Notes under the pieces: model-generated
Database searches by the model: none
The model's input: only the letters and a program-made list of their open reading frames with translations
What the model was told of the DNA's origin: nothing
Shown here: positions 1 to 64,000 of the stretch, piece by piece
Layout: every line of letters begins with the position of its first letter
How positions within the stretch are numbered: the stretch's first letter is position 1
Source: Candidatus Omnitrophota bacterium
Lineage (GTDB): Bacteria > Omnitrophota > Gorgyraeia > Gygaellales > Profunditerraquicolaceae
Length of the DNA stretch: 64,000 nt
Direction of reading: 5' to 3'
Assembly (NCBI GenBank): GCA_026387405.1
Contig: JAPLLV010000057.1
Coordinates: 1,503 to 65,502 of the forward strand
Translations under genes and position numbers: made by a program

Positions 1-1
1 T

Positions 2-703
2 TGGCAGGATAACTCTAATAATGAGACTGGTTTTATTATTGAGCGCGGTATAGGATCTTCATCCCAATTCTTTTTTAAGATAGGCACCACATCCGCCAAT
101 GTTACTACCTACGTAGACTCTGGTGGTATCAACAGTACCTACTACTATCGTATCCGCGCCCAAAATACTTACGGATACTCCAGCTATTCCAATATAGTAA
201 GCGCAAAGACTGCTAGTGCGTCAAACTCGCCCCCCACAGTCGGCTCAGTTTCTCCTTCAAGTAGTTCTTGCACGGTCAATGGCTCCATTAATTTAACTAC
301 TACTTATTCCGATGCAGATGGCTGGCAGGATATTCAATCTGCCTATCTTCTTGTAAATACCTCGACCAATGGCTCAAACTGTTTTTACGGATATTACAAT
401 CGTAATACAAATCAGCTTTACTTGGGGAATGACGCTAATTCTACGTGGTTAGGAGGTTTTATCCCCGGTTCGGCAAATTCAATCGAAAATTCTTATGCCA
501 AGTTAGACTGTTCGCAGACAACCGTTTCAGGTTCTGGTACAACACTGACCATTAAGTGGAGTTTAATCTTAAAGGATGCATTTTTCGGCATTAGAAATAT
601 ATATTTATATGTAGCCGATAATTCGGGCGCTACCAATACCGGCGGTTTGGCCCAAAAAGGGGATGTGTGTATTTTTAAAACACCTATTGCGCCACCAAAC
701 TAA
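2..703 (+). CDS. 5'-truncated CDS (window edge): C-terminal part of a secreted Ser/Thr/Asn-rich protein with an Fn3-like module
   Basis: Frame 2 is open from nt 2 to the TAA at 701-703; the track only reports it from the first Met at 422. The translation contains ...YYYRIRAQNTYGYSSYSNIVSAKT..., typical of the last strands of a fibronectin-III-like domain. Product is otherwise unknown. Confidence 0.45.
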   Translation, partial: WQDNSNNETGFIIERGIGSSSQFFFKIGTTSANVTTYVDSGGINSTYYYRIRAQNTYGYSSYSNIVSAKTASASNSPPTVGSVSPSSSSCTVNGSINLTTTYSDADGWQDIQSAYLLVNTSTNGSNCFYGYYNRNTNQLYLGNDANSTWLGGFIPGSANSIENSYAKLDCSQTTVSGSGTTLTIKWSLILKDAFFGIRNIYLYVADNSGATNTGGLAQKGDVCIFKTPIAPPN

Positions 704-704
704 T

Positions 705-3700
705 ATGAAACGTAGACTCTTTAAGATACTTTCTATAGTTTTGATTTTTCTCCACTTGTGGATAGTGTGCTTGAGGGATTATAGTTTCGCTGCCAGCCAA
801 CAGGATTCTTCTCAGAATAGTTCGAATACAAACTCTACCAAATCGGAGAAGGCGCCGGCTGTTGACAAAGCAGTGTCTGCGAATTCTGCCAGTACGTCTG
901 CGGTCAGTATGAGTAGTTCTTCAGATTCAAGTATAGTTTTCCCACCAACTCCTTTTCAGGCCTCAAATTTCAATCATGTCCTTGATTCAGTTTCTCCGGA
1001 CATATTCACTGGCAGGGCGCAATTGAGCATTCCAATATCTATTCCTCGCGGGAAAAGAGATATCTCTCCCCAGTTAACAATAGCTTATCAAAGCGGCAAT
1101 GGTACTGGCGTTGTAGGGGTAGGATGGTCCCTCGACTTAGGATCAATTGCCCGTTCGACAAAAAAAGGCGTTCCCAAATATGATTCATCCGATATTTTTA
1201 TTGCGCAAGGCCAGGAATTAACGTCCATTGGTAATAGCGAATACAGAAGCCAGATAGAAGGCAGCTTTGTTAAATACGTATTTGACGGGACAACATGGCT
1301 TGCAGTAGATAAAACAGGAACTAAATATTATTTCGGTTCTACAGATGCCTCGCATGTTACAATTTCGAAAGGAACCTATTCCTGGGCATTGGATAAGATA
1401 ATGGATTTAAAAGGCAATTACCTTACGGTTACATATGACAAAAATGGGAATGAACTTTATCCTTCCAATATCTCCTATACAGCAAACGACTCCACCGGAT
1501 TACCGGCAGAATACCATATTACTTTTACCTATGAGAACAGGTTGGATACTTCAACTACTTATATTATCGGTGATTTAGTACAGTTGCTACGGAGGCTAAC
1601 AAAGATAGAAATCTCCTTTGGCAGCAATCTTATACACAAGTACGTATTCGAATATATACAAAGCCCATCTACCCAGAGAAGTCTTCTGAATAAAATTACC
1701 GAATATGGCGCAGATGGTACAACAGCGTCTCCGCCAATAATCTTTACTTACCGAACAAATACCGGCAGTTGGTCAACTGATCAGCAGAAGTGGCATGCTC
1801 CAGACGGAGATTTTATAACTTCTGGCATGGATCAAGGCAGGAGGCTGTACGATTTGAACGGTGATGGTATGGCTGATTTCGTTGTTGCATGCCACGATTG
1901 GACTCTAGCTTCCAACCGGCAACAACTGATTGAAACCTTTCTTGGTTCAAAGAACGGTTTTAGTGCTACGTCTAACTGGTTGACGGTTCCTGGGGGGTAT
2001 TTTACGTTTTATAATAGGAGTATGGGAGGTACAGGGTATTGGGATAATGGCCGGAGATTGGTAGATTTAACCGGAGATGGGATTCCCGAGCTGCTGGTGG
2101 CAAGTCCCCAGGAATGGGTAAAAGGCGGCCCCTATAAGGATACGTATGAATTTAAATATCCGACTAACTTAAATCCCCAATGGTCTGAGAGTACAAACTG
2201 GAATCTTCCTGAAGGATACTTTGTTTATAGAAATGTGGTTGATGATCCTAATAATCCTAATCCTCCTCCTTTCCCAATTGGTTGGGGGATACTCATCATT
2301 TACCAATTTGACGGTGGGATACGTTTCGCTGATTTAAACGGAGACGGTTTAAATGATTTATCTATCGCCTTAGATACACAACGCTCAGTTCCGCGCGATG
2401 TAAACACTTATATTAATACCGGAAGCGGATGGCAGCAGGATACTCGCTGGAATATTCCTGATGGTAACTACTATAGTACGGGATCAGGAGATGGCGGCGT
2501 ACGCCTGGTAGATGTTAATGGCGATGGGCTGGCCGATGTTTTAATTGCCCGCGATGGCAATAAAGCTACTTATTTAAATAATGGCTCCGGTTGGACAAGA
2601 AACGATGCCTACAATATACCAGATGGAGATTTTTGTGATGGGGGGAGAGACCAGGGAAGGATGCTCGTGGATATTAACGGCGACGGATTGCCAGATCTGG
2701 TTATTGCCCAAAATGGATACCATGCAGTTTATATAAATACGGGTTCCGGCTGGAAGCGAGACGATTCTTTTAACCTTCCTGATGGTGACTTTGTAGATGC
2801 AAATGGGAGTGATCAAGGCAGATACCTGGGAGATTTAGATGGTGACGGGGTAATTGATTCATTGGTAGCAAAAGACGGCTATAAAAAAGCCTACCTTAAC
2901 TTAACAGGTGTTCCAGATTTTCTCATCGGCGTTTCTAATGGTTTAGGCGGAAGTACTAATATCGAATATACCCCTTCAACAGCATACAATAATTACGGTG
3001 CTAATCAGACGGGAAGACTTCCTTTTGCGGTTCAGGCCGTTTCCAGGATAACAAGCAATGACGGACAGGGGAATTCATACGTAACGGCATATTCCTATAG
3101 CGGTGGTTATTATTACGCACCTGACCGGGATTACCGCGGCTTTAACTATGTTAAGGTTACCGATGCTACTGGTAATTACAAAGAAAGCTACTTTAAGCAG
3201 GATGACATCCTTAAAGGGAAACCTTATGAACAGGACACAAGCGATTCATCGGGAAAGCTTCTGGCGAAGACTGTAAATGTATGGCAAGCAACCCAGCTTT
3301 ATCAGGGCGTGAATTTCCCGTTTTTGGCAAAAACCGATAGTTTTATCTATGATGGCTCTAGCTATAAGCAGACCGAGACGCAATACCAATATGATAATTA
3401 TGGTAATACCACGACAGTTACTTCCTGCGGTGATATGAGTTTAACCGGTGATGAGAAATCACAAGTTACTGAATTCGTTTATGATGTTTCGGATTGGATA
3501 GTTGCTCTGCCAAAACACGCTAGTCTGTTAGATGCCCAGGGAAACAAGGTTTCGGAAAAATGGTTTTATTATGATTACCATGCTAATGTGGATGATTTAC
3601 CCACTCTGGGCTTATTAACCAAAGAAGAGAACTTGCTCTACAATCCCTTAACTATTCAATCGGCTAGAGTCTCTACTCAGTATACTTATGACCAGTACGG

Positions 3701-6700
3701 AAATCCTCTTTCGGTAACCGATGCTTTAGGCAGACAGGTTACTACAATGTACGATACGGTCTGTTACAGTTATCCGGTGAACCTGGCCAATGCTTTAACG
3801 CAGAACGTGGCTACGGTTTACTACGGAATAAATGAGCCTAATAATGACAGCGTTTCTGGTTTTGGTCTTGTAGGTCAGGTGAAATCCGTTCAGGATGTCA
3901 ATAATCAAAAAACTTACAACGTTTATGACGCCTTAGGCAGGCTTGTCAAGGTTATCGGGCCAAACGATACTGAAGTTAGTCCCGGTATAGTGTACGAATA
4001 TAATCTTACTCTTTCTCCCGTAAAAGTTACTAAGCGGGTTAAGATTAATTATGACGCACCTCTGCAGTATCTTTCTTCATTTCAATTCTCGGATGGCTTG
4101 AGCAGGATTGTAGAGGTTAAATCTCCCGCTCAAAGCGACATCCAAGGCCAAGCACGCCAGGTTGTCTCCGGCTTAGTAAAGTATGACTCTCGCGGCCAAG
4201 TAAAAGAAAAATATCTCCCTTATTTTGTTTCCGCTTCAGAAGATTTCGAGATTCCGGCATATGATACCCCCCACAATTCTTATGACTATGACGCCCTTGG
4301 CCGCTTAATCAAATCTACCAATCCGGACCTTTCCTATTCAACAATAAGCTATTCGCTTTGGAAAAGGACTGCAACCGATGAAAACGGCCATTCCATAACC
4401 GGGTATAGCGATGCCTATGGAAGAGTCATAAAGGTCCAGGAGCAAAACAACACGCAGATTTACAATACGAATTATCAATACGATACATTGGGTAACCTCA
4501 CGCAAGTTACCGATAACAAAAATAATATTACTCAGATGTGGTATGATTCGTTAGGCAGGAAATTAAAAATGAATGACCCTGATATGGGCATCTGTCTTTA
4601 TGCATATGATGATGTCGGCAACCTAGTTCAGCAGACAGATGCCAAGATCCAGGTTTTATCCTTTAATTATGATTCTTTGAATCGACTGACCACTAAGCTG
4701 GTTAACGGACAAACAATCGTTACTTATTCTTATGATGATTCTAGCAAGACATACTGCATGGGAAGGCTTTCCAATGTTTCTGACCAATCGGGTTCAACTG
4801 GTTTTTATTATGATAACTTAGGGAGGGAAATCAAGTCTGTTAAAACCGTTGATGGAGCTTCTTATGCCGTTGAGCGCACCTACGATGCCCTAGGCAGGAT
4901 CGTTACGTTAAAGTATCCCGACAATTCCATGGTTCAATATAGCTATAACCCTCAAGGGCTGTCCAGGGTTACCGATCTAACATCATCAGCCGATTACGTC
5001 TCTAACATTGATTATTCTGCAACAGGTCAGATAACTAGAATCCAATACGGTAATGGCACAGAAATCGACTATGCCTATGATCCGAATACCTTAAGGCTTT
5101 CTAATCTAATCACCCAATCTCCTTTCGGTAAGGTTCAGGATTTAAGCTATCAGTTTGATAAAATAGGCAACATAAGACAATTAAGCGATTACGTTAATAC
5201 CGCTACCCAATCTTTTTCCTATGATGATTTAAGTCGGCTTATCCAGGCAAGCGGATCGTACGGAACTTTTAGTTATACTTATGATTCAATCGGAAACATG
5301 CTTAGCAAAGAAGGCGTTAATTTAACTTACGGGAAAAACGGGGTATTGCCTCATGCGGTAACTAGATATGGTTCCACAGCTATTGATTATGACGCAAACG
5401 GTAACATGATCGCAAAAGGTAATTTGCAATTAACGTATGATGCTGAAAACCGCCTTATTAAGGCAGAAACTAAACCTAATGGGCAACAGACAGCAAGCGT
5501 TAATTTAACCTTAAATCCCGGGTGGAATTTCTTTTCTTTCCCGGTGGTGCCGGCTAATACGGCGGCATCTTCGGTTCTATCTTCTATAACAGGTAAATTT
5601 GTACAGGTTTCAAGGTATAATCCTTCTACTAAGAATTTCGAACATTATGTAGGGAACTCTAAATATGATCAATTTAGTACATTCGAATATGGCCGGGGTT
5701 ATCAGATTTTTATTTCTAGTTCTTCTCCGGTTACCTTAAGCGTTACCGGTACGCTTCCTTTAAGCCAATCATTAACGCTTAATTCAGGAGTTAATTTAAT
5801 TTTTGCGCCAAGCAATACAGAGTTGCCCGTTGAAAATGCTCTAAGTGGGCTAAAATTAGGAATCCACTATTCCAAAGTTTTATTCTATGATACGGCGCAA
5901 GGGGTATTCCAGGAGTATTCAGGAGTTAAGAAAGACTTTACCACCTTAAAACCGGGAGCAGCGTATTATCTTTACTGTTTAACTTCTTCTACCTGGACAA
6001 TTACTAATTCTTCACTATCATCAGATACCACGACTTTTGTCTACGATGGAGATGGGGAAAGGGTAAAGAAGACGAACACTTCTGGTTCGACCACTTACAT
6101 CGGATCTCTCTTTGAAAAAGACTATTCAGGCAAGACTACCAAATACATCTTTGCGGGCGCTAACCGTATCTGCACAGTGGATTCGACAGGGGAGAAATCT
6201 TTCTACCATTCGGATCATTTGGGTTCCTCTAACGTTATTACCGATTCCACGGGCAGGCAAACCGGCCTCACTGAGTTTACCCCATACGGTTCTGTTTCCA
6301 AGCAAACTGGATCCCATGGTCCCAAGTATAAGTTCACTGGCAAGGAGTTGGATAATACAGGGTTGTATTTCTACGGGGCAAGATATTACGACCCTACCAT
6401 AGGGCGTTTTATCACCGCGGATACGATAGTTCAAAGTCCTTACGACCCGCAAGCCCTGAATCGTTATTCGTATTGTCGAAATAACCCTATTAACTATACG
6501 GATCCTACCGGACATTCGTGGTGGAAAAAGTTTTGGGGGAAAGTGTCGGGATTCCTTGGTGCCGCTGTTGGAGTTGCTTTAGGGTTTATTAACCCATTCC
6601 TTGGAATGTTCGCTTATAGCGCTATTTCAGCCAGCGGGCAAGGTGGTAATTTTGGTCAAAACCTTGGAATCAATTTTGCTAGTAGTTTAGCAGGGTTTGT

Positions 6701-7436
6701 CGTAGGTACCGCAGCTTCGGGAATAGCTTCTAATATTTTTGGTGGGACTTTTTGGCCTGGCTTGGCAGGAGCTGCCTTAGGTGGCTCAGCGGGAGGCGCA
6801 GCCACCTCTGCGATGTTGGGAGGCAATGTCGGGATGGGAGCTTTGTCGGGATTGGCAGGCGGGACAATCGGATATATAGGCGGTTTTGTTTGGCCATTAG
6901 GAGGCGATGCGGTTGCAGGAGGTGTATCTTCTGTGGTTATGGGTGGAGATTTTGGGGAAGGTGCAGCACAAGGAGCTTACTATAATATGGCAGATACAGT
7001 TGGCGGAATACTTGGACCTATGCCAACATTAGGCGAACAAGATCCACAACCAGGCGATATCGCTTTTTTAAAGGCAAACAGTTCTCCTGGATGGGGTATT
7101 TCTTTGTTTGAAGGAGGACCGTTTTCGCATGTGGGGACGGTGACCGATAAAGGGTTAGCAAGTACTAACTTTGGGGAAGATTCTGGATATGTAGATCTGG
7201 GCAAATATAGTAATCGTGGTGCTTATGTTTCAACACGTTATCGTGGTAACCAATCAGTTATCAATGCTGCAATGGCTTTATCCAACCAATCTCCTAAAAT
7301 CCGATATGGATTCTTCTTCGGACAAAAAGTTTGTTCTACTATTACTGTCTCTGCCTTGAATAAAGGTGATAGGGGATGGTGGGGGATTGGACCTAATAGT
7401 CAATTTAATGTAATGAAAACCTATGGTGAGGAATAA
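705..7436 (+). CDS. Tc-toxin-like (TcB-TcC fusion type) RHS/YD-repeat polymorphic toxin with C-terminal variable cargo domain
   Basis: ATG at 705 follows the upstream stop; the N-terminus is a signal peptide (MKRRLFKILSIVLIFLHLWIVC). An SpvB/TcB-like motif is present (FTGRAQLSIPISIPRGKRDISPQLTIAYQSGNGTGVVGVGWSL). There are at least 6 FG-GAP/VCBS-like DxNGDGxxD propeller repeats. Many YD repeats follow (YSYDALGRL, YQYDTLGNLTQVTD, YDSLGRKL...). The RHS repeat-associated core is ...YFYGARYYDPTIGRFITADTIVQSPYDPQALNRYSYCRNNPINYTDPTGH. A ~310-aa non-repeat tail follows. Confidence 0.85.
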   Translation: MKRRLFKILSIVLIFLHLWIVCLRDYSFAASQQDSSQNSSNTNSTKSEKAPAVDKAVSANSASTSAVSMSSSSDSSIVFPPTPFQASNFNHVLDSVSPDIFTGRAQLSIPISIPRGKRDISPQLTIAYQSGNGTGVVGVGWSLDLGSIARSTKKGVPKYDSSDIFIAQGQELTSIGNSEYRSQIEGSFVKYVFDGTTWLAVDKTGTKYYFGSTDASHVTISKGTYSWALDKIMDLKGNYLTVTYDKNGNELYPSNISYTANDSTGLPAEYHITFTYENRLDTSTTYIIGDLVQLLRRLTKIEISFGSNLIHKYVFEYIQSPSTQRSLLNKITEYGADGTTASPPIIFTYRTNTGSWSTDQQKWHAPDGDFITSGMDQGRRLYDLNGDGMADFVVACHDWTLASNRQQLIETFLGSKNGFSATSNWLTVPGGYFTFYNRSMGGTGYWDNGRRLVDLTGDGIPELLVASPQEWVKGGPYKDTYEFKYPTNLNPQWSESTNWNLPEGYFVYRNVVDDPNNPNPPPFPIGWGILIIYQFDGGIRFADLNGDGLNDLSIALDTQRSVPRDVNTYINTGSGWQQDTRWNIPDGNYYSTGSGDGGVRLVDVNGDGLADVLIARDGNKATYLNNGSGWTRNDAYNIPDGDFCDGGRDQGRMLVDINGDGLPDLVIAQNGYHAVYINTGSGWKRDDSFNLPDGDFVDANGSDQGRYLGDLDGDGVIDSLVAKDGYKKAYLNLTGVPDFLIGVSNGLGGSTNIEYTPSTAYNNYGANQTGRLPFAVQAVSRITSNDGQGNSYVTAYSYSGGYYYAPDRDYRGFNYVKVTDATGNYKESYFKQDDILKGKPYEQDTSDSSGKLLAKTVNVWQATQLYQGVNFPFLAKTDSFIYDGSSYKQTETQYQYDNYGNTTTVTSCGDMSLTGDEKSQVTEFVYDVSDWIVALPKHASLLDAQGNKVSEKWFYYDYHANVDDLPTLGLLTKEENLLYNPLTIQSARVSTQYTYDQYGNPLSVTDALGRQVTTMYDTVCYSYPVNLANALTQNVATVYYGINEPNNDSVSGFGLVGQVKSVQDVNNQKTYNVYDALGRLVKVIGPNDTEVSPGIVYEYNLTLSPVKVTKRVKINYDAPLQYLSSFQFSDGLSRIVEVKSPAQSDIQGQARQVVSGLVKYDSRGQVKEKYLPYFVSASEDFEIPAYDTPHNSYDYDALGRLIKSTNPDLSYSTISYSLWKRTATDENGHSITGYSDAYGRVIKVQEQNNTQIYNTNYQYDTLGNLTQVTDNKNNITQMWYDSLGRKLKMNDPDMGICLYAYDDVGNLVQQTDAKIQVLSFNYDSLNRLTTKLVNGQTIVTYSYDDSSKTYCMGRLSNVSDQSGSTGFYYDNLGREIKSVKTVDGASYAVERTYDALGRIVTLKYPDNSMVQYSYNPQGLSRVTDLTSSADYVSNIDYSATGQITRIQYGNGTEIDYAYDPNTLRLSNLITQSPFGKVQDLSYQFDKIGNIRQLSDYVNTATQSFSYDDLSRLIQASGSYGTFSYTYDSIGNMLSKEGVNLTYGKNGVLPHAVTRYGSTAIDYDANGNMIAKGNLQLTYDAENRLIKAETKPNGQQTASVNLTLNPGWNFFSFPVVPANTAASSVLSSITGKFVQVSRYNPSTKNFEHYVGNSKYDQFSTFEYGRGYQIFISSSSPVTLSVTGTLPLSQSLTLNSGVNLIFAPSNTELPVENALSGLKLGIHYSKVLFYDTAQGVFQEYSGVKKDFTTLKPGAAYYLYCLTSSTWTITNSSLSSDTTTFVYDGDGERVKKTNTSGSTTYIGSLFEKDYSGKTTKYIFAGANRICTVDSTGEKSFYHSDHLGSSNVITDSTGRQTGLTEFTPYGSVSKQTGSHGPKYKFTGKELDNTGLYFYGARYYDPTIGRFITADTIVQSPYDPQALNRYSYCRNNPINYTDPTGHSWWKKFWGKVSGFLGAAVGVALGFINPFLGMFAYSAISASGQGGNFGQNLGINFASSLAGFVVGTAASGIASNIFGGTFWPGLAGAALGGSAGGAATSAMLGGNVGMGALSGLAGGTIGYIGGFVWPLGGDAVAGGVSSVVMGGDFGEGAAQGAYYNMADTVGGILGPMPTLGEQDPQPGDIAFLKANSSPGWGISLFEGGPFSHVGTVTDKGLASTNFGEDSGYVDLGKYSNRGAYVSTRYRGNQSVINAAMALSNQSPKIRYGFFFGQKVCSTITVSALNKGDRGWWGIGPNSQFNVMKTYGEE

Positions 7437-7440
7437 AATA

Positions 7441-7830
7441 ATGGCTCTAAAGGTAATAATTCCGATGATTATATCGTTGTCTTTACTGCTCTGTGGCTGC
7501 GTAACAACTAGTCAAGCTAAAATGCCAAATTATGAAGCTCGCAAATCTTATGTCGAGACGCATTCTGAGCTAGCGGTGGAAATAAAACAAGCCATACTTA
7601 AAGGTAAAGTGATAGAGGGCATGACTAAACAAGATGTATTAGTAGCTTGGGGTGAGCCAAGTAAAATACATAGATATAGCGAGCATAAAAGGCTTGTCGA
7701 TGAAACTGATGAGAATACTCATGATGAGAGCTGGCTTTACGATCAGCCTTTTTATTCCTTTGCGCCAAGGAAATTTGTTAGATTTGGTACCGATGGTATT
7801 GTCAATTATGTAAGCGTATATTATAATTAG
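7441..7830 (+). CDS. small lipoprotein, candidate immunity protein for the upstream RHS toxin
   Basis: ATG at 7441 lies 5 nt after the RHS stop. It has a lipoprotein signal with lipobox (MALKVIIPMIISLSLLLCGC). Position immediately 3' of an Rhs C-terminal tip is where immunity genes are found. No recognisable catalytic motif. Confidence 0.5.
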   Translation: MALKVIIPMIISLSLLLCGCVTTSQAKMPNYEARKSYVETHSELAVEIKQAILKGKVIEGMTKQDVLVAWGEPSKIHRYSEHKRLVDETDENTHDESWLYDQPFYSFAPRKFVRFGTDGIVNYVSVYYN

Positions 7831-7854
7831 CCAGTAACCTTTAATAAAGTCAAA

Positions 7855-8049
7855 ATGAGAAAAACTGAACTTTTGGTCTTTATAATTTTAATTCCTCTTT
7901 TGATTATCGGTTGTGCAACTACTCCTGAAGAAAAAGAATACCGAAAGAATAAAGAAATAGTGAATTCAGCAATTCAAGGAAGTAAACCAAAACCAGTTAT
8001 TAATTCAACAACAGCCGTTATATCCGAAACGATTCGAAGACAACACTGA
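7855..8049 (+). CDS. small lipoprotein (possible second/orphan immunity gene)
   Basis: Lipoprotein signal MRKTELLVFIILIPLLIIGCATT; 64 aa; same strand, immediately downstream. Confidence 0.35.
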   Translation: MRKTELLVFIILIPLLIIGCATTPEEKEYRKNKEIVNSAIQGSKPKPVINSTTAVISETIRRQH

Positions 8050-8364
8050 TAAGAAAATTAAGAATATAGTCTGTACAGCCTTTTACATGCTGATTATTTA
8101 TGCAAAAAGCACATCCCTTATTAACACGTATAAAATTCCTTGCAAATTTCCCTCAAATTTCTACCAAAACTGCCACCATGGTTAAGCTCTGAGTCATTCT
8201 GTTCGGTGGTGTAAAACGGCTCAAAGAGATGCGGAAGGTTCTTTGCCGGAAAACCGCAGCCAGCATCAGCTAAGTTTACTGGGGACGGGTTTACTGGAGA
8301 CGCGTCCTAAGGGGACAGGTTAGGCAAGAATAGCCTATTGAAAATAAAGAATTTAGAAGAGGAG

Positions 8365-8405
8365 TTGCGATAACAGGTTTGTAAGAAGTTATCGCAATTT
8401 TTTTT
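8365..8405 (+). terminator. Rho-independent terminator-like hairpin plus T-tract
   Basis: The stem ttgcgataac / gttatcgcaa (10 bp) with a 13-nt loop is followed by tttttttt. Confidence 0.45.
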
Positions 8406-8427
8406 ACAGCAGAGAGGCAGATTGACA

Positions 8428-8455
8428 TTGACAACGCGGAGTTTTAAGTTATAAT
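8428..8455 (+). promoter_or_regulatory. sigma70-type promoter, consensus -35 TTGACA / 16 bp / -10 TATAAT
   Basis: TTGACA at 8428-8433 and TATAAT at 8450-8455, about 140 nt upstream of the first gene of the pilus cluster (8594). A tandem TTGACATTGACA is present. Confidence 0.5.
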
Positions 8456-8593
8456 ACAATGAACTTTAAGCAAGTGGCGTCAGTGAGGTTTAAGGCAGGG
8501 AGTGCTAAGAAAACCCGGACGGCTATAAGCTTATACAATTAATTAACGCCGTCAGGCAGGGTTGTCTGCCGACAGGCAGAGAGGGAGGAAAAG

Positions 8594-9016
8594 ATGGGTC
8601 GGAGGTTGCTGGTTTGTGGGGTTCTTTGTTTTTTAGTTTTAGTTGCCGGTTGCGCTACGTCTAAAAAAGGAAATCTGTCTGGCCAGGAGCAGAATCTAAG
8701 TTCGGCTAATGCTACCGGTATAGACGCGACTGTTCCGGCTGGTCCAGCTGGTGCGGAGAGTCAAAATATTTCAACAGAGTCAAAAGCTACTGAAATGCCT
8801 AATGTTAGCCCAACCAAGAACGCAGGCGCTTTGACTAAAAAGGACATCCAGACCGCTTTAAAAAACGCCGGGTTTTATAACGGCCTCATTGATGGTAAGA
8901 TGGGTCATCACACCAGGAAAGCGATCAGAGAATTTCAGAAGGCGAACGGGTTAAAAGCGGATGGCGTTGCCGGCAAAAAGACCAAGTCTTTACTGGCAAA
9001 ATATCTGTCTAAATAG
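8594..9016 (+). CDS. lipoprotein with C-terminal peptidoglycan-binding (PG_binding_1-like) domain
   Basis: Lipobox LVLVAGCATS. C-terminal ...ALKNAGFYNGLIDGKMGHHTRKAIREFQKANGLKADGVAGKKTKSLL matches the PG-binding domain pattern. Confidence 0.65.
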   Translation: MGRRLLVCGVLCFLVLVAGCATSKKGNLSGQEQNLSSANATGIDATVPAGPAGAESQNISTESKATEMPNVSPTKNAGALTKKDIQTALKNAGFYNGLIDGKMGHHTRKAIREFQKANGLKADGVAGKKTKSLLAKYLSK

Positions 9017-9055
9017 ACCGCATACATCCGTAGGCTTATTTTAATTCAAAGCTAA

Positions 9056-10078
9056 ATGGTCATACCGTTTACTCGCCAGCTTTATATTCTCATCAAATCC
9101 GGGATCCCGCTTTTAAGAGCCCTCCAGGTTAATTCTGTTCAGCTGCCCAAAGGAAAATTCAAGGACGCCATCGATGGCGTTATCCAGGAGATCCAGGAAG
9201 GCAAAAATCTTTCCGAGGCCCTCTTGTCCAACAGGAAGTTCTTCTCCTTGTTCTATATCAATATGGTCAAGGCCGGAGAGGTCACCGGTAATTTGACCGC
9301 GGTACTCAAAGAACTTTCTGAGCATCTCGTCCAGCACGACCGCATACGCCAACAGGTGCGCGCTGCTTTTATGTACCCGATTTTTATCTTAGTCGTGGCG
9401 GTCATCATCTTGACGGTGCTTTTGATGTTCGTCCTGCCGATTTTCACCCGCATATTCGCGGACCTCGGAGGGACTCTTCCCCCGGCTACTTTATTTTTAA
9501 TCTGGCTGAGCAAGGTCACGATCCGCTGGGGGTGGTTGGTGTTTTTAATTGTTGGGTCGGCTGTTATGGGCTTAGTGATCCTAGTGCGCAAATCTCCCAG
9601 AGGCAGCTACGTGGTCAATGACCTGGTATGGAAGATCCCTCTTTTCGGCATGCTGGTAAAGACTATGGAGTTGGGCAGGTACTGTCGTACCCTGGGGACG
9701 CTATTATCTTCGGGGGTAACCCTGGTAAAGGCGCTGGAGGTTTTATTTGATACGACTGAATCTTCGGTCCTGCATAAGGCCATCGAAGACATCCGTTTCA
9801 ATATCGAACAGGGCAAAAGCCTTTCTGCGGCTATGGACGAGACAAAGGTTTTCCCCCTGACACTGGTGAGCTTGACCCAGATCGGAGAGGAGAGCGGCAA
9901 ACTCGCGGATATATTCGTTGAGGCGGCAAAGGACTACGAGGATGAAGTCGAGTATTCTATCAAAGGGCTGCTGTCGCTTCTTGAGCCGGCGCTGATATTG
10001 ATCATGGGGGCAATAGTCGGATTTATCGTGATCGCCCTATTTTTCCCGATCTTTACCATGAGCGTAATGGTGAAGTGA
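9056..10078 (+). CDS. pilC: type IV pilus / T2SS inner-membrane platform protein (GspF/PilC family)
   Basis: GspF-domain hallmarks (..NMVKAGEVTGNL.., ..TQIGEESGKLADIF..), three TM segments, 340 aa (short N-terminus). Confidence 0.8.
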   Translation: MVIPFTRQLYILIKSGIPLLRALQVNSVQLPKGKFKDAIDGVIQEIQEGKNLSEALLSNRKFFSLFYINMVKAGEVTGNLTAVLKELSEHLVQHDRIRQQVRAAFMYPIFILVVAVIILTVLLMFVLPIFTRIFADLGGTLPPATLFLIWLSKVTIRWGWLVFLIVGSAVMGLVILVRKSPRGSYVVNDLVWKIPLFGMLVKTMELGRYCRTLGTLLSSGVTLVKALEVLFDTTESSVLHKAIEDIRFNIEQGKSLSAAMDETKVFPLTLVSLTQIGEESGKLADIFVEAAKDYEDEVEYSIKGLLSLLEPALILIMGAIVGFIVIALFFPIFTMSVMVK

Positions 10079-10101
10079 GGCAGGAGCGTAATATTAATAT
10101 A

Positions 10102-10500
10102 ATGAAGAAGATACGGATCCCCGCGCTAAAATCTTTAGTGCGGGGTTTTACTTTAATAGAGATACTGATATCACTTTCTATCTTAGCTCTGGGGATCGTG
10201 ATTATGTTCAGCCTTTTTCCTTTATCTCTGCGTTCCCTGACCTATAGCCGGAAGCTCACCGAGGTTTATTTCCTGGCAGAGAAAAAGATGGAGGAGTATA
10301 AGTCCGTAGAAAATAAAACGACGATAGAAGCGGCGAGCGGCATTGACGGGGATTTACGCTGGAACGCAAATCCCAAAAGTTTGCAGCTTGGGGAGGGACT
10401 GGACGTGATTTATCTTGAGCTTGATATCAACTATGATTTTATGGGGCATGCTGAAAAGCAGAGGTTCGGCACCTACTTTTTTAAGGAGTGCAATTGTTAA
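10102..10500 (+). CDS. prepilin-type N-terminal cleavage/methylation domain pseudopilin
   Basis: MKKIRIPALKSLVRGFTLIEILISLSILALGIV: G|FTLIE class-III signal peptide motif; ATG at 10102 with upstream GGAGG-like RBS. Confidence 0.75.
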   Translation: MKKIRIPALKSLVRGFTLIEILISLSILALGIVIMFSLFPLSLRSLTYSRKLTEVYFLAEKKMEEYKSVENKTTIEAASGIDGDLRWNANPKSLQLGEGLDVIYLELDINYDFMGHAEKQRFGTYFFKECNC

Positions 10501-10859
10501 GGATGGGTAAGTCCGGTCAGGCTGTAGTGGTTGTCATAGCCATACTTTCGATTATTTTTATCGCGGGGATCGCATTTTATGTGCTCTCTCAGGCGGAGAG
10601 GACCGCGAGCATGCGGCACCTGGACAGCCTGCGCTCCAGATACATAGCTGAGGCAGGCGTGGTCTATGCCCAAAAAGTTTTGGAATTGGACAGAAAAGAA
10701 AATCTCATTGATTCAGCCAAGGACAGATGGTTTACAAATTTTGCCGGCAGCGATGTGGATATAGACGGCGATAATATCCCCGAGAGCCGCTGGATAGAGA
10801 TGCCCGACAGCGAAGGAAAGTCTTTTGGGCGTTTCCCGCCGCCCGTTGAACGCGATTGA
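10488..10859 (+). CDS. GspK/PilX-like minor pseudopilin, N-terminal portion (frame 3); probably the same gene as 10825-13179, interrupted by a frameshift
   Basis: N-terminal hydrophobic helix plus ...RHLDSLRSRYIAEAGVVYAQKVLEL... matches the GspK N-region. It stops at 10857-10859, while the adjacent frame-1 ORF has no ATG start. Confidence 0.55.
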   Translation: MQLLRMGKSGQAVVVVIAILSIIFIAGIAFYVLSQAERTASMRHLDSLRSRYIAEAGVVYAQKVLELDRKENLIDSAKDRWFTNFAGSDVDIDGDNIPESRWIEMPDSEGKSFGRFPPPVERD

Positions 10860-13179
10860 GCAGGTGGGAGCGGTCCTGGGGACAAAGGATTTTAACCTGG
10901 TCAAGGATTCTATCACCGTATATTCTAAAGACCCGGAAATAGACGTGAGCCGCAAAAGGAGGGTCTACTTAAACAGTTTATGGCCTCAAAAAGCCCTGGA
11001 ATCGTTTTTAATCAAGGGTGTCAAAGATGCATTTCAGAAAGCCGCGAACTTAAAAGACGCCATCGATACTGATCTAAGCCAAACGCAGCTGATAAAATTT
11101 TCTTTATCTAATCTTGGGCCGTCTGCTCTTGTCGAGGGAGGCGGATGGTCCAGGGTGGGGAACTATTATCAGGCCTTGCGGGGGACAGCGGAAGGTAAAT
11201 TCTCCTGGAGCGGGTTAGCGGTTGATGACGGGGAGTATTATTGTTTTTTCAATGCCCCGGATAACGAAGATACCGTGGGAGAGGTAATTGTCGATGATAG
11301 CGATACGGGCGCCTTGATCCTTTCCGGAGAAGGCCCGGGTAAAAAGGTTAAGGTATCCGGCGGGGCCTTTACCGTGCGCATCAGGCCTTCTAAAGACACG
11401 GATTGCCGGTTTTTGAATATTGAGCTGTCCGACATGATCCCGCGTAATGGCTTACAGAGAAAAGTGGTCAGCGGGACCGAGGCATTAGTGATCAATGAAC
11501 TAATGGTAAAGCTTGCAGCGGAATTTACGTCAGGGACAATTTCAATTACGCCGGGGCAGGATTATAAACATGTATTTTCCGGTGTAAGGGTGGGATCATT
11601 TCATTTACAAATAAAGGCAGGTACCGCCGGCGCGACAGTGGGCGATGTCACGGTAAACGGACAGACCGCAAGTAATATGCACGACGGAGATTATTTTCCG
11701 TCTGTGGTGCATGTGGATTGCGATGACCCAAAAAATAATACAGGGCCGCTAACGCTTGAGATAAGGAATAATTCTGTTTCGAACACCTCTTTCGGCGGCA
11801 TCAAGGTCCTGCAGGAACCCGACGCGGAATACGTCGAGATACTTAATCTTTCCGGAGACACTATTGATTTGAGCAATTTTGTCCTGGTAGTTTATAACAG
11901 TTCAGGGGATCTCGTGCCGGGGTGGCCTGCTACTATACCCAAGGGCGCCAAGATCGATCCCTACCAAGAGCTGGTGTTGGCGGTAGATAGTAATGACGGT
12001 TCTCCCGCTCCGGTTAATCTTAGGAGTAATGGGATCTCGTTTCAATCGGTATGGGGCACGACTGCCACAGGCCTTATCTTTGAAGAGCAGGGTATTATCG
12101 ATAAGCGTTTTGATGCGCTTCCCGATGCCGGAGGAATGGTTATGTTGTGCAACGCGCAGGGAGAGCGTATCGATGCGGTTAAATACGCGGCTCAGTCGCC
12201 CGGATTCACAAGCCTGGAACGCGGTGATCCCAGCGCCGCCGGTGATTCCGACGGCGACGGCCTGTTTGACTTATGGTATATCGGTTCGCAAAAAGAACTG
12301 CACGCTACGCCCGGGAGCGTGAATGAGAATGCCGGGACATACACCATTGATAAGACTACAGGCGAGGCGATTAAACATTATCCCACCGAGGTCAAGGTCT
12401 TTAACCATCCGCTTTCGAACCTTACCGACGTGTTGCAGTTATCATCCGGGCAGGCCTGGAAGAAATTTACTATTTCCGACCTGGCCCAGATGGTGGACCA
12501 TTTTGCCTATGAGGCGCTTAATTTCGATCTTGTCGGCCATTATAAAGAGGGAGATTTCCTGGAGCGCAGCGGGGCATTCGAATCGCGCCACCAGGGTGAA
12601 AGCGGAACTTGGGAGTTTACCGATATCGCGCGCGGAGATTATCTATTGACTATTCTCGGGGATGAGAGCACGCAGTTCTCGGGAAACGAGAAAGTGCAGG
12701 TTTCATTAAAGACCGGCAGCCAGCAGGACTTTACACCCGCCGCAACGATCTTCTTTACCACGCAGGGGATTATATTTTACGGCAAAATAGAATTCTTGAA
12801 AAACCCTTCGCAGCTGACTTTAAAGATTGTCAATAACACCGAAACAAGGATAGCTATAAAATCAATACAGCTTGAGCCGATTTATGTGACACCCGGCCGT
12901 ATCAATGTGAATACCGCCAGGGCCGAAGTCTTACGCGGCATCTTGGGATCGGATTCGCTGGTGCAGACGGTGATAAAAAACCGGCCTATCGGCGCTAAGG
13001 ATAGCAGGAAACTGGGGGTGGGGGACCTGTTTTTGCTGGATTCAAGTTTCCTGGCTTTTCACAACTACCTTACCGTAAAATCCGATGTCTATGAAATAAG
13101 ATGTCGGGGTGAATACCATCCCATAGATAAGATTTTGGCCACCCTGAATATCCGTTCTGTAGTAGAGCGGGGGGAATAG
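10825..13179 (+). CDS. GspK-like minor pseudopilin body with inserted lamin-tail domain (LTD) and C-terminal GspK helix-hairpin-helix region (frame 1)
   Basis: LTD signature ...PDAEYVEILNLSGDTIDLSNFVLVVYNSSGD... GspK-type C-terminus ...GRINVNTARAEVLRGILGSDSLVQTVIKNRPIG... Frame 1 is open from 10798, and the ORF has only a TTG/GTG start. Confidence 0.55.
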   Translation: MGVSRRPLNAIEQVGAVLGTKDFNLVKDSITVYSKDPEIDVSRKRRVYLNSLWPQKALESFLIKGVKDAFQKAANLKDAIDTDLSQTQLIKFSLSNLGPSALVEGGGWSRVGNYYQALRGTAEGKFSWSGLAVDDGEYYCFFNAPDNEDTVGEVIVDDSDTGALILSGEGPGKKVKVSGGAFTVRIRPSKDTDCRFLNIELSDMIPRNGLQRKVVSGTEALVINELMVKLAAEFTSGTISITPGQDYKHVFSGVRVGSFHLQIKAGTAGATVGDVTVNGQTASNMHDGDYFPSVVHVDCDDPKNNTGPLTLEIRNNSVSNTSFGGIKVLQEPDAEYVEILNLSGDTIDLSNFVLVVYNSSGDLVPGWPATIPKGAKIDPYQELVLAVDSNDGSPAPVNLRSNGISFQSVWGTTATGLIFEEQGIIDKRFDALPDAGGMVMLCNAQGERIDAVKYAAQSPGFTSLERGDPSAAGDSDGDGLFDLWYIGSQKELHATPGSVNENAGTYTIDKTTGEAIKHYPTEVKVFNHPLSNLTDVLQLSSGQAWKKFTISDLAQMVDHFAYEALNFDLVGHYKEGDFLERSGAFESRHQGESGTWEFTDIARGDYLLTILGDESTQFSGNEKVQVSLKTGSQQDFTPAATIFFTTQGIIFYGKIEFLKNPSQLTLKIVNNTETRIAIKSIQLEPIYVTPGRINVNTARAEVLRGILGSDSLVQTVIKNRPIGAKDSRKLGVGDLFLLDSSFLAFHNYLTVKSDVYEIRCRGEYHPIDKILATLNIRSVVERGE

Positions 13180-13390
13180 TAATTTCCATCCGATTCATAA
13201 CTCCTTGTAAATAAAGAAGTTTAGGTCCTCTTCAAACAAAGCCTACCATTTCTTCCGATGCATTTTTTATAGCATTAGCGTGTGCCGAATCATATTCTTC
13301 ACATCACCTGTTGCTTTTCGTTCGCGTCGGGACATTGTTCGCGCACGAATTTTTTCGCCGTGCACTACGGCTTATGGCTCGATTCTGAGT

Positions 13391-13432
13391 TCTAGACCCG
13401 CGGTGGAAAGATGCTTCCACCGCGGGTCTGGA
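13391..13432. repeat. REP-like palindromic hairpin (family CCAGACCCGCGGTGGA)
   Basis: tctagacccgcggtggaa / agatgc / ttccaccgcgggtctgga: inverted arms with one mismatch. Confidence 0.7.
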
Positions 13433-13440
13433 ACTGGTCC

Positions 13441-13555
13441 ATATTGTTCGAGCGAGCCCTGAGCGAAGCGAAGGGCGAGTCGAGAACAGGCTCTGTTACT
13501 TCTCGACTCCGGCCTCGCTTACGCTCGGCCTTCGCTCGAAGAATAAAAAAGCCGC
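13441..13555. repeat. interspersed repeat module (ttgttcgagcgag...gagtcgagaa...cttcgctcgaagaataaaa), related to copies at 49196-49290, 19966-20058 and 59931-60013
   Basis: Shares the CGCTCGAAC / TTCTTCGAGCG / TCGAGAAG sub-motifs with those loci. Confidence 0.4.
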
Positions 13556-13612
13556 CGAGTCCCTACCGGAATGACTGTTTCAAAGAAAGGAAAAACCCGC
13601 CGAAAAAAAAGC

Positions 13613-13641
13613 TTGACAAATCGTAAAAAAATACATAAGAT
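13613..13641 (+). promoter_or_regulatory. sigma70-like promoter (-35 TTGACA, 17-bp spacer, -10 TAAGAT) with downstream direct repeats
   Basis: TTGACA at 13613-13618 and TAAGAT at 13636-13641. Direct repeats TATCAAATA x2 and TTCAAAG x2 lie between the promoter and the ATG at 13703, forming a possible operator. Confidence 0.4.
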
Positions 13642-13702
13642 AGTGTCACTTCGTATCAAATATGTTCAAAGTATATCAAATAGGTTAAGAGAGGTTCAAA
13701 GC

Positions 13703-13924
13703 ATGCAAGACATTAACGATTATTTCCTAAAGGAGGTTGAGATGCAAAAGGCATACCTGTCTACACAGGAGGTCGCTAAGGTCCTGGGGATATCCAAGCA
13801 GACCCTCCTGCGCTACGAAAAGAGGAAGATCTTCCCTAAGCCGAAACGTAACCTCATCAACAAACGCAGGGAATATTCCATCCAGGATATCGAAAAGTTA
13901 AAGACGATCATAGGGAGGAGATAA
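13703..13924 (+). CDS. small helix-turn-helix DNA-binding protein (MerR/excisionase-like HTH)
   Basis: ...LSTQEVAKVLGISKQTLLRYEKRKIFPKP... is a classic HTH. ATG at 13703 is preceded by AGAGAGG. The track ORF starts further upstream at 13571. Confidence 0.6.
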   Translation: MQDINDYFLKEVEMQKAYLSTQEVAKVLGISKQTLLRYEKRKIFPKPKRNLINKRREYSIQDIEKLKTIIGRR

Positions 13925-13932
13925 TTACGCCG

Positions 13933-15453
13933 ATGGGATTCCTCCAGCAGAAGAGGATAATGAGCCTGGACATCGATGAGTCTTTCGTCGTGGCTAGAGA
14001 ATTGACAAAGAGAGGCGCTCGTATATCACTGGGGCGCCACAGCACCCTATCCAGCCTAAGCGAACTTATAAAAGACCCCTCGCTTAAGTTTAAAGATGAA
14101 GGCGTAGTCATTAACGCCCCGACCCAGATCGTATACTTTCGCAGCTTCGCTATTAACCCTGGGTTATCGAAATTATTGAAATTGAAAAACAGAAAGTCCC
14201 GGGAAAAAGAAATATCGACTTTTATTGCCCGGCAGAATCTTCCCATAAAATTAGAGGAGTGCTACTGGACCATATTCATTCTAAATGACAACTTGAATCT
14301 TGTCGCTGCCAGAAAAGAGATCATAGAGAGGCATATCGCAATAGTGGAAAACCTGGGATTGAGGGTAGTAGGGGTTATACCTTCGATCGTGTCGCTGTAC
14401 AATGTCTTTATATATAATTATCCAAAGAATAAGAACCGGTTTGCCCTTTTGAATATAAAGAGTTCCGCGAGCGATATGATCATCTATGAGGCCAGGCATT
14501 TATGGATATGCCCTATTTCTGTAGGGTCTCATACGCTAAGACAGGATGAATCTGCGGGGGAGAAATTCTCTCTGGAGATCCAGCGCACTCTCAATTCTTA
14601 CTATATACAGAATAACGCCAGGGAAAAGAGTATTCTTCCGTTTTACCTAAGCGGCCAGGATCTGTTTTCGAGCCTGGCATTCTCCCTGAAAAAGGCCCTG
14701 GGAGAGGTCGAGCTTATAGAATTCGAGCCTTTTAAAAATGTCGTCTTCCCGAAAGATTCCAAGGTTAACCGCCAGGTAAGCACCTTGAGCCTGGGGTTAG
14801 GCATTACGTATTTCCGGATGCCGCAAACGATAAATGTCAATCTCCTCCGGGAGAAGATGCTTAAGGCGCAGCATCTTAACCAGGTTAAATTATTTAAAAA
14901 GATATCCATACCGCTTATGATAATCAGTGTTTTGATCCTGGGGCTGGTGAATATCAACCTTATAAAAGATGTTAAGGATCAGATTTCATTATATAAGCAA
15001 AGTAATTTATATGTTTCTAAGATTTTGCCTGAATTGAAATTGCTAAAGTCTCAGAAGGATAAGTATCAGAAACCCCTGGATTTCCTGCGCGGCAGGCTCA
15101 ACCGCCAGATACTTTTCCTCAAGGCGCTGGCTGCTATTTCTGAAGGCAGGCCTAAGACCGCGGAGATAAGGGAATTTTCTGCCGAGGTGAAGGACGCAAA
15201 ATTGCAGGTCCTTCTTTCCGGTACCGGGCCGTCATACGCCGAGATCAACGAGTTCCTGAATAATATCAGGAAAAACGAAGAGATCAAAGAGACTAAGATC
15301 ATTGCTTCAAGCGCTGCGGGAGGCGAGAGTTCCGGAGGGCAGATTAATTTTAAATTACGTTTTGAAATGCCGGTTCCGGAACCAGTCTCGGTTAAGGCGC
15401 AGGCTGAGAATACCACAGCTGTCAAGAATGTGCAAGGAACGGCTAAGAAATGA
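13933..15453 (+). CDS. putative PilM/PilN-like fusion (cytoplasmic actin-like domain + TM + periplasmic coiled coil) of the pilus assembly platform
   Basis: 506 aa; a mid-protein TM segment (ISIPLMIISVLILGLVNINLI) is followed by a coiled coil, and the position between pilC and the secretin fits. The N-terminus is not a canonical PilM, so the assignment is tentative. Confidence 0.45.
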   Translation: MGFLQQKRIMSLDIDESFVVARELTKRGARISLGRHSTLSSLSELIKDPSLKFKDEGVVINAPTQIVYFRSFAINPGLSKLLKLKNRKSREKEISTFIARQNLPIKLEECYWTIFILNDNLNLVAARKEIIERHIAIVENLGLRVVGVIPSIVSLYNVFIYNYPKNKNRFALLNIKSSASDMIIYEARHLWICPISVGSHTLRQDESAGEKFSLEIQRTLNSYYIQNNAREKSILPFYLSGQDLFSSLAFSLKKALGEVELIEFEPFKNVVFPKDSKVNRQVSTLSLGLGITYFRMPQTINVNLLREKMLKAQHLNQVKLFKKISIPLMIISVLILGLVNINLIKDVKDQISLYKQSNLYVSKILPELKLLKSQKDKYQKPLDFLRGRLNRQILFLKALAAISEGRPKTAEIREFSAEVKDAKLQVLLSGTGPSYAEINEFLNNIRKNEEIKETKIIASSAAGGESSGGQINFKLRFEMPVPEPVSVKAQAENTTAVKNVQGTAKK

Positions 15454-15529
15454 ACCCCGCACCTTCTAAGGCATTCATCGGAGGGCTCGGAGGGATGAGT
15501 AAACTGCTGAATAAAAAAGAAGGTGCGGG

Positions 15530-16639
15530 GTGAAAGTTAAGGACGTAAGGCAGACGTTGATCATGGGGCTGGGGACGCTGAACATAGTCCTGCTGGTTGC
15601 GGCGATTTTTTTGGCCGTTCAGATAGGTCTTATGAAGAATAATATTATTAGGAATGACGAGGTTTTAAAGCAGACGTATCCCGGTTTTAATCCCCGGATT
15701 ATTCCGCAGCTAAGAGGGGAGATCGATTATGTCAAGGCAGAGCTGTCCGAGGCGTGTGATTTGTTTGACCCTCAGGATAATTCGCTGCGCAAAGATTATG
15801 ATCTGAGCATCTATTTTGTGGAAGAGCTGAGTAAGGCCAATCGGGCATTAAAGCAAAAGGCCTCTGACAAGCAGCTTAATTTCAGCGAGTTGAATTTCAA
15901 GGAAAAAGTGCCTTCCGATAGGGAGGCTTCTTCCATGATCAATCAATTGCACGGTTTAGAAAAGGCGGTGGACTTAGGGCTTGATTACGGAGTAAATTTT
16001 AAGTCTGTTGAACCGGGTGTAACGGAGAACCTGGATGCGATACCCGGGATAAGGCAGCAGAAGAGCCAGATGAAGATAATGTGTCCCGGCTCTTCCATAA
16101 TGGATTTTATCACCGGAGTAAACCAGGCGGCGCCGTATCTTTCTTTTGATTCGTTTATTTTTTCACTCAAAGGAAGTTATTTCGAAGCGGATCTAAATGT
16201 CGGCCATACTATTTGCGACCGCAAGGCCTTGGACATCGCGCAACCCGCAGAACAACCTAAAAATAAGACGTCTTCTCCCAGCCAGGCGATGAAAGAGCTT
16301 AATGCGAAACAAGAAGACCTGGCTAGGATATTGAAGATCAATAATCCTTTTATGCATGAGGGAGAGCAGAAGAATGAGTCTAAAGAGCAGCCGCAGCCTT
16401 CCGCGCAGCAAAAGAAAGAGAAAACGGATGAAGAGCGTTTTTTCTATCACGGCAAGGCGATATTAAGGTCTAAAGAAGTTGCGGTAATAGAAGATACGGA
16501 AAATCAGGAGACCATTTTTGTCGCGCGGGGAGATAATGTCGGAAATTTTACCCTGAAGGATTTTTCTGAAGATCAGGCGGTGTTAGGGGCATCCAGTCCC
16601 GGCGCTAAGGATGTAGTTATAAAACGGGCAGAAGAATGA
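15530..16639 (+). CDS. membrane-anchored protein in the PilO/PilP position of the pilus cluster (hypothetical)
   Basis: N-terminal TM (LGTLNIVLLVAAIFLAVQIGL), 369 aa, Ser/Lys/Glu-rich C-terminus; located between the PilM/N-like gene and the secretin. Confidence 0.35.
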   Translation: MKVKDVRQTLIMGLGTLNIVLLVAAIFLAVQIGLMKNNIIRNDEVLKQTYPGFNPRIIPQLRGEIDYVKAELSEACDLFDPQDNSLRKDYDLSIYFVEELSKANRALKQKASDKQLNFSELNFKEKVPSDREASSMINQLHGLEKAVDLGLDYGVNFKSVEPGVTENLDAIPGIRQQKSQMKIMCPGSSIMDFITGVNQAAPYLSFDSFIFSLKGSYFEADLNVGHTICDRKALDIAQPAEQPKNKTSSPSQAMKELNAKQEDLARILKINNPFMHEGEQKNESKEQPQPSAQQKKEKTDEERFFYHGKAILRSKEVAVIEDTENQETIFVARGDNVGNFTLKDFSEDQAVLGASSPGAKDVVIKRAEE

Positions 16640-19600
16640 GATATAAAAGCTATCTAAATTTTCGTCATTGCGAGCCCCGAAGGGGCGAAGCAATCAAATC
16701 TGAGATTGCTTCGTTTCGCTCGCAACCTTCGGGATTGCTTCGTCGCCTGCGGCTCCTCGCAATGACGATACCGATAATTTTCTCCCTGTTGTTAGGCCAT
16801 TCTGCGGCAGTTGAGAATGTGGCGACTGGTGATAATGTGACAGAGCTTAAGTTGGCCAAGGAGTTGGCCAGGCAGGAAACTCAAACCAAGAAAGAAGATC
16901 TGCGCCGCCAAAAAGAGGACGAGAAGAGGCGTAAGCTCCAGGCGCAGGCCAAAGAAAAACAAGAATTGCGTAGACAAAAGATATCGCAAAAGAAACGGCA
17001 GCAGGAAGAATTGCAGGCTAAAAAAGAACAGCAGAAAAGGCAATTAGAAGAGTCTAAGGAAGAGGAGTTGGCGCGGGAACGCGAGCGCCAGTGGCAATTG
17101 GCCGAGGAGCAACGGCAGCTGCAGGAGGATCTCGAAGAGAGAGGCCTGCAGGAAAAGAGGCACAAAGATGCGCAGGAGCAGCTAAAAGAAGATGTCCGGC
17201 AGGCAGACAAGCAAAAAGCAGAGGAGCTCCGGCAGCAGTTGGCTGATCAAAAGAAATATGAGCAGTATGAATTAATGCAACAAAAAGATGAAGAGGCGAA
17301 GAGGCTGGAGGAGCTCAGGGAACAGATAAAGGTCAGGGACGAAAGGCATATCTGGCAATTGGCCCAGGATAGAAAAGAATTAGAGCACCAGTTAGCCGCC
17401 GCGGATCTGGAGCGGCAGTTAAAACAGGAGGCGGCGCAAAAGGCAAAGGAACAGGCCAGGTTAGAAGCCCGGGTCAGGGAAGAAGACCGCCGGAAGCAAG
17501 AGGAGATCCAAAGACAGCAAAGGATAGATCAGCTGGCCGGGCAGAAGAAGCTGCAAGAGAAGAAGCAGCAGGAATTAAAGGCCGAGGTCGGCCTTAAAGA
17601 AGAGGTGCGCCGCAGCAGGGAGATGGAAGAGAGGCAACATACTTATGATGAGCTGGCCCAACGGCGCGTAGCGCAGTTAAATAGATTGGAATTCGCCCGG
17701 CTGAGCAGGGAAGAGGCCGAAGCCGAATTAAAGATCAAACATGAAGAGAAGTTAAAAGCGGAGGTTTTAGAGAAGCTGCGCAGGGAAGAAGGACAGGGAC
17801 AGATAGTCCAGGAGCGCTTGCAAAAAGAAGAAACGGCGAGGCAGAAGAGGGAGATTGGGCTGTCTGTTACCAAAGAAGAAGCCGCTAAAACTATTAAAGA
17901 GGCAAAGGCCGGGGAAGAAGAACGCTTGAAAAATATAACAGAAGAAAAAAAGCGCCGGTCGGAAGAAGCTGTCCAGAAGAAACAAGAAGAGCTAAAAATT
18001 TTGGCTGCCGCCAGAGAGCGCCGGGAGCGGGAATTGAAGGCAAAACAAGGGGGGTTGGCCGCGAAAGAGAAAGAACTACAGGAGAAACTCAAAGCCTCTG
18101 CCCTTGAAGCAGTGCAGGGCAAGGCCATGACCGAGGTGATGCTGGCCAAACAACGCGAGGACAACGCCAAGATAAATAAAATCGAGCATCTCTGGCGTAA
18201 ATCCAGGAAACTCTACGCCGAAGCGAAATACGAAGAGGCCATAAAAATGTTCCAGGAGATCATAGTCCTTGAAGGAAACCCGCGCGTAAAATACACCCCT
18301 TACGCCAAGATGTATTTAGAGAAGGCCCAGCAGAAGATCGAAGAACAAAAGAAATACGCGGCCGAACAGAATATAGCGCTGATGGATAATGAAATGAGCC
18401 GCCAGGTGCTCACCAAACAGATGCCTCCATACCTCGAACCTCCGCAGAAGACCGAGATCAAGGGTTTCACGGACGAGGAGCGCCTGATCGAGATGTCGCC
18501 TGTCAGGAAGACACTGCAGAAGAAGATCACCTTGGATTTCGACAAGTTAGATTTAAAAACGGTGATTGCCTTTTTATCGCAGGAGTCCGGGGTAAATATT
18601 ATCGCCTCGCAGAAAGTTCTGGAGATGGGGCTTAAGGTGACCGCGCGTTTCAAGGATACCGCCGCCGAGGAGGCGGTAAAATATATAACCAAGAGTTTAG
18701 GCCTTATCTACCGTATTGATAAAGACCTGATTTGGATCGCCCACCCGGAGGAGATCGCCAAGGAACCCCTTGAGACCCGGGTATATTATCTGAATAAGGG
18801 GGCGGGTTTATTTACGGAATTTTCCCCTATCTCGTCAGGTTCTTCAAGCGGCGAAACAAGCCTTGGAGGCAGTTCCGCGCAGATCACCAAAGTCCGCACC
18901 CTGGAAGATACCCTGAAGGACGCGATCCCCTGGCCTTCGGATTCCAAGCTTGTTTATGACAAGCGCGTGAACGCGCTCCTGGCGCGTAATACCCCGCAGA
19001 ATTTGCAGATGCTGGAAGATATACTTTTCAGCGTAGATGTCACGCCCTACCAGATCCTTATCGAGGCCAGGTTCATTGAAGTCGAAGTCGACGATACCAA
19101 GGAGTTTGGTTTGGAATGGCAATTCAACAACGATTTCGCGCTCACGTCCGCGTCTAATAAAGGCGGCAAAGCCAAAACCGTTATTACGAAGAATAGCGGT
19201 GTTGATTTCTCTACTTTCGCCCGCGCCGCAGAAGGATTAAACTTTACTTATCAGGGGTTGTTGACTAACCCGCAATTCCAGACCGTCTTACACGCGCTTT
19301 CAGAATCAAAGAAGATCAAGACCCTTTCTTGTCCGCGCATAACTACCTTGAACAATCAGCTGGCTACGATGAAGGTGGTTGACGAATGGATCTATCCCAC
19401 GCGGTATGAGTATGAAATTGTCCAGGTGGATTTAAACGGCGACGGGCTTTTTACCGGGGCGGGTGAGACGACATACAAAAACGTGCCCAAGGATTTCTTG
19501 CGGCGCGATGTGGGTATCCTGCTTAAGGTGGTTCCTTCCATGGGCTCGGATAGAAAGACCATCAGCCTTTCCTTGATCCCGGAAGTAAGCGAAGGTACTG

Positions 19601-19890
19601 CCGATGGGTTCACTTATGCCGGAGACGTAACGCTTCCAAAATTCACCTCGCGCAACCTTTCAACGACGGTTGTGGTCCAGAGCGGGGATACGGTAGTTTT
19701 GGGAGGACTAATTAAAGAGAGCCGCACGAAGACAACGACCAAGGTTCCGCTCTTGGGAGACGTGCCCTTTCTGGGTAATTTTTTTAGGAAGAACACCGAC
19801 AGCATTGCGCGCAAGAACCTGATAATTTTTGTGACCGCGAAAGTCCTTTCTCCCTCCGGGGAAGAAGTGGTAATGGCGCAGAAGAGATGA
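16636..19890 (+). CDS. pilQ: secretin (PilQ/GspD family) with a long ER/K-rich charged alpha-helical N-terminal extension
   Basis: C-terminal secretin signature ...VVVQSGDTVVLGGLIKESRTKTTTKVPLLGDVPFLGNFFRKNTDSIARKNLIIFVTAKVL. A secretin N-domain is present (...TLDFDKLDLKTVIAFLSQESGVNIIAS...). Residues ~70-600 are an almost pure E/K/R/Q/L coiled coil. The likely true start is ATG 16762 (MTIPIIFSLLLGHSAAVEN signal peptide), within the MITE terminus. Confidence 0.8.
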   Translation: MRYKSYLNFRHCEPRRGEAIKSEIASFRSQPSGLLRRLRLLAMTIPIIFSLLLGHSAAVENVATGDNVTELKLAKELARQETQTKKEDLRRQKEDEKRRKLQAQAKEKQELRRQKISQKKRQQEELQAKKEQQKRQLEESKEEELARERERQWQLAEEQRQLQEDLEERGLQEKRHKDAQEQLKEDVRQADKQKAEELRQQLADQKKYEQYELMQQKDEEAKRLEELREQIKVRDERHIWQLAQDRKELEHQLAAADLERQLKQEAAQKAKEQARLEARVREEDRRKQEEIQRQQRIDQLAGQKKLQEKKQQELKAEVGLKEEVRRSREMEERQHTYDELAQRRVAQLNRLEFARLSREEAEAELKIKHEEKLKAEVLEKLRREEGQGQIVQERLQKEETARQKREIGLSVTKEEAAKTIKEAKAGEEERLKNITEEKKRRSEEAVQKKQEELKILAAARERRERELKAKQGGLAAKEKELQEKLKASALEAVQGKAMTEVMLAKQREDNAKINKIEHLWRKSRKLYAEAKYEEAIKMFQEIIVLEGNPRVKYTPYAKMYLEKAQQKIEEQKKYAAEQNIALMDNEMSRQVLTKQMPPYLEPPQKTEIKGFTDEERLIEMSPVRKTLQKKITLDFDKLDLKTVIAFLSQESGVNIIASQKVLEMGLKVTARFKDTAAEEAVKYITKSLGLIYRIDKDLIWIAHPEEIAKEPLETRVYYLNKGAGLFTEFSPISSGSSSGETSLGGSSAQITKVRTLEDTLKDAIPWPSDSKLVYDKRVNALLARNTPQNLQMLEDILFSVDVTPYQILIEARFIEVEVDDTKEFGLEWQFNNDFALTSASNKGGKAKTVITKNSGVDFSTFARAAEGLNFTYQGLLTNPQFQTVLHALSESKKIKTLSCPRITTLNNQLATMKVVDEWIYPTRYEYEIVQVDLNGDGLFTGAGETTYKNVPKDFLRRDVGILLKVVPSMGSDRKTISLSLIPEVSEGTADGFTYAGDVTLPKFTSRNLSTTVVVQSGDTVVLGGLIKESRTKTTTKVPLLGDVPFLGNFFRKNTDSIARKNLIIFVTAKVLSPSGEEVVMAQKR
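16663..16767. repeat. RPE-like MITE, copy A (GTCATTGCGAG...CTCGCAATGAC family)
   Basis: Bounded by tcgtcattgcgag and ctcgcaatgacg, with internal hairpins ccccgaagggg and gaagcaatc...gattgcttc. The ATG inside the right terminus (16762) is in frame with the secretin signal peptide. Confidence 0.7.
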
Positions 19891-19892
19891 AA

Positions 19893-20058
19893 TTGTCATT
19901 GCGAACCCCCAAAGGGGGTGAAGCAATCACGTTTGAGATTGCCGCGTCGCCTGCGGCTCCTCGCTCGAACAATATAGTTTATTCTTCGAGCGGAGCGAAC
20001 GAAGTGAGCGTAGTCGAGAAGATAAAATTGTCGGTTCGCTCGAACAGTATTCTTGGGG
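19893..20058. repeat. composite repeat: RPE-like MITE copy B plus a TTCTTCGAGCGG...TCGAGAAG module
   Basis: ttgtcattgcgaacccccaaagggggtgaagcaatcacgtttgagattgc... is ~90% identical to copy D (23461-23555). Its 3' part matches 59931-60013. Confidence 0.65.
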
Positions 20059-20096
20059 TTAAGCAACAAATTCTATGATTAGGAGATTTCATAACG

Positions 20097-21758
20097 ATGC
20101 CGGAATTAAGCCTTGAAGAAAGCATTATAAAAGAAGGAATACTGTCGGCCCCGCAGCTGCAGACTGTAAAGATAGAATTGCAGCGCAGCTCTATCACTTT
20201 GGTAGAAGCGATACGCCGCCTGCGGTTTGTCCCGGAAGACACGCTGATAAATTTTTTGAGCAGCAAGCTGCATCTGAAAGTATTCAGCGCCGCAGGCTAT
20301 TCGCCTTCTCAGGATATACTTGCCCTTTTGCCGGTTGAATTTCTGTGGGAGAAAAAGGTTGCGCCGCTATTGAAAGAAAACGATGAACTTACGGTAGGGG
20401 TGCTGGATCCTTTGAATACCGCGCTATTGGAAGAGGTGCGTTTTCGCACCGGCTTCTTTATTCGTCCCTGTTTGATCAAAGAAGAGGATTTAAACAGCGT
20501 TTTAGCCAAATATTATAACCGTAGAAGCGGCTTGCGTGCCGCGGCTAAGGAAGAGAAAGTAATAGAGCAAATAAGAGAAGAGGGCGCCGAGCCTTCGGCA
20601 ATTGAGGCAGCCAATCTTTTACTCATCCAGGCTATTAAATTCAATGCCTCGGACGTGCATATTGAACCGCAAAGCAAGGATAAGATGTCTTTGCGTTTAC
20701 GCATAGACGGCGTACTCAAAGAGATCAGCCCTCCCGATCCCAAGATATTCAATGCTTTTATTTCCCGTATCAAAATAATGTCTAACCTGGATATTGCCGA
20801 GAGGCGCCTGCCGCAAGACGGAAGGTTTAGTTTCACTACAGAAGACAGCGCTCTGGATGTGCGCGTCTCGGTAATCCCCACCATACAGGGAGAGAGTATT
20901 GTTTTAAGGCTTTTGAAACAAAACAAGAAATTACTCTCTCTCCAGGAGTTGGGCATGTCTAAAGATAACTTCGAGAAGTATAGAAAATTCATTCAGAGGC
21001 CCTCCGGGATCATCCTTGTTACAGGTCCCACCGGAAGCGGAAAAAGCACCACTCTCTACGCGTCATTATTATCCTTGCAGAGCGTGGAAAAGAATATTAT
21101 TACCATTGAGGATCCCGTAGAGTATCAATTGGATTTTTGCCGCCAGATCCAGGTTAATCACAAAATAAATCTCGTATTTGCCACGGGCCTGCGCTCGATA
21201 TTAAGGCATGACCCGGATATAATAATGGTGGGCGAAATAAGGGACCTTGAGACCGCCACTATCGCTATCCAGGCCGCGCTTACCGGGCACCTGGTGCTTT
21301 CTACCTTGCATACCAATGACGCCGCCTCGGCAGTCACGCGCTTGATCGATATGGGGATTGAACCTTTTTTGATCGCTTCTTGTTTGAACGGCGTGGTGGC
21401 CCAGCGATTGATCAGGGTCCTCTGCCCAAAATGTAAAAAGCCGAAAGTCTATACTTCCAATGACCCTGCGTTCTCCGCGATTTCTTCTGAAGCCACGGCT
21501 GCGGGGTATGAGACAGTGGGCTGCCAGGATTGCCTGAACACCGGCTTTTCAGGACGCCTGGGCATATTCGAAGTCATGGAGATGAGTCCCGAGATCGGGC
21601 GCAAGAGCGTTGATAAGGCCTCTTCCGATGTGATCAATGATTTGTGCCGCAAGGAAGGTATGAAATTCTTGCATGACGACGGACTCCAGAAGGTTCTTGC
21701 CGGATTGACAACACCGCAGGAATTATTACGCGTGATCGGCACAAAGTTGAAGAGTTAA
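20097..21758 (+). CDS. pilB: type IV pilus assembly / T2SS ATPase (GspE/PilB family)
   Basis: Walker A motif LVTGPTGSGKSTTLYASL. Also ..MVGEIRDLETA.., ..LSTLHTNDAA.., and a C-terminal CxxC zinc motif (CPKCKK ... CQDC). N-terminal GSPII_E_N-like domain. Confidence 0.9.
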   Translation: MPELSLEESIIKEGILSAPQLQTVKIELQRSSITLVEAIRRLRFVPEDTLINFLSSKLHLKVFSAAGYSPSQDILALLPVEFLWEKKVAPLLKENDELTVGVLDPLNTALLEEVRFRTGFFIRPCLIKEEDLNSVLAKYYNRRSGLRAAAKEEKVIEQIREEGAEPSAIEAANLLLIQAIKFNASDVHIEPQSKDKMSLRLRIDGVLKEISPPDPKIFNAFISRIKIMSNLDIAERRLPQDGRFSFTTEDSALDVRVSVIPTIQGESIVLRLLKQNKKLLSLQELGMSKDNFEKYRKFIQRPSGIILVTGPTGSGKSTTLYASLLSLQSVEKNIITIEDPVEYQLDFCRQIQVNHKINLVFATGLRSILRHDPDIIMVGEIRDLETATIAIQAALTGHLVLSTLHTNDAASAVTRLIDMGIEPFLIASCLNGVVAQRLIRVLCPKCKKPKVYTSNDPAFSAISSEATAAGYETVGCQDCLNTGFSGRLGIFEVMEMSPEIGRKSVDKASSDVINDLCRKEGMKFLHDDGLQKVLAGLTTPQELLRVIGTKLKS

Positions 21759-21792
21759 CATCGTCATTCAGACTATGTCAGAATACCATTTT

Positions 21793-21897
21793 TCGTCATT
21801 GCGAGCGACCAACGGGAGCGAAGCAATCTCAAAAACGTGATTGCTTCTCCGCCTTCGGCGGATCGCAATGACAACATGTTTGTGTCTCGCAATGACA
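21793..21897. repeat. RPE-like MITE, copy C
   Basis: tcgtcattgcgagcgaccaacgggagcgaagcaatctcaaaaacgtgattgcttc...gatcgcaatgacaacatgtttgtgtctcgcaatgacaag, with a duplicated right terminus. Confidence 0.7.
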
Positions 21898-21907
21898 AGT
21901 TGAAAAA

Positions 21908-23452
21908 GTGATCAGAACTAATCAATTACCCACAATGATTTTTGGCAGAAGATGGCTGTACGGAATACTGGCAGTGATCTGTATCATAATTTATGCCAAT
22001 TCTCTGGGGGGCGCTTTTGTTTCCGATGATATCCCGGGCATAGTAAAAAATCCCGGCCTTTCCCGGCCGGGGGATTTTATCCTTAATCCCCCGGTATTCC
22101 TGGCTTCTTTAAATTATATATCGGCAAAGTTCAACCCCCTGTCGTATCACTTAACCAATCTTTTCCTGCACATCCTTAATTCCATCCTGGCCTTCATATT
22201 CTTGGGACTGTTTTTTAAAACCGAACCCGCATTCCTGGGGGCTTGTTTATTTGCCGCTCATCCCGTTCATGCCGAGGCAGTGTCCTGGATCTCAGGCAGG
22301 CCGTATCTTACGCTGGGGCTCTTTATATTCGCCGCTTATCTTTTTTATCATCGCGCAGTGCGGGATGACCGAAAGGTCTCAATCAAGTTTTATGTTTTAA
22401 GCCTGGTTACGTTCTCATACTACCTGGTTGATTCTTACTCATTCTACGCTATGTTCGTTTTTTTTCTGGTATTGTGCGATCTGACGTTGGAGAGGTGCAG
22501 AAGGACATGGAGATTATGGCTCCCGTTCTTTTTTATCCTGCTGGCAAGGTTGGTATTGGCCAAATCCGCCATAGGCGCAAGGCTGCATTTTGTGACAAAA
22601 GAAATGGGCCTTAACCATGCAGAATGGACAAATCCCATCAATAATATGGCTTATTCACTCTTTTCACATTTTAGCCTGCTTGTAGTGCCGGCTAAATTAA
22701 GTCTTTACCATGAGCCGGCGGTCATCTCTTCATTAATACTTAAAATATTGCTCTGCATTTTATTACTCCTCTTGATTATTTCACCTTTTATATATAAAAG
22801 GGCCAGGAGGATCTTCCTGGCTATGGGTATTTTTGTCCTTTTCCTTGTTCCTACGTATAGCCCTTTTCCTTTTAGTTGGTTGGTTGCGGAAAGGTATGTT
22901 TATTTTTCAGCTATCTCTTTATGCATGATCTTAGCCTTTTTATATGAAAAATACGCACAGAAATGTCCAAACAGGATACATTATGCCCTGGTAGTTTTTC
23001 TCCTTATAGTGGCCGCATACGCGGCAAGGACCGTGGCCAGAAATGAAGACTGGCAGTCTCCCGGAAGGTTATGGAGGCAGACAGTAGCGGTATCGGATCT
23101 ATCTCCGCGGGCGCACAACAATATGGGCGACGCCTATGGGCAGGAGGGCAATACCGACGGGGCGATCAGAGAATTCAAGCGGGCAATCGCATTAAAGCCC
23201 GACTATGCCGACGCGTATCACAATCTGGCTAATACTTACGAGGGGCAAGGCTCGTCGGAAGAGGCGATAAAATACTATCTCCAGGCGGTAAATTTTAACC
23301 CCGGGCTTTTTGAGTCCCAGTATAACCTGGGGGTGATTTATTTGAATAAGGGACAGAATATTGAGGCCATAAAGTATCTTACCAGGGCAAAAGAGCTTCG
23401 TCCCGACGATGCCGGGGTAAACGCAGCCTTAAATATAGCTTACAAAAGGTAA
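21908..23452 (+). CDS. polytopic membrane protein with C-terminal TPR repeats (TMTC/PMT_2-like glycosyltransferase architecture)
   Basis: At least 8 TM segments are followed by TPR motifs (...ADAYHNLANTYEGQGSSEEAIKYYLQAVNFNPGLFESQYNLGVIYLNKGQNIEAIKYL...). The real start is probably ATG 21935 (MIFGRRW...). Confidence 0.55.
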   Translation: MIRTNQLPTMIFGRRWLYGILAVICIIIYANSLGGAFVSDDIPGIVKNPGLSRPGDFILNPPVFLASLNYISAKFNPLSYHLTNLFLHILNSILAFIFLGLFFKTEPAFLGACLFAAHPVHAEAVSWISGRPYLTLGLFIFAAYLFYHRAVRDDRKVSIKFYVLSLVTFSYYLVDSYSFYAMFVFFLVLCDLTLERCRRTWRLWLPFFFILLARLVLAKSAIGARLHFVTKEMGLNHAEWTNPINNMAYSLFSHFSLLVVPAKLSLYHEPAVISSLILKILLCILLLLLIISPFIYKRARRIFLAMGIFVLFLVPTYSPFPFSWLVAERYVYFSAISLCMILAFLYEKYAQKCPNRIHYALVVFLLIVAAYAARTVARNEDWQSPGRLWRQTVAVSDLSPRAHNNMGDAYGQEGNTDGAIREFKRAIALKPDYADAYHNLANTYEGQGSSEEAIKYYLQAVNFNPGLFESQYNLGVIYLNKGQNIEAIKYLTRAKELRPDDAGVNAALNIAYKR

Positions 23453-23460
23453 AATAAAGC

Positions 23461-23555
23461 TCGTCGGGTCATTGCGAACCCCCGAAGGGGGTGAAGCAAT
23501 CACGTTTGAGATTGCGTCGTCGCCCGCCTGCGGCGGGCTCCTCGCAATGACGGGG
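23461..23555. repeat. RPE-like MITE, copy D
   Basis: tcgtcgggtcattgcgaacccccgaagggggtgaagcaatcacgtttgagattgcgtcg...ctcctcgcaatgacgg. Confidence 0.7.
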
Positions 23556-23587
23556 AGATAAGGAAGTGTAAATAAACGGCATTTTTT

Positions 23588-23616
23588 TTGCATTGGCTTG
23601 TTTTATCGGCTATAGT
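23588..23616 (+). promoter_or_regulatory. candidate promoter in the AT-rich spacer between MITE copies D and E (-35 TTGCAT, 17 bp, -10 TATAGT)
   Basis: TTGCAT at 23588-23593, TATAGT at 23611-23616, upstream of the pseudopilin gene at 23797. Confidence 0.3.
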
Positions 23617-23660
23617 TTATATAGAGGTTCATATTATATATAGGAAGGAATTTTAATTAA

Positions 23661-23752
23661 CGTCATTGCGAGCGAAGCGAAGCAATCCCATTTTAGATTG
23701 CCTGCCTGCCGGACAGGCAGGCTTCGGCACTTCGTGCCTCGCAATGACAAGA
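23661..23752. repeat. RPE-like MITE, copy E (contains the ctgcctgccggacaggcagg hairpin module)
   Basis: cgtcattgcgagcgaagcgaagcaatcccattttagattgcctgcctgccggacaggcaggcttcggcacttcgtgcctcgcaatgacaag. Confidence 0.7.
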
Positions 23753-23796
23753 TGTTCATGGTTCTCAATGACCGTTTGGAAATAGAAAATTTAATT

Positions 23797-24347
23797 ATGA
23801 AGAAAAATTTAACAAGGGGTTTCACATTGATTGAAGTGATGATCGCAGTTTCCATTTTTACGGTGCTTATGGCCATTATGGCCGGCATTATTTTCGGGCT
23901 CTTTAAGACCATGCGCCAGGGAGAAGATATATTGAATAAGGAACAGAGACAGAGGATGTGTTTTTCGCGTATAAGCAGAGACATCTCCAGCTTATCTAAG
24001 GCAGCGCCGCCAAATTTATCTTTTAAGGGCGAACAAAACAGTTTTTTTTTATCTCGGCGCGGGAGGATAGCGTGGTGGAAGCCAGGTATAGCTTTATTCC
24101 CGGCGTTTCAAGTATTATGCGTTATTATGACACGGCGGTGGACTATGATGAAACCACATACCAGTCAAGCGACGTCTGCCTGGACAAGCTGGCGGACTGT
24201 AAATTTAGCTACAATGACGGCACTGCCTGGAGGGATACCTGGGATAAGGATGCAGGGAGCCATCCGAGCATGGTAAAGATAACTTTCAGGTTCAATGATG
24301 AGGAAAAAGAGAGAGATTTTGAGGTTAATATACCGGTGAGCCCATGA
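23797..24347 (+). CDS. prepilin-type pseudopilin (GspJ-like C-terminus) with apparent frameshift at a T9 homopolymer (24042-24050)
   Basis: N-terminal class-III signal MKKNLTRGFTLIEVMIAVSIF (ATG 23797, frame 1). After the T9 run the protein continues only in frame 3 (...ARYSFIPGVSSIMRYYDTAVDYDETTYQ...AWRDTWDKDAGSHPSMVKITFRFND...), ending at 24347. Confidence 0.6.
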
Positions 24348-25936
24348 AAAAATATAAACGCCGCAGCCGCATAGGGGGCCAATCGCCCGCCATTCTGAAA
24401 AGGATGGCGGGCTTTTTATTTGCCTGTTTAAACAGGAATAAAACATTAATTATATTAATAAGTTATGTATTTTTAACGAGTTATCTGGTTTACATTGTTG
24501 ATTCCGGTTTTACCGCCGAGACAAGCAGCGCTTCGTACACAGTAGGCCTGCTTACCTTTGTCAACGGCTCGGGGAGCGCCTCTTCGACTAATATCCTGCT
24601 GGAACATTCGATCCTCGGGGATATTGTGGCTACGACTCAGATGTCCAGCGATAAATACGGAGTGGATACCGGCCAGGTTTCTTTGATGCAGCCATTAGGC
24701 AAGGAGAAAATAGAGCTGATTTCCGATTTGAGGGCGCTCACAGGTGTCGCGGGGGTCACCATAAAAGAAGCGGCTTGGCAGAAGCATAATGCCCCTTATT
24801 TTTACTGGCACATAGATACCGCGCGTTCGAGCCTGCTTAAAGGCGTTTCTGTGGCTTTAGACAGGACGCCCGATGAGACCATTGATACCGATAATGATTT
24901 TTATCAATTTGCCGATAATAGTATTTCTTCCGGCAAGCACACCTTTTATGTTATGCCGATTATCGCAAGCGGCCCATACACGGATAATACGCTTAAGTTC
25001 GATATCTGGGTGGATACCGAACCGCCGGTAATACGCAACGCCTTACCGGTGGCCGGTTCTCTTACATCTAACGGAAAAATCCCGATAAGCTGTTTATTGT
25101 CCGACCCTGATTCCGGATTGGATATGAATCTGACCAGACTAAGCTTAAACGGGTCCAACGCCGCGTTCACTTATGACGACAAAAAACAAACCCTTAGCTA
25201 CGCGCCTGATTCCGGTTATCCGGAAGGGAGGAACGCGGTCCTTTTGACCGCTTATGATCTAGTAGGGAATTATATTACGAAGGGTTGGGATTTTATTGTG
25301 GATACGCAGCCGCCGTCAGGAAGCATTTTGATTAATAACGGCGAAGCAGTGACTTCTTCACCTCATGTCTTTTTAAACCTTGACACGCAAGATGTGGTTT
25401 CGGGAGTAAGAAATGTTTATATTTCCAATGACGGAGTGTTCGATACGGAACTAAACCATCCGTATCCTTATAGCGCGATAATTTCTGATTGGCTCCTCAA
25501 CGAGCCGGCTGTTGACGGCCCCAAGACCGTATATGTGAAATTTGATGATCAGGCCGGTAATCTCTCCGAGACTTATAGCGCCGGAATTGAGCTTAAGCTT
25601 CTCGTTCCGCGCACCAGGATCATTTCCGGTCCGGCGAGCGTTACTAATGAGACAACCGCAGAATTTAGATATGAGGCCACAAAGCAAAATTGTAAATTCA
25701 GCTATAAGCTGGATAACGGCGAATGGTCTGTCTGGTCGACCGAGCAGGCAATCGATTTTACGGGCCTGCCCCTGGGTAACCACTATTTTTACGTTAAGAG
25801 CGGACTGGACCTAAACGGCAACGGTGAGATAGGCCTTGATGAAGAGGATCCTACGCCCGCGCAGTGGGTGTGGACCATTACCAACGAAGACGAATTAGGA
25901 AAACAAAAACGTAAGACGTTATTCTGGCGTCGTTAA
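24344..25936 (+). CDS. membrane-anchored surface protein with Ig/Fn3-like repeats (hypothetical; pilus-associated position)
   Basis: N-terminal TM LIILISYVFLTSYLVYIV. Repeated ~100-aa modules begin DTEPPVI / DTQPPSG. 530 aa. Confidence 0.45.
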   Translation: MKKYKRRSRIGGQSPAILKRMAGFLFACLNRNKTLIILISYVFLTSYLVYIVDSGFTAETSSASYTVGLLTFVNGSGSASSTNILLEHSILGDIVATTQMSSDKYGVDTGQVSLMQPLGKEKIELISDLRALTGVAGVTIKEAAWQKHNAPYFYWHIDTARSSLLKGVSVALDRTPDETIDTDNDFYQFADNSISSGKHTFYVMPIIASGPYTDNTLKFDIWVDTEPPVIRNALPVAGSLTSNGKIPISCLLSDPDSGLDMNLTRLSLNGSNAAFTYDDKKQTLSYAPDSGYPEGRNAVLLTAYDLVGNYITKGWDFIVDTQPPSGSILINNGEAVTSSPHVFLNLDTQDVVSGVRNVYISNDGVFDTELNHPYPYSAIISDWLLNEPAVDGPKTVYVKFDDQAGNLSETYSAGIELKLLVPRTRIISGPASVTNETTAEFRYEATKQNCKFSYKLDNGEWSVWSTEQAIDFTGLPLGNHYFYVKSGLDLNGNGEIGLDEEDPTPAQWVWTITNEDELGKQKRKTLFWRR

Positions 25937-25944
25937 GCGTGTAA

Positions 25945-25988
25945 TTCCAGACCCGCGGTGGATGCATGCTTCCACCGCGGGTCTGGAA
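25945..25988. repeat. REP-like palindromic hairpin, perfect (ttccagacccgcggtgga / tgcatgc / ttccaccgcgggtctggaa)
   Basis: Lies between the stop of the upstream gene (25936) and the ATG of the giant gene (26003). Confidence 0.8.
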
Positions 25989-26002
25989 AACGGAGGCTTA
26001 AA

Positions 26003-29000
26003 ATGAAAAACATATTCACGAAACCCAGCGGTTTCAAATCGGTAATGACCTTCTGTTTTTTTATCATCGCGCTCTTATTTTTCTGGGATACCGTTTTCGG
26101 CGAAATGGCCCGGCAGATATCCTTCCAGGCCAGGATCACCAATAAGGATAAGACGGTACTATCCGGCAGTTTGAGCGTAACCTTCCGTCTTTACTCCGCG
26201 GAAACCGACGGGACTGCCCTCTGGACAGAAACCCAGACTGTTACCGCGGATAGCTCGGGTATAATTTCCTGTTACCTGGGCAGCGTAACGCCGTTTCCCG
26301 ATTCCGTAGATTTCAATACTACATATTACATCTCGCTGGAAGTTAGCGGCGATGGAGAGATGTCTCCGCGTATTAAAGTGGTGCCGACTCCCGCGGCTTT
26401 AAACTCAAGGCTCTTCGACGGCTTGTTATCTTCTCAATTCTTACAGGCAGGAGTACTGACAGTATCCGGATATTTCGCTCAAGATTACACTGGAATTGAC
26501 CACAACGCCATGACTATAAGCTATAGTCCCGCATCAGGCAGTTACAACGCGGTGGATATTTCCTATGGTTCCGCGGGAGGGACCGGCGTTGCCCTTCAGG
26601 TTACCCAGAACGGCACCGGCAATATTATGCAATTGAATTACGACGGCACTCCGCGCATGGTCGTGGAGATGAATGGTAATGTCGGTATCGGCACAACCAG
26701 CCCTTCCCAGGCATTGGAAGTTAACGGGACTGTAAAAGCAACCACTTTCCTGGGAGATGGGAGCAGTTTGAGCGGCCTTTCAGGCGTGATCAGCGGTCTG
26801 ACTACGGGAAAGATTCCTAAGGCAGCCAGCACCACCTCGATAGCTGATTCCGTGATTTACGAAACAAGCAGCAATATAGGCATAGGAACTACGAATCCAG
26901 GTTCAAAGTTAGATGTTTTAGGAACGTTACGTTTATCCGGCTCAACATCGGGATATGTCGGCCTTGCGCCGGCGGCGGCAGCCGGAGCAGCCACATATAC
27001 CTTACCGTCTTCATCAGCGAATGGCTTATTGAAAAATACAGATGGAGCTTTATCCTGGGATACCACAAATTATCTTACCTCAGGCACTATCGCTTCGGGC
27101 ATTACTAATTATTTAGCCAAATATACAGGGACCAGCGCTATCGGCGCTTCCACAATGATCTATGATGACGGCTCAAACATCGGCATTGGCACCACTAATC
27201 CTTTGCAGAAATTACAGGTAGGGGGCGATATTAATATTGAAGGTGGTTCCGGCCTTATGATAAATAATACCGCCGCTTCCGGGCAGTATTTGCGCGGAAA
27301 TGGCACAAGGTTCGTAGATGCGAGCATAGCGGCAGGCGATCTACCAACCGCTATTGATGCGGCAAAGATAGCCGATGGTTCGGTATCAAATGGGGCATTC
27401 CAATATTTGTCCGGCGTGACTTCTGCTGTGCAGACACAGCTTGATAGTAAGGCGCCTAAGGCCGGCCCGATTTTTAGCGGGACCGTTACGGTAGGCAGTA
27501 TGTCCAGCGCCGGTTTTGTAAAAAATGATGCAGCAGGAGTTTTATCCGGAGGCAATACCCTTACCCCCGGCACGGATTTTACCACTGCGAATCTAGTCAA
27601 TGGGACCGGCATTAATATGGGCGGCACTCTGACCAACAGGATCGTTGGTTCAGCAGGTAATGTGACCGTAAATGTATCATCGGGCGTTCCTACATCAGTA
27701 ACAAGCGATACTAATGTCACAGGCTCCATTGCCGACAATGCCTTAACCTTGGGTTGGTCAGGGCAACTTCCTGTATCCAGAGGAGGCACCGGCGCTTATA
27801 CCCTTACCGGCATCCTTAAAGGTAATGGCACCGACGCTTTCACGGCCGCGGTTTCCGGGACAGATTATCTTACTCCCGCAGGGACCCTCACCGGATTAGT
27901 GCAATCTATCGTATCAGGGACTTCTTATATAACCGGCGGTAATTTAGGAATTGGGACTACCGCTCCTTCCGCAAAATTAGAGATCAAGGCCGCAGGCACA
28001 GGCCCGGATGGTTTTGCCTTGCGCGTAACCGATGCGGAGGGCACAGACAAATTAGCTCTTTTAGATAACGGCAATCTCGGTATTGGCACCACCGCGCCCG
28101 GAGCAGCTTTAGAGATCGGCGGGCAAATTAAAATTACCGGAGGCGCTCCCGGGGAAAATAAGGTTTTGATTTCTAATGCCTTAGGGCTTGCCAGCTGGTC
28201 GAGCGCGGCTTCTATTATTGACGCTAATTCTTTGGACTATGATAAATTCAAGGATGCCATGACCCTGGATGCCTCTACCACTGTGAGTTTTGGGAATTAT
28301 GATTATATCTTTGATCTTACCGGTACCGGAAATTTCCGCGCGCAAGATAACGGCAGCGATGTATTTACCGTGAAGAACACCGGCAACGTCGGCATCGGCA
28401 CTACTAATCCCATATCTAAACTCGCGGTTACCGGAAAGATCACGGTTGCCGATGATGCTAATGCCAATGATTCCAACGGCAAGATCTATATCGGCAAAGA
28501 CAGCGGCGGTTCCACCGAAGGCGCCCCGGAAAACGGCTCGCAGTATATTATGTGGAATGACTCTTTTAACGCCGGCGGCAAGACCGGCTGGATGTATGTC
28601 TCAGGCGGTCTGTCCGCGACCAGCATTAATATCCGCAATACCAACACTCTGGTATTCGGCGATACCAACGATACTCCTCAAACGGTGAGTTACAGCCCTA
28701 CCGGCGGCGTAGGCGGTGTAGGCGCGTTTACCTTTTCCAAGGAAATTGTTACTCAGGCGTCAAGCCCTTCCTATCTGACTTTTTCCAAAGCCAATAACAA
28801 CACTTTGTATTCATTGGAGTTCAATCCGGATTCCTCCCCACAGACTTTGCGTTTAGTCAAGAAAGTCAGCGGGGGTTCCATTATTCCTTTGTTTGAATTT
28901 GATACAGCCGGCAGTTTCGGCGTTTTTGATGAGTCCGGCAATAAGAGCACTATTATCAGCCAGGGCCGCCAGTGGCAGCAGGAGTTTAACAACCTGATTT

Positions 29001-32000
29001 TTAACGGTTCCTTTGAGTCCTTTAGCGGCGGCATCTCAGAAGCTCCGACAGGTATGGGGGCTACGCAATACCAAAGCAGTGTTATTGACGGCTGGTTCAA
29101 TTTGGGTGGAGCAAGTATTAGCCGTATCTACGCGCCTTCATTCGGTTACGCGGCCTCCGGCAATGTTAAATTCGGCTATGCCGCAGTCAATGTGTCGGAC
29201 GTATCTTCTTCAGCGGCGCAGGCAATCCAGCAGGAGATCCAGCCGTTTGCTTTACGTGATATTCTTGGTAAACAGATTACCCTTTCAGTTTTTGCCAGGA
29301 ATGGAAATACAGGTTCGGCCACCACGACAATAGGTTTTGAGGCCCAGGATTCCGCAGGCAATAGTATCACTACTAATTTCATCGGTCTTAAGAACAGCCT
29401 GAGCATACTTGATTCAGGTTTTACTTTGTTGAGTTACACCGTTACTGTGCCCACCAATACTTCCAGGTTATTTGTCCGCTTATTCGGCGCTGATGCCTCC
29501 AACGTCACGAACACCGGGGTAGTCATTTATGACGGCGTTAGTCTTGTGTCAGGATCCTTGGTTTCGCCCTTCAGGCCCACGCCGATCGTGGACAGCGGGA
29601 CCCAGACCCAGAAGATCTACGGCGATATGGAAATAGATATGAGCGGCCCCTCAGGCGACATGGCAAATTACGGTGTATCCTCCGGCGGTAACTTGGGTAT
29701 TCAGGGCCAGTTGGCGGTAGGCGGAGGAATTCAAGTCTTCGGCGGTTCAATGACCTTAGGCCGCGGCGGCGCTAATAGCGGTATCTGGGCCTATCCTATG
29801 GGAAACACAAGCGGAACTACTGCCTATAAATACGTAGTTACCTCGGTGAATTCCGGTACTATAGAATCTATGCCCCATCAGGTATATCTTTCTAATGGCC
29901 CGTCAGCACTTACTACGTCTAACTCTATAAATATAGGTTGGAATGTTGATTCCAACGCCTCCAGCTATAAACTGTATGGTCGTTCTCCCAGCAGCTTGGG
30001 ATTAATTGCTTCTGGTTTGACCTCAACCTACTATAATGATAATGGCAGCGTTTCGCCTAATACCGGTGTCCAGCCGCCTACTTTTTATCAAAATGCCTGG
30101 ACCCCACCGGGTTCTTTGACTATGGAAGGCGGCCTGCGCGTCGGAACCGGCGGCAATCCTAGTTATGTCGGCAGCGGCTCCGCCGTATCTTTCGGCAATG
30201 CCTATATCGTCGGCAACCTTGAGGTGGGCGGCACCATCTATGGCGACATTTCCGGAGCGGTAGCCGGCTGGAACAAAGTTGGGACAAATGTCCAATTGAA
30301 AAACATAGGAGATAACGTCGGCATCGGGACGACGGATCCCGGAGCGAAACTGGAAGTTGCGGGGCAGATCAAGATGACCGGCAGTACGCCCGGCGCTGGA
30401 AAAGTTTTGACCTCCGATGCTAATGGTCTTGCGAGTTGGCAGAATGCGACCGGGAATGTGGCATCTGTTTTTGGACGCGCCGGCGCAGTGACCGCTCAGG
30501 CCAATGATTACACCTGGGCGCAGATCGATAAAACGACATCGAGCCTTGCGGATATCACCACGCGGTCTGCCGGAGATTTGAGTTCCGGGAATCTCGCGAT
30601 CGCACGTATGCCCACAGGCGGCGACTGGGGCCTTTCTTCGAATTTGAGCATCAGCGGAGGCAACGTCGGCATCGGGACGACGAGTCCGAGCGCGAAGTTA
30701 GAAATCAGGAGTGATAACAACGGCGGTATCGGTCCTACCTTGATTTTGAGTAATAAAACCGGCGGCGCATTTGGGACATTGGGAAATGCAGCTCAGATTA
30801 ATTTTGGGCTGGATATCTCAGAAGCGCTTACCGAGCCAAATGCGGCTATCCAGGCAATTCTAGAAGATGATTCTAATGCTGCCTCTGGTCTAAGGTTTTT
30901 CACCTTTAATGGTACTGCCAGCGGCGAAAGGGTTAGGATAGCAAATAGCGGCAATGTCGGCATTGGGACGACGGCGCCGGGGAGCAAGCTACATTTACAT
31001 GCCACAGCGATTTCTGGAAGAGAATCGTTGATGAAAGCGACGGTTTCAGATGCTGGGACAGACGCCTTTTACATTGGGAATATTACGAGTGCCGATAATT
31101 GGTTTGTTCCTGCTTTTGCAGGCATGGTTAATTCAACTAACGCAAGGCAAAGTTTGACATTTGCTGGTTTTGTAACTGCGGCTAACGATGCTTCTAATAC
31201 ATCGCCAGTCGTGGATTTCTTAGCTGCAAGAAGCACCTCTACGACTGACCCGCTCAATGGAACTCTTACGGGAATAGCGAACAGAGATTTGTTTGCATTC
31301 AGGACTCTTGATGGTTCTGGTAACAGCGTTTACAAAATGGTTATGAATAGCTCAGGCAACGTCGGCATCGGGACGACCAGCCCTGCCTACAAATTAGACG
31401 TCAACGGCACCCTTAATGCCACTAATATAAATCAAGGGGGAACTGGGCTTATAGATGGGACAGGGACAACAAACTACCTGCCGAAATGGAGTGACAGTAA
31501 TACTCTGACAGGGACCAGCCTTGTTTATGACACCGGCACCAACGTAGGCATCGGGACGACGAGCCCCTCGGCAAACCTCCAGGTTTCTGACGGAAGTTTA
31601 GTCAACTCAGCTCTTATCTCAACGGATAAAATACTTTTAACTTATCAGAATACCGCTCCAGGATTGAGCATTATTTCTGCCGATAATACAACGGCGTCCA
31701 ACAGGGCAGTGTTTAAGGGTGTTCGGTCACGAGGGACATTAGTTTCTCCTCTAGCTCCGTCTACAGATGACGACGTGCTGTCCTTTTTAGGTGCTATATA
31801 CGATGGAACAGCTACGCAAGCAACGGCAATGGTGGGGTTTAAGGTTGATGGGGCGGTTTCTTCGGGCGTGGCTCCGCAAAGAATAAGCTTTATCACATCG
31901 GAAACGACAGGGGCAGCAAGACAGGAAAGGTTAACAATAAAAGCAAACGGCAACGTCGGCATCGGCACTACCAATCCCACTGCCACCCTGCATATAGCTA

Positions 32001-35000
32001 CTGGAGGGATCAGATTTCCTGATAATTCCTATCAGACTAGCGCTACAGCAGGAGGGAGCGTTACTAACATAGCCACTACAGCTCCCATCACCGGCGGCAC
32101 TATCACCAACACCGGCACCATCGGCTTAAGTTATGCCAATGGCCTGAAACTCTCAGGTAACGACCTTGTCCCTGACTATGGCTCAAGCGCAAATACCGTT
32201 GCCCAGGGTAATACTGCCGTCAATGTCAATACTACCGGCAACCTCTCAGGTGGAGCTACCGGCACTGCCGGAGGCGGCCTGAATGTTACCTTAAATACGG
32301 TAAACAATCCCACATTCTCTACTTCTGTTACCACACCCATACTCCAGAATGCCTCTAGCGACTTAACCTTACAGACTACTACTTCTGGGAATATACTCTT
32401 ATCCCCTTCAGGTAATATAGGTATAGGAACTACTTTGCCTCAGGCTAAGCTGGAAATCAAAGCCGCAGGCACCTCAACCGGCTTTGCCTTAAAGGTGCAG
32501 GATTCAACCGGAGCCGATAAGCTTGCCTTCCTTGATAACGGTTCTCTTGGTATAGGCACTACCTCACCCGGTTCCTACAAACTCTATGTGGCAGGGGATG
32601 CCTACTTAGGCGGCCTGACTTTATCCAACGGCAGTATTAACTTCGGCAATGACTTAGATATGCAGAACCATCTGCTCCTAAATATCGGCAATGCCGCAAC
32701 AGACTTTACCACCGGCGGCGGCCTGAACTTAGCCGGCAACCTCGCAGTAAATTCCACCAAGCTCTTTGTAGATGCCACTAACGGCAACGTCGGCATCGGA
32801 ACAACCTCACCAACGGCAGCACTTACCTTTCCAGCAGCATCAACAGGAATTGTGCTCCACAATGCGGCAGACCAAACAACAAATACAGAAACAGGATTTG
32901 CGAGGTGGTCAGGCAATAGCTTTCAAATTGGAACAAATAAAACTGGAACGGGGACGGCTCGCAGTTTAGAGTTCTTTACTGGCGGTGTATCACGATTTAC
33001 TCTCACCGGTGCGGGAGATTATTCTCCAACGTCAGATAATACTTTGTTTATGGGGCTATCCAACAAAAGATTTTATACTGCATATTTTTCAAATTCCATA
33101 AATATCGGCACTGGCACCAGCCCGCAAGTATATCTTGCCGCTTCGGGTAATAGTTGGCTAACAGGCGGCAACGTCGGCATCGGGACGACAGGGCCGATAT
33201 ATAAGATAGATATGTTGTTTTCAAATAATCTTGCCGTTGGTGATGGGATTAGAATCGTAAACTCAAACACAGGAAATTTAGCGGCTGCTATGATTAGAGT
33301 GGAAAACAATACTGGTTCTGACGGTAGGCTTTTCAAACTCGGTTCTGGTTATAGTGCGTATAAGACAATCGTGGGAAATGATTTGGGTTTTTACAACTAT
33401 ACTTCTGGCAACATATCTATTTTGAATGATGTCGCCACTGGCAAAATACTTTTTGCCGCAGGTGCGGCTAATACGGCACAAATGTTAATCGATACGAACG
33501 GCAACGTCGGCATCGGCACAACTGCTCCATTAGGCCTGCTGCAGGTAGGTACTTCGCCTAATGCGCCTTTGGTGGTCTTGGCAAGCGGCAACGTCGGCAT
33601 CGGGACTACGAGTCCTGGGGCAAAACTAGATATTGGCACAGGAACAAGTGCCGATATTATATTTGGGGCTAATACGACCTACACTACTTACAACATTATT
33701 TCTACCAACGGAGTTATGACAGATGCAGGCTTTCAAGGTTTTGGCGGAGGCGGAAGTGCAGAATTTTATATGCAAGCTCCAGCTACTGGAGGATTACACT
33801 TTAGAACAAATGGGAATAGTGAAAAAGTAACAATATTAAGCGGCGGCAACGTGGGCATCGGGACGGCGGCACCTTTAGGTCTCCTGCAGGTAGGCACTTC
33901 TCCTAATGCTCCTCTGGTAGTCCTGGCTAACGGTAACGTAGGAGTAGGTACTACTTCTCCTGCTCAAACCTTAGATGTTACCGGCACCGCCCGCATCACC
34001 GGCAATGTCGGTATAGGCACTACAGCCTCTTCCACCTACGGCCTCTATGTGGTGGGCAATGCCTACTTAGGCGGCCTCACCCTTGCCAACGGCGGTATTA
34101 ACTTCGGCAATGACTTAGATATGCAGAACCATATGATCCTGAATATCGGCGATGCCGCAACAGACTTTACCACCGGAGGCGGCCTGAACTTAGTCGGTAA
34201 CCTCGCAGTAAATGCCACTAAGCTCTTTGTAGATGCCACTAACGGCAACGTAGGCATAGGCACTTCCACTCCAGGCACAGCAGCCTTAGCAATAATGAAT
34301 GGCAACGTCGGCATCGGGACGACGAGTCCGGGGAGTATTTTCTATGTTAATGGCTCAAGTGGCGCACCGTCAACCCTTAATTCTTTGATGACTCTAAGGG
34401 ATAATAATACAAATATAGGTTTTCAAATGGGTGCTACAACGGGTTATGGATGGATACGTTCGGCAGATATTTTAAGCACAGCATATAGTGGAATTAAGGT
34501 AGGCAATGGTTATGTTTCCGTAATGGATGGGTCAACGAATGACAAAGTCTATGTAAATACAACAACTGGCAACGTGGGCATCGGCACGACGAACCCGGGG
34601 GCAAAGTTTCAAATTTCTGGAACAGGTGTATATGATGCAAGTGGTGCTGCAAGATTTGATTTGCTCAATACAACTTACGGGACATCTTGGTTTACTCACG
34701 TTGGAGATACTGGAAATTGGCAAGTTGCGAATGGGGCGGCAACAAAATTACGTATATCTCCGACTACGAATGGGAATATGGATTTTTTTAATGGAACGGG
34801 TAATGTCATTGTCAATGGCACAGGCAACGTCGGCATCGGCACGACCAGCCCTGTCTACAAATTAGACGTCAACGGCACCCTTAATGCCACTGCTATAACT
34901 CAAGGGGGGGTTGGGCTTATAGATGGGGCAGGGACAGCAAACTACCTGCCGAAATGGAGTGACAGTAATACCCTGACAGGGACCAGCCTTGTTTATGACA

Positions 35001-38000
35001 ACGGCACCAACGTCGGCATCGGGACGACGAGTCCGGTTCAGGCTTTACAGGTTGCGAATGATTTTGCTATTGATACGGTTAATCATCGCGTGGGTTTGGG
35101 ATTAACTAATCCAGCTTATCAATTTACCATTGGCAGTAACTTGAGTAATGAAGCGACAAGGGGAATTACTGTCTTGCAGGGTTCTGACTCTGCAAGTGCG
35201 GCTAATTTGAATTTCAGAAAATCCAGAGGGACATTTGCTTCTCCAGAGACAGTTTCGAATCATGACTATCTAAACCTTACAACTTTTTATGCTTATACCA
35301 ACCAATGGCAATCGCCAGCCGCCTTTGGTACTTTTGTTGATGGTACAGTAAGCTCGGGAGTGAATCCTGTCAGCATGTTATTTTCGACGGGTTCAGCTAA
35401 TGAAGCATATAATCCTTTTACGAATAATTCAGTAAGAATGTATTTAAAGCCCGATGGCTCTGTTGGTTTGGGTGGTTCAATGGGCACAATGGGAAGTTTT
35501 GCAGGATCAAAAATGGTTATAGATACTGCCGGCAACGTCGGCATCGGCACGACAAACCCAACGAGTCTTTTATATGTAGCAGGCGACGCTAATATCACCG
35601 GCACGTTCAACGCGGGGATATTTTCGCCATTTACGCTCTCGGTTCCAGGGGCAGCGTACCTGGCTTATAGCTCCGGCAACGTCGGCATCGGAACGACGAA
35701 TCCGGGGACGAAACTTACCGTTTCAGGTTCAGGATTTAACGGCGGCTACGGCACATTTATTTCAACCGATAGCGGCAACGGGGTTTTGGTTCAAGGAGTA
35801 GATGGTGCGGGAATAAACGATACTGCGTACTATGCTTTTTCTGACGGTAATTCGGCGCATAACGCTTTCATTGGATTGGTTGGTACGGCTGGTAAAGGAA
35901 GCGGGAATGTTGGTGATTTGCGGTTTGCGGCAGGCAATAATACCGAGAGAATGAGAATATCTACCGGCGGCAACGTCGGCATCGGGACGGTGAGTCCCGC
36001 ATATAGGCTGAATGTTGCAGATGTTGCCGAGAATACATTTGGCCGGGACATCGTCATACGCAACGGCGATGAGACCAATTACTGGCGTTTGAGCCAAGGT
36101 ATCAATACATCAGGATCGGCTTCTGCAGGCGTTCCGAATAGCAGTAGTTACCTGCTGTGGGAGCAGGGGGGTGGTTATGGCCAAAGCGGAGGACTTGCCG
36201 TAGGTACGAACAATGCATATGCCGGACCACTCATGCTTGTTTCGGGCGGGTCTGAAGCGGTAAGAGTATTGAACAACGGCAACGTCGGCATCGGCACGAC
36301 GAGTCCGAACGCGCCACTTTCAATTGTTAATGCCGTTGGAAGAAGATTCATACTAAATGACTCTGCTACCAGTTATGCCATGGGATTAGGGATAAACCTT
36401 GGACAGGCAGCAAATTCTATGGGTGCATTTATAGGATATGGGGATGGTACTGCCGGGTCATCTAATTTTGAGATTGTTTCAGCAGACCAGGCGTGGCCAT
36501 ATACTTCTTACACAACTCGATTTGTCGTTCAGCGCGGCGGAAATGTCGGCATCGGGACTACGGGGCCGGGGGCTAAACTTGAAGTTGCGGGAACCGGCGT
36601 GGGATCTGGCTGGGGGACCAACTTATCTACTGCTCTAGTTGTTGACGGCGGGGGTTTGGGTACTACGGCAGGAAGTTATGTCTATCCTGCCGAAATCCAA
36701 AATACCGCGGGCAACCGGTTGCGGCTCCAATTTGCTCCATACCGCAGAGTAGCAGGCGCGTCTTGGCAAGGTTCTGCATACCGGATGCAATACGCGGTAG
36801 ATAATTCGTTTACTGACGGAGGCAAGGCATACATTGAACTTGGAGGCGACGATTCTACGTCTTCAGGCGGCGGCTTCGTCTCTCTCGGCACCAACGGTAC
36901 GGACCGTTTGTCCATTCTGGACAACGGCGCCGTCGGCATCGGCATAATCACTCCGTATAGTTCACTGCATATTTCGAACACGAACCCGTCAAATGCTATT
37001 TTGACTCTGGGAGGAGGTTTTGCCGGCACGGTTGATACCGGAGGTCAGATAGTATTCAGGACTGATTTCGGCTCAACCGATACTGTCGGCGGAGCCTCGA
37101 TCAGAGGTTTGAACCAATGGGGCGGTGAGAGCAGCGGACAAGCTATGGATCTCGCCTTTTATACGAATCAGAGGACCGGAGCCAACGCATACACAGGATT
37201 AACCGAACGGATGAAGATCACTCAGGCAGGCTACGTCGGCATCGGGACGACCGCACCCCAAGGCAGGTTAGATGTGTCTGGTATTACGGATGCAGGTTCG
37301 GTCTATTTCCGCAGTACGGGGCGGCCTTTCCTGGATATAAAAGGTGGGGCGAACAGCTATAGTACTCTTAGATTCTCTGATGGTTCTGATGGGACATATC
37401 GCTGGGACATAAATGTTAATCCTGGCAATGATGCTCAACCGAATGCCCTTGGCTTTTGGAGTACGACGCTTAGCGCGCCGGCACTCACGATTCTGCAGAG
37501 TGGCTACGTCGGCATCGGGACGACAAGCCCAACGAGCCTTTTAGATGTAGCAGGCAATCTTAACGTCACCGGCACGTTCAGTATGGGGGCATTCTCGCCA
37601 TCTACGCTCTCGGTTCCAGGGGCAGCGTACCTGGCTTATAGTTCCGGCAACGTCGGCATCGGGTTAACAAATCCTGGAGCAAAATTGGATATCCAAACAT
37701 CAGTGTTAACTGCCCCAGTACTTCGAGTTATGAATTATGGTAATACTGGTAATTCTAACTTTACAATGACTATTCACACCGATCAACCCGCTAATGTAGG
37801 AGGTGCCTATCCGCAATATACCGGGGCTGCTTTGAAAGTGACTGCGTTTCCAAACGCTTCCGCAGATAATGCCGGGTATGTTTTGAAGGTTGGGAGTGAT
37901 GATTCTTCGGGTTCTAGTTTTTCTCCGTATTTGGTTGTAAAGGCAGCTAACGGCAACGTCGGCATCGGGACGGCGAGCCCGGATGCAAAATTAACAATCA

Positions 38001-41000
38001 ATTCTAATACGGTCGCTTCTCCAGGTATTTTATCTAGTGGTACCGTTAGCCACATTGTCGGAGCAGACGCCGCAGTTAGTCGGATGCTTATTGATGTGTT
38101 TGCTAATACCGCATCTGTTACATTGCGCAAGGCAGACGGGACTGCCGCTAGCCCAACCGCGTTGGCAGCTAATGACCTCATAGGGCAATTTGCTTTTCAG
38201 GGATATGGCACAACTGCTTATTCTACGGCAGCCAAGGCGGCAATGAACGGCTTTGCATCCGAAAATTGGACTGATACAGCACAAGGAACTTATTTAACAT
38301 TTAATACTACACTAAACGGGGCAGCGGGGGCTTCCGAGAGAGTAAGGATAGATAATGCCGGCAACGTCGGCATCGGGACGACAAGTCCAGGATATCCGCT
38401 TCAAGTCGGTAACTATGCATATTTAACAAACGATGGTACTAACGAGTTTGCTATTTTAGGGGCAAAGACAGCAAGTGGTGGTTTAGAACGATTGTTCTTA
38501 GATGCAAATTGGGTTCGTATCGGGACAAATTATTCAAGCCCCGATATAGAGATAAAATCAGGCTACGTCGGTATCGGGACGACGAGCCCGGGATATCTTC
38601 TTGAACTTTACAATGCAGCTAATCCTATCATAAATCTAAAAACGGCCAATTATAGCACTGGTTTTTCTCAATATGAAGGAAGCTGGTACGGTGTTTCAAA
38701 TCCAACGATCATTCAACCGTTGGCTCCAGCGACCTCGCACGATGTTGTAATCACGGGAGTTCAAAATGGCCCGTTATCAGGGATTGTAATTAAATCGACC
38801 GGCAACGTGGGCATCGGGACGACGAGTCCCCAAACCAGCCTTGAGATTGGCTATAAAACACAACGCTATTTGATGTTCTCCGATTCAAGGCTGGCGCATG
38901 GCGTCACCAATTTCGTTCCGACCAATGTCTTTGGTTCATTTGAGCAGTACACCTCCGACGGCCTCGGCGGGTTCATCTTCCGCGGCGTGACCGGCGACGT
39001 TGACCGAACGGCGCTCTATTTCGTCGGCGTCAGCGGCAACGCGGCTCCCACCAACGCTCCGATTGTCTTCCGCGGGGCAAAAAAGAGCGGGGCCGGATAC
39101 ACCGACATGGCGAACAATGAACCGGTGATCCAGTTCCAGTCCGGTTCCACGCCGTTGAACATTATGACGTTCATGGGGAGCGGCAACGTCGGCATCGGGA
39201 CGACGGGTCCTCTGCAGATGTTACAAGTAGGGCAGTTAAGCGGTTCGGCGGTCAGCGATGGACAGTTAGTATTGGCAAAATCCAACGGCGGTCCTAATCG
39301 CGCTTTCAAGATCGGCCTAGACAGCAATTATGCGCTTTCCATCGGTGATTACGGATACCATGCAGGTATTGCATATACTCCGTATTTGACCATGTCCTAT
39401 GCGACCGGCAACGTCGGCATCGGGACGACGGACCCGCAGTATAAATTAGACGTTAATGGAACCGCCAGAATTAGCGGCGTGACTCTGCTATCAGGCGGTT
39501 TATCAGACCTTTCCACCTTGACTGTGACAGGAAATACGAACCTTGCGACAACTTCCGGCAACGTCGGCATCGGGACGACGGCACCCGGAACAAAACTTCA
39601 GGTATCCGGGGATGGAAATGCTAATACATATAGAGGGGTTATAAGAATAGATGATACGGGTACTTCAAAATGGGGAGGAATCGCATTTCCAGATAGCGTA
39701 GGCGCTGCTGATAGTGCCGCGAATAATTATTATTTTATAGGGCGTGGAGATGCTATAGCTAATAGAACTTTCACTATCCATATACCTACAGCAGCTAATT
39801 ATGGCAGTGGCGGGCAGCCGATTTTTGGAGTCTATTCCACAGGGTCGGACCAATTATTTAGAGTTCAGGCTTCTACGGGCGAAACATATATAAAGGGCAG
39901 CCTTGGCATCGGGACGACGAGCCCCGGCTTTACATTGGATGTCAACGGCACGGTTGCTCGTGTGGGTCCGACTGGCAGCGGAGTTGCCTATACTCAATAT
40001 GGAAATAGTGCGACTGATGCTAATAATTATTTAGTAGGTGACGAAAATGGTGATTTTGAATTCTATCAAGGTAAATATGGAGGAACAGGTAACGATCGTA
40101 TGCGTATCAAAGCTGGCGTCAACGTCGGCATAGGGACTGCGAGCCCAAGTGCTAAATTGCATGTAAAAGGAGATGCATATGTCGGCGTTCCTTATTTAGA
40201 TAGCGATACATCCGATAAGACCTTGACTATCGCGACTATGACTACCGGCAAGCCCTATTTATCATTCCAGCAAGGCGGCAATAGCGGTTCTGAAATTTAC
40301 CACGATAATACGTATTTAAACTTCGGAGAAAATAGCGGAGGTTCCCGTTCTGGTCCTTATATGGTAATTAAAACCGCAGGTGCCGGCCAGGGCAGTGTCG
40401 GCATCGGGACGACGACGCCAGTGGCTCCTCTGCAAGTCGTTGGTCGGGCTACCGCCGATTATCTGGACCAGGGACACAGCGATCTTGGAACGAGCGCTTC
40501 ACAATCGGCGCTTTCAACATGGGTCGCGATGGCAAGCGCGACGGTTTCTTACGGCACGGTGGAGGCGAACACGCGCATATATAAAAATGGCGATCTGGTC
40601 GCGGAAAAAGCAACGGCCGGGGCCGGCACATTCAACGTTGTCGCGGGCGACATCATTACCACCAACAATAAACCGGTGGGTCTTGTAGCAGAAGGCGCGC
40701 AGTACAGTATCGTGCCGCTGACCCTTTCCGGCACGCAGTTCGGTTTCTACAGCAGTCGCGACGACCCGCAGATAGTATACGTGTATGCGCCCTACGGTAC
40801 AGCGTATGTTGAGTTCTATCAGGACGCTTATAAAGGCGGCACACCGGCCGCCACGGCCACTGTGGCGCAAGGCCAGATAGCAACACTGACAGGAACAGCA
40901 ACCGTAGCTGCCCATTACAACCGCGTTTATGCTTCATCGCCTGTTATTATGACCAAAGCAGGCACCGGCGGCGACTACGATATCGTATCGCCGGCAAGCC

Positions 41001-44000
41001 ACGAGTTAATTACAGCCCGAGGTTTTTCGAGCTATAGCGGGATGACGGCGGCTACGACAATGACATTGTCGTCCAGTGGCTTATATCTGCACTCCGACAA
41101 CGGGCTTGTCTTTGGCAATGCTATTGGCGACGGCGCGGGTGGAGATACAGATATGGCATTGCCATGGAAAGCTGCGGGCGATACCTATATTATCCCTCAC
41201 GCGGTGTCCGATTTCGGTCTTATATCCCTTGAACCAACGACTGTGCGCGTGTATTACTTAAGTTCCGGTGTATGGACGCTCTATAACTCATATGACCTTA
41301 CTTCCGCTTCGCGCACTACCCCCGCTTATATCACAGTGGGTACGCAGTCGGGTGCTGACGCATACATCATTGCAAGCGGTCCCGTTCTTGTGGTTGGCGA
41401 CAGGCCGTTTTACATACGCCTTAATGACACTGCTGATGATGAATATGCGGCTTTGGGTTATATGTCAGGTTCTCGCTCTCTATTCGGGGGTGTTGACGAT
41501 TGGAATGCGACAGGCGCCAATATGTATTACAACGGCACAGGCAACGTCGGCATCGGGACGACGAATCCGCAGTATAAATTAGACGTTAATGGAACCGCCA
41601 GAATTAGCGGCGTGACTCTGCTATCAGGCGGTTTATCAGACCTTTCCACCTTGACTGTGACAGGAAATACGTACCTTGCGACAACTTCCGGCAGCGTCGG
41701 CATCGGGACGGCGAGCCCGGGAGGTAAGCTTGAAGTTCAAGGCGGGAGAAGTTTCTTCTCGGCATCTAATGAACAGTATGGGGTAGGTGTGAAATATTCT
41801 TCATCTGGCGGTGCCGTCTACTTCGGCGCTACCAGCAGTTCCGGTACTCCTGACGCTGCAATTTCTAATGCTGGTGGCGGTACACTTATGACTTTACAGA
41901 ATGGCGGCAACGTCGGCATCGGGACGGCGACACCTCTGCAGTCTCTATCTTTGGGTATTTTTGCATCACCGAGCGGTGCTTTATTAGGATATGCCAATTC
42001 CGACCAAGCCGGATTAAGTTATTATTCAGCTCAAAACTTTCCAACTGCTGGACAATATGATCGTGTTCTAGACATCAATGCCGGAGGCGGTAATGCCGGG
42101 AGTCATATCAATTTTTTAACGCAGCCGGTTAATGGTTCTTCGGTCATACGAATGAGTATAGATGACACCGGCAACGTCGGCATCGGGACGACAGCGCCGG
42201 GGGCAAAATTGGATATTGAATCGACTACAGCAGATAATCAGATTTATGTCGGAAGTGTCGCACCGAGCATTAGGCTTTCAAACAATGCGGTATTAGCATC
42301 AAGAACCAATGAAGGCGTCATCGCTCTAACGACGACCGCAAACCAGTATATTCCTGGGAGTGTTGTAGGGGATTTGAATATCTATTCAGCAGCCCCAAAT
42401 TCTGGAACCGTCGGAGGAATTTTATTTGGTACTGGCGCTTCACAAGTGGCACGGATGTATATTAAATCAGACGGCAATGTCGGCATCGGGACAACAGGAC
42501 CAATATTCACACTTCAAACTGCAGGTGCTGCTAATGCGGGCGATGGAACATTTATATTAAATGGGGGGGCACAATCGACAACCTTCTTCGACGCATATGT
42601 CGATGGGACCAGCGCTTATCAGCATACGCCAGGTATGATGGTGCGCAAGGATAGTAGTGGCACGCGCATTGACCAAGCGCCGGCCGCGCTCACGCTATTT
42701 AATAATAACGGTACGAATAATACCTGGGTAAAGTTGGTATTAGCGAACAGGGAAGCTTCAGGGACAGGAAATCCCGTGAGCATTGCAGGCATCGCAGCGC
42801 AAAAGACCTCAGGAGCTGCTGCTGCATGGGCATCGGGTGATCTCGTTCTCTGGGCAAAAAACGTTGGATCGCAGGTTGAAGTTTTGAGGGCAACAAGCGG
42901 CGGCAACGTGGGCATGGGGACGACGGCGCCAGGAGCTAAATTGGAAATAAATCTAGGAGGGATTGATCTCTTGCCGGGCGGGAATCCAGCAACTGCAAAT
43001 ATGGTACGTTTCTTCGGCGGCCAAAGTGGTACGATTTGGGGACAACAATGGGATATGAATATTGCAGGAATAAATGTTAATAATAGTAGATTAACGTTTG
43101 CGGGGGGTAATAATTCAGGTAGTTTGCCACAGGCTAATATTCTAACTCTTGTGAATAATGGCAACGTCGGCATCGGCACCACCGCGCCCAATGACCCTCT
43201 GCATATTTATAAGAGCAGCGGCAATGCATATCTTCGTACTGAAGCAAATAATGGAGCGGGGTCGGTTAGGGCTTATACATTCGGCCCGAATACTACTGAC
43301 TGGAATCTTCACGTCAGGGATGCGACTGGGAATTACGATATCATTACAGCCCTATGGTCAAACGGCAACGTGGGCATCGGGACGACAAACCCGGGAGCAA
43401 AATTGGAGGTCAATGGCACGATCACCGCAACCAGTTTCTCCGGAACCTCATCCAATGTTTCACCATACTATTATGTCACTGCTGGTAATGGATATGGAAT
43501 CGGATATTGGTCTGCTGCTCCATCAACCTATGGGACATTTATGAGTAATTCCGCAACATATCAGTATGGAGATGTAAATGACTACTATATTGCCAATGTG
43601 ATGAGTTCGGGCACAGGCAGGGGTTTTACTTGGTCATATGAGACAACTCCCAGCATGGCGTTAAATGCCAGTAGCGGTAATCTTGCTATTAAAGGCATTT
43701 TTAAAGCTAATGGAACAGGAAATAACTATTTCGCCGGTAACGTCGGCATCGGCACGGCGGCGCCGGGTCAAAAACTCACTATTTATGATACTGCTGTTGC
43801 TGGTGTTGCGCTAAGATTGGGGTATTCGGATACTGCTTATTTCGATTTTGCAAGAAATTATTCTACGGGAACGTTATCAATTCAAGGTAATCAAACTGGT
43901 ACTAACAATATTGTGTTAGCACCAACTAGCGGCAACGTCGGCATGGGGATAGCCGCTCCACTTACGGGAGCAAAGCTTGACGTTAGTAATTTACCCGCGG

Positions 44001-46048
44001 CATGGACGGCGCTGGCCAATACCTATGGCGCGACTGCCTTTACGTACCCCTATAGTTCCGATGAAACGACAGCGGCAGATTACGCCGCATTCTTAGGAAG
44101 GGTTGGTTGGTATGGGGGAGCGAACGGTAATACAAGCGTCTATGCCTTCAAAGCGGATGTTGGCAATGGGTCAGCGTCGTGGGGGCACCCTAAAGCTATG
44201 TATTCATTCTACGGAAAGTTGAATACAAACGTTGTAACCCAGGCATATCAGAAGTACTACGGCCTGTATCTTGATTCTGTGACAAAGGATGCCACTACTT
44301 CTCTTGCAGAGAACTGGGGGATCTATCAGGCTGATACGACTGCCAAGAGCTATTTTGCAGGCAACATTGGCATCGGGACGACTGCGCCGGAGGCAAAATT
44401 AGATATTCATGCCGGAGATTCCGGAGCTGACGTTGAAAATATAAGGTTTAGTCGGGGAGACCCTTGGAGGTATAACTCCATTCACAGTTGCTCTTGGACA
44501 GGAGGGAATGCTTTTATATCATTTTTAGTGCATGACGGAGTTGGAGATACTACTCAGGCAACTGTCATGACATTAAAAGGAAACGGCTACGTCGGCATCG
44601 GGACGACGGGGCCGGGGTATAAACTCGATGTGTACCAGGATTCGGATGTGTGGCATGCAAGTTTCGGTGGAAGCACGGGAAGAGTAAAAATAGGCGGGCA
44701 AACTACAGGAAACCGAGGCGTTATACAGGCGACGACCGACCTATTATTGCAACGAGACGGCGGCAACGTCGGCATCGGCACGGCGAGCCCGACACAGAAG
44801 CTCCAGGTCCATGGCAATGTGTACATTGATACGTACGGCCAAATAAAGATGCTTACTGGTAATGCTTGGGGCAGATTTATCGGTCAGTATGCGCAAACCG
44901 GAGCGAACGACGCGCTCTTTATTTCTGATAACTACGATAGAGTTGCGGGAACGATAGACCACACATCGCTTGGCACCGCGGAAATAGAGTTACGCGGAGC
45001 CAATGCCGGCCCGGGAGCGATCTATCTGCGCAGCGGTGCCGTAAATACCGCTCCGACTGATACGCTCACTGTTACCGGCGGCAACGTCGGCATCGGGACG
45101 GCGGCACCGCGGACATCTTTGGACATTCTGACTTCTGGTACTGCGAATGTAAATGGAGATGTACCTCATGGCCTTGTGCTGCAAGGTCCGTCCTATGGTC
45201 TCGGAACATACACTGGCCAGCTGGTCGTGCAATCCAACGATGCTCAAGCCGCAAATATGGGCGGGTCCATTGCATTGGGCGGCAGGTATGTTGATTCGAA
45301 TTCTACGGGCGCTTATTTTGCAGGCATTCAAGGCGCAAAAGAGAATAGCACTTCCGGAAATCTAGCCGGATATTTGGCGTTCAGAACGCGCACTACCGGT
45401 AATGCAGACACGGAAAAAATGCGAATCGACAGCGCTGGTAATATCGGCATCGGGATGGCGGCGCCCGTTGAGCCCCTTCAGGTACATCTTGCCACCGGTA
45501 AGAATGTGGGTTTTTTCAACAGTACACTTCCTGCAGTCGGGTCATTCAATGATAACTTCAGTAGTTGGGGAGATTTACAAGTTGGTCTCAATCTGTACTC
45601 TATGGCCAGCGGCAACGTCGGAATCGGGACGACGGCGCCCGGGGCAAAACTGGAAATTGTGGGCACGAATTCACTGATCAGCAACAATTCCGGGAATATC
45701 ACAATTACGCCCAATACCAATTTAAAAGTGACAACGCAGTATTATTCCGCGAAATATTCGTGCACCACCACATTGAGTTGGGATAACGGCAACGTGCAGT
45801 ACATCCAGCTTGCCGGCGGGGGCAATACGTTTACTTTTGCCAATCCTCAAGGGGGGGGGCGATATCTCCTTATCTTAAAACAGCCGTCCTCTGGTTCTGC
45901 CGGCACCGTGACCTGGCCTGCGGCGGTTTTGTGGTCGGCCGGAACAGCGCCGACGTTAACAGCGACGAACAGTAAAGTAGACATCATTACTTTTGTTTAT
46001 GACGACACGAACAGTAAGTATTACGGCGGCTCGAGTTTGAATTATTAG
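26003..46048 (+). CDS. giant (6,681 aa) secreted tail-fibre-like repeat protein
   Basis: Single uninterrupted reading frame of 20,046 nt. ATG at 26003 is preceded by GGAGG. N-terminal signal anchor (VMTFCFFIIALLFFW). About 60 copies of GNVGIGTTxPxxKLxV are spaced irregularly, with a unique ~110-aa C-terminus. The minus-strand ORFs inside are mirror readings of the repeat. Confidence 0.85.
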   Translation: MKNIFTKPSGFKSVMTFCFFIIALLFFWDTVFGEMARQISFQARITNKDKTVLSGSLSVTFRLYSAETDGTALWTETQTVTADSSGIISCYLGSVTPFPDSVDFNTTYYISLEVSGDGEMSPRIKVVPTPAALNSRLFDGLLSSQFLQAGVLTVSGYFAQDYTGIDHNAMTISYSPASGSYNAVDISYGSAGGTGVALQVTQNGTGNIMQLNYDGTPRMVVEMNGNVGIGTTSPSQALEVNGTVKATTFLGDGSSLSGLSGVISGLTTGKIPKAASTTSIADSVIYETSSNIGIGTTNPGSKLDVLGTLRLSGSTSGYVGLAPAAAAGAATYTLPSSSANGLLKNTDGALSWDTTNYLTSGTIASGITNYLAKYTGTSAIGASTMIYDDGSNIGIGTTNPLQKLQVGGDINIEGGSGLMINNTAASGQYLRGNGTRFVDASIAAGDLPTAIDAAKIADGSVSNGAFQYLSGVTSAVQTQLDSKAPKAGPIFSGTVTVGSMSSAGFVKNDAAGVLSGGNTLTPGTDFTTANLVNGTGINMGGTLTNRIVGSAGNVTVNVSSGVPTSVTSDTNVTGSIADNALTLGWSGQLPVSRGGTGAYTLTGILKGNGTDAFTAAVSGTDYLTPAGTLTGLVQSIVSGTSYITGGNLGIGTTAPSAKLEIKAAGTGPDGFALRVTDAEGTDKLALLDNGNLGIGTTAPGAALEIGGQIKITGGAPGENKVLISNALGLASWSSAASIIDANSLDYDKFKDAMTLDASTTVSFGNYDYIFDLTGTGNFRAQDNGSDVFTVKNTGNVGIGTTNPISKLAVTGKITVADDANANDSNGKIYIGKDSGGSTEGAPENGSQYIMWNDSFNAGGKTGWMYVSGGLSATSINIRNTNTLVFGDTNDTPQTVSYSPTGGVGGVGAFTFSKEIVTQASSPSYLTFSKANNNTLYSLEFNPDSSPQTLRLVKKVSGGSIIPLFEFDTAGSFGVFDESGNKSTIISQGRQWQQEFNNLIFNGSFESFSGGISEAPTGMGATQYQSSVIDGWFNLGGASISRIYAPSFGYAASGNVKFGYAAVNVSDVSSSAAQAIQQEIQPFALRDILGKQITLSVFARNGNTGSATTTIGFEAQDSAGNSITTNFIGLKNSLSILDSGFTLLSYTVTVPTNTSRLFVRLFGADASNVTNTGVVIYDGVSLVSGSLVSPFRPTPIVDSGTQTQKIYGDMEIDMSGPSGDMANYGVSSGGNLGIQGQLAVGGGIQVFGGSMTLGRGGANSGIWAYPMGNTSGTTAYKYVVTSVNSGTIESMPHQVYLSNGPSALTTSNSINIGWNVDSNASSYKLYGRSPSSLGLIASGLTSTYYNDNGSVSPNTGVQPPTFYQNAWTPPGSLTMEGGLRVGTGGNPSYVGSGSAVSFGNAYIVGNLEVGGTIYGDISGAVAGWNKVGTNVQLKNIGDNVGIGTTDPGAKLEVAGQIKMTGSTPGAGKVLTSDANGLASWQNATGNVASVFGRAGAVTAQANDYTWAQIDKTTSSLADITTRSAGDLSSGNLAIARMPTGGDWGLSSNLSISGGNVGIGTTSPSAKLEIRSDNNGGIGPTLILSNKTGGAFGTLGNAAQINFGLDISEALTEPNAAIQAILEDDSNAASGLRFFTFNGTASGERVRIANSGNVGIGTTAPGSKLHLHATAISGRESLMKATVSDAGTDAFYIGNITSADNWFVPAFAGMVNSTNARQSLTFAGFVTAANDASNTSPVVDFLAARSTSTTDPLNGTLTGIANRDLFAFRTLDGSGNSVYKMVMNSSGNVGIGTTSPAYKLDVNGTLNATNINQGGTGLIDGTGTTNYLPKWSDSNTLTGTSLVYDTGTNVGIGTTSPSANLQVSDGSLVNSALISTDKILLTYQNTAPGLSIISADNTTASNRAVFKGVRSRGTLVSPLAPSTDDDVLSFLGAIYDGTATQATAMVGFKVDGAVSSGVAPQRISFITSETTGAARQERLTIKANGNVGIGTTNPTATLHIATGGIRFPDNSYQTSATAGGSVTNIATTAPITGGTITNTGTIGLSYANGLKLSGNDLVPDYGSSANTVAQGNTAVNVNTTGNLSGGATGTAGGGLNVTLNTVNNPTFSTSVTTPILQNASSDLTLQTTTSGNILLSPSGNIGIGTTLPQAKLEIKAAGTSTGFALKVQDSTGADKLAFLDNGSLGIGTTSPGSYKLYVAGDAYLGGLTLSNGSINFGNDLDMQNHLLLNIGNAATDFTTGGGLNLAGNLAVNSTKLFVDATNGNVGIGTTSPTAALTFPAASTGIVLHNAADQTTNTETGFARWSGNSFQIGTNKTGTGTARSLEFFTGGVSRFTLTGAGDYSPTSDNTLFMGLSNKRFYTAYFSNSINIGTGTSPQVYLAASGNSWLTGGNVGIGTTGPIYKIDMLFSNNLAVGDGIRIVNSNTGNLAAAMIRVENNTGSDGRLFKLGSGYSAYKTIVGNDLGFYNYTSGNISILNDVATGKILFAAGAANTAQMLIDTNGNVGIGTTAPLGLLQVGTSPNAPLVVLASGNVGIGTTSPGAKLDIGTGTSADIIFGANTTYTTYNIISTNGVMTDAGFQGFGGGGSAEFYMQAPATGGLHFRTNGNSEKVTILSGGNVGIGTAAPLGLLQVGTSPNAPLVVLANGNVGVGTTSPAQTLDVTGTARITGNVGIGTTASSTYGLYVVGNAYLGGLTLANGGINFGNDLDMQNHMILNIGDAATDFTTGGGLNLVGNLAVNATKLFVDATNGNVGIGTSTPGTAALAIMNGNVGIGTTSPGSIFYVNGSSGAPSTLNSLMTLRDNNTNIGFQMGATTGYGWIRSADILSTAYSGIKVGNGYVSVMDGSTNDKVYVNTTTGNVGIGTTNPGAKFQISGTGVYDASGAARFDLLNTTYGTSWFTHVGDTGNWQVANGAATKLRISPTTNGNMDFFNGTGNVIVNGTGNVGIGTTSPVYKLDVNGTLNATAITQGGVGLIDGAGTANYLPKWSDSNTLTGTSLVYDNGTNVGIGTTSPVQALQVANDFAIDTVNHRVGLGLTNPAYQFTIGSNLSNEATRGITVLQGSDSASAANLNFRKSRGTFASPETVSNHDYLNLTTFYAYTNQWQSPAAFGTFVDGTVSSGVNPVSMLFSTGSANEAYNPFTNNSVRMYLKPDGSVGLGGSMGTMGSFAGSKMVIDTAGNVGIGTTNPTSLLYVAGDANITGTFNAGIFSPFTLSVPGAAYLAYSSGNVGIGTTNPGTKLTVSGSGFNGGYGTFISTDSGNGVLVQGVDGAGINDTAYYAFSDGNSAHNAFIGLVGTAGKGSGNVGDLRFAAGNNTERMRISTGGNVGIGTVSPAYRLNVADVAENTFGRDIVIRNGDETNYWRLSQGINTSGSASAGVPNSSSYLLWEQGGGYGQSGGLAVGTNNAYAGPLMLVSGGSEAVRVLNNGNVGIGTTSPNAPLSIVNAVGRRFILNDSATSYAMGLGINLGQAANSMGAFIGYGDGTAGSSNFEIVSADQAWPYTSYTTRFVVQRGGNVGIGTTGPGAKLEVAGTGVGSGWGTNLSTALVVDGGGLGTTAGSYVYPAEIQNTAGNRLRLQFAPYRRVAGASWQGSAYRMQYAVDNSFTDGGKAYIELGGDDSTSSGGGFVSLGTNGTDRLSILDNGAVGIGIITPYSSLHISNTNPSNAILTLGGGFAGTVDTGGQIVFRTDFGSTDTVGGASIRGLNQWGGESSGQAMDLAFYTNQRTGANAYTGLTERMKITQAGYVGIGTTAPQGRLDVSGITDAGSVYFRSTGRPFLDIKGGANSYSTLRFSDGSDGTYRWDINVNPGNDAQPNALGFWSTTLSAPALTILQSGYVGIGTTSPTSLLDVAGNLNVTGTFSMGAFSPSTLSVPGAAYLAYSSGNVGIGLTNPGAKLDIQTSVLTAPVLRVMNYGNTGNSNFTMTIHTDQPANVGGAYPQYTGAALKVTAFPNASADNAGYVLKVGSDDSSGSSFSPYLVVKAANGNVGIGTASPDAKLTINSNTVASPGILSSGTVSHIVGADAAVSRMLIDVFANTASVTLRKADGTAASPTALAANDLIGQFAFQGYGTTAYSTAAKAAMNGFASENWTDTAQGTYLTFNTTLNGAAGASERVRIDNAGNVGIGTTSPGYPLQVGNYAYLTNDGTNEFAILGAKTASGGLERLFLDANWVRIGTNYSSPDIEIKSGYVGIGTTSPGYLLELYNAANPIINLKTANYSTGFSQYEGSWYGVSNPTIIQPLAPATSHDVVITGVQNGPLSGIVIKSTGNVGIGTTSPQTSLEIGYKTQRYLMFSDSRLAHGVTNFVPTNVFGSFEQYTSDGLGGFIFRGVTGDVDRTALYFVGVSGNAAPTNAPIVFRGAKKSGAGYTDMANNEPVIQFQSGSTPLNIMTFMGSGNVGIGTTGPLQMLQVGQLSGSAVSDGQLVLAKSNGGPNRAFKIGLDSNYALSIGDYGYHAGIAYTPYLTMSYATGNVGIGTTDPQYKLDVNGTARISGVTLLSGGLSDLSTLTVTGNTNLATTSGNVGIGTTAPGTKLQVSGDGNANTYRGVIRIDDTGTSKWGGIAFPDSVGAADSAANNYYFIGRGDAIANRTFTIHIPTAANYGSGGQPIFGVYSTGSDQLFRVQASTGETYIKGSLGIGTTSPGFTLDVNGTVARVGPTGSGVAYTQYGNSATDANNYLVGDENGDFEFYQGKYGGTGNDRMRIKAGVNVGIGTASPSAKLHVKGDAYVGVPYLDSDTSDKTLTIATMTTGKPYLSFQQGGNSGSEIYHDNTYLNFGENSGGSRSGPYMVIKTAGAGQGSVGIGTTTPVAPLQVVGRATADYLDQGHSDLGTSASQSALSTWVAMASATVSYGTVEANTRIYKNGDLVAEKATAGAGTFNVVAGDIITTNNKPVGLVAEGAQYSIVPLTLSGTQFGFYSSRDDPQIVYVYAPYGTAYVEFYQDAYKGGTPAATATVAQGQIATLTGTATVAAHYNRVYASSPVIMTKAGTGGDYDIVSPASHELITARGFSSYSGMTAATTMTLSSSGLYLHSDNGLVFGNAIGDGAGGDTDMALPWKAAGDTYIIPHAVSDFGLISLEPTTVRVYYLSSGVWTLYNSYDLTSASRTTPAYITVGTQSGADAYIIASGPVLVVGDRPFYIRLNDTADDEYAALGYMSGSRSLFGGVDDWNATGANMYYNGTGNVGIGTTNPQYKLDVNGTARISGVTLLSGGLSDLSTLTVTGNTYLATTSGSVGIGTASPGGKLEVQGGRSFFSASNEQYGVGVKYSSSGGAVYFGATSSSGTPDAAISNAGGGTLMTLQNGGNVGIGTATPLQSLSLGIFASPSGALLGYANSDQAGLSYYSAQNFPTAGQYDRVLDINAGGGNAGSHINFLTQPVNGSSVIRMSIDDTGNVGIGTTAPGAKLDIESTTADNQIYVGSVAPSIRLSNNAVLASRTNEGVIALTTTANQYIPGSVVGDLNIYSAAPNSGTVGGILFGTGASQVARMYIKSDGNVGIGTTGPIFTLQTAGAANAGDGTFILNGGAQSTTFFDAYVDGTSAYQHTPGMMVRKDSSGTRIDQAPAALTLFNNNGTNNTWVKLVLANREASGTGNPVSIAGIAAQKTSGAAAAWASGDLVLWAKNVGSQVEVLRATSGGNVGMGTTAPGAKLEINLGGIDLLPGGNPATANMVRFFGGQSGTIWGQQWDMNIAGINVNNSRLTFAGGNNSGSLPQANILTLVNNGNVGIGTTAPNDPLHIYKSSGNAYLRTEANNGAGSVRAYTFGPNTTDWNLHVRDATGNYDIITALWSNGNVGIGTTNPGAKLEVNGTITATSFSGTSSNVSPYYYVTAGNGYGIGYWSAAPSTYGTFMSNSATYQYGDVNDYYIANVMSSGTGRGFTWSYETTPSMALNASSGNLAIKGIFKANGTGNNYFAGNVGIGTAAPGQKLTIYDTAVAGVALRLGYSDTAYFDFARNYSTGTLSIQGNQTGTNNIVLAPTSGNVGMGIAAPLTGAKLDVSNLPAAWTALANTYGATAFTYPYSSDETTAADYAAFLGRVGWYGGANGNTSVYAFKADVGNGSASWGHPKAMYSFYGKLNTNVVTQAYQKYYGLYLDSVTKDATTSLAENWGIYQADTTAKSYFAGNIGIGTTAPEAKLDIHAGDSGADVENIRFSRGDPWRYNSIHSCSWTGGNAFISFLVHDGVGDTTQATVMTLKGNGYVGIGTTGPGYKLDVYQDSDVWHASFGGSTGRVKIGGQTTGNRGVIQATTDLLLQRDGGNVGIGTASPTQKLQVHGNVYIDTYGQIKMLTGNAWGRFIGQYAQTGANDALFISDNYDRVAGTIDHTSLGTAEIELRGANAGPGAIYLRSGAVNTAPTDTLTVTGGNVGIGTAAPRTSLDILTSGTANVNGDVPHGLVLQGPSYGLGTYTGQLVVQSNDAQAANMGGSIALGGRYVDSNSTGAYFAGIQGAKENSTSGNLAGYLAFRTRTTGNADTEKMRIDSAGNIGIGMAAPVEPLQVHLATGKNVGFFNSTLPAVGSFNDNFSSWGDLQVGLNLYSMASGNVGIGTTAPGAKLEIVGTNSLISNNSGNITITPNTNLKVTTQYYSAKYSCTTTLSWDNGNVQYIQLAGGGNTFTFANPQGGGRYLLILKQPSSGSAGTVTWPAAVLWSAGTAPTLTATNSKVDIITFVYDDTNSKYYGGSSLNY

Positions 46049-46088
46049 GCGTCAAGTTTTTTAGCAGCGCTTTCGCGAGGTTCTTATT

Positions 46089-46628
46089 ATGAAAAAACTG
46101 TGCGCGTTCATAGTTTTATTTTGCGCAATGTGTTGTGCCTGTCGGCTTGGCTATGCCGAGACACCCCTTCAGACCTGCCCTCCGGCTGGTTATACAACTA
46201 ATAATGCCTGGGACTATTCAATGGGATATAGATTTACGCCGAATGTGAATGGCCAGATCACGAAACTCGGCGGTTACTTCTCCGGCACAAAATGGGTCAG
46301 GCTTTACGATGCTTCATACACACTGCTTGCCAGTGCGCAGGTCATGAGTGCCTATAACTGGGTATACACCTCGATCACTCCGGTCAGCGTGACCAGTGGC
46401 GCAACATATTATGTCGTGGTTGAAGTAGCCAGTAGCGGCGGTGTCTTTAATACCTACACAACGCCTAATACCTGCGGTAATGTTACGATGAATGCCTCTA
46501 CATATCAGACTCCCAGTGGTACGTTTAATTCCGGCCATGCCGAAACCCCAAGTTATATGTATGGTCTGGTCGATGTGGAATTTACTGTTGGAGGGGGAGC
46601 CAGCGCTTTTTTGTTGGGGGGAGATTAA
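46089..46628 (+). CDS. small secreted protein, DUF4082-like domain
   Basis: Signal peptide MKKLCAFIVLFCAMCCAC. ...GYRFTPNVNGQITKLGGYFSGTKWVRLYDASYTLLASAQV...TSITPVSVTSGATYYVVVEV... matches the DUF4082 pattern (from memory). Confidence 0.5.
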   Translation: MKKLCAFIVLFCAMCCACRLGYAETPLQTCPPAGYTTNNAWDYSMGYRFTPNVNGQITKLGGYFSGTKWVRLYDASYTLLASAQVMSAYNWVYTSITPVSVTSGATYYVVVEVASSGGVFNTYTTPNTCGNVTMNASTYQTPSGTFNSGHAETPSYMYGLVDVEFTVGGGASAFLLGGD

Positions 46629-46755
46629 GCGGATTTATACGTGCGCAACAAGAAAACCCCGCCATTTATGGCGGGGATGAACAAAGGTTGCGCAGTATCA
46701 ACCATAGCAAACCTCGGGTTTTAGCCCGAGGTAGCCGTAGGTTGATTTAAATGAT

Positions 46756-47868
46756 GTGATGACTATGAACAGGACAAATAAATTCATTCGCTCATTATTT
46801 TTTTGCAGCGCGGTGTTTTACGCGTCTGTTCAGACGGCTTATGCTGTCACAGATAACTATTCTTATATCGGAGGACAGCAGTCTTGGACTGTTCCAGTTA
46901 CTGTCAGTTCTATCACTGTTGATGTTCAGGGAGCACAGGGAAGTGATAACCTGTACGCCGGCGGTAGTGTCGGAGCCATTGGTGGGAATGGCGGCCGGGT
47001 TCAGGCGACGGTAGCTGTCACTTCCGGAACCACTATTTATATCTATGTCGGCGGAAGAGCCGGCTATAACGGCGGCGGTCCAGCCACAGGGTATGTTATT
47101 GCGGGAGGAGGAGCATCTGATATCAGGATCGGCGGAACAACGTTGACTGATAGAAAGGTTGTTGCCGGCGGCGGCGGCGGTTCAGGAGCGTATTATGGTC
47201 TTGGTTTGCAGGGCGGCGCCGGAGGAGACACAACCGGAGGTACATATACTAATAGCGGCGGCGGCGGGACACAATCTGCCGGAGGAGGGGGTCCGACTTC
47301 GGGAAGTTGGGGGCAAGGAGCAACAGGAACCGGCGATGGTACTTGCGGCTGGGGCGGTAGTGGCGGCGGTGGTTACTATGGCGGTGGCAGCGGGTATTAT
47401 AACTGTTATTACTCAGGTTCCGGCGGCGGCGGCGGCGGTTCCTCCTGGACTGACAGTGGGATTGTTTCAGGCGTTACCCATACACAAGGATATCGAGCGG
47501 GAGATGGATTGATAAGCATTACTTATTCCCTGTCAGCACCGTCGGCGCCAACTTTATCTTCGCCTTCAAACGGGGCAACCAATGTGGCTATAAGCTCGAG
47601 CCTGAGTTGGAGTGATTCCAGCGGAGCGACGTCCTACAATTTACAGGTAGCCACGGATTCGGGTTTTTCAAATAAGATATACGATCTTACCGGTATCGTG
47701 CCTGCTTCCTATCTTGTAAGTTTAGTGATTAATACGACTTATTACTGGCGTGTGAGCGCAACAAACGCAGCGGGCACGAGCAGTTGGACTTCAGCATGGA
47801 GTTTTACGACCTCGACTGTCAAAATTCAGTTTGAAGGAGTAAAAATGGAAGGGGTGAAGGTAGACTAG
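46756..47868 (+). CDS. secreted glycine-rich protein with C-terminal Fn3-like domain
   Basis: Signal peptide; long GGxGG stretches (...GGGGGSGAYYGLGLQGGAGGDTTGG...). C-terminus ...SYNLQVATDSGFSNKIYDLTGIVPASYLVSLVINTTYYWRVSATNAAGTSSWTSAWSFTT is Fn3-like. Confidence 0.6.
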   Translation: MMTMNRTNKFIRSLFFCSAVFYASVQTAYAVTDNYSYIGGQQSWTVPVTVSSITVDVQGAQGSDNLYAGGSVGAIGGNGGRVQATVAVTSGTTIYIYVGGRAGYNGGGPATGYVIAGGGASDIRIGGTTLTDRKVVAGGGGGSGAYYGLGLQGGAGGDTTGGTYTNSGGGGTQSAGGGGPTSGSWGQGATGTGDGTCGWGGSGGGGYYGGGSGYYNCYYSGSGGGGGGSSWTDSGIVSGVTHTQGYRAGDGLISITYSLSAPSAPTLSSPSNGATNVAISSSLSWSDSSGATSYNLQVATDSGFSNKIYDLTGIVPASYLVSLVINTTYYWRVSATNAAGTSSWTSAWSFTTSTVKIQFEGVKMEGVKVD

Positions 47869-47880
47869 CTCATTTTAATT

Positions 47881-48677
47881 AGGGACAGCGACTATTTTTC
47901 CCGGCATTCTTTGGTAATTACTGAAATATTTCCGTTAGATTTTCCTTCCTTTTGCGTCTGTTAATAGTAGAAGGGAGGGATATACCATGCCTCGGATTGG
48001 CAGAGTAGTAGCTGTGGGTTTACCCCATCACATTACGCAAAGAGGAAACTATCAGCAAGATGTATTTCTTGAGCCAGATGACAGGAGGCAATACCTTAGC
48101 TGGATTAGAGAATATAGTCTAAAGTACAGCCTTTCCATTTTGGTCTATTGCCTGATGCAGAATCACGTGCACTTTATCGCTATCCCAAATGAAATTGATT
48201 CCCTGGCTAAGACATTCAATGCCGCTCATATGCGTTATTCGCAGTACTTTAACAAGAAGCTGAAGCAGCGAGGGCATCTCTGGCAAGGGCGTTTCTATTC
48301 TTGCGTATTAGACGAACCTCATCTTTTGCTTGCCGCCCGCTACATTGAAAGGAACCCTGTGCGCGCCGGCCTTGTAAAAAAACCGTGGCAGTGGCCTTGG
48401 TCAAGCGCGATAAGCCATGTCAATGGGAAAGAGAACGGTCTTATTGAACTTGGCGATCTTCTTGGGATTATAGGCATGTCATGTCCTTCATGGGAAAAAT
48501 ACATTGATTCCCCAGAAGAGAATAATTCCTTGCAGCGTATAAGAAAACATACCCTTACCGGGCATCCTTTGGGAACAATAGCATTTATAGAAAAACTGGA
48601 AGCAAAATTCGGCAGAAGGTTGTGTGCATTACCGATAGGCAGGCCGAAGAAAAACTAAGAAAATAGTCGCTGTCCCT
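47881..48677 (+). mobile_element. RAYT/IS200-like unit bounded by 18-bp perfect inverted repeats
   Basis: The left arm agggacagcgactatttt (47881-47898) and right arm aaaatagtcgctgtccct (48660-48677) are exact reverse complements. They enclose the transposase gene 47987-48658. Confidence 0.65.
47987..48658 (+). CDS. REP-associated tyrosine transposase / IS200-like Y1 HUH transposase (COG1943 family), copy 1
   Basis: ...GLPHHITQRGNYQQDVFL...ILVYCLMQNHVHFIAIP... (HxH motif) ...RYSQYFN... (catalytic Y region), similar to E. coli YafM-type RAYTs. Confidence 0.85.
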   Translation: MPRIGRVVAVGLPHHITQRGNYQQDVFLEPDDRRQYLSWIREYSLKYSLSILVYCLMQNHVHFIAIPNEIDSLAKTFNAAHMRYSQYFNKKLKQRGHLWQGRFYSCVLDEPHLLLAARYIERNPVRAGLVKKPWQWPWSSAISHVNGKENGLIELGDLLGIIGMSCPSWEKYIDSPEENNSLQRIRKHTLTGHPLGTIAFIEKLEAKFGRRLCALPIGRPKKN

Positions 48678-48756
48678 ATGTACCAATTGCAAATAAGGCT
48701 TTGGCAGAGCAGGATTAAAAAAGGTTCAATTATGCGCAAAGCGTTAATTCCGCCGT

Positions 48757-48772
48757 CACCGCGGGTCTGGAG
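48757..48772. repeat. REP-like motif, single arm (caccgcgggtctggag)
   Basis: 99 nt downstream of RAYT copy 1, immediately upstream of ORF 48775. Confidence 0.6.
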
Positions 48773-48774
48773 CT

Positions 48775-49194
48775 ATGATTAAAAAAATCACCGCAGAGAA
48801 TTTTAAACATTATGGCAGGGTAATTGAATATGCAGGCAAGCCAAAAAGCGGCCGGCATAGCCTTTTTCGCATTATAATGAGAGAGCCGCGGGAGTCTGGC
48901 TGGAGAATAGCCTATCTGTTGGTGCGGGATAAGGCCATCAGGCGGCTGGAGCAGCACCTGCATACCTACGAGAGCTTTGAACCGGTCAAAGGCAGAGCGC
49001 TTTTGTATCTATCTGCAACTAAAGACCTCCGGAAAATAGAGTGTTTTCTCCTGGATAAACCGGTGGTGCTATATAAAGGCATCTGGCACGGCGTGGTGAC
49101 GTTGGGCAGGGAATCAGAGATAAAGATAACCGAGAATGCCCGGGTGAGGTCGTCTTACTGGAGTGTCGGAACTGTTCTAGGCGGGAGAAGGTAA
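48775..49194 (+). CDS. cupin-fold protein resembling ureidoglycolate lyase (AllA-like); function uncertain
   Basis: ...FKHYGRVIE...LEQHLHTYESFEPVKGRALLYLS...VLYKGIWHGVV... parallels AllA motifs (YGDVIE / LERHPLGTQAFIPMKG / NYHRNVWHH). Confidence 0.4.
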   Translation: MIKKITAENFKHYGRVIEYAGKPKSGRHSLFRIIMREPRESGWRIAYLLVRDKAIRRLEQHLHTYESFEPVKGRALLYLSATKDLRKIECFLLDKPVVLYKGIWHGVVTLGRESEIKITENARVRSSYWSVGTVLGGRR

Positions 49195-49195
49195 G

Positions 49196-49290
49196 ATATT
49201 GTTCTCCCTGCCTGCCTGCCTGCAGGCAGGGACTCGGTAAAAAATATTCTTCGAGTGAAATCGAGAAGAAGATTTTTTACCTCGCTCGAA
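49196..49290. repeat. composite interspersed repeat (ctgcctgcc..ggcaggcagggactcgg hairpin + ttcttcgagtg..tcgagaag + cctcgctcgaacaata)
   Basis: Near-copy of 59896-60013; sits just upstream of tRNA-Pro. Confidence 0.55.
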
Positions 49291-49392
49291 CAATAACACC
49301 TATCGTGCTTCGTGCCCTTCCGTGCCATTTTCGTGCCCCTTTTCGTTTGCCAACCCAAAAAATTTCTGTTATACTAATTAAACATTATTTTT

Positions 49393-49470
49393 CGGGGAGT
49401 AGCTCAGTTTGGCTAGAGCGTTTGGTTCGGGACCAAAAGGTCGTGGGTTCAAGTCCCACCTCCCCGACCA
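49393..49470 (+). tRNA. tRNA-Pro (anticodon CGG)
   Basis: Cloverleaf folds by hand: acceptor cggggag/ctccccg, D-stem gctc/gagc, anticodon stem tttgg/ccaaa with loop ttCGGga, T-arm gtggg-ttcaagt-cccac, discriminator A, encoded CCA. Confidence 0.85.
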
Positions 49471-49498
49471 TTCTAAAACGCCGCCTTTTATAGATCCG

Positions 49499-52315
<2,817 letters not shown>

Positions 52316-52324
52316 GAAAAATTT

Positions 52325-52430
52325 ACGTCATTGCGAGGGCGCCTTTTGCCCGAAGCAATCCCTCCTGAAAGCGAGATTGCTTCCCGCCACGCTTCGCTCG
52401 CGGCTTCGGCTCTGACCGCTCGCAATGACA
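52325..52430. repeat. RPE-like MITE, copy F
   Basis: acgtcattgcgagggcgcc...gaagcaatccctcctgaaagcgagattgcttc...gctcgcaatgacaac. Confidence 0.7.
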
Positions 52431-52439
52431 ACTGTGACT

Positions 52440-53075
52440 ATGATCCTGGAAACCCTTAGTTTAGGCGCGATAGAGACTAATTGCTATGTCCTGGCGGTTC
52501 AAGAAGGGGCCGGCGCTGTAATCATCGACCCCGGGGCAGAGGAGCGCAAAATAAGGGCAGTGCTGGCAAGGTATGATCTGCATCCGGAGCTGGTGGTAAA
52601 TACCCACGGCCATTATGACCATATAGGCTGCGACGACAAATTCAATGTGCCGGTTGCGATACACAAAGACGATGTCTCTTTTTTGAAAGATCCCATGCTT
52701 AACCTGTCCGGGATGTTTTCTGTTCCTTATAAAACAGATGCCGAGATAATACCCCTGGAGGATAAACAGGTTATAGAGCAGGGCGGGATAACCTTAGAGG
52801 CCTTGCATATACCCGGACATACGCCTGGAGGCATCGCTCTTTTATTGAAGAGCCCGCAGAATAATATCGTTTTCACCGGGGATACATTATTTTGCCGGGG
52901 AATAGGCAGGTCCGATTTAGACGGGGGAGATGGGGCGCTGCTTATTCGCAAGATAAAAGAAAAATTGTTCAGCCTCCCCGACAATACGATGGTTTATCCC
53001 GGCCACGGTCCATCTACTACGATCGGCGAAGAAAAACAGCACAATCCCTATTTCCAGACCCGCGGTGGAGGTTAG
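52440..53075 (+). CDS. MBL-fold metallo-hydrolase (hydroxyacylglutathione hydrolase-like)
   Basis: Metal-binding motif VNTHGHYDHIG, later HIPGHTPG and PGHG. The track start 52425 lies inside MITE F; ATG 52440 is more likely. The last 8 codons overlap a REP arm. Confidence 0.75.
   Translation: MILETLSLGAIETNCYVLAVQEGAGAVIIDPGAEERKIRAVLARYDLHPELVVNTHGHYDHIGCDDKFNVPVAIHKDDVSFLKDPMLNLSGMFSVPYKTDAEIIPLEDKQVIEQGGITLEALHIPGHTPGGIALLLKSPQNNIVFTGDTLFCRGIGRSDLDGGDGALLIRKIKEKLFSLPDNTMVYPGHGPSTTIGEEKQHNPYFQTRGGG
53052..53069. repeat. REP-like motif, single arm, overlapping the 3' end of the MBL hydrolase gene
   Basis: ttccagacccgcggtgga. Confidence 0.6.
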
Positions 53076-53157
53076 AACGTGGTAAAAAAGGAAAGAATCT
53101 GAAAAAAAGGCGTTAGATTTCATCACTCCTTACGTCTTGTAATATAGGGGGTGATAT

Positions 53158-53793
53158 ATGTCTTATAGAAAAACGCCTTTGGTTGAAGGTAATGTTTATC
53201 ATGTTTACACTAGAAGCATTGCAGGGTATGTAGTTTTCAGCGGCGAACGCGAGTATCATCGTGCGTTGGAGACAATAAATTTCTACGTTGCAGAACATCC
53301 GCCTAGTAAATTTTCTTCCAGACCCGCGGTGGAAGTGGATAAAGGAGAAAAGCTGGCTCGGATAATCGCCTATTGCTTGATGCCTACACACATACATTTG
53401 GTTCTGCAGCAGTTGAAAAAGAATGGAATTTCTCGGTTGATGAATTTGGCGTTTAACAGTTACAGTTCCTATTTCAATAAAAAACATAACAGGAGGGGCC
53501 CGCTTTGGGAAAGCAGGTTTAAAGTCGTGCCTGTAGAAAGCGACGAACAGTTACTACATCTGACCAGGTATATTCATTTAAACCCGGTGACTGCTTTTTT
53601 GGTAAACAGTCCTGAAGGATGGACATATTCCTCTTATCGTGAATACCTCGGTCTTGTGGAAGAAAGACAAAGAATCTGTGAATTCTCCAATTGTCTTGAG
53701 ATTAATGCTCTGGAGTATCAGCGTTTTGTTTGCGATCGCATCGGTTATCAACGGGAATTGGCCAGGATAAAAAATCTACTTATTGACGAATAA
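53158..53793 (+). CDS. REP-associated tyrosine transposase / IS200-like Y1 HUH transposase (COG1943 family), copy 2
   Basis: ...YHVYTRSIAGYVVF...IIAYCLMPTHIHLVLQ... (HxH) ...SYSSYFNKKHNRRGPLWESRF... It carries an internal in-frame REP arm at 53316-53335 (peptide SRPAVE). Confidence 0.85.
   Translation: MSYRKTPLVEGNVYHVYTRSIAGYVVFSGEREYHRALETINFYVAEHPPSKFSSRPAVEVDKGEKLARIIAYCLMPTHIHLVLQQLKKNGISRLMNLAFNSYSSYFNKKHNRRGPLWESRFKVVPVESDEQLLHLTRYIHLNPVTAFLVNSPEGWTYSSYREYLGLVEERQRICEFSNCLEINALEYQRFVCDRIGYQRELARIKNLLIDE
53316..53335. repeat. REP-like motif, single arm, inside the RAYT copy 2 coding sequence
   Basis: ttccagacccgcggtggaag, shares the extended form ...ggaagtgg with the copy at 53808. 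Confidence 0.6.
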
Positions 53794-53807
53794 ACCTTTA
53801 TTTTTCC

Positions 53808-53826
53808 TCCAGACCCGCGGTGGAAG
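53808..53826. repeat. REP-like motif, single arm, just 3' of RAYT copy 2
   Basis: ctccagacccgcggtggaagtgg. Confidence 0.6.
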
Positions 53827-53852
53827 TGGGGAAATAACCCATTTTTAACGGT

Positions 53853-54740
53853 ATGAAAGAATTTATTGAGATGTTTCTGAACTATCTTTCCGTGGAGCGG
53901 GGCCTGGCCCGTAACACGATACTCTCTTATAAGGATGACCTTAATATCTATATGGATTTCCTGGCTAAAAAGAATATCGACGCCCTCGCCCGGACTACCC
54001 GCAGCGATATCACTAATTTCATGCTTGACCAGAAGGATAAGAGCATGGCGGCTAATTCCATTGCCCGGCGCCTGGCGGCGATAAAATCCTTCCACCGTTT
54101 TTTATTCCGGGAGAGGATTCTGCAGGCCGACCCGACCAGCCTTATTGAATCTCCCAAGCTTTGGAAAAAGATACCCGACGCGCTCTCGCTCAGCGAGGTG
54201 GAGTCGCTGCTTAGTCGGCCAAACCTGCGGCAGACACAGGGGATCCGCGATAAAGCTATCCTGGAAACTCTTTACGCCACGGGCATGCGTGTTTCCGAGG
54301 CAGTAAACTTGAGGGTCGACGGCGTTAATCTAGACATAGGTTTTTTGCGCTGTATCGGCAAAGGCAACAAAGAGCGCGTGATCCCTTTGGGGAGAAAAGC
54401 CATTATCAGTATCCAGCGTTATCTGAAAGTTTGCCGTCCTCGGCTATTAAAGCAAAGGGAGTGCGAATTTTTGTTTGTCAGCCGGCTGGGCAAGAAGATC
54501 TCGCGGCAGTCCATCTGGAAACTCATAAAAAGATATGCCAAAGACGCCAGGATAAAAAAGACGATTAAGGTGCACACCCTGAGACACTCCTTTGCCACGC
54601 ATCTTTTAGAGAGAGGCGCGGACTTGCGTTCTGTCCAGGAGATGCTCGGGCATGCGAATATCTCCACTACGCAGATCTACACGCATATAAATAAGGACAG
54701 GCTTAAGGCTATACACAAGATGTTCCACCCCAGGCCGTAG
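53853..54740 (+). CDS. site-specific tyrosine recombinase XerC/XerD family
   Basis: ...HTLRHSFATHLLERGADLRSVQEMLGHANISTTQIYTHI... with catalytic R..H..R..Y; N-terminal SAM-like domain. Confidence 0.85.
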   Translation: MKEFIEMFLNYLSVERGLARNTILSYKDDLNIYMDFLAKKNIDALARTTRSDITNFMLDQKDKSMAANSIARRLAAIKSFHRFLFRERILQADPTSLIESPKLWKKIPDALSLSEVESLLSRPNLRQTQGIRDKAILETLYATGMRVSEAVNLRVDGVNLDIGFLRCIGKGNKERVIPLGRKAIISIQRYLKVCRPRLLKQRECEFLFVSRLGKKISRQSIWKLIKRYAKDARIKKTIKVHTLRHSFATHLLERGADLRSVQEMLGHANISTTQIYTHINKDRLKAIHKMFHPRP

Positions 54741-54742
54741 AT

Positions 54743-55504
54743 ATGGAAAAACATTTAAAAAGATTACCCAAGGAAATCCTGGATTTGATCTATTTGGCGC
54801 GGGATATCTCAACCAAGGAAGGCGTCCCTGCGTATCTGGTGGGCGGCTGCGTCAGGGATTTGTTTTTGGGGACGAGCCACCTTGATTTGGATATCGTGGT
54901 TGAGGGCGATGCTATCAGTTTTGCCGATGAATTCGGCCGCAGGCTGGGAGTAAAGGTTATCCACCACCGCAGGTTCGGCACGGCTGCCGTGCCTCTGGCC
55001 GGGCATCTCAAGGTAGATTTTGCTACCAGCCGGAAGGAATATTATCCGCACCCCGCAGATCTGCCGGTGGTCAGCCCCAGCTCTTTAAAGGACGACCTTT
55101 TCCGCCGGGATTTCAGCATCAATGCCATGGCCATTAATATCACCGCGCGTAATTTCGGCAAAGTAGTGGATTTATTCGGGGGAAAAGCCGACCTGGATAA
55201 GCGTATCATCCGGGTGATGCATGTAAGAAGCTTTATTGACGACCCCACGCGTATTCTTCGGGCGATCCGTTTTGAACAACGGTTAGGTTTCCGCATTGAA
55301 GCGCATACCTTAAGATATATTAAGGAAGCCATAAAACATCATAATATCTTTGCGCACATTAAACCATCCAGAGTTGTCCGGGAATTAGAGTTGATACTTA
55401 AGGAAGATAGGGCTATTGATTGTCTGCTGCGCCTAAATCAGTTATGCGGGCTTAAAGTTGATGAATGGATAGCTAAGAGGAGTCAGCATGTCAAGACACG
55501 ATAA
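54743..55504 (+). CDS. tRNA nucleotidyltransferase / poly(A) polymerase head-domain protein (short, 253 aa)
   Basis: ...PAYLVGGCVRDLFLG...DLDIVVEG... is the Pol-beta-like head domain of the CCA-adding/PAP family. Confidence 0.6.
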   Translation: MEKHLKRLPKEILDLIYLARDISTKEGVPAYLVGGCVRDLFLGTSHLDLDIVVEGDAISFADEFGRRLGVKVIHHRRFGTAAVPLAGHLKVDFATSRKEYYPHPADLPVVSPSSLKDDLFRRDFSINAMAINITARNFGKVVDLFGGKADLDKRIIRVMHVRSFIDDPTRILRAIRFEQRLGFRIEAHTLRYIKEAIKHHNIFAHIKPSRVVRELELILKEDRAIDCLLRLNQLCGLKVDEWIAKRSQHVKTR

Positions 55505-55892
55505 GGTTACGAAGGCATTACAGAGAGAGATCAGCAGTATCATTCACGATGAGTTAAAAGACCCGCGTCTGGGGTTTGTTACGATAACCAAGGTCGAGCT
55601 TTCCAATGACCTGAGGTTTGCCAAGGTATTTTTCAGCGTCCTGGGCAAGGAGCAGGATTATAAGAAGACCCAGGAGGCCTTGGATTCGGCATCGGGTTTT
55701 ATCAAAAAACTCATCTGCGAAAGGATCGCCTTGCGCTTTGCGCCGGAAATAATTTTTCGCGACGATCACTCCGTGGAATATAGCGTTCGGATAGAAGAGA
55801 TACTCAACCAGATAAAGAAGGAAGAAACAGGGGAAAAGGAAGAGGAGCAGGATGCAACTAAAAAAATTAGCCGCCGCGCTAAGAAAAAATAA
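55488..55892 (+). CDS. rbfA: ribosome-binding factor A
   Basis: ...RLGFVTITKVELSNDLRFAKVFFSVLG... is the RbfA KH-like fold signature; acidic tail. Confidence 0.85.
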   Translation: MSRHDKVTKALQREISSIIHDELKDPRLGFVTITKVELSNDLRFAKVFFSVLGKEQDYKKTQEALDSASGFIKKLICERIALRFAPEIIFRDDHSVEYSVRIEEILNQIKKEETGEKEEEQDATKKISRRAKKK

Positions 55893-56829
55893 AAGATTCC
55901 TCATTACCACCCATATCAGTATGGAACCGGATGCCTTGGGTTCAGAGCTCGCCTTATATTTTTTACTGCGCAGGCTGGGCAAAGAAGCGATAATCGTGAA
56001 TGACGACAAGGTTATTGGAGAATACGCATTCCTTCCCGGGTTAAGGTATGTCAAGAGGCTCGACAGCCGGATAAAGAATATCCGCTTTGATTGTTTTGCG
56101 ATCTTGGATTGTTCGGACCTAAGCCGCTGCGGTGAGGTGGCAAACCTTAAGGCTAATTCCCGGCTCACGCTTAATATCGACCATCATATAAGCAATGCTC
56201 TTTTCGGCAATATAAATTGGGTGGAACCCGGCATGTCTTCGGCCTCCGAAATGATATATAAATTGTACAAAAAAATGCGCGTCCCCATCAATAAGGATGT
56301 GGCTCTGCTTTTATTTTCCGGCATTGCCACAGACACGGGATTTTTCCGTTATGCCAACACCTCAAGCGATACCCACAAGGCGGCGGCGGAATTGTTAGGG
56401 CACGGGGTAAACTCAAGCTCGGTTTACCGGCATGTCTATGAAGACGTGCCCTTTAGAGATGCCATTATTTTAGCCGGAGAGCTCTCCAAGATAAAGTCTG
56501 ATTGTCAGGGCAGGGTAGTATGGTCCAGTATCAGGAAGGCGACTGTTAAAAGGACAAGCGGGGAGTTTGACCTGGGGGATCATTTTTTGAGTTTTATGCG
56601 CGCGATAAAAGGAGTAGAAGTAGCGGTATTGTTCAAGGAGAACTTCGGCAGAGACAGGAAAGAGATCAAGGTGAACTTCCGTTCGCAAGGCAAGGTTGAT
56701 GTGAACAGCATCGCCAAATTTTTTGGAGGAGGAGGACACAGGACTGCCAGCGGCGCAACTATTGCCGGCAGCCTGGACGCAGTGAAGAAAAGGGTGTTGG
56801 CAAAGATAAGGGGGACACTTCTGTCATAA
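55852..56829 (+). CDS. nrnA: DHH-family phosphoesterase (NrnA-like bifunctional oligoribonuclease/pAp phosphatase)
   Basis: DHH motifs (..LNIDHHISN..), DHHA1-type C-terminus (..GGGGHRTASGA..). The rbfA-nrnA pairing is conserved in many bacteria. Confidence 0.75.
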   Translation: MQLKKLAAALRKNKRFLITTHISMEPDALGSELALYFLLRRLGKEAIIVNDDKVIGEYAFLPGLRYVKRLDSRIKNIRFDCFAILDCSDLSRCGEVANLKANSRLTLNIDHHISNALFGNINWVEPGMSSASEMIYKLYKKMRVPINKDVALLLFSGIATDTGFFRYANTSSDTHKAAAELLGHGVNSSSVYRHVYEDVPFRDAIILAGELSKIKSDCQGRVVWSSIRKATVKRTSGEFDLGDHFLSFMRAIKGVEVAVLFKENFGRDRKEIKVNFRSQGKVDVNSIAKFFGGGGHRTASGATIAGSLDAVKKRVLAKIRGTLLS

Positions 56830-56868
56830 CTCAATATACCACAGCATGTTATCTAGAAACGGTCTACT

Positions 56869-57978
56869 ATGAAGGTAATAAGGGGAATTTCAAATATCAG
56901 GCGTTTTCCGCTGCCGGTGGTGGCATTAGGCGTATTTGACGGCGTGCACCTGGGGCACAGGAGTATTCTTTCGGCGGCGGTTGAGACTGCCAAAGAAATA
57001 AGAGGGACCAGCGTTGCCGTGACCTTCTGGCCGCACCCGCAAAATAGGAAGAGCCTTTATTCTCTTGAACATCGCCTGCGCATAATCGGCGAATTGGGGC
57101 TTCAGGCGGCGATCGTAATAAAGTTTACCGGGGCGTTCTCGCGCCTTTCGGCAGAGCGTTTTGTCAAAGACATCCTCGTGGATCGCATTTCGGCCCGTTA
57201 TATCTTCATAGGAAAAAATTTCCATTTCGGTAAAGATAGAAAGGGTGATTACCGCCTTTTGCAAAGATCCTCCGCGCGAAATAATTTTAAAGTAAGGGTA
57301 TTTGAGATCATACGGCGTAAAGATATGCCCATAAGCAGCACGTTGTTGCGCGAGCTGATAAGCCGAGGAGAATTATCCCGGGCAAGGCAATTATTGCTGC
57401 GGCCGGTGAGTGTTCTGGGCACAGTGATCAAGGGGGAGTCCAGAGGTTCTTCCCTGGGATTTCCCACGGCCAATATCGACCCACATCATGAGGTGCTTCC
57501 TCCTGACGGGATTTACGCGGTGCGCGTTATCCTGGGAGGGAAAAAGTTTAAAGGCGTTTGTTATATAGGTAAAAAGCCTACTTTTAGAAAGCATCTATCC
57601 AATAATCGTCATTGCGAGGAGGCTGAAGAGATTCCTCGCCTGTCATTGCGAGGCACCGCAGGTGCCGAAGCAATCTCTATAACAGGCTCGGAACAGGCTG
57701 CGCAATCTCAAAAACAGGATTGCTTCGCCCCCTGCCTTGCCGGCAGGCAGGCTTCGGGGCTCGCAATGACGGTTGCCGGGCAGTTTCCGAGGCGCCGAGA
57801 GTCAACAGGCATTGAGGTGCATATCCTGGGTTTTCACAGGAATATTTACGCTAAGACGTTAGAGATACAATTTATAAAAAAAATAAGGGAGGACAGGAAA
57901 TTCAGTTCCGCATTAAAGCTCTCCGGCCAGATAAAAAAAGATATATCCCGCGCAAAAAACATTTTTTCCCACACCTGA
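56869..57978 (+). CDS. ribF: bifunctional riboflavin kinase / FMN adenylyltransferase, carrying an in-frame MITE insertion (~56 codons)
   Basis: N-terminal ...VVALGVFDGVHLGHRSIL... The kinase region ...GVCYIGKKPTF... is separated from ...GIEVHILGFHRNIYAKTLEIQFIKKIREDRKF... by the translated MITE (SNNRHCEEAEEIPRLSLRGTAGAEAISI...GLAMTVAG). Confidence 0.85.
   Translation: MKVIRGISNIRRFPLPVVALGVFDGVHLGHRSILSAAVETAKEIRGTSVAVTFWPHPQNRKSLYSLEHRLRIIGELGLQAAIVIKFTGAFSRLSAERFVKDILVDRISARYIFIGKNFHFGKDRKGDYRLLQRSSARNNFKVRVFEIIRRKDMPISSTLLRELISRGELSRARQLLLRPVSVLGTVIKGESRGSSLGFPTANIDPHHEVLPPDGIYAVRVILGGKKFKGVCYIGKKPTFRKHLSNNRHCEEAEEIPRLSLRGTAGAEAISITGSEQAAQSQKQDCFAPCLAGRQASGLAMTVAGQFPRRRESTGIEVHILGFHRNIYAKTLEIQFIKKIREDRKFSSALKLSGQIKKDISRAKNIFSHT
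57605..57772. repeat. RPE-like MITE, copy G (compound: two left termini), inserted in-frame within ribF
   Basis: tcgtcattgcgaggaggctgaagagattcctcgcctgtcattgcgaggcaccgcaggtgccgaagcaatctc...gattgcttcgccccctgccttgccggcaggcaggcttcggggctcgcaatgacgg. Confidence 0.75.
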
Positions 57979-58122
57979 TTACCCACTATATCTTGAAGTA
58001 CGGTTAATAAAATTACACTACGGATAGTGTTTAATTTATCAAGGTAAATTTTTGTCTTGACAAAAAAAGCATTTCTCCCTATACTTGGGATACTAGTGGT
58101 ATAAAGTGGAGTAAAGTGGATT

Positions 58123-58560
58123 ATGTTCTACGGAGAATACCTACATACTATCGACCGTAAAGGCCGCCTGATTTTGCCTGCCAAATTTCGCGAAGTAGCC
58201 AAGGCAAATTTTATCGAAAAGTTTTATATTACCCGAGGCCTGGATAAATGCCTCTTTATGTTTTCGGAAGAGGAGTGGCGTACGCAGGAATCCAAATTCA
58301 AGAATCTCTCTTTTACCAAACAGGAATCGCGCACCTTTAACCGGCTTTTTTTCTCCGGCGCCATGGAGCTGGCCGCGGACAGGCAGGGGAGGATATTGTT
58401 CGCGCAGTACCTGAAGGATTACGCCGAGATAAAGAGAGACGTGGTGATCGTGGGGGTATCCAATCGTATTGAGATTTGGGCAAAGGCAAAATGGCAAGAA
58501 TTTTATGGCGCCTGGCGGCCTTCTTTCGAGGAGATCGCCGAGAAACTGATAGATGTTTGA
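58123..58560 (+). CDS. mraZ: transcriptional regulator MraZ
   Basis: Two MraZ-type repeats (DRKGRLILPAKFRE... and DRQGRILFAQYLKDY...). First gene of the dcw cluster. Confidence 0.9.
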   Translation: MFYGEYLHTIDRKGRLILPAKFREVAKANFIEKFYITRGLDKCLFMFSEEEWRTQESKFKNLSFTKQESRTFNRLFFSGAMELAADRQGRILFAQYLKDYAEIKRDVVIVGVSNRIEIWAKAKWQEFYGAWRPSFEEIAEKLIDV

Positions 58561-58639
58561 GAGCGGACTTTTGCCCCGCCTGCGGCGGGATGTCGCTGGA
58601 TGGGCAAGCCCGTTGGGTGCTCCATGTGTTGAAGAGATA

Positions 58640-59533
58640 GTGGAAACTAAATTGCACACCCCGGTAATGCTGGGGGAGATTTTAGAGTATTTAGACCTGG
58701 CCCCGGGGAAGACAGTCGTTGACGCCACAGTGGGTACTGCCGGCCATGCCCTGGAGGTGCTTAAGAAAATAACCCCTGGAGGCAGGCTCATAGGTATTGA
58801 CCGGGATGAGGATGCGCTGGCGATAGCCAGACACCAGCTGGAACATTACGGGAAGAATAGCCGGTTAGTCTACGGCAGTTTCGCGGATATAGATAATATT
58901 TTAAAAGATTGCGGCATTAGAAAGGTGGACGGTATTTTATTTGACCTGGGAGTTTCCTCCCTTCAGCTGGGAGACCCGGAAAGGGGTTTTAGTTTCAATA
59001 AGGACGGGCCGCTGGATATGCGCATGGATAAGAAGAGCTATATATCCGCGTATGACCTGATGAATAACCTTAACGAACAGGAGATATCCACTATCCTCTG
59101 GAATTTCGGACAGGAGAGGTGGCACAGGCGTATTGCCCGCCTCTTGGTCCGGGAGAGAGAAAAGCATCCTATCACTACCACGTCGCAATTATCCGATATC
59201 GTCTTTCGGGCTATGCCCTACAAACATAAATACCAGCGCATACATCCCGCGACCCGGACATTTCAAGCCGTGCGCATAGCCGTAAACAGGGAATTGGAAT
59301 CTTTGGAAAGCGCCATCACAAAATCCGTGGATCTACTGGCAAAAGGCGGCAGGATCTGCGTAATATCGTTCCACTCCCTGGAGGACCGTATCGTAAAATG
59401 GCGTTTCCGCGAGTTCGCCTCCAACGGGTTGGTGCGCATTATCACGCCAAAACCATTGACGCCTTCATGGGGAGAGGCCAAGGAAAACCCTTCCAGCCGT
59501 TCAAGTAAGCTGCGGGTAGCGGAGAGGCTATAG
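58640..59533 (+). CDS. rsmH: 16S rRNA (cytosine1402-N4)-methyltransferase RsmH
   Basis: ...HTPVMLGEILEYLDLAPGKTVVDATVGTAGHALEVL... ...GIDRDEDAL... ...FDLGVSSLQLGDPERGFSF... The start is uncertain: GTG 58640 is preferred over track start 58553, which overlaps mraZ. Confidence 0.8.
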   Translation: METKLHTPVMLGEILEYLDLAPGKTVVDATVGTAGHALEVLKKITPGGRLIGIDRDEDALAIARHQLEHYGKNSRLVYGSFADIDNILKDCGIRKVDGILFDLGVSSLQLGDPERGFSFNKDGPLDMRMDKKSYISAYDLMNNLNEQEISTILWNFGQERWHRRIARLLVREREKHPITTTSQLSDIVFRAMPYKHKYQRIHPATRTFQAVRIAVNRELESLESAITKSVDLLAKGGRICVISFHSLEDRIVKWRFREFASNGLVRIITPKPLTPSWGEAKENPSSRSSKLRVAERL

Positions 59534-59534
59534 T

Positions 59535-59903
59535 ATGAAACTATCAAGGTTCTTATTATTGGTGCTTCTTTTTACCGTCGTATCGCTTTTGTATGTGTTT
59601 CAGCAAACGGAGATCATTCGCCTGGCGTATCTGGAGCAGAAACGGTCTACGGTATTCCAGGGGCTTTTGGATAAAAATACGGTCTTGCAATACAACATTA
59701 AAAAGAGCGCTTCGCTTGTGCGTATAGGCAGCAGGATCTCCAAGGATGGGGATTTTCAGATGCCTAATAGTTACCAGCTGGTCAGGCTGGAGCGTCCCGC
59801 TTCGCAATCAAGGGCGATCGCGCGCCTGTTCAATAGGCCCAATGTCTTCTCGCGTATCTTTGCGGTAAAGAGAGAGGCAGAGGCATATACCATTAATCCC
59901 TAG
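59535..59903 (+). CDS. ftsL: cell division protein FtsL-like (small bitopic membrane protein)
   Basis: MKLSRFLLLVLLFTVVSLLYVFQQ TM plus a short coiled coil, in the canonical position between rsmH and ftsI. Confidence 0.55.
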   Translation: MKLSRFLLLVLLFTVVSLLYVFQQTEIIRLAYLEQKRSTVFQGLLDKNTVLQYNIKKSASLVRIGSRISKDGDFQMPNSYQLVRLERPASQSRAIARLFNRPNVFSRIFAVKREAEAYTINP

Positions 59904-60013
59904 CGTTCTCCCTGCCTGCCGGCAGGCAGGGACTCGGCGCCTGCGGCGCCTCGCTCGAACGATACGTTTTATTCTTCGAGCGGAGCGAACGAAGTGAGCG
60001 TAGTCGAGAAGAA
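59896..60013. repeat. composite interspersed repeat (ccctgcctgccggcaggcagggactcgg + cctcgctcgaacgata + ttcttcgagcggagcgaacgaagtgagcgtagtcgagaag)
   Basis: Near-copy of 49196-49290 and of the 3' half of 19893-20058. Confidence 0.6.
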
Positions 60014-60062
60014 AAAGCCTGGGATTTCGGATTTAATACGTTAATAAGGTTACTATAAATTA

Positions 60063-61793
60063 GTGCATATTAGCGACTACCACCGCCGCTTCAATGCGGT
60101 ATTCTTCCTATTCTTCCTATTTTTCTTTTTCTGCATAGCCCGTCTTTTGTTCATCCAGTTTTTTCGCGGCCGCTACCTTGCCGGCGTAGCCAAAAAACAA
60201 CAGAATTTATTCGTGGAATTGGAGGCGCGCCGGGGAGCTGTCTTCGATGTGAACCTCAAGCCCCAGGCCGTGAATGTTTCGGTAGATTCCCTCTACGCCT
60301 CAAGCAGCGAGATACCGGACAAGATAAAACCCGCGCTCATCAGGCAGCTTGGCGCTATCTTGGGCGTGGATCAGGGTTATCTAAAGGATAAGTTATTCCG
60401 TAATAAATCTTTTGTCTGGCTGGCGCGAAAAATACCTTCGGCCGAGAGCGAGTCCGTGAGGCGCTTAAATGTAAGGGGCCTGGATTTTATCAAAGAGAGC
60501 AAACGCTGTTATCCTAACGGCTATTTGAGCAGCCACGCTTTAGGCTTCGCGGGATTGGATAATACGGGTCTCGAGGGGCTCGAGCTGCATTATAATAAAT
60601 ATTTAAAGGGCGAACCCGGGTGGACCTTTATCCTGCGGGACGCGCGCCAGAAAAAACTGGATCTCTCCGACAGGGTGCTTATGCCGAAGGACGGGTATAA
60701 CCTTGTCCTGACCATCGACGAAGTCATCCAGTACATAGCCGAGAGGGAACTGGACAAGGCCTTCCGCGAGCATCATGCCAAGGGTGCCAGCATCGTGGTG
60801 ATGAATCCGCATACCGGGGCGATCCTCGCCATAGCAAACCGGCCTACCTATGATCTAAATGAATATTCTTCTTCAGCTAAGGATGCCCGGCGTAACCGCG
60901 CGATCTGCGATATGTTTGAGCCCGGTTCGGTATTCAAGATCGTTACCTGTTCAGCAGTGCTTGAAGAAGGCAAGGTTAAGGAGAGCGATAGATTTTTCTG
61001 CGAGAACGGGGCCTGGCAGGTGGCAGGGCATGTCCTTCACGACCACCAGCCGCATGGCTGGCTTAGCTTTGCCGAGGTGATCGAGGAGTCCAGCAATATC
61101 GGCACCGTAAAGGCAGCCCAGATCCTGGGGCAGGAATTACTTTATAAATACGCGCGGCTTTTTGGATTCGGGTCCAGGTCCGGTATCGACCTGCCGGGAG
61201 AGATCGGGGGGATGTTGAAGCCGACTAGGTTCTGGTCTAAGACATCGATCACCGCCGTGCCTATGGGGCAGGAGGTGGCGGTTACGGCGTTACAATTAGT
61301 CACGGCCATCTCGGTGATCGCCAACGGCGGACAACTGATGAAACCTTACGTGGTAGATCAGATACGGGATAAATATGAAGAGCCGATCAAAAGATTCTCT
61401 CCGCAGTTAGTGCGTAAGGTTATTTCTGTGGATACCGCAAGCCGTGTCAAGGCAATACTTACGGCGGTAGTGGAGAGCGGCACGGGAAAAATGGCGAAAG
61501 TCCCCGGTTATTCCGCGGCAGGTAAGACCGGCACGGCCCAGAAATTAGAGCCAAATGGCGCTTATTCGCACAATAAATTCACCGCCTCATTCATAGGCTT
61601 TGCTCCGGCAGAAGACCCGGTAATAGCAGTGGCTGTGGTATTGGATGAGCCGCATCCTTACTATTTCGGCGGTGTGGTGTCTGCGCCGGTGTTTAAAAAC
61701 GTCTGCGCGGATGTATTACGCTATCTAAGGGTAAAAGAGACTCAAAATCCGACCCCGGCACTTGTCTTAAATGAGACTAACACATCTGATTAA
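60063..61793 (+). CDS. ftsI: penicillin-binding protein (class B transpeptidase, FtsI/PBP3-like)
   Basis: N-terminal TM; SxxK (SVFKIVT), SxN (EESSNIGT) and KTG (KTGTAQK) motifs. Confidence 0.9.
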   Translation: MHISDYHRRFNAVFFLFFLFFFFCIARLLFIQFFRGRYLAGVAKKQQNLFVELEARRGAVFDVNLKPQAVNVSVDSLYASSSEIPDKIKPALIRQLGAILGVDQGYLKDKLFRNKSFVWLARKIPSAESESVRRLNVRGLDFIKESKRCYPNGYLSSHALGFAGLDNTGLEGLELHYNKYLKGEPGWTFILRDARQKKLDLSDRVLMPKDGYNLVLTIDEVIQYIAERELDKAFREHHAKGASIVVMNPHTGAILAIANRPTYDLNEYSSSAKDARRNRAICDMFEPGSVFKIVTCSAVLEEGKVKESDRFFCENGAWQVAGHVLHDHQPHGWLSFAEVIEESSNIGTVKAAQILGQELLYKYARLFGFGSRSGIDLPGEIGGMLKPTRFWSKTSITAVPMGQEVAVTALQLVTAISVIANGGQLMKPYVVDQIRDKYEEPIKRFSPQLVRKVISVDTASRVKAILTAVVESGTGKMAKVPGYSAAGKTGTAQKLEPNGAYSHNKFTASFIGFAPAEDPVIAVAVVLDEPHPYYFGGVVSAPVFKNVCADVLRYLRVKETQNPTPALVLNETNTSD

Positions 61794-63264
61794 AATATTA
61801 GAGGCAAATCCGAGTATCCCGGAGGCCTGTGATTTTCAGGTCAGGGGCATCGCCTGCGACTCCAAAAAGGTGGGTGAGGATTTTGTCTTTGTGGCTATAA
61901 AGGGGGCAAGGGCAGACGGCCACAAATTCATCGAGGAAGCTATACAGAGAGGCGCGCGCTTTATCGTGGTCCAGAATTCCAGACCCGCGGTGGAAGAAAA
62001 AAGGGGGATATTTTCGTATAAAGATAATAAAAAAGTAATATTCATAGAAGTTAGCGATACAAGAAAGGCGCTTGCGGACCTGGCAGCGCGTTTTTATGAT
62101 CAGCCTTCGCAAAAACTTAAGGTCATCGGCATTACCGGCACCAATGGCAAGACTACGATCTCGTATTTATTGGAAGCCATATTGAAAAAAGCGTCCTTCA
62201 GTTCCGCGGTAGTCGGGACTATCAATTATCATTTTAAGGATAAGATCATTGCTGCCAAAAACACCACTCCCGGGCCGCTTGAACTTCAGGCGCTGCTTGC
62301 CGAGATGCTTAAAGAGAAAACGGAGTACGTGGCTATGGAGGTTTCTTCGCACGCGCTGGACCAGAGGCGCGTTGAAGGCATAAATTTTCATGCCGCGGTG
62401 TTTACCAACCTGACCCAGGATCACCTTGATTACCATCTGACTTTAGAGGAATATTTTTTGGCCAAGGCAAAATTATTTCAGGGTCTTAGTCCCGGGGCAT
62501 TGGCCATAGTGAATAATGATGATCCTTATGGCCGCAGGATAAGAGATCTCACCCCCGCCAGATTTATCGGTTACGGCATAGATAGTCCGGCAGAGGTCAT
62601 GGCCGTTGATCTGGAATGCGATATTAACAGGACGCGGTTTAAGATCAGGACGGATAAACAAACCATAACTTTAGAAAGCCGCCTGATCGGCAAACACAAT
62701 GTCTACAATATATTAGCAGCGGCAGCCTTTAGTCTGGAAGAGGGCATAGAAGTAAAAAACATAAAAGCGGCAATTGAGGATTTCGTTCTTGTCCCGGGCA
62801 GGCTGGAGAGGATAGAAACTCCTGCGGGATTTTCGGTGTTTGTGGATTACGCGCATACTCCGGACGCGCTTTTTAACGTGCTTACGGCATTGCGCAATGT
62901 ATCTTCAGGCAGGTTGATCCTGGTCTTTGGCTGCGGCGGCGACCGCGATAAGACCAAAAGAGCGAAAATGGGTCAGGTGGCCTCTGAGCTCGCAGATCAC
63001 GTTTTTATTACCAGCGATAACCCGCGCTCAGAGGCCCCGGAGGCTATTATCTCTGATATTATAAAAGGGGTGAAAAAAGAGAACTATGCGGCAGTCGTGG
63101 ACCGCCGTCAGGCCATAGAGAAGGCCCTGGGGACAGCCAGGGAAGGGGATATTGTGCTTCTGGCAGGTAAAGGCCATGAGGATTATCAGATATTTAAAGA
63201 CAAGACCATTCATTTTAGCGACCAGGAAGTAGTGCGTGAATGCTTAAGGGCGCTTAATAAATAA
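61771..63264 (+). CDS. murE: UDP-N-acetylmuramoyl-tripeptide synthetase
   Basis: ...GITGTNGKTT... P-loop, ...HFKDKIIAAKNTTPGPLELQALLAEM..., ...AMEVSSHAL... Mur ligase domains. A REP arm is embedded in-frame at 61977-61996. Confidence 0.9.
   Translation: MRLTHLIKILEANPSIPEACDFQVRGIACDSKKVGEDFVFVAIKGARADGHKFIEEAIQRGARFIVVQNSRPAVEEKRGIFSYKDNKKVIFIEVSDTRKALADLAARFYDQPSQKLKVIGITGTNGKTTISYLLEAILKKASFSSAVVGTINYHFKDKIIAAKNTTPGPLELQALLAEMLKEKTEYVAMEVSSHALDQRRVEGINFHAAVFTNLTQDHLDYHLTLEEYFLAKAKLFQGLSPGALAIVNNDDPYGRRIRDLTPARFIGYGIDSPAEVMAVDLECDINRTRFKIRTDKQTITLESRLIGKHNVYNILAAAAFSLEEGIEVKNIKAAIEDFVLVPGRLERIETPAGFSVFVDYAHTPDALFNVLTALRNVSSGRLILVFGCGGDRDKTKRAKMGQVASELADHVFITSDNPRSEAPEAIISDIIKGVKKENYAAVVDRRQAIEKALGTAREGDIVLLAGKGHEDYQIFKDKTIHFSDQEVVRECLRALNK
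61977..61996. repeat. REP-like motif, single arm, inside murE coding sequence (translated SRPAVE)
   Basis: ttccagacccgcggtggaag. Confidence 0.6.
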
Positions 63265-63276
63265 TACCAAATATCA

Positions 63277-63355
63277 TCGTCATTGCGAGGGAGCGAAGCT
63301 ACCGAAGCAATCTCAAAGACGGGATTGCTTCGCCCCTTCGGGGCTCGCAATGACG
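63277..63355. repeat. RPE-like MITE, copy I (murE-murF intergenic)
   Basis: tcgtcattgcgagggagcgaagctaccgaagcaatctcaaagacgggattgcttcgccccttcggggctcgcaatgacg. Confidence 0.75.
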
Positions 63356-63370
63356 TTAACTCGGACAGCA

Positions 63371-64000
63371 ATGTTTACCATATCAGAACTATTACAGGCT
63401 ACAAAAGGTAAATTAATCCGCGGGCGCGCCGATATCAGCGTTAGGGGTATCTCTATTGACTCACGCACTATCGAGCCTTCTTATGCCTTTATCGCCATAA
63501 AAGGGGATAATTTCGACGGCCATGATTTTATTGCCCGGGCAATAGCTAAAGGAGCTAAGGCCATAGTCTACCAATCGTCATTGCGAGGGAGATGTTCTCC
63601 TGTCATTGCGAGGAGCGATTTTTGCGACGAAGCAATCTCTAAAAGCGTGATTGCTTCAGCGCCTGCGGCGCTTCGCAATGACGGCGGGGCTCGCAATGAC
63701 AGTAGAAAAGTAGCATTTATTGAAGTCAGGGATACGGTAAAGGCGCTGGGAGATATTGCTAATTTTCACCGTATGCGGTTTGATATTCCGGTGATCGCGG
63801 TTAGCGGTTCTTCGGGCAAGACCACCGCCAAAGAGATGATCGCCCACGTTTTGGCGTTTAAGTTTAAGGTGCTAAAGTCAGAGGGCACAAAAAACAATAA
63901 TATCGGCCTGCCGCTTACCTTACTGCGGCTAACCCCCAAGCATGAGGCGGTAGTCCTAGAGATAGGCACTAACCATTTCGGCGAGGTAAGGAACCTGGTT
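63371..64000 (+). CDS. murF: UDP-N-acetylmuramoyl-tripeptide--D-alanyl-D-alanine ligase, 3'-truncated by window edge, carrying an in-frame MITE insertion (~42 codons)
   Basis: ATG at 63371. Hand translation is open to the window end: MFTISELLQATKGKLIRGRADISVRGISIDSRTIEPSYAFIAIKGDNFDGHDFIARAIAKGAKAIVYQ [SSLRGRCSPVIARSDFCDEAISKSVIASAPAALRNDGGARNDS] RKVAFIEVRDTVKALGDIANFHRMRFDIPVIAVSGSSGKTT... It is not in the ORF track because no stop falls inside the window. Confidence 0.8.
   Translation, partial: MFTISELLQATKGKLIRGRADISVRGISIDSRTIEPSYAFIAIKGDNFDGHDFIARAIAKGAKAIVYQSSLRGRCSPVIARSDFCDEAISKSVIASAPAALRNDGGARNDSRKVAFIEVRDTVKALGDIANFHRMRFDIPVIAVSGSSGKTTAKEMIAHVLAFKFKVLKSEGTKNNNIGLPLTLLRLTPKHEAVVLEIGTNHFGEVRNLV
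63577..63703. repeat. RPE-like MITE, copy J (compound), inserted in-frame within murF
   Basis: tcgtcattgcgagggagatgttctcctgtcattgcgaggagcgatttttgcgacgaagcaatctctaaaagcgtgattgcttcagcgcctgcggcgcttcgcaatgacggcggggctcgcaatgacag. Confidence 0.75.

Follow-up and report, generated by a model that had tools for sequence, protein, structure and literature searches.

A palindromic repeat inserted in frame in the FlapII loop of a bifunctional FAD synthetase from Candidatus Omnitrophota

Why does the RibF protein encoded in this stretch of Omnitrophota DNA (64 kb, hereafter the window) comprise 369 residues, when approximately 100 RibF orthologues from the phylum comprise 300-310, and would an enzyme with such a surplus still work? 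RibF is a type I bifunctional FAD synthetase: Pfam and Foldseek analyses identify both domains, the adenylyltransferase being N-terminal and the kinase C-terminal. Pfam assigns residues 17-158 to FAD_syn (PF06574, 2.7e-38) and recognises the Flavokinase domain (PF01687, 6.8e-35) in two stretches, the first covering residues 177-242. The surplus lies in a loop of the kinase domain, between GVCYIGKKPTF and the downstream flank, where a preliminary description made from the sequence had placed it. That description had also proposed that the gene reads through a compound copy of a repeat without a stop, which is borne out by the ORF, the occurrences of the repeat's terminal 11-mer, and the alignment with other copies.

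The ribF copy of the repeat sits between the segments ...GVCYIGKKPTF and IEVHILGF... and has a nested architecture (Table 1). The sequence GTCATTGCGAG occurs at 57608 and again at 57642, and its complement CTCGCAATGAC at 57760. End to end, the copy measures 163 bp (57608-57770); the 168 bp, a multiple of three, given previously resulted from the boundaries chosen at that time. Likewise, the addition of about 56 residues has to be revised to a surplus of 61 codons by comparison with orthologues having a 14-residue loop, or 68 by comparison with the modal 7-residue class. DNA alignment of the window with the two related loci L001 (the closest relative) and L002 delimits the further bases past the right end (57771-57792), which may represent a decayed outer right end of the element. 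Of the six frames of the copy, a single one is stop-free, namely that used by ribF. The extra residues are rich in Ala, Gly, Ser, Gln, Glu, and Arg; a protein search with the 58-residue insert peptide returned three word-sharing candidates, none of them significant. With a G+C content of 0.59, the insert is only mildly richer than the ribF gene, and base composition is therefore not diagnostic. The native loop can still be recognised on both sides: RKHLSNN is probably its start, as it resembles the RKHLRIN... of orthologue P0119, while RRESTG aligns with G261-S266 of the Corynebacterium enzyme and with the loop tails of L001 and L002.

Table 1. Coordinates of ribF, its modules and loop, and the repeat copies of the window
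Feature	Position	Strand	Remarks
ribF (bifunctional riboflavin kinase / FMN adenylyltransferase)	56869..57978	+	uninterrupted ORF, 369 aa
FMN adenylyltransferase module	56917..57342	+	residues 17-158, PF06574; block-mean pLDDT mostly 80-98
riboflavin-kinase module before the loop	57397..57585	+	residues 177-239; PTAN 199-202, KPTF 236-239
FlapII loop, putative native left half RKHLSNN	57586..57606	+	residues 240-246
repeat, extra (outer) left end	57608..57641	+	terminal GTCATTGCGAG plus one hairpin; arrangement as in 63577-63700
repeat, full inner copy	57642..57770	+	outer stem GTCATTGCGAG/CTCGCAATGAC, central stem GAAGCAATC/GATTGCTTC, two variable hairpins
17-nt motif pair of the inner copy, 32 nt apart	57670-57686, 57702-57718	+	88% identical; repeat search
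extra bases (~21) past the right end of the repeat	57771..57792	+	codons VAGQFPR; absent from closest relative L001
FlapII loop, native right half RRESTG	57793..57810	+	~residues 309-314
codon E316, kinase catalytic base by alignment	57814..57816	+	invariant column; aligns to E268 of the Corynebacterium enzyme
riboflavin-kinase module after the loop	57811..57975	+	residues 315-369; block-mean pLDDT 82-96
repeat copy	16664..16766		between genes, or 5' end of next gene
repeat copy, degenerate right end	19895..19965		intergenic
repeat copy, doubled right end	21795..21896		intergenic
repeat copy	23468..23551		intergenic
repeat copy	23662..23748		upstream of pilin-like gene
repeat copy	52327..52429		intergenic; matching L001 site empty
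repeat copy, 76 nt	63279..63354		intergenic; clean four-way junction
repeat copy, nested (compound)	63577..63700		architecture same as ribF copy

The insert is a member of a repeat family with about nine copies in the window, i.e., about one per 7 kb, and the ribF copy is the sole in-frame genic one among them. Allowing at most one mismatch, the terminal 11-mer has 22 matches in the window against 0.74 expected, a number reached by none of 100 shuffles. The nine copies align in four conserved blocks and display compensatory changes in their variable hairpins. A covariance model, R1, was built from these nine copies, including the ribF inner copy; its score over 57639-57773 (76.7 bits, E 1.8e-19) is no independent test since this copy was a training sequence, the independent evidence being the 11-mer statistics and the alignment to other copies. 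The repeat ends are 11-13 nt long, and the median length among 86 copies is 86.5 nt. The family is found in many phyla, and full copies lie in frame in uvrA (L111, E 3.7e-14) and guaA (L087, E 2.4e-12) of other genomes, where they are likewise open. Rfam yields only tRNA and chance-level matches, both for the whole window at curated cut-offs and for two regions at a relaxed threshold. Across the window copies, 23 of the 54 frames (~43%) are free of stops, so that approximately one in seven random insertions (roughly 14%) would leave an ORF open; the intact ORF alone is thus no proof of selection.

Where does the insertion fall in the enzyme? HMMER alignment to the structure of the Corynebacterium ammoniagenes enzyme (PDB ID 2x0k) and its mutants places the insertion site at residues 259-266, just before E268. 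Judged from this alignment, the insertion interrupts the L4c-FlapII loop of the riboflavin kinase at its tip, and the catalytic glutamate, E316, follows a few residues later. In the Corynebacterium enzyme, E268 is the catalytic base of the kinase and FlapII helps to close the flavin site; several crystal structures of mutant enzyme show no electron density for the L4c-FlapII loop (PMC5428420). The same mobile loop preceding E268 is the site concerned here; its 75 residues in this RibF compare with ~6 in the Corynebacterium loop and with 7 in the majority of Omnitrophota. The AlphaFold2 model (mean pLDDT 79.9, pTM 0.73) folds both modules with confidence, the insert protruding as a disordered loop: residues 243-310 have pLDDT values below 50, while the strands 225-234 and 314-319 belong to higher-confidence blocks. 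Foldseek matches this model to the FAD synthetases 2x0k, 1mrz, and 2i1l, with target-normalised TM-scores of 0.77-0.87. The insertion point is thus predicted to be an exposed loop compatible with the fold. Compared with the tolerant surface loop originally envisaged, this loop is mobile and variable in length but no neutral surface: it is an active-site lid beside the catalytic base. As FlapII helps to close the flavin site, an addition of 61 residues could impair the kinase.

The orthologues indicate that the long segment is not native. In the ~100 Omnitrophota orthologues the loop has 6-14 residues (7 in 57 of 100), the maximum found elsewhere being 33; over ~130 orthologues, the range is 6-33 as compared to 75 here, and repeat-free relatives thus possess no segment of comparable length. 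Syntenic orthologues, L002 included, have short loops without the insertion. Forty-three further metagenome ribF loci contain no repeat element, and a search of metagenome contigs for close relatives with the same allele found none. A single protein from an NCBI Candidatus Omnitrophica MAG is 100% identical to this RibF; the allele has no other record. To note, the neighbourhood shared by the syntenic orthologues is DHH phosphoesterase - ribF - mraZ - rsmH.

In the closest relative, L001, the ribF loop is 29 residues long and carries GCTCGCAATG in the same frame. In 227.7 kb of Omnitrophota loci this 10-mer otherwise occurs only in a true element. Model R1, run with filters off, finds no significant match in the L001 loop, and local alignment of the two inserts is weak (70 of 2000 shuffles score as high), so the identification of a remnant depends on the targeted 10-mer test. 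The enlarged loop and the same-frame end-of-element remnant of L001 suggest long-term tolerance of additions at this site, and the length of the loop is already variable among the aligned sequences of the phylum. The L001 locus also bears on whether the insert, or its compound structure, could be an assembly artefact produced by a short multi-copy repeat. The source is a metagenome-assembled genome, ~9 repeat copies occur within 64 kb, and one contig only is available for this protein. Against this, additional sequence is present at this position in the independently assembled sister lineage, and the element joins ribF at both ends in the correct order and frame. Besides, typical read pairs are longer than the element (76-129 bp), so that an assembly path of this kind requires reads across the junctions, and a chance mis-join would rarely yield the single stop-free frame. 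An artefact is consequently very unlikely.

At the RNA level, the mRNA segment corresponding to the insert folds at -86.2 kcal/mol (z -5.65), a stability that could hinder translation; no terminator-like (intrinsic) site is found within or 3' of the insert. Since the ends of the insert RNA can pair into a long stem bringing the flanks together, the insert might be removed after transcription or translation, for instance by hairpin RNA processing or intein-like excision, leaving a mature enzyme of normal length. Such a removal would not need an open frame, and yet the frame is open, as it is in the uvrA and guaA copies; moreover, Rfam has no match, its self-splicing intron families included, and the Pfam scan reveals no intein or further domain. 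We regard this explanation as extremely improbable.

A more serious alternative is that the insertion has inactivated or impaired the kinase half of RibF. The gene would then be a deleterious allele of recent origin or a pseudogene in the making, its ORF open only by chance, and another gene, or import of FMN/FAD, would provide the function. The frequency of frame-preserving, stop-free insertions calculated above for this repeat (~14%) makes such a chance event conceivable, the site is the FlapII lid adjoining the catalytic base, and the allele is absent from every other assembly. Omnitrophota, furthermore, are often considered dependent on other cells. The sequence itself speaks rather for a functional enzyme. 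Of the 51 positions without variation in 54 orthologues, none is changed in this RibF; they include G25, H27, and H30 (HxGH-type motif), P199-T200-A201-N202, and E316. The dN/dS ratio of the 55 codons 3' of the insert is 0.166 versus L001 and 0.151 versus L002, equal to that of the 5' part (0.145 versus L001). This ratio (0.17) indicates purifying selection on the 55 codons that follow the insert, measured over the entire divergence from L001 and not just the time since the insertion. Together with the intact predicted fold, the range of 6-33 residues among orthologue loops, and the enlarged loop with its same-frame remnant in L001, these features make a crippled kinase unlikely.

We therefore consider it probable that the repeat was inserted in frame at the ribF loop, forms a disordered appendage, and leaves both activities in place. 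The sequence data demonstrate that the insert belongs to the repeat family, where it lies, that the frame is intact, that orthologues lack the segment, and that the catalytic residues are conserved; that the protein is made and active, and how and when the element moved, are inferred. A non-autonomous palindromic repeat of ~75-105 bp, the single strand of which can fold into a four-way junction, would have multiplied in this Omnitrophota genome, and one copy, or a copy nested in an older one, would have entered the ribF codons for the L4c-FlapII tip. As the insertion leaves the frame intact and introduces no stop codon, RibF would be translated with ~61 extra residues, and as the host loop is solvent-exposed, mobile, and length-variable, the extra peptide is most likely extruded as a disordered appendage. 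Both enzyme activities are most likely kept, perhaps with altered kinetics.

How does this case relate to known repeats? RPEs of Rickettsia are short palindromic repeats, found between genes and in frame inside conserved genes (Ogata et al. 2000, 2002, as reviewed in PMC10969869 and PMC3184786). The preliminary comparison with RPEs holds: the present element is also an interspersed palindromic repeat, in frame and absent from orthologues. As RPEs are described in these accounts, the likeness extends to a size of ~100-150 bp, to a location both between genes and in conserved housekeeping genes, to genic copies that are in frame, stop-free, and add a peptide where the fold permits, and to the presence of one family in several unrelated genes, here ribF and elsewhere uvrA and guaA. 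The differences are the Omnitrophota host, a distribution over many phyla instead of one genus, a low genic fraction (1 of ~9 window copies and 2 of 86 sampled copies, versus nearly half in some RPE families), and the frames, which differ by copy (HCEE...LAM in ribF, VIA...PRND in uvrA and guaA). Given host and distribution, membership in the RPE families proper is unlikely; the resemblance described here is one of behaviour. The ribF insertion is a real further example of the RPE-like phenomenon, in a new phylum, by a repeat family for which no description was found in literature searched by its DNA ends, its typical translated peptides, and the terms Omnitrophica and MITE.

In-frame gene fusions are also reported for ERIC, YPAL, pneumococcal BOX, Coxiella QMITE1/2, and Anabaena MITEs (PMC3184786, PMC5896051, PMC10969869). 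In the cases that these sources present, the elements resemble the present one in having open frames fused inside or at the ends of protein genes; many of them extend gene ends or lie in hypothetical proteins, whereas the ribF insertion is internal to a well-characterised, normally essential enzyme and adjoins a catalytic residue. The label MITE, used initially for the repeat, is partly justified. Like classical MITEs such as the Correia element, it has terminal inverted repeats, a small size, many copies, no transposase coding, and presence/absence differences between close relatives. Unlike them, it has a four-way-junction architecture with conserved stems and co-varying hairpins, and a target-site duplication is found neither in the 86 copies nor on comparison of the filled site 52327-52429 with the empty L001 site, a comparison blurred by sequence divergence; the label is hence a loose one. 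The flanks of the repeat instead extend its palindrome, position -1 being a pyrimidine in 85 and position +1 a purine in 84 of the 86 copies. As to mobilisation, no insertion sequence sharing the ends of the repeat was identified as its parent; in one case, L050, a Mutator-family transposase ORF lies between two complete elements, but the transposase gene has its own ends and the association may be coincidental. REP/BIME elements are imperfect palindromes of 20-40 nt with a GTAG-type head and an associated RAYT gene, and by inspection both size and head differ here (~86 nt, GTCATTGCGAG).

A broader reading is tentative, and we hold it to be somewhat doubtful: the repeat would represent a four-way-junction family of many phyla, for which no description was found, whose outer and central stems do not vary while its side hairpins co-vary, and which repeatedly enters housekeeping enzymes in frame, as in ribF, uvrA, and guaA. 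The ribF insert, on this reading, may pre-date the split from the sister lineage and may modulate the FlapII lid, acting on the kinetics or regulation of FMN synthesis. If true, such "protein-coding palindromes" would be a pan-bacterial source of loop insertions and not a peculiarity of Rickettsia.

Selfish DNA within protein-coding genes has hitherto been known mainly in Rickettsia and a few pathogens; the in-frame insertion itself adds a phylum that is uncultivated and free-living or epibiotic, and the gene concerned encodes a normally essential enzyme of cofactor synthesis, with the insert directly beside a catalytic residue. It also points to the FlapII loop of FAD synthetase as a site with a probably high tolerance to insertions, which is useful for protein engineering and for understanding the lid mechanism. 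At the level of annotation, translations of this widespread repeat (SLRG..., HCEE..., ...LAMT, ...ARND) contaminate metagenome protein predictions, and a described model of the family would aid annotation. Several candidate genic copies were set aside: in L033 and L071, where an element-like stretch falls within a long ORF, model R1 has no significant copy; in L004, L030, and L079, where a long open frame runs across an element, translation probably starts only downstream of it; and GTCATTGCGGG, at 51711 in ligA, was judged to be a chance one-mismatch match within native BRCT-domain sequence.

The ribF gene, encoding a bifunctional riboflavin kinase/FMN adenylyltransferase (FAD synthetase), was described preliminarily as carrying a palindromic repeat inserted in frame. 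The insertion is real and this interpretation is essentially right; the inserted DNA belongs to a repeat family, the orthologues lack it, and the frame is free of stops. In Pfam, residues 17-158 match FAD_syn, and Flavokinase is matched in two stretches, the first being residues 177-242. A Candidatus Omnitrophica metagenome-assembled genome has a protein record with 100% identity, annotated “bifunctional riboflavin kinase/FMN adenylyltransferase”, the sole member of its protein cluster. The DNA between the segments ...GVCYIGKKPTF and IEVHILGF... displays the repeat left end GTCATTGCGAG twice, at 57608 and 57642, and its complement CTCGCAATGAC at 57760. The insert is compound: a full copy, within which a 17-nt motif occurs twice, 32 nt apart, is preceded by an extra left end and one hairpin. 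The element measures 163 bp end to end and is followed by ~21 more bases, possibly a decayed outer right end. The surplus amounts to 61 codons relative to orthologues with a 14-residue loop (RKHLRINDQKKNIN of the homologue P0119 against RKHLSNN...RRRESTG here).

The repeat is abundant in the window: its terminal 11-mer (≤1 mismatch) is observed 22 times for 0.74 expected, a count reached by 0 of 100 shuffles. About nine elements, with sites read by inspection, share a common architecture: GTCATTGCGAG and a variable hairpin, then GAAGCAATC, a loop and GATTGCTTC, then a second variable hairpin and CTCGCAATGAC. The four blocks are invariant across nine aligned copies, for which RNAalifold predicts a four-way junction, with 7 of 26 pairs changed on both sides, chiefly in the left hairpin. 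Single copies fold far more stably than shuffles (-43.2 kcal/mol, z -7.1, for 63279-63354). The covariance model built from this alignment recovers nine window copies and gives the inner copy in ribF (57639-57773) 76.7 bits (E 1.8e-19). This value is not independent, that copy being one of the nine training sequences; independent evidence of membership comes from the 11-mer count and the alignment. One other copy has the same nested layout as that of ribF and another has a doubled right end, and compound copies are therefore common in the family. All window copies other than that of ribF are intergenic or at gene starts; they are grouped at 16.6-23.7 kb and 52-63.7 kb, with none inside the two giant ORFs. 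To note, the right end CTCGCAATGAC contains an ATG, in frame with the downstream gene at two sites. The first would open a signal-peptide-like N-terminus (MTIPIIFSLLLGHSAA...), and the second is located five codons before the start codon shared with the closest relative, L001. Start codons may occasionally be donated or shifted by the element, which also misleads ORF callers.

Coordinates of ribF, its insert and related features (L numbers, loci of other genomes)
Feature	Locus	Position	Strand	Remark
ribF ORF	window	56869..57978	+	369 codons, stop-free
Extra left end and hairpin	window	57608-57641		ribF insert
Full inner copy	window	57642-57770		ribF insert
Bases beyond right end	window	57771-57792		
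Nested copy	window	63577-63700		
Copy with doubled right end	window	21795-21896		
Element ATG, first site	window	16762-16764		in frame with downstream gene
Element ATG, second site	window	52425-52427		in frame with downstream gene
Giant ORF	window	25958..46048	+	6696 codons
Giant ORF	window	663..7436	+	2257 codons
uvrA ORF	L111	1758..4397	-	element 2832-2924, E 3.7e-14
guaA ORF	L087	4145..5746	+	element 4463-4546, E 2.4e-12
Complete copies flanking transposase ORF	L050	553-656; 1724-1841		Patescibacteria

The best 120 RibF homologues are nearly all 300-310 amino acids long. Among the 100 whose flanking motifs could be located automatically, the loop is 7 residues long in 57 proteins, 14 in 16 and 18-33 in eight, and reaches 75 residues in this RibF only. 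No element motif was found in 43 further metagenome ribF loci, the loops of which span 6-29 residues. With homologue loops of 6-33 residues against 75 here, the insert is absent from orthologues. The gene order DHH phosphoesterase, ribF, mraZ, rsmH is kept in relatives, identifying the window ribF as the orthologous locus. In the DNA alignment with a syntenic relative, L002, which has no element and shares 77% identity across the N-terminal two-thirds of the protein, the insert forms one block. The 14-residue loops resemble tandem duplications of the 7-residue loop (KSHIAYRISHIAKN, RAQSAKRKAQSAKN, PHQTPNTKHQTPKH; homologues P0010, P0020, P0022, P0030, P0043, P0072 and P0118), so the same loop has also grown by 21-bp duplication in other Omnitrophota. 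Loops of 18-33 residues occur at this site in the Omnitrophota RibF proteins P0027, P0036, P0088, P0032 and P0068, and in loci L125-L128 and L157. The P0027 loop DNA (L124, 4505-4594) is a row of small G+C-rich hairpins (CCCGTCAAAACGGG, GGCGGGATCCCGCC, GCGGGACAATCCCGC), which suggests that other palindromic DNA has inserted here and that this site is a hotspot for repeated insertion or for tolerance.

The history of the insertion can be approached through L001 (85% protein identity, dS ~0.3-0.5), whose RibF has a 29-residue loop at the insertion site. The covariance model does not recognize this L001 loop, and its generic alignment with the window insert is weak. It contains the right-end core GCTCGCAATG, oriented and framed as in the window insert (..ELAM.. 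vs ..GLAM..); apart from this loop, one true element is the only place where that 10-mer occurs across 227.7 kb of other Omnitrophota loci. A single ancestral insertion may have decayed later in L001 and, in the window lineage, been refreshed or hit anew by a nested copy; alternatively, the same loop may have been hit twice independently. The perfect ends of the window copy argue for at least the inner copy being young. The L001 site matching 52327-52429 is empty; conversely, L001 harbors a copy (8932-9006) between ftsL and a penicillin-binding-protein gene, and the covariance model detects none in window 57773-63276, a span including the matching interval (59903-60063). With copies present or absent both ways, the family has remained active after the divergence of these lineages. 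The distant Omnitrophota RibF P0097 (47% identity; L123, 8715-8774) has a 19-residue loop, ...HRLAMR..., whose DNA CGCCTTGCAATGCGG differs at one position from the right-end core and is similar to the remnant in L001; this match may be due to chance or be an older remnant.

HMMER alignments of this RibF and of the insert-free orthologue P0003 place the insert loop at residues 259-266 of the Corynebacterium ammoniagenes FAD synthetase, and align E316, the predicted catalytic Glu, with the catalytic base E268. The insert thus lies directly beside a catalytic residue of a normally essential enzyme. The corresponding Corynebacterium segment, L4c-FlapII, closes the flavin site upon ligand binding together with L1c-FlapI, L6c and helix alpha1c, and residues 259-264 have no electron density in several mutant crystal structures (PMC5428420). 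The site is therefore exposed and mobile, which would account for tolerance of the insertion. The initial proposal of a neutral surface loop has to be qualified, since the site is also functionally engaged in flavin-site closure (PMC5428420).

The AlphaFold2 model (54-sequence alignment; mean pLDDT 79.9, pTM 0.73) exhibits block-mean pLDDT values of 73-98 outside the insert, whereas residues 243-310, between strands 225-234 and 314-319, fall below 50 and lack secondary structure. It superimposes on solved FAD synthetases with target-normalised TM-scores of 0.77-0.87, and the protein retains each of the 51 residues that do not vary among 54 orthologues. The dN/dS ratios, which span the time before the insertion as well as after, are 0.145 (239 codons before the loop) and 0.166 (55 codons after) relative to L001, and 0.141 and 0.151 relative to L002. 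Enzyme function is, by inference, likely kept. The frame in use is the only stop-free one of the six in the ribF copy; as ~43% of window-copy frames are open, about 1/7 of random insertions would keep the frame open. No terminator-like site was found after the insert; as a caution, the RNA of the insert folds very stably (-86.2 kcal/mol, z -5.65).

In-frame fusions of small repeats and genes are documented for Rickettsia palindromic elements (RPEs), ERIC-type repeats, pneumococcal BOX, Coxiella QMITEs and Anabaena MITEs; for RPEs, nearly half of the copies in some families are reported to lie inside genes, with a fold predicted to be compatible (PMC10969869, PMC3184786, PMC5896051). The ribF case resembles RPEs in every behavioural feature compared; membership of an RPE family by sequence is unlikely. 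The insertion adds a case from a new phylum to a phenomenon already known. A scan with the half-pattern GTCATTGCGAG-N5-35-GAAGCAATC matched at least 120 genome loci, which were screened for long ORFs that run through an element. This gave two clear examples, uvrA and guaA, with full-length copies in two other metagenome-assembled genomes. The uvrA product scores 1197.8 against the NCBIfam UvrA cut-off of 1147, and the amidotransferase domain of the guaA product is interrupted at profile position 109. The element is read as VIA...PRND in both and as HCEE...LAM in ribF. Such copies represent 2 of 86 in the multi-locus sample and one of ~9 in the window; together, the three cases indicate that the family enters genes in frame repeatedly but rarely.

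The element family itself is a more interesting lead than the ribF insertion: it is spread across phyla, has a structured four-way junction, seems to be missing from the searchable literature and occasionally resides in frame in housekeeping genes. Rfam contains no matching family, and searches of the literature, as far as it is searchable, with the DNA or peptide strings returned no description. The 86 complete copies from all loci compared have a median length of 86.5 nt; a pyrimidine precedes the left end in 85 of them, and a purine follows the right end in 84. The label of MITE fits the inverted ends, small size and many copies, but fails in the strict sense: none of the 86 copies displays a direct target-site duplication, the palindrome merely extending outward. 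Record labels among the matches listed include Alpha-, Gamma- and Deltaproteobacteria, Chloroflexi, Cyanobacteria, Bacteroidota, Patescibacteria, Zixibacteria, Planctomycetota, Omnitrophota, Helicobacter and Sporomusa. By their labels, the genomes with the conserved blocks (L003-L122) represent at least 10 phyla. A copy on a Novosphingobium megaplasmid (NZ_CP017076.1, 990139-990222) is 80% identical to the window copy 63276-63357. Cross-phylum conservation of this kind, in a repeat that is non-coding, could stem from a shared mobilising enzyme, from horizontal spread or from a structural constraint. The search for a parent element gave a single candidate, in L050, where two complete copies flank a 325-residue ORF bearing a Mutator-family transposase domain (PF00872, 1.3e-07); this may be a coincidence, and the transposase gene seems to have its own inverted ends, GGGTAATTAGT / ACTAATCACCC.

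Follow-up and report, generated by a model that had tools for sequence, protein, structure and literature searches.

In this Omnitrophota MAG, the adjacent and paralogous genes murE and murF each contain an in-frame copy of a palindromic repeat. The two repeats come from different families, as the first-pass annotation had claimed, and share no sequence; both lie in the same loop of the N-terminal domain. We think it likely that two mobile families of palindromic repeats reside in this genome, that one copy of each entered this loop independently, and that these arrivals were filtered by tolerance. (By the window, we mean the whole 64,000-nt stretch of DNA that was analyzed.) The features at this locus are:

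61771..63264, plus strand: murE, UDP-MurNAc-tripeptide synthetase, 497 aa (Pfam Mur_ligase, Mur_ligase_M, and Mur_ligase_C)
61975..62025, plus strand: loop codons 69-85 of murE (NSRPAVEEKRGIFSYKD), as delimited by aligning its DNA and protein with L081/P0001 and P0002
61977..61996, plus strand: REP core in murE, a singlet; an exact 20-mer translated as SRPAVE
63278..63355, plus strand: CGTC-tagged REP dimer of canonical form, 78 nt, between murE and murF (predicted RNA fold of -45.6 kcal/mol, z -6.7)
63371..64000, plus strand: 5' part of murF, 210 codons, running past the end of the window (Pfam Mur_ligase and Mur_ligase_M)
63576..63700, plus strand: CGTC-tagged REP dimer with duplicated termini in murF, 125 nt (complete inner dimer at 63601-63683)

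Both genes belong to a complete dcw cluster that is syntenic with that of the closest relative (L081), in keeping with the gene order ftsI-murE-murF-mraY expected of these ligases. Matches to MurE proteins in PDB include E. coli MurE (E = 1e-90), and the DNPR motif of the window's MurE implies the meso-DAP type. MurF matches PDB entries for MurF at E = 1e-29 to 1e-37; its C-terminal part is beyond the window. The Pfam domains are those expected of Mur ligases (N-terminal, P-loop central, and, in MurE, C-terminal), and the motifs GTNGKT and GSSGKT are present. The MurE of L081 is 88–90% identical to the window's at the amino acid level, and L081 has no REP and no dimer in either loop. Compared to L081, Ka/Ks is 0.24 for murE (excluding the loop; 91% nucleotide identity) and 0.22 for the flanks of the insert in murF. 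By these ratios, both genes are still under constraint, which is indirect evidence that the inserts may be translated and the enzymes still active.

In murE, the sequence TTCCAGACCCGCGGTGGAAG at 61977-61996 is identical at 20 of 20 positions to the copies at 13414(-), 25969(-), and 53316(+), and it is read in frame as N-SRPAVE-E. The first-pass annotation had reported this reading with an 18/18 match, and had raised the concern of a chance similarity; with up to 3 mismatches allowed, the window contains 9 matches versus 0 expected, which dispels that concern. The loop is encoded by 51 nt in place of 27 nt in the closest relative. The native loops of the relatives' MurE are short and differ from the window's (RQVSASEDR in L081/P0001 and RPVSASGNR in P0002/L082). 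The extension is 8–9 amino acids, both over the MurE proteins of its two nearest relatives (497 amino acids versus 488 and 489) and over the family mode, and not the ~13 proposed earlier. As for whether loops without repeats can be equally long, the E. coli loop comes near, as it is just 5 amino acids shorter without any REP, but the loops of the closest relatives are 8–9 amino acids shorter. The REP accounts for 20 of the 51 nt. For the other 31 nt, we found no source among the REP copies, which have no sequence conserved past the 19–20-nt core. The REP was absent from all 165 related loci that we examined. Sixteen or more independent sequencing runs gave contigs that encode an identical 497-aa MurE, with the REP, so we dismiss an assembly artifact for murE. 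In the AlphaFold model of MurE (mean pLDDT of 91), residues 72–85 form the only segment with pLDDT below 50.

The element in murF was described at first as a MITE of ~126 bp at 63577-63703; we delimit it to 125 nt at 63576-63700. Its termini are GTCATTGCGAG and CTCGCAATGAC, and 22 matches to the terminus occur across the window, versus 0.74 expected. Codons 69–111 (63575-63703) read SSLRGRCSPVIARSDFCDEAISKSVIASAPAALRNDGGARNDS, which is 43 residues without a stop; the frame is kept, and conserved murF sequence lies on both sides. The loop of the window's MurF has ~50 residues versus ~10 in E. coli and P. aeruginosa. The element is missing from all ~190 orthologues examined, including all 43+82 MurF proteins from Omnitrophota. 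The MurF loops of L081 and P0002/L082 have 10–13 amino acids (10–11 in L081) and are unrelated to the window's insert. We did consider whether the L081 loop is a remnant of a dimer, but the resemblance is unconvincing; that loop is made of four tandem TATCANG heptamers. As RNA, the dimer is predicted to fold with -64.2 kcal/mol (z -6.6), and residues 69–112 of the protein have low pLDDT. Comparing the 43-aa peptide to 1.84 billion proteins with HMMER gave one weak match (the query is very short), and searching the literature for the termini gave only chance matches to primers. We found no independent assembly that supports the murF insert and recovered only short contigs, as contigs built from short reads end at these repeats.

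The two inserts are at homologous positions, as the first-pass annotation had claimed. hhalign aligns the N-domains of MurE and MurF with a probability of 99.9% and puts the two inserts between one and the same pair of strands. In the AlphaFold models, the inserts lie between strands 62–68 and 90–94 in MurE and between strands 64–68 and 115–119 in MurF, with a helix after each. We found no clean empty sites or target-site duplications at either insert in comparisons with relatives. The extra residues expected from alignments of orthologues are there (an insert of 43 residues in MurF and 8–9 more residues in MurE), but as judged from the alignments, both native loops are replaced instead of cleanly interrupted.

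This loop is a hotspot for insertions across the phylum. Among 121 Omnitrophota MurE proteins, insertions of at least 5 amino acids are almost confined to the loop (19 sequences), with the N-terminus as the one other site; the loop with its flanking strands spans 24–25 residues in 87 of the 121, with a tail up to 47. Among 108 Omnitrophota MurF proteins, the loop is the largest of two hotspots for such insertions (14 sequences); the other, at residues 260–275, is unrelated. The loop inserts of other lineages have diverse and unrelated sequences, many of them hairpins flanked by tandem repeats of 7–8 nt, and in several lineages the turnover of the loop far exceeds that of its flanks. A permissive surface loop, one of two explanations that the first-pass annotation had offered, agrees with the hotspot, with the low pLDDT in MurE, and with the diversity of the inserts. 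This explanation is strongly supported: a loop that is permissive and evolves fast accounts best for the shared position. The locus is also a natural experiment in loop tolerance: in two paralogous enzymes that are drug targets, a single loop takes from 8 to over 40 extra arbitrary residues.

Both repeat families have other copies in the window:

13390..13433, no strand assigned: inverted REP doublet, REPIN-like (REP matches)
25945-25988, no strand assigned: second inverted REP doublet (REP matches)
47987..48658, plus strand: second Y1_Tnp/RAYT-like gene (Pfam Y1_Tnp), with a REP at 49778-49797 and a diverged REP nearby
48748-48784, minus strand: diverged tenth REP copy, adjoining the second RAYT-like gene
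53158..53793, plus strand: RAYT (Y1/HUH transposase; Pfam Y1_Tnp), with REPs on either side at 53052-53071 and 53807-53826
57607..57771, plus strand: CGTC-tagged REP dimer in ribF (56869-57978), in frame and splitting the Flavokinase domain

With the diverged copy, the REP family has 10 copies per 64 kb versus 0 expected. Five of the six singlets are on the strand of the genes, and the hairpin is weak (5–6 bp). Most of the REPs are intergenic; three are within ORFs, namely murE, the 3' end of a gene for an MBL-fold protein, and the RAYT gene itself, which has a REP in frame at 53316-53335. Six of six reading frames of the REP are free of stops. In an alignment of the RAYT with its homologues, the HxH motif (THIH) and the tyrosine of RYIHLNP are invariant. 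(An identical copy of this RAYT protein is found in at least 20 samples, and the RAYT of L081 is flanked by repeats other than the window's REP.) The family resembles known REP/REPIN-RAYT systems (PMC2817692; PMC3116915) in being a short multicopy imperfect palindrome of 20 nt, in its two inverted doublets, in the strand bias of its singlets, and in the cognate Y1 (HUH) gene that REPs flank. In contrast to those systems, the window has two RAYT-like genes within 6 kb; GTAG is absent from both strands of the REP core; and some copies lie inside coding sequence, whereas REPs are extragenic by definition. Rfam has no family that matches either the REP or the CGTC dimer.

The second family has 9 copies of 78–165 nt in the window, of which 8 are dimers and 7 are intergenic. 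Each arm has an unpaired tag (CGTC in most copies, TGTC or GGTC in the rest), a 5-bp ATTGC...GCAAT stem enclosing a variable inner hairpin of 4–6 bp with a 3-nt loop, and a C tail, for a fold of ....(((((..hairpin..)))))., and the inner stems show compensatory changes. The dimers have perfect terminal inverted repeats of 11–12 bp. The label of MITE holds in part: the elements have terminal inverted repeats, are multicopy and under 500 bp, and have no transposase ORF. But none of the nine copies is bordered by direct repeats, and we found no clean empty site in relatives and no IS in the 64-kb window that shares the terminal inverted repeats. By its architecture, the element is more aptly called a dimer of two CGTC-tagged REPs joined head to head, in the superfamily of Rickettsia RPE-4/6. 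With the GTAG/CGTC superfamilies (PMC3733652), it shares the unpaired CGTC (sometimes TGTC), a stem that starts with AT, a short 3' tail, mostly head-to-head dimers, the lack of an adjacent dedicated transposase (next to the RAYT genes lie copies of the 20-nt REP instead of CGTC units), and in-frame copies in genes for known proteins. It differs in that the described CGTC stems have 8–9 bp and loops of 4–5 nt, while the window's stem has 5 bp and a second, variable hairpin. Across eight dimer copies, 20 of 48 reading frames are free of stops.

Two of the other dimers bear on gene structure. In L081 and L082, murE and murF have an overlap of 22 nt, while in the window they are separated by a 106-nt spacer with a dimer, and independent contigs end within this dimer (63278-63355). 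The RibF of L081 is 46 amino acids shorter than the window's and retains a degenerate remnant in the corresponding loop; we found no record elsewhere of the exact RibF with the insert.

We propose that the 20-nt REP family would be served by the RAYT (Y1/HUH) transposases, and that a REP reached murE while a dimer of the 78–165-nt family reached murF, both at the link between the final two beta-strands of the N-domain, in independent events. As murE and murF are essential, a surviving insertion would have to keep the frame, add no stop, and hit a segment that is structurally indifferent. Such a filter is plausible given the share of stop-free frames in the two families and the intergenic location of most of their copies. 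In either enzyme this loop is the principal segment of that kind, which is probably why both survivors are found here. The inserts would be translated as disordered peptides on the surface, and the enzymes would stay active with what are most likely neutral passengers. The ribF and RAYT genes are further cases of in-frame repeats in the window.

We also considered that AT-richness, a boundary motif, or microhomology might draw repeats to this site, so that the co-location would reflect shared target DNA, which was the other explanation in the first-pass annotation. In the insert-free relative, the DNA for the loop ranks among the most AT-rich 30-nt windows of each gene (11/480 for murE and 23/449 for murF, or the top 2–5%). 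To the left of the CGTC dimers, 38 of 45 flanking positions are A or T (p = 6e-6), although this is confounded by the intergenic location of 7 of the 9 dimers, which would give AT-rich flanks anyway. In murE, the native sequence ...GGTCCAGA is followed by AT and then by the TCCAGA of the REP, which makes a duplication with an 8-nt period. And in at least 10 other lineages, inserts begin right after the last codon of the strand, with tandem 7–8-mers that derive from the local sequence; this could point to a site-directed process instead of pure selection. However, no common motif or target-site duplication was found across the REP and dimer copies, the inserts in ribF and the RAYT gene occupy other loops, and the second hotspot in MurF is unrelated. 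Targeting would also require the same preference in two unrelated families, presumably with different mobilization machinery. We consider targeting by the DNA to be an unlikely explanation, though the DNA may contribute; if the hotspot is targeted and not merely tolerated, then REP-like hairpins have an unrecognized mechanism of insertion. A broader version, to which we give slightly less credence still, is that the strand/loop boundary of these N-domains is a hypervariable site that is actively targeted or selected across the phylum, where tagged hairpins insert repeatedly, duplicate 7–8 nt, outpace the flanks, and shuttle between the genes by gene conversion. This would amount to a process that diversifies a loop in two essential cell-wall enzymes, and not to passive tolerance of junk.

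The inserts could instead be functional. A peptide might alter the Mur ligase (its interactions, localization, or resistance to inhibitors), or the hairpins might tune translation of the dcw cluster or mRNA decay. The stable fold of the murF element and the rapid turnover of the loop would fit this, as would the replacement of the ancestral overlap of murE and murF, which implies translational coupling, by a spacer with another dimer. But the sequences of inserts are unrelated between lineages, most orthologues have none, the inserts are predicted to be disordered, and neither a scan for promoters and terminators (nothing above background) nor Rfam (zero matches) hints at a regulatory element, so a function seems very unlikely to us. 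That the murF insert was misassembled at a multicopy repeat, or that murE and murF are decaying, is highly improbable. Short-read contigs from other samples do end exactly at these repeats, and the insert-bearing RibF is seen only here, but the murF insert is stop-free and in frame between well-conserved sequences, the murE allele was assembled identically from run after run, Ka/Ks is low, and the dcw cluster is complete and syntenic. Equally improbable is that an insert arose in one gene and was copied to the homologous loop of its neighbor. Gene conversion across the loop does operate in other Omnitrophota genomes: in L126, murE and murF share a tract of ~165 nt that is ~98% identical and spans the whole loop insert; L093 has an older conversion tract; and in L015, the flanks on both sides of the loop are 93–95% identical. 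For the window itself, identity between the two genes over the 36 nt that follow the loop is 75%, versus a median of 48.5% across 114 loci. But the upstream flanks are 53% identical, which is at the median, and conversion cannot explain two inserts from different families with no common sequence, so for the window this idea is close to refuted. More generally, repeat-derived peptides, start codons carried by repeats, and gene conversion between paralogues shape the genes of these uncultured genomes, and annotators should beware of them.

Insertion of REPs or RPEs in frame is already documented, and the window is a further example. RPEs are palindromes that lie in frame within protein-coding genes of Rickettsia (Ogata et al. 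2000 Science 290:347, via PMC10969869), and RPE-4/6 are the CGTC-tagged class (PMC3733652). Di Nocera, De Gregorio, and Rocco (2013, PMC3733652) described intragenic GTAG and CGTC REPs that are in frame and argued that they lie in flexible linkers or loops. One of their cases is a CGTC-3 element at the N-terminus of the ligase MurC; MurE and MurF are not among the intragenic cases, and Omnitrophota are outside of the phyla surveyed (PMC3733652). Selfish palindromes that are read in frame within essential genes have so far been recorded mostly in Rickettsia and Opitutus; the window extends them to Omnitrophota and to these Mur ligases.

Like the RPEs, the window's repeats are multicopy palindromes in housekeeping genes for known proteins; they are in frame, free of stops, missing from orthologues, and, by prediction, compatible with the fold, in a flexible segment between two strands that has low pLDDT and is an indel hotspot in orthologues. 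Rickettsia RPE-4/6 dimers encode SFLRKQES...LDSRFRGND, whose ends resemble SSLRG...ARNDS from the window; the peptide ends are alike because both elements start with CGTCAT and finish with ATGACG. In contrast, the host of the RPEs is an obligately intracellular alphaproteobacterium, the stem sequence is different, and the window's arms have an extra, variable inner hairpin. Furthermore, in the window, two adjacent paralogues are hit at a homologous loop and the native loop is replaced. Intragenic ERIC elements and the QMITE of Coxiella (PMC5896051; Delihas 2007) are also small non-autonomous repeats that are sometimes fused in frame and add residues, but these are mostly at the ends of genes or in hypothetical proteins, while the window's repeats are in an internal loop of two essential paralogues.

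The dcw cluster on the + strand at the end of the window consists of mraZ, rsmH, an ftsL-like gene, ftsI, murE, and murF. As the first-pass annotation had claimed, the last two genes carry in-frame repeats from two different families: a REP in murE and a CGTC-tagged dimer in murF.

61771–63264, + strand: murE, dcw cluster
from 63371, running off the window end, + strand: murF, dcw cluster

The murE copy (61977–61996) is an exact 20/20 match to the REP, TTCCAGACCCGCGGTGGAAG, and reads SRPAVE. In murF, a complete dimer (63601–63683) is nested inside an additional terminus pair (63576–63700). The loop has ~10 residues in PDB MurF sequences versus ~50 in the window, and the dimer is absent from murF of 43 genome-derived and 82 metagenome-derived orthologues.

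Both inserts do occupy the same structural position. The N-terminal domains of MurE and MurF align with 99.9% probability (hhalign), with both inserts between GA(R/K)xIVxQ and KVxFIEVxDT. AlphaFold places them in the loop between the last two β-strands of the domain (62–68 and 90–94 in MurE, 64–68 and 115–119 in MurF). The MurE model has a mean pLDDT of 91, and residues 72–85 are the only segment below 50; in the N-terminal MurF model (pLDDT 83.8), the low-confidence part is the insert.

The two nearest MurE proteins (88% and 75% identity) have 488 and 489 amino acids instead of 497, and their loops read R(Q/P)VSAS(E/G)(D/N)R instead of NSRPAVEEKRGIFSYKD. Outside the loop, murE from the closest syntenic relative (L081) is 91% identical to the window's at the nucleotide level (Ka/Ks 0.24), but identity falls to nothing within the loop. 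Similarly, the flanks in murF have a Ka/Ks of 0.22 and the loop is without identity (YHVSSIRCHE in L081, and PSPATARLISSHP in the next closest relative, L082). Because these relatives lack the inserts and have other short loops, the window's states are derived in both genes. Neither is a clean insertion, however, since the native loops were replaced (27 → 51 nt in murE and ~30 → 129 nt in murF). Also, the murE expansion is 8–9 residues, not ~13, and the REP contributes 20 nt to the new 51. An identical, REP-bearing MurE was recovered from assemblies of at least 16 independent runs, in contigs that end 84 nt beyond the murE stop, within the intergenic dimer. This support across runs is for the murE insert; the murF insert is known from this single assembly. 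The top matches are Omnitrophota MAGs.

The murE and murF genes of the two closest relatives share a 22-nt overlap (L081 7446–7467; L082 4411–4432). In the window, a 106-nt spacer (63265–63370) with a canonical 78-nt dimer now parts the two genes instead, so the ancestral overlap is lost, presumably along with translational coupling.

The REP has nine copies in the window at up to 3 mismatches (0 expected), with conservation confined to a core of ~20 nt. Apart from two doublets, the copies are singlets, and 5 of 6 are on the + strand.

53158–53793: Y1_Tnp (RAYT) gene, with REP copies on both sides at 53052 and 53807
47987–48658: second Y1_Tnp gene
13390–13433 and 25945–25988: inverted REP doublets
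48748–48784: more diverged REP copy

An NCBI "Candidatus Omnitrophica" protein from a 69-kb contig matches the RAYT protein at 100% identity. The RAYT gene itself holds a perfect in-frame REP (53316–53335; SSRPAVEV), read in the same frame as the murE copy. The site is a loop of variable length (14–35 amino acids) in all homologues, and one homologue (P0247) has a hairpin-type insert there, PTGRRQAG. An MBL-fold hydrolase gene takes its last seven codons (…PYFQTRGGG*) from the REP at 53052–53071, which is read there in another frame than in murE and the RAYT gene. In L081, a different RAYT (12381–12872) lies within the dcw cluster, between ftsW and murG, and has inverted repeats of the GTAG type (AGACCGTTTCTAC/GTAGAAACGGTCT) on either side; the REP of the window is absent from that site.

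The dimer's termini, GTCATTGCGAG/CTCGCAATGAC, have 22 matches in the window, versus 0.74 expected, and bound nine elements of 78–165 nt. Of the four parts of the consensus, the outer stem and the central stem (GAAGCAATC/GATTGCTTC) are invariant; the other two, the arm hairpins, vary through compensatory substitutions. A single arm folds into an ATTGC/GCAAT stem around a small hairpin, with CGTC left unpaired and C as the tail. Head-to-head dimers predominate in the CGTC-tagged REP superfamily (Di Nocera et al. 2013), which includes RPE-4 and RPE-6 of Rickettsia (PMC3733652). The window's dimer shares the arm design and head-to-head arrangement of these REPs. However, its stem and loop dimensions differ from those of the described families, so we consider it a variant of the class and not a classical MITE, as the earlier label had it. 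Neither target-site duplications nor a parent IS were seen in the window.

Across the Omnitrophota, insertions recur in this loop, which bears out the suggestion of a permissive surface loop. Between its GA and DT anchors, MurE has 24–25 residues in 87 of 121 sequences, with a tail to 47 (33 in the window). Across 488 consensus columns of these 121 sequences, insertions of at least 5 residues are confined to the loop (19 sequences) and the region near the N-terminus (5). Among 108 full-length MurF sequences, insertions cluster most in this loop (14), followed by residues 260–275 (13). In other lineages, most inserts are GC-rich hairpins (for instance, CCTGCCGGCAGG, read as PAGRQ), flanked by tandem 7–8-mers made of local sequence, and some hairpin modules are found again in other genomes and in the window. 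The pattern across orthologues is that of a highly permissive loop with fast turnover, and inserts in both paralogues are then unsurprising. The selection filter is not demanding: 20 of 48 dimer frames are stop-free, and none of the REP's six frames contains a stop. Most repeat copies are intergenic.

A common architecture has tandem 7–8-nt repeats (units TATCANG, GAAYCAC, AAGTCAC, AGTCCAC, and CAGGGTA) starting from the last strand codon, around one or two GC-rich hairpins. We saw it in L081 (7650–7680) and in eight other Omnitrophota loci (L086, L087, L092, L093, L097, L112, L126, and L140). Recurrent duplication of the target, decay of REP tags, or slippage may have produced these repeats.

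We also considered that gene conversion between murE and murF might have spread inserts. This does occur in other genomes: in L126 (1649–1880 vs. 3115–3340), ~165 nt are ~98% identical, including the entire insert, and both proteins carry QSHPSL(P/S)LRTSKVTKSPVK. L093 (170–400 vs. 1627–1860) has an older tract, and in L015 (1915–2150 vs. 3369–3600) the flanks are 93–95% identical around unrelated loops. In the window, the 36 nt 3' of both loops are 75% identical, against a median of 48.5%. But conversion does not explain the window's inserts, because they belong to different families. A DNA-level target preference, also proposed earlier, might contribute alongside permissiveness. In an insert-free relative, the loop DNA ranks with the most AT-rich stretches of both genes, and in murE a native TCCAGA adjoins the REP's TCCAGA (a single observation). 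The left flanks of dimers are also A/T-rich, although this is confounded by their intergenic location. A regulatory role for a very stable hairpin in murF mRNA (−64 kcal/mol, z −6.6) is possible but unlikely; Rfam has no match to the repeat, and a scan for promoters and terminators stayed at background.

In-frame palindromic repeats in genes are already known, and the window provides a further example. They are established in housekeeping genes of Rickettsia (RPEs; Ogata 2000; PMC10969869). GTAG and CGTC REPs also have intragenic in-frame copies, for which neutrality through location in flexible loops was suggested; the listed cases include MurC, without MurE or MurF (PMC3733652). We found no report of Omnitrophota repeats in the literature searched. 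What is new is that two repeat families struck the homologous loop of two paralogues, that this loop is a phylum-wide insertion hotspot, and that murE and murF swap it by gene conversion in other Omnitrophota genomes.

In the window, ribF and the RAYT gene are further in-frame cases. ribF (56869–57978) contains a 165-nt CGTC-tagged REP dimer (57607–57771) that splits the riboflavin-kinase domain (369 amino acids vs. 323 in L081). The same loop of L081 ribF (1271–2242) retains a degenerate remnant (…GGGGAGCTCGCAATGCG…). Either the insertion is older than the lineage split or the loop was hit twice. Two other genes seem to begin at an ATG within the dimer's right terminus, CTCGCAATGAC.

start 52425: MBL-fold gene (MTTVT…), dimer 52326–52429
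start ~16759: secretin gene, dimer 16663–16767

The secretin's MTIPIIFSLLL resembles a signal peptide, yet the ORF runs upstream in frame across the entire dimer. At 13440–13480, 19950–19985, and 59940–59985, some elements have another type of terminus (TTGTTCGAGCGAG / CTCGCTCGAACAA) in place of GTCATTGCGAG, possibly a sister family or a hybrid. Finally, a giant ORF (25958–46048; 6696 amino acids) has ~50 dispersed GGCAACGTCGGCATCGGGACGAC motifs (GNVGIGTT).
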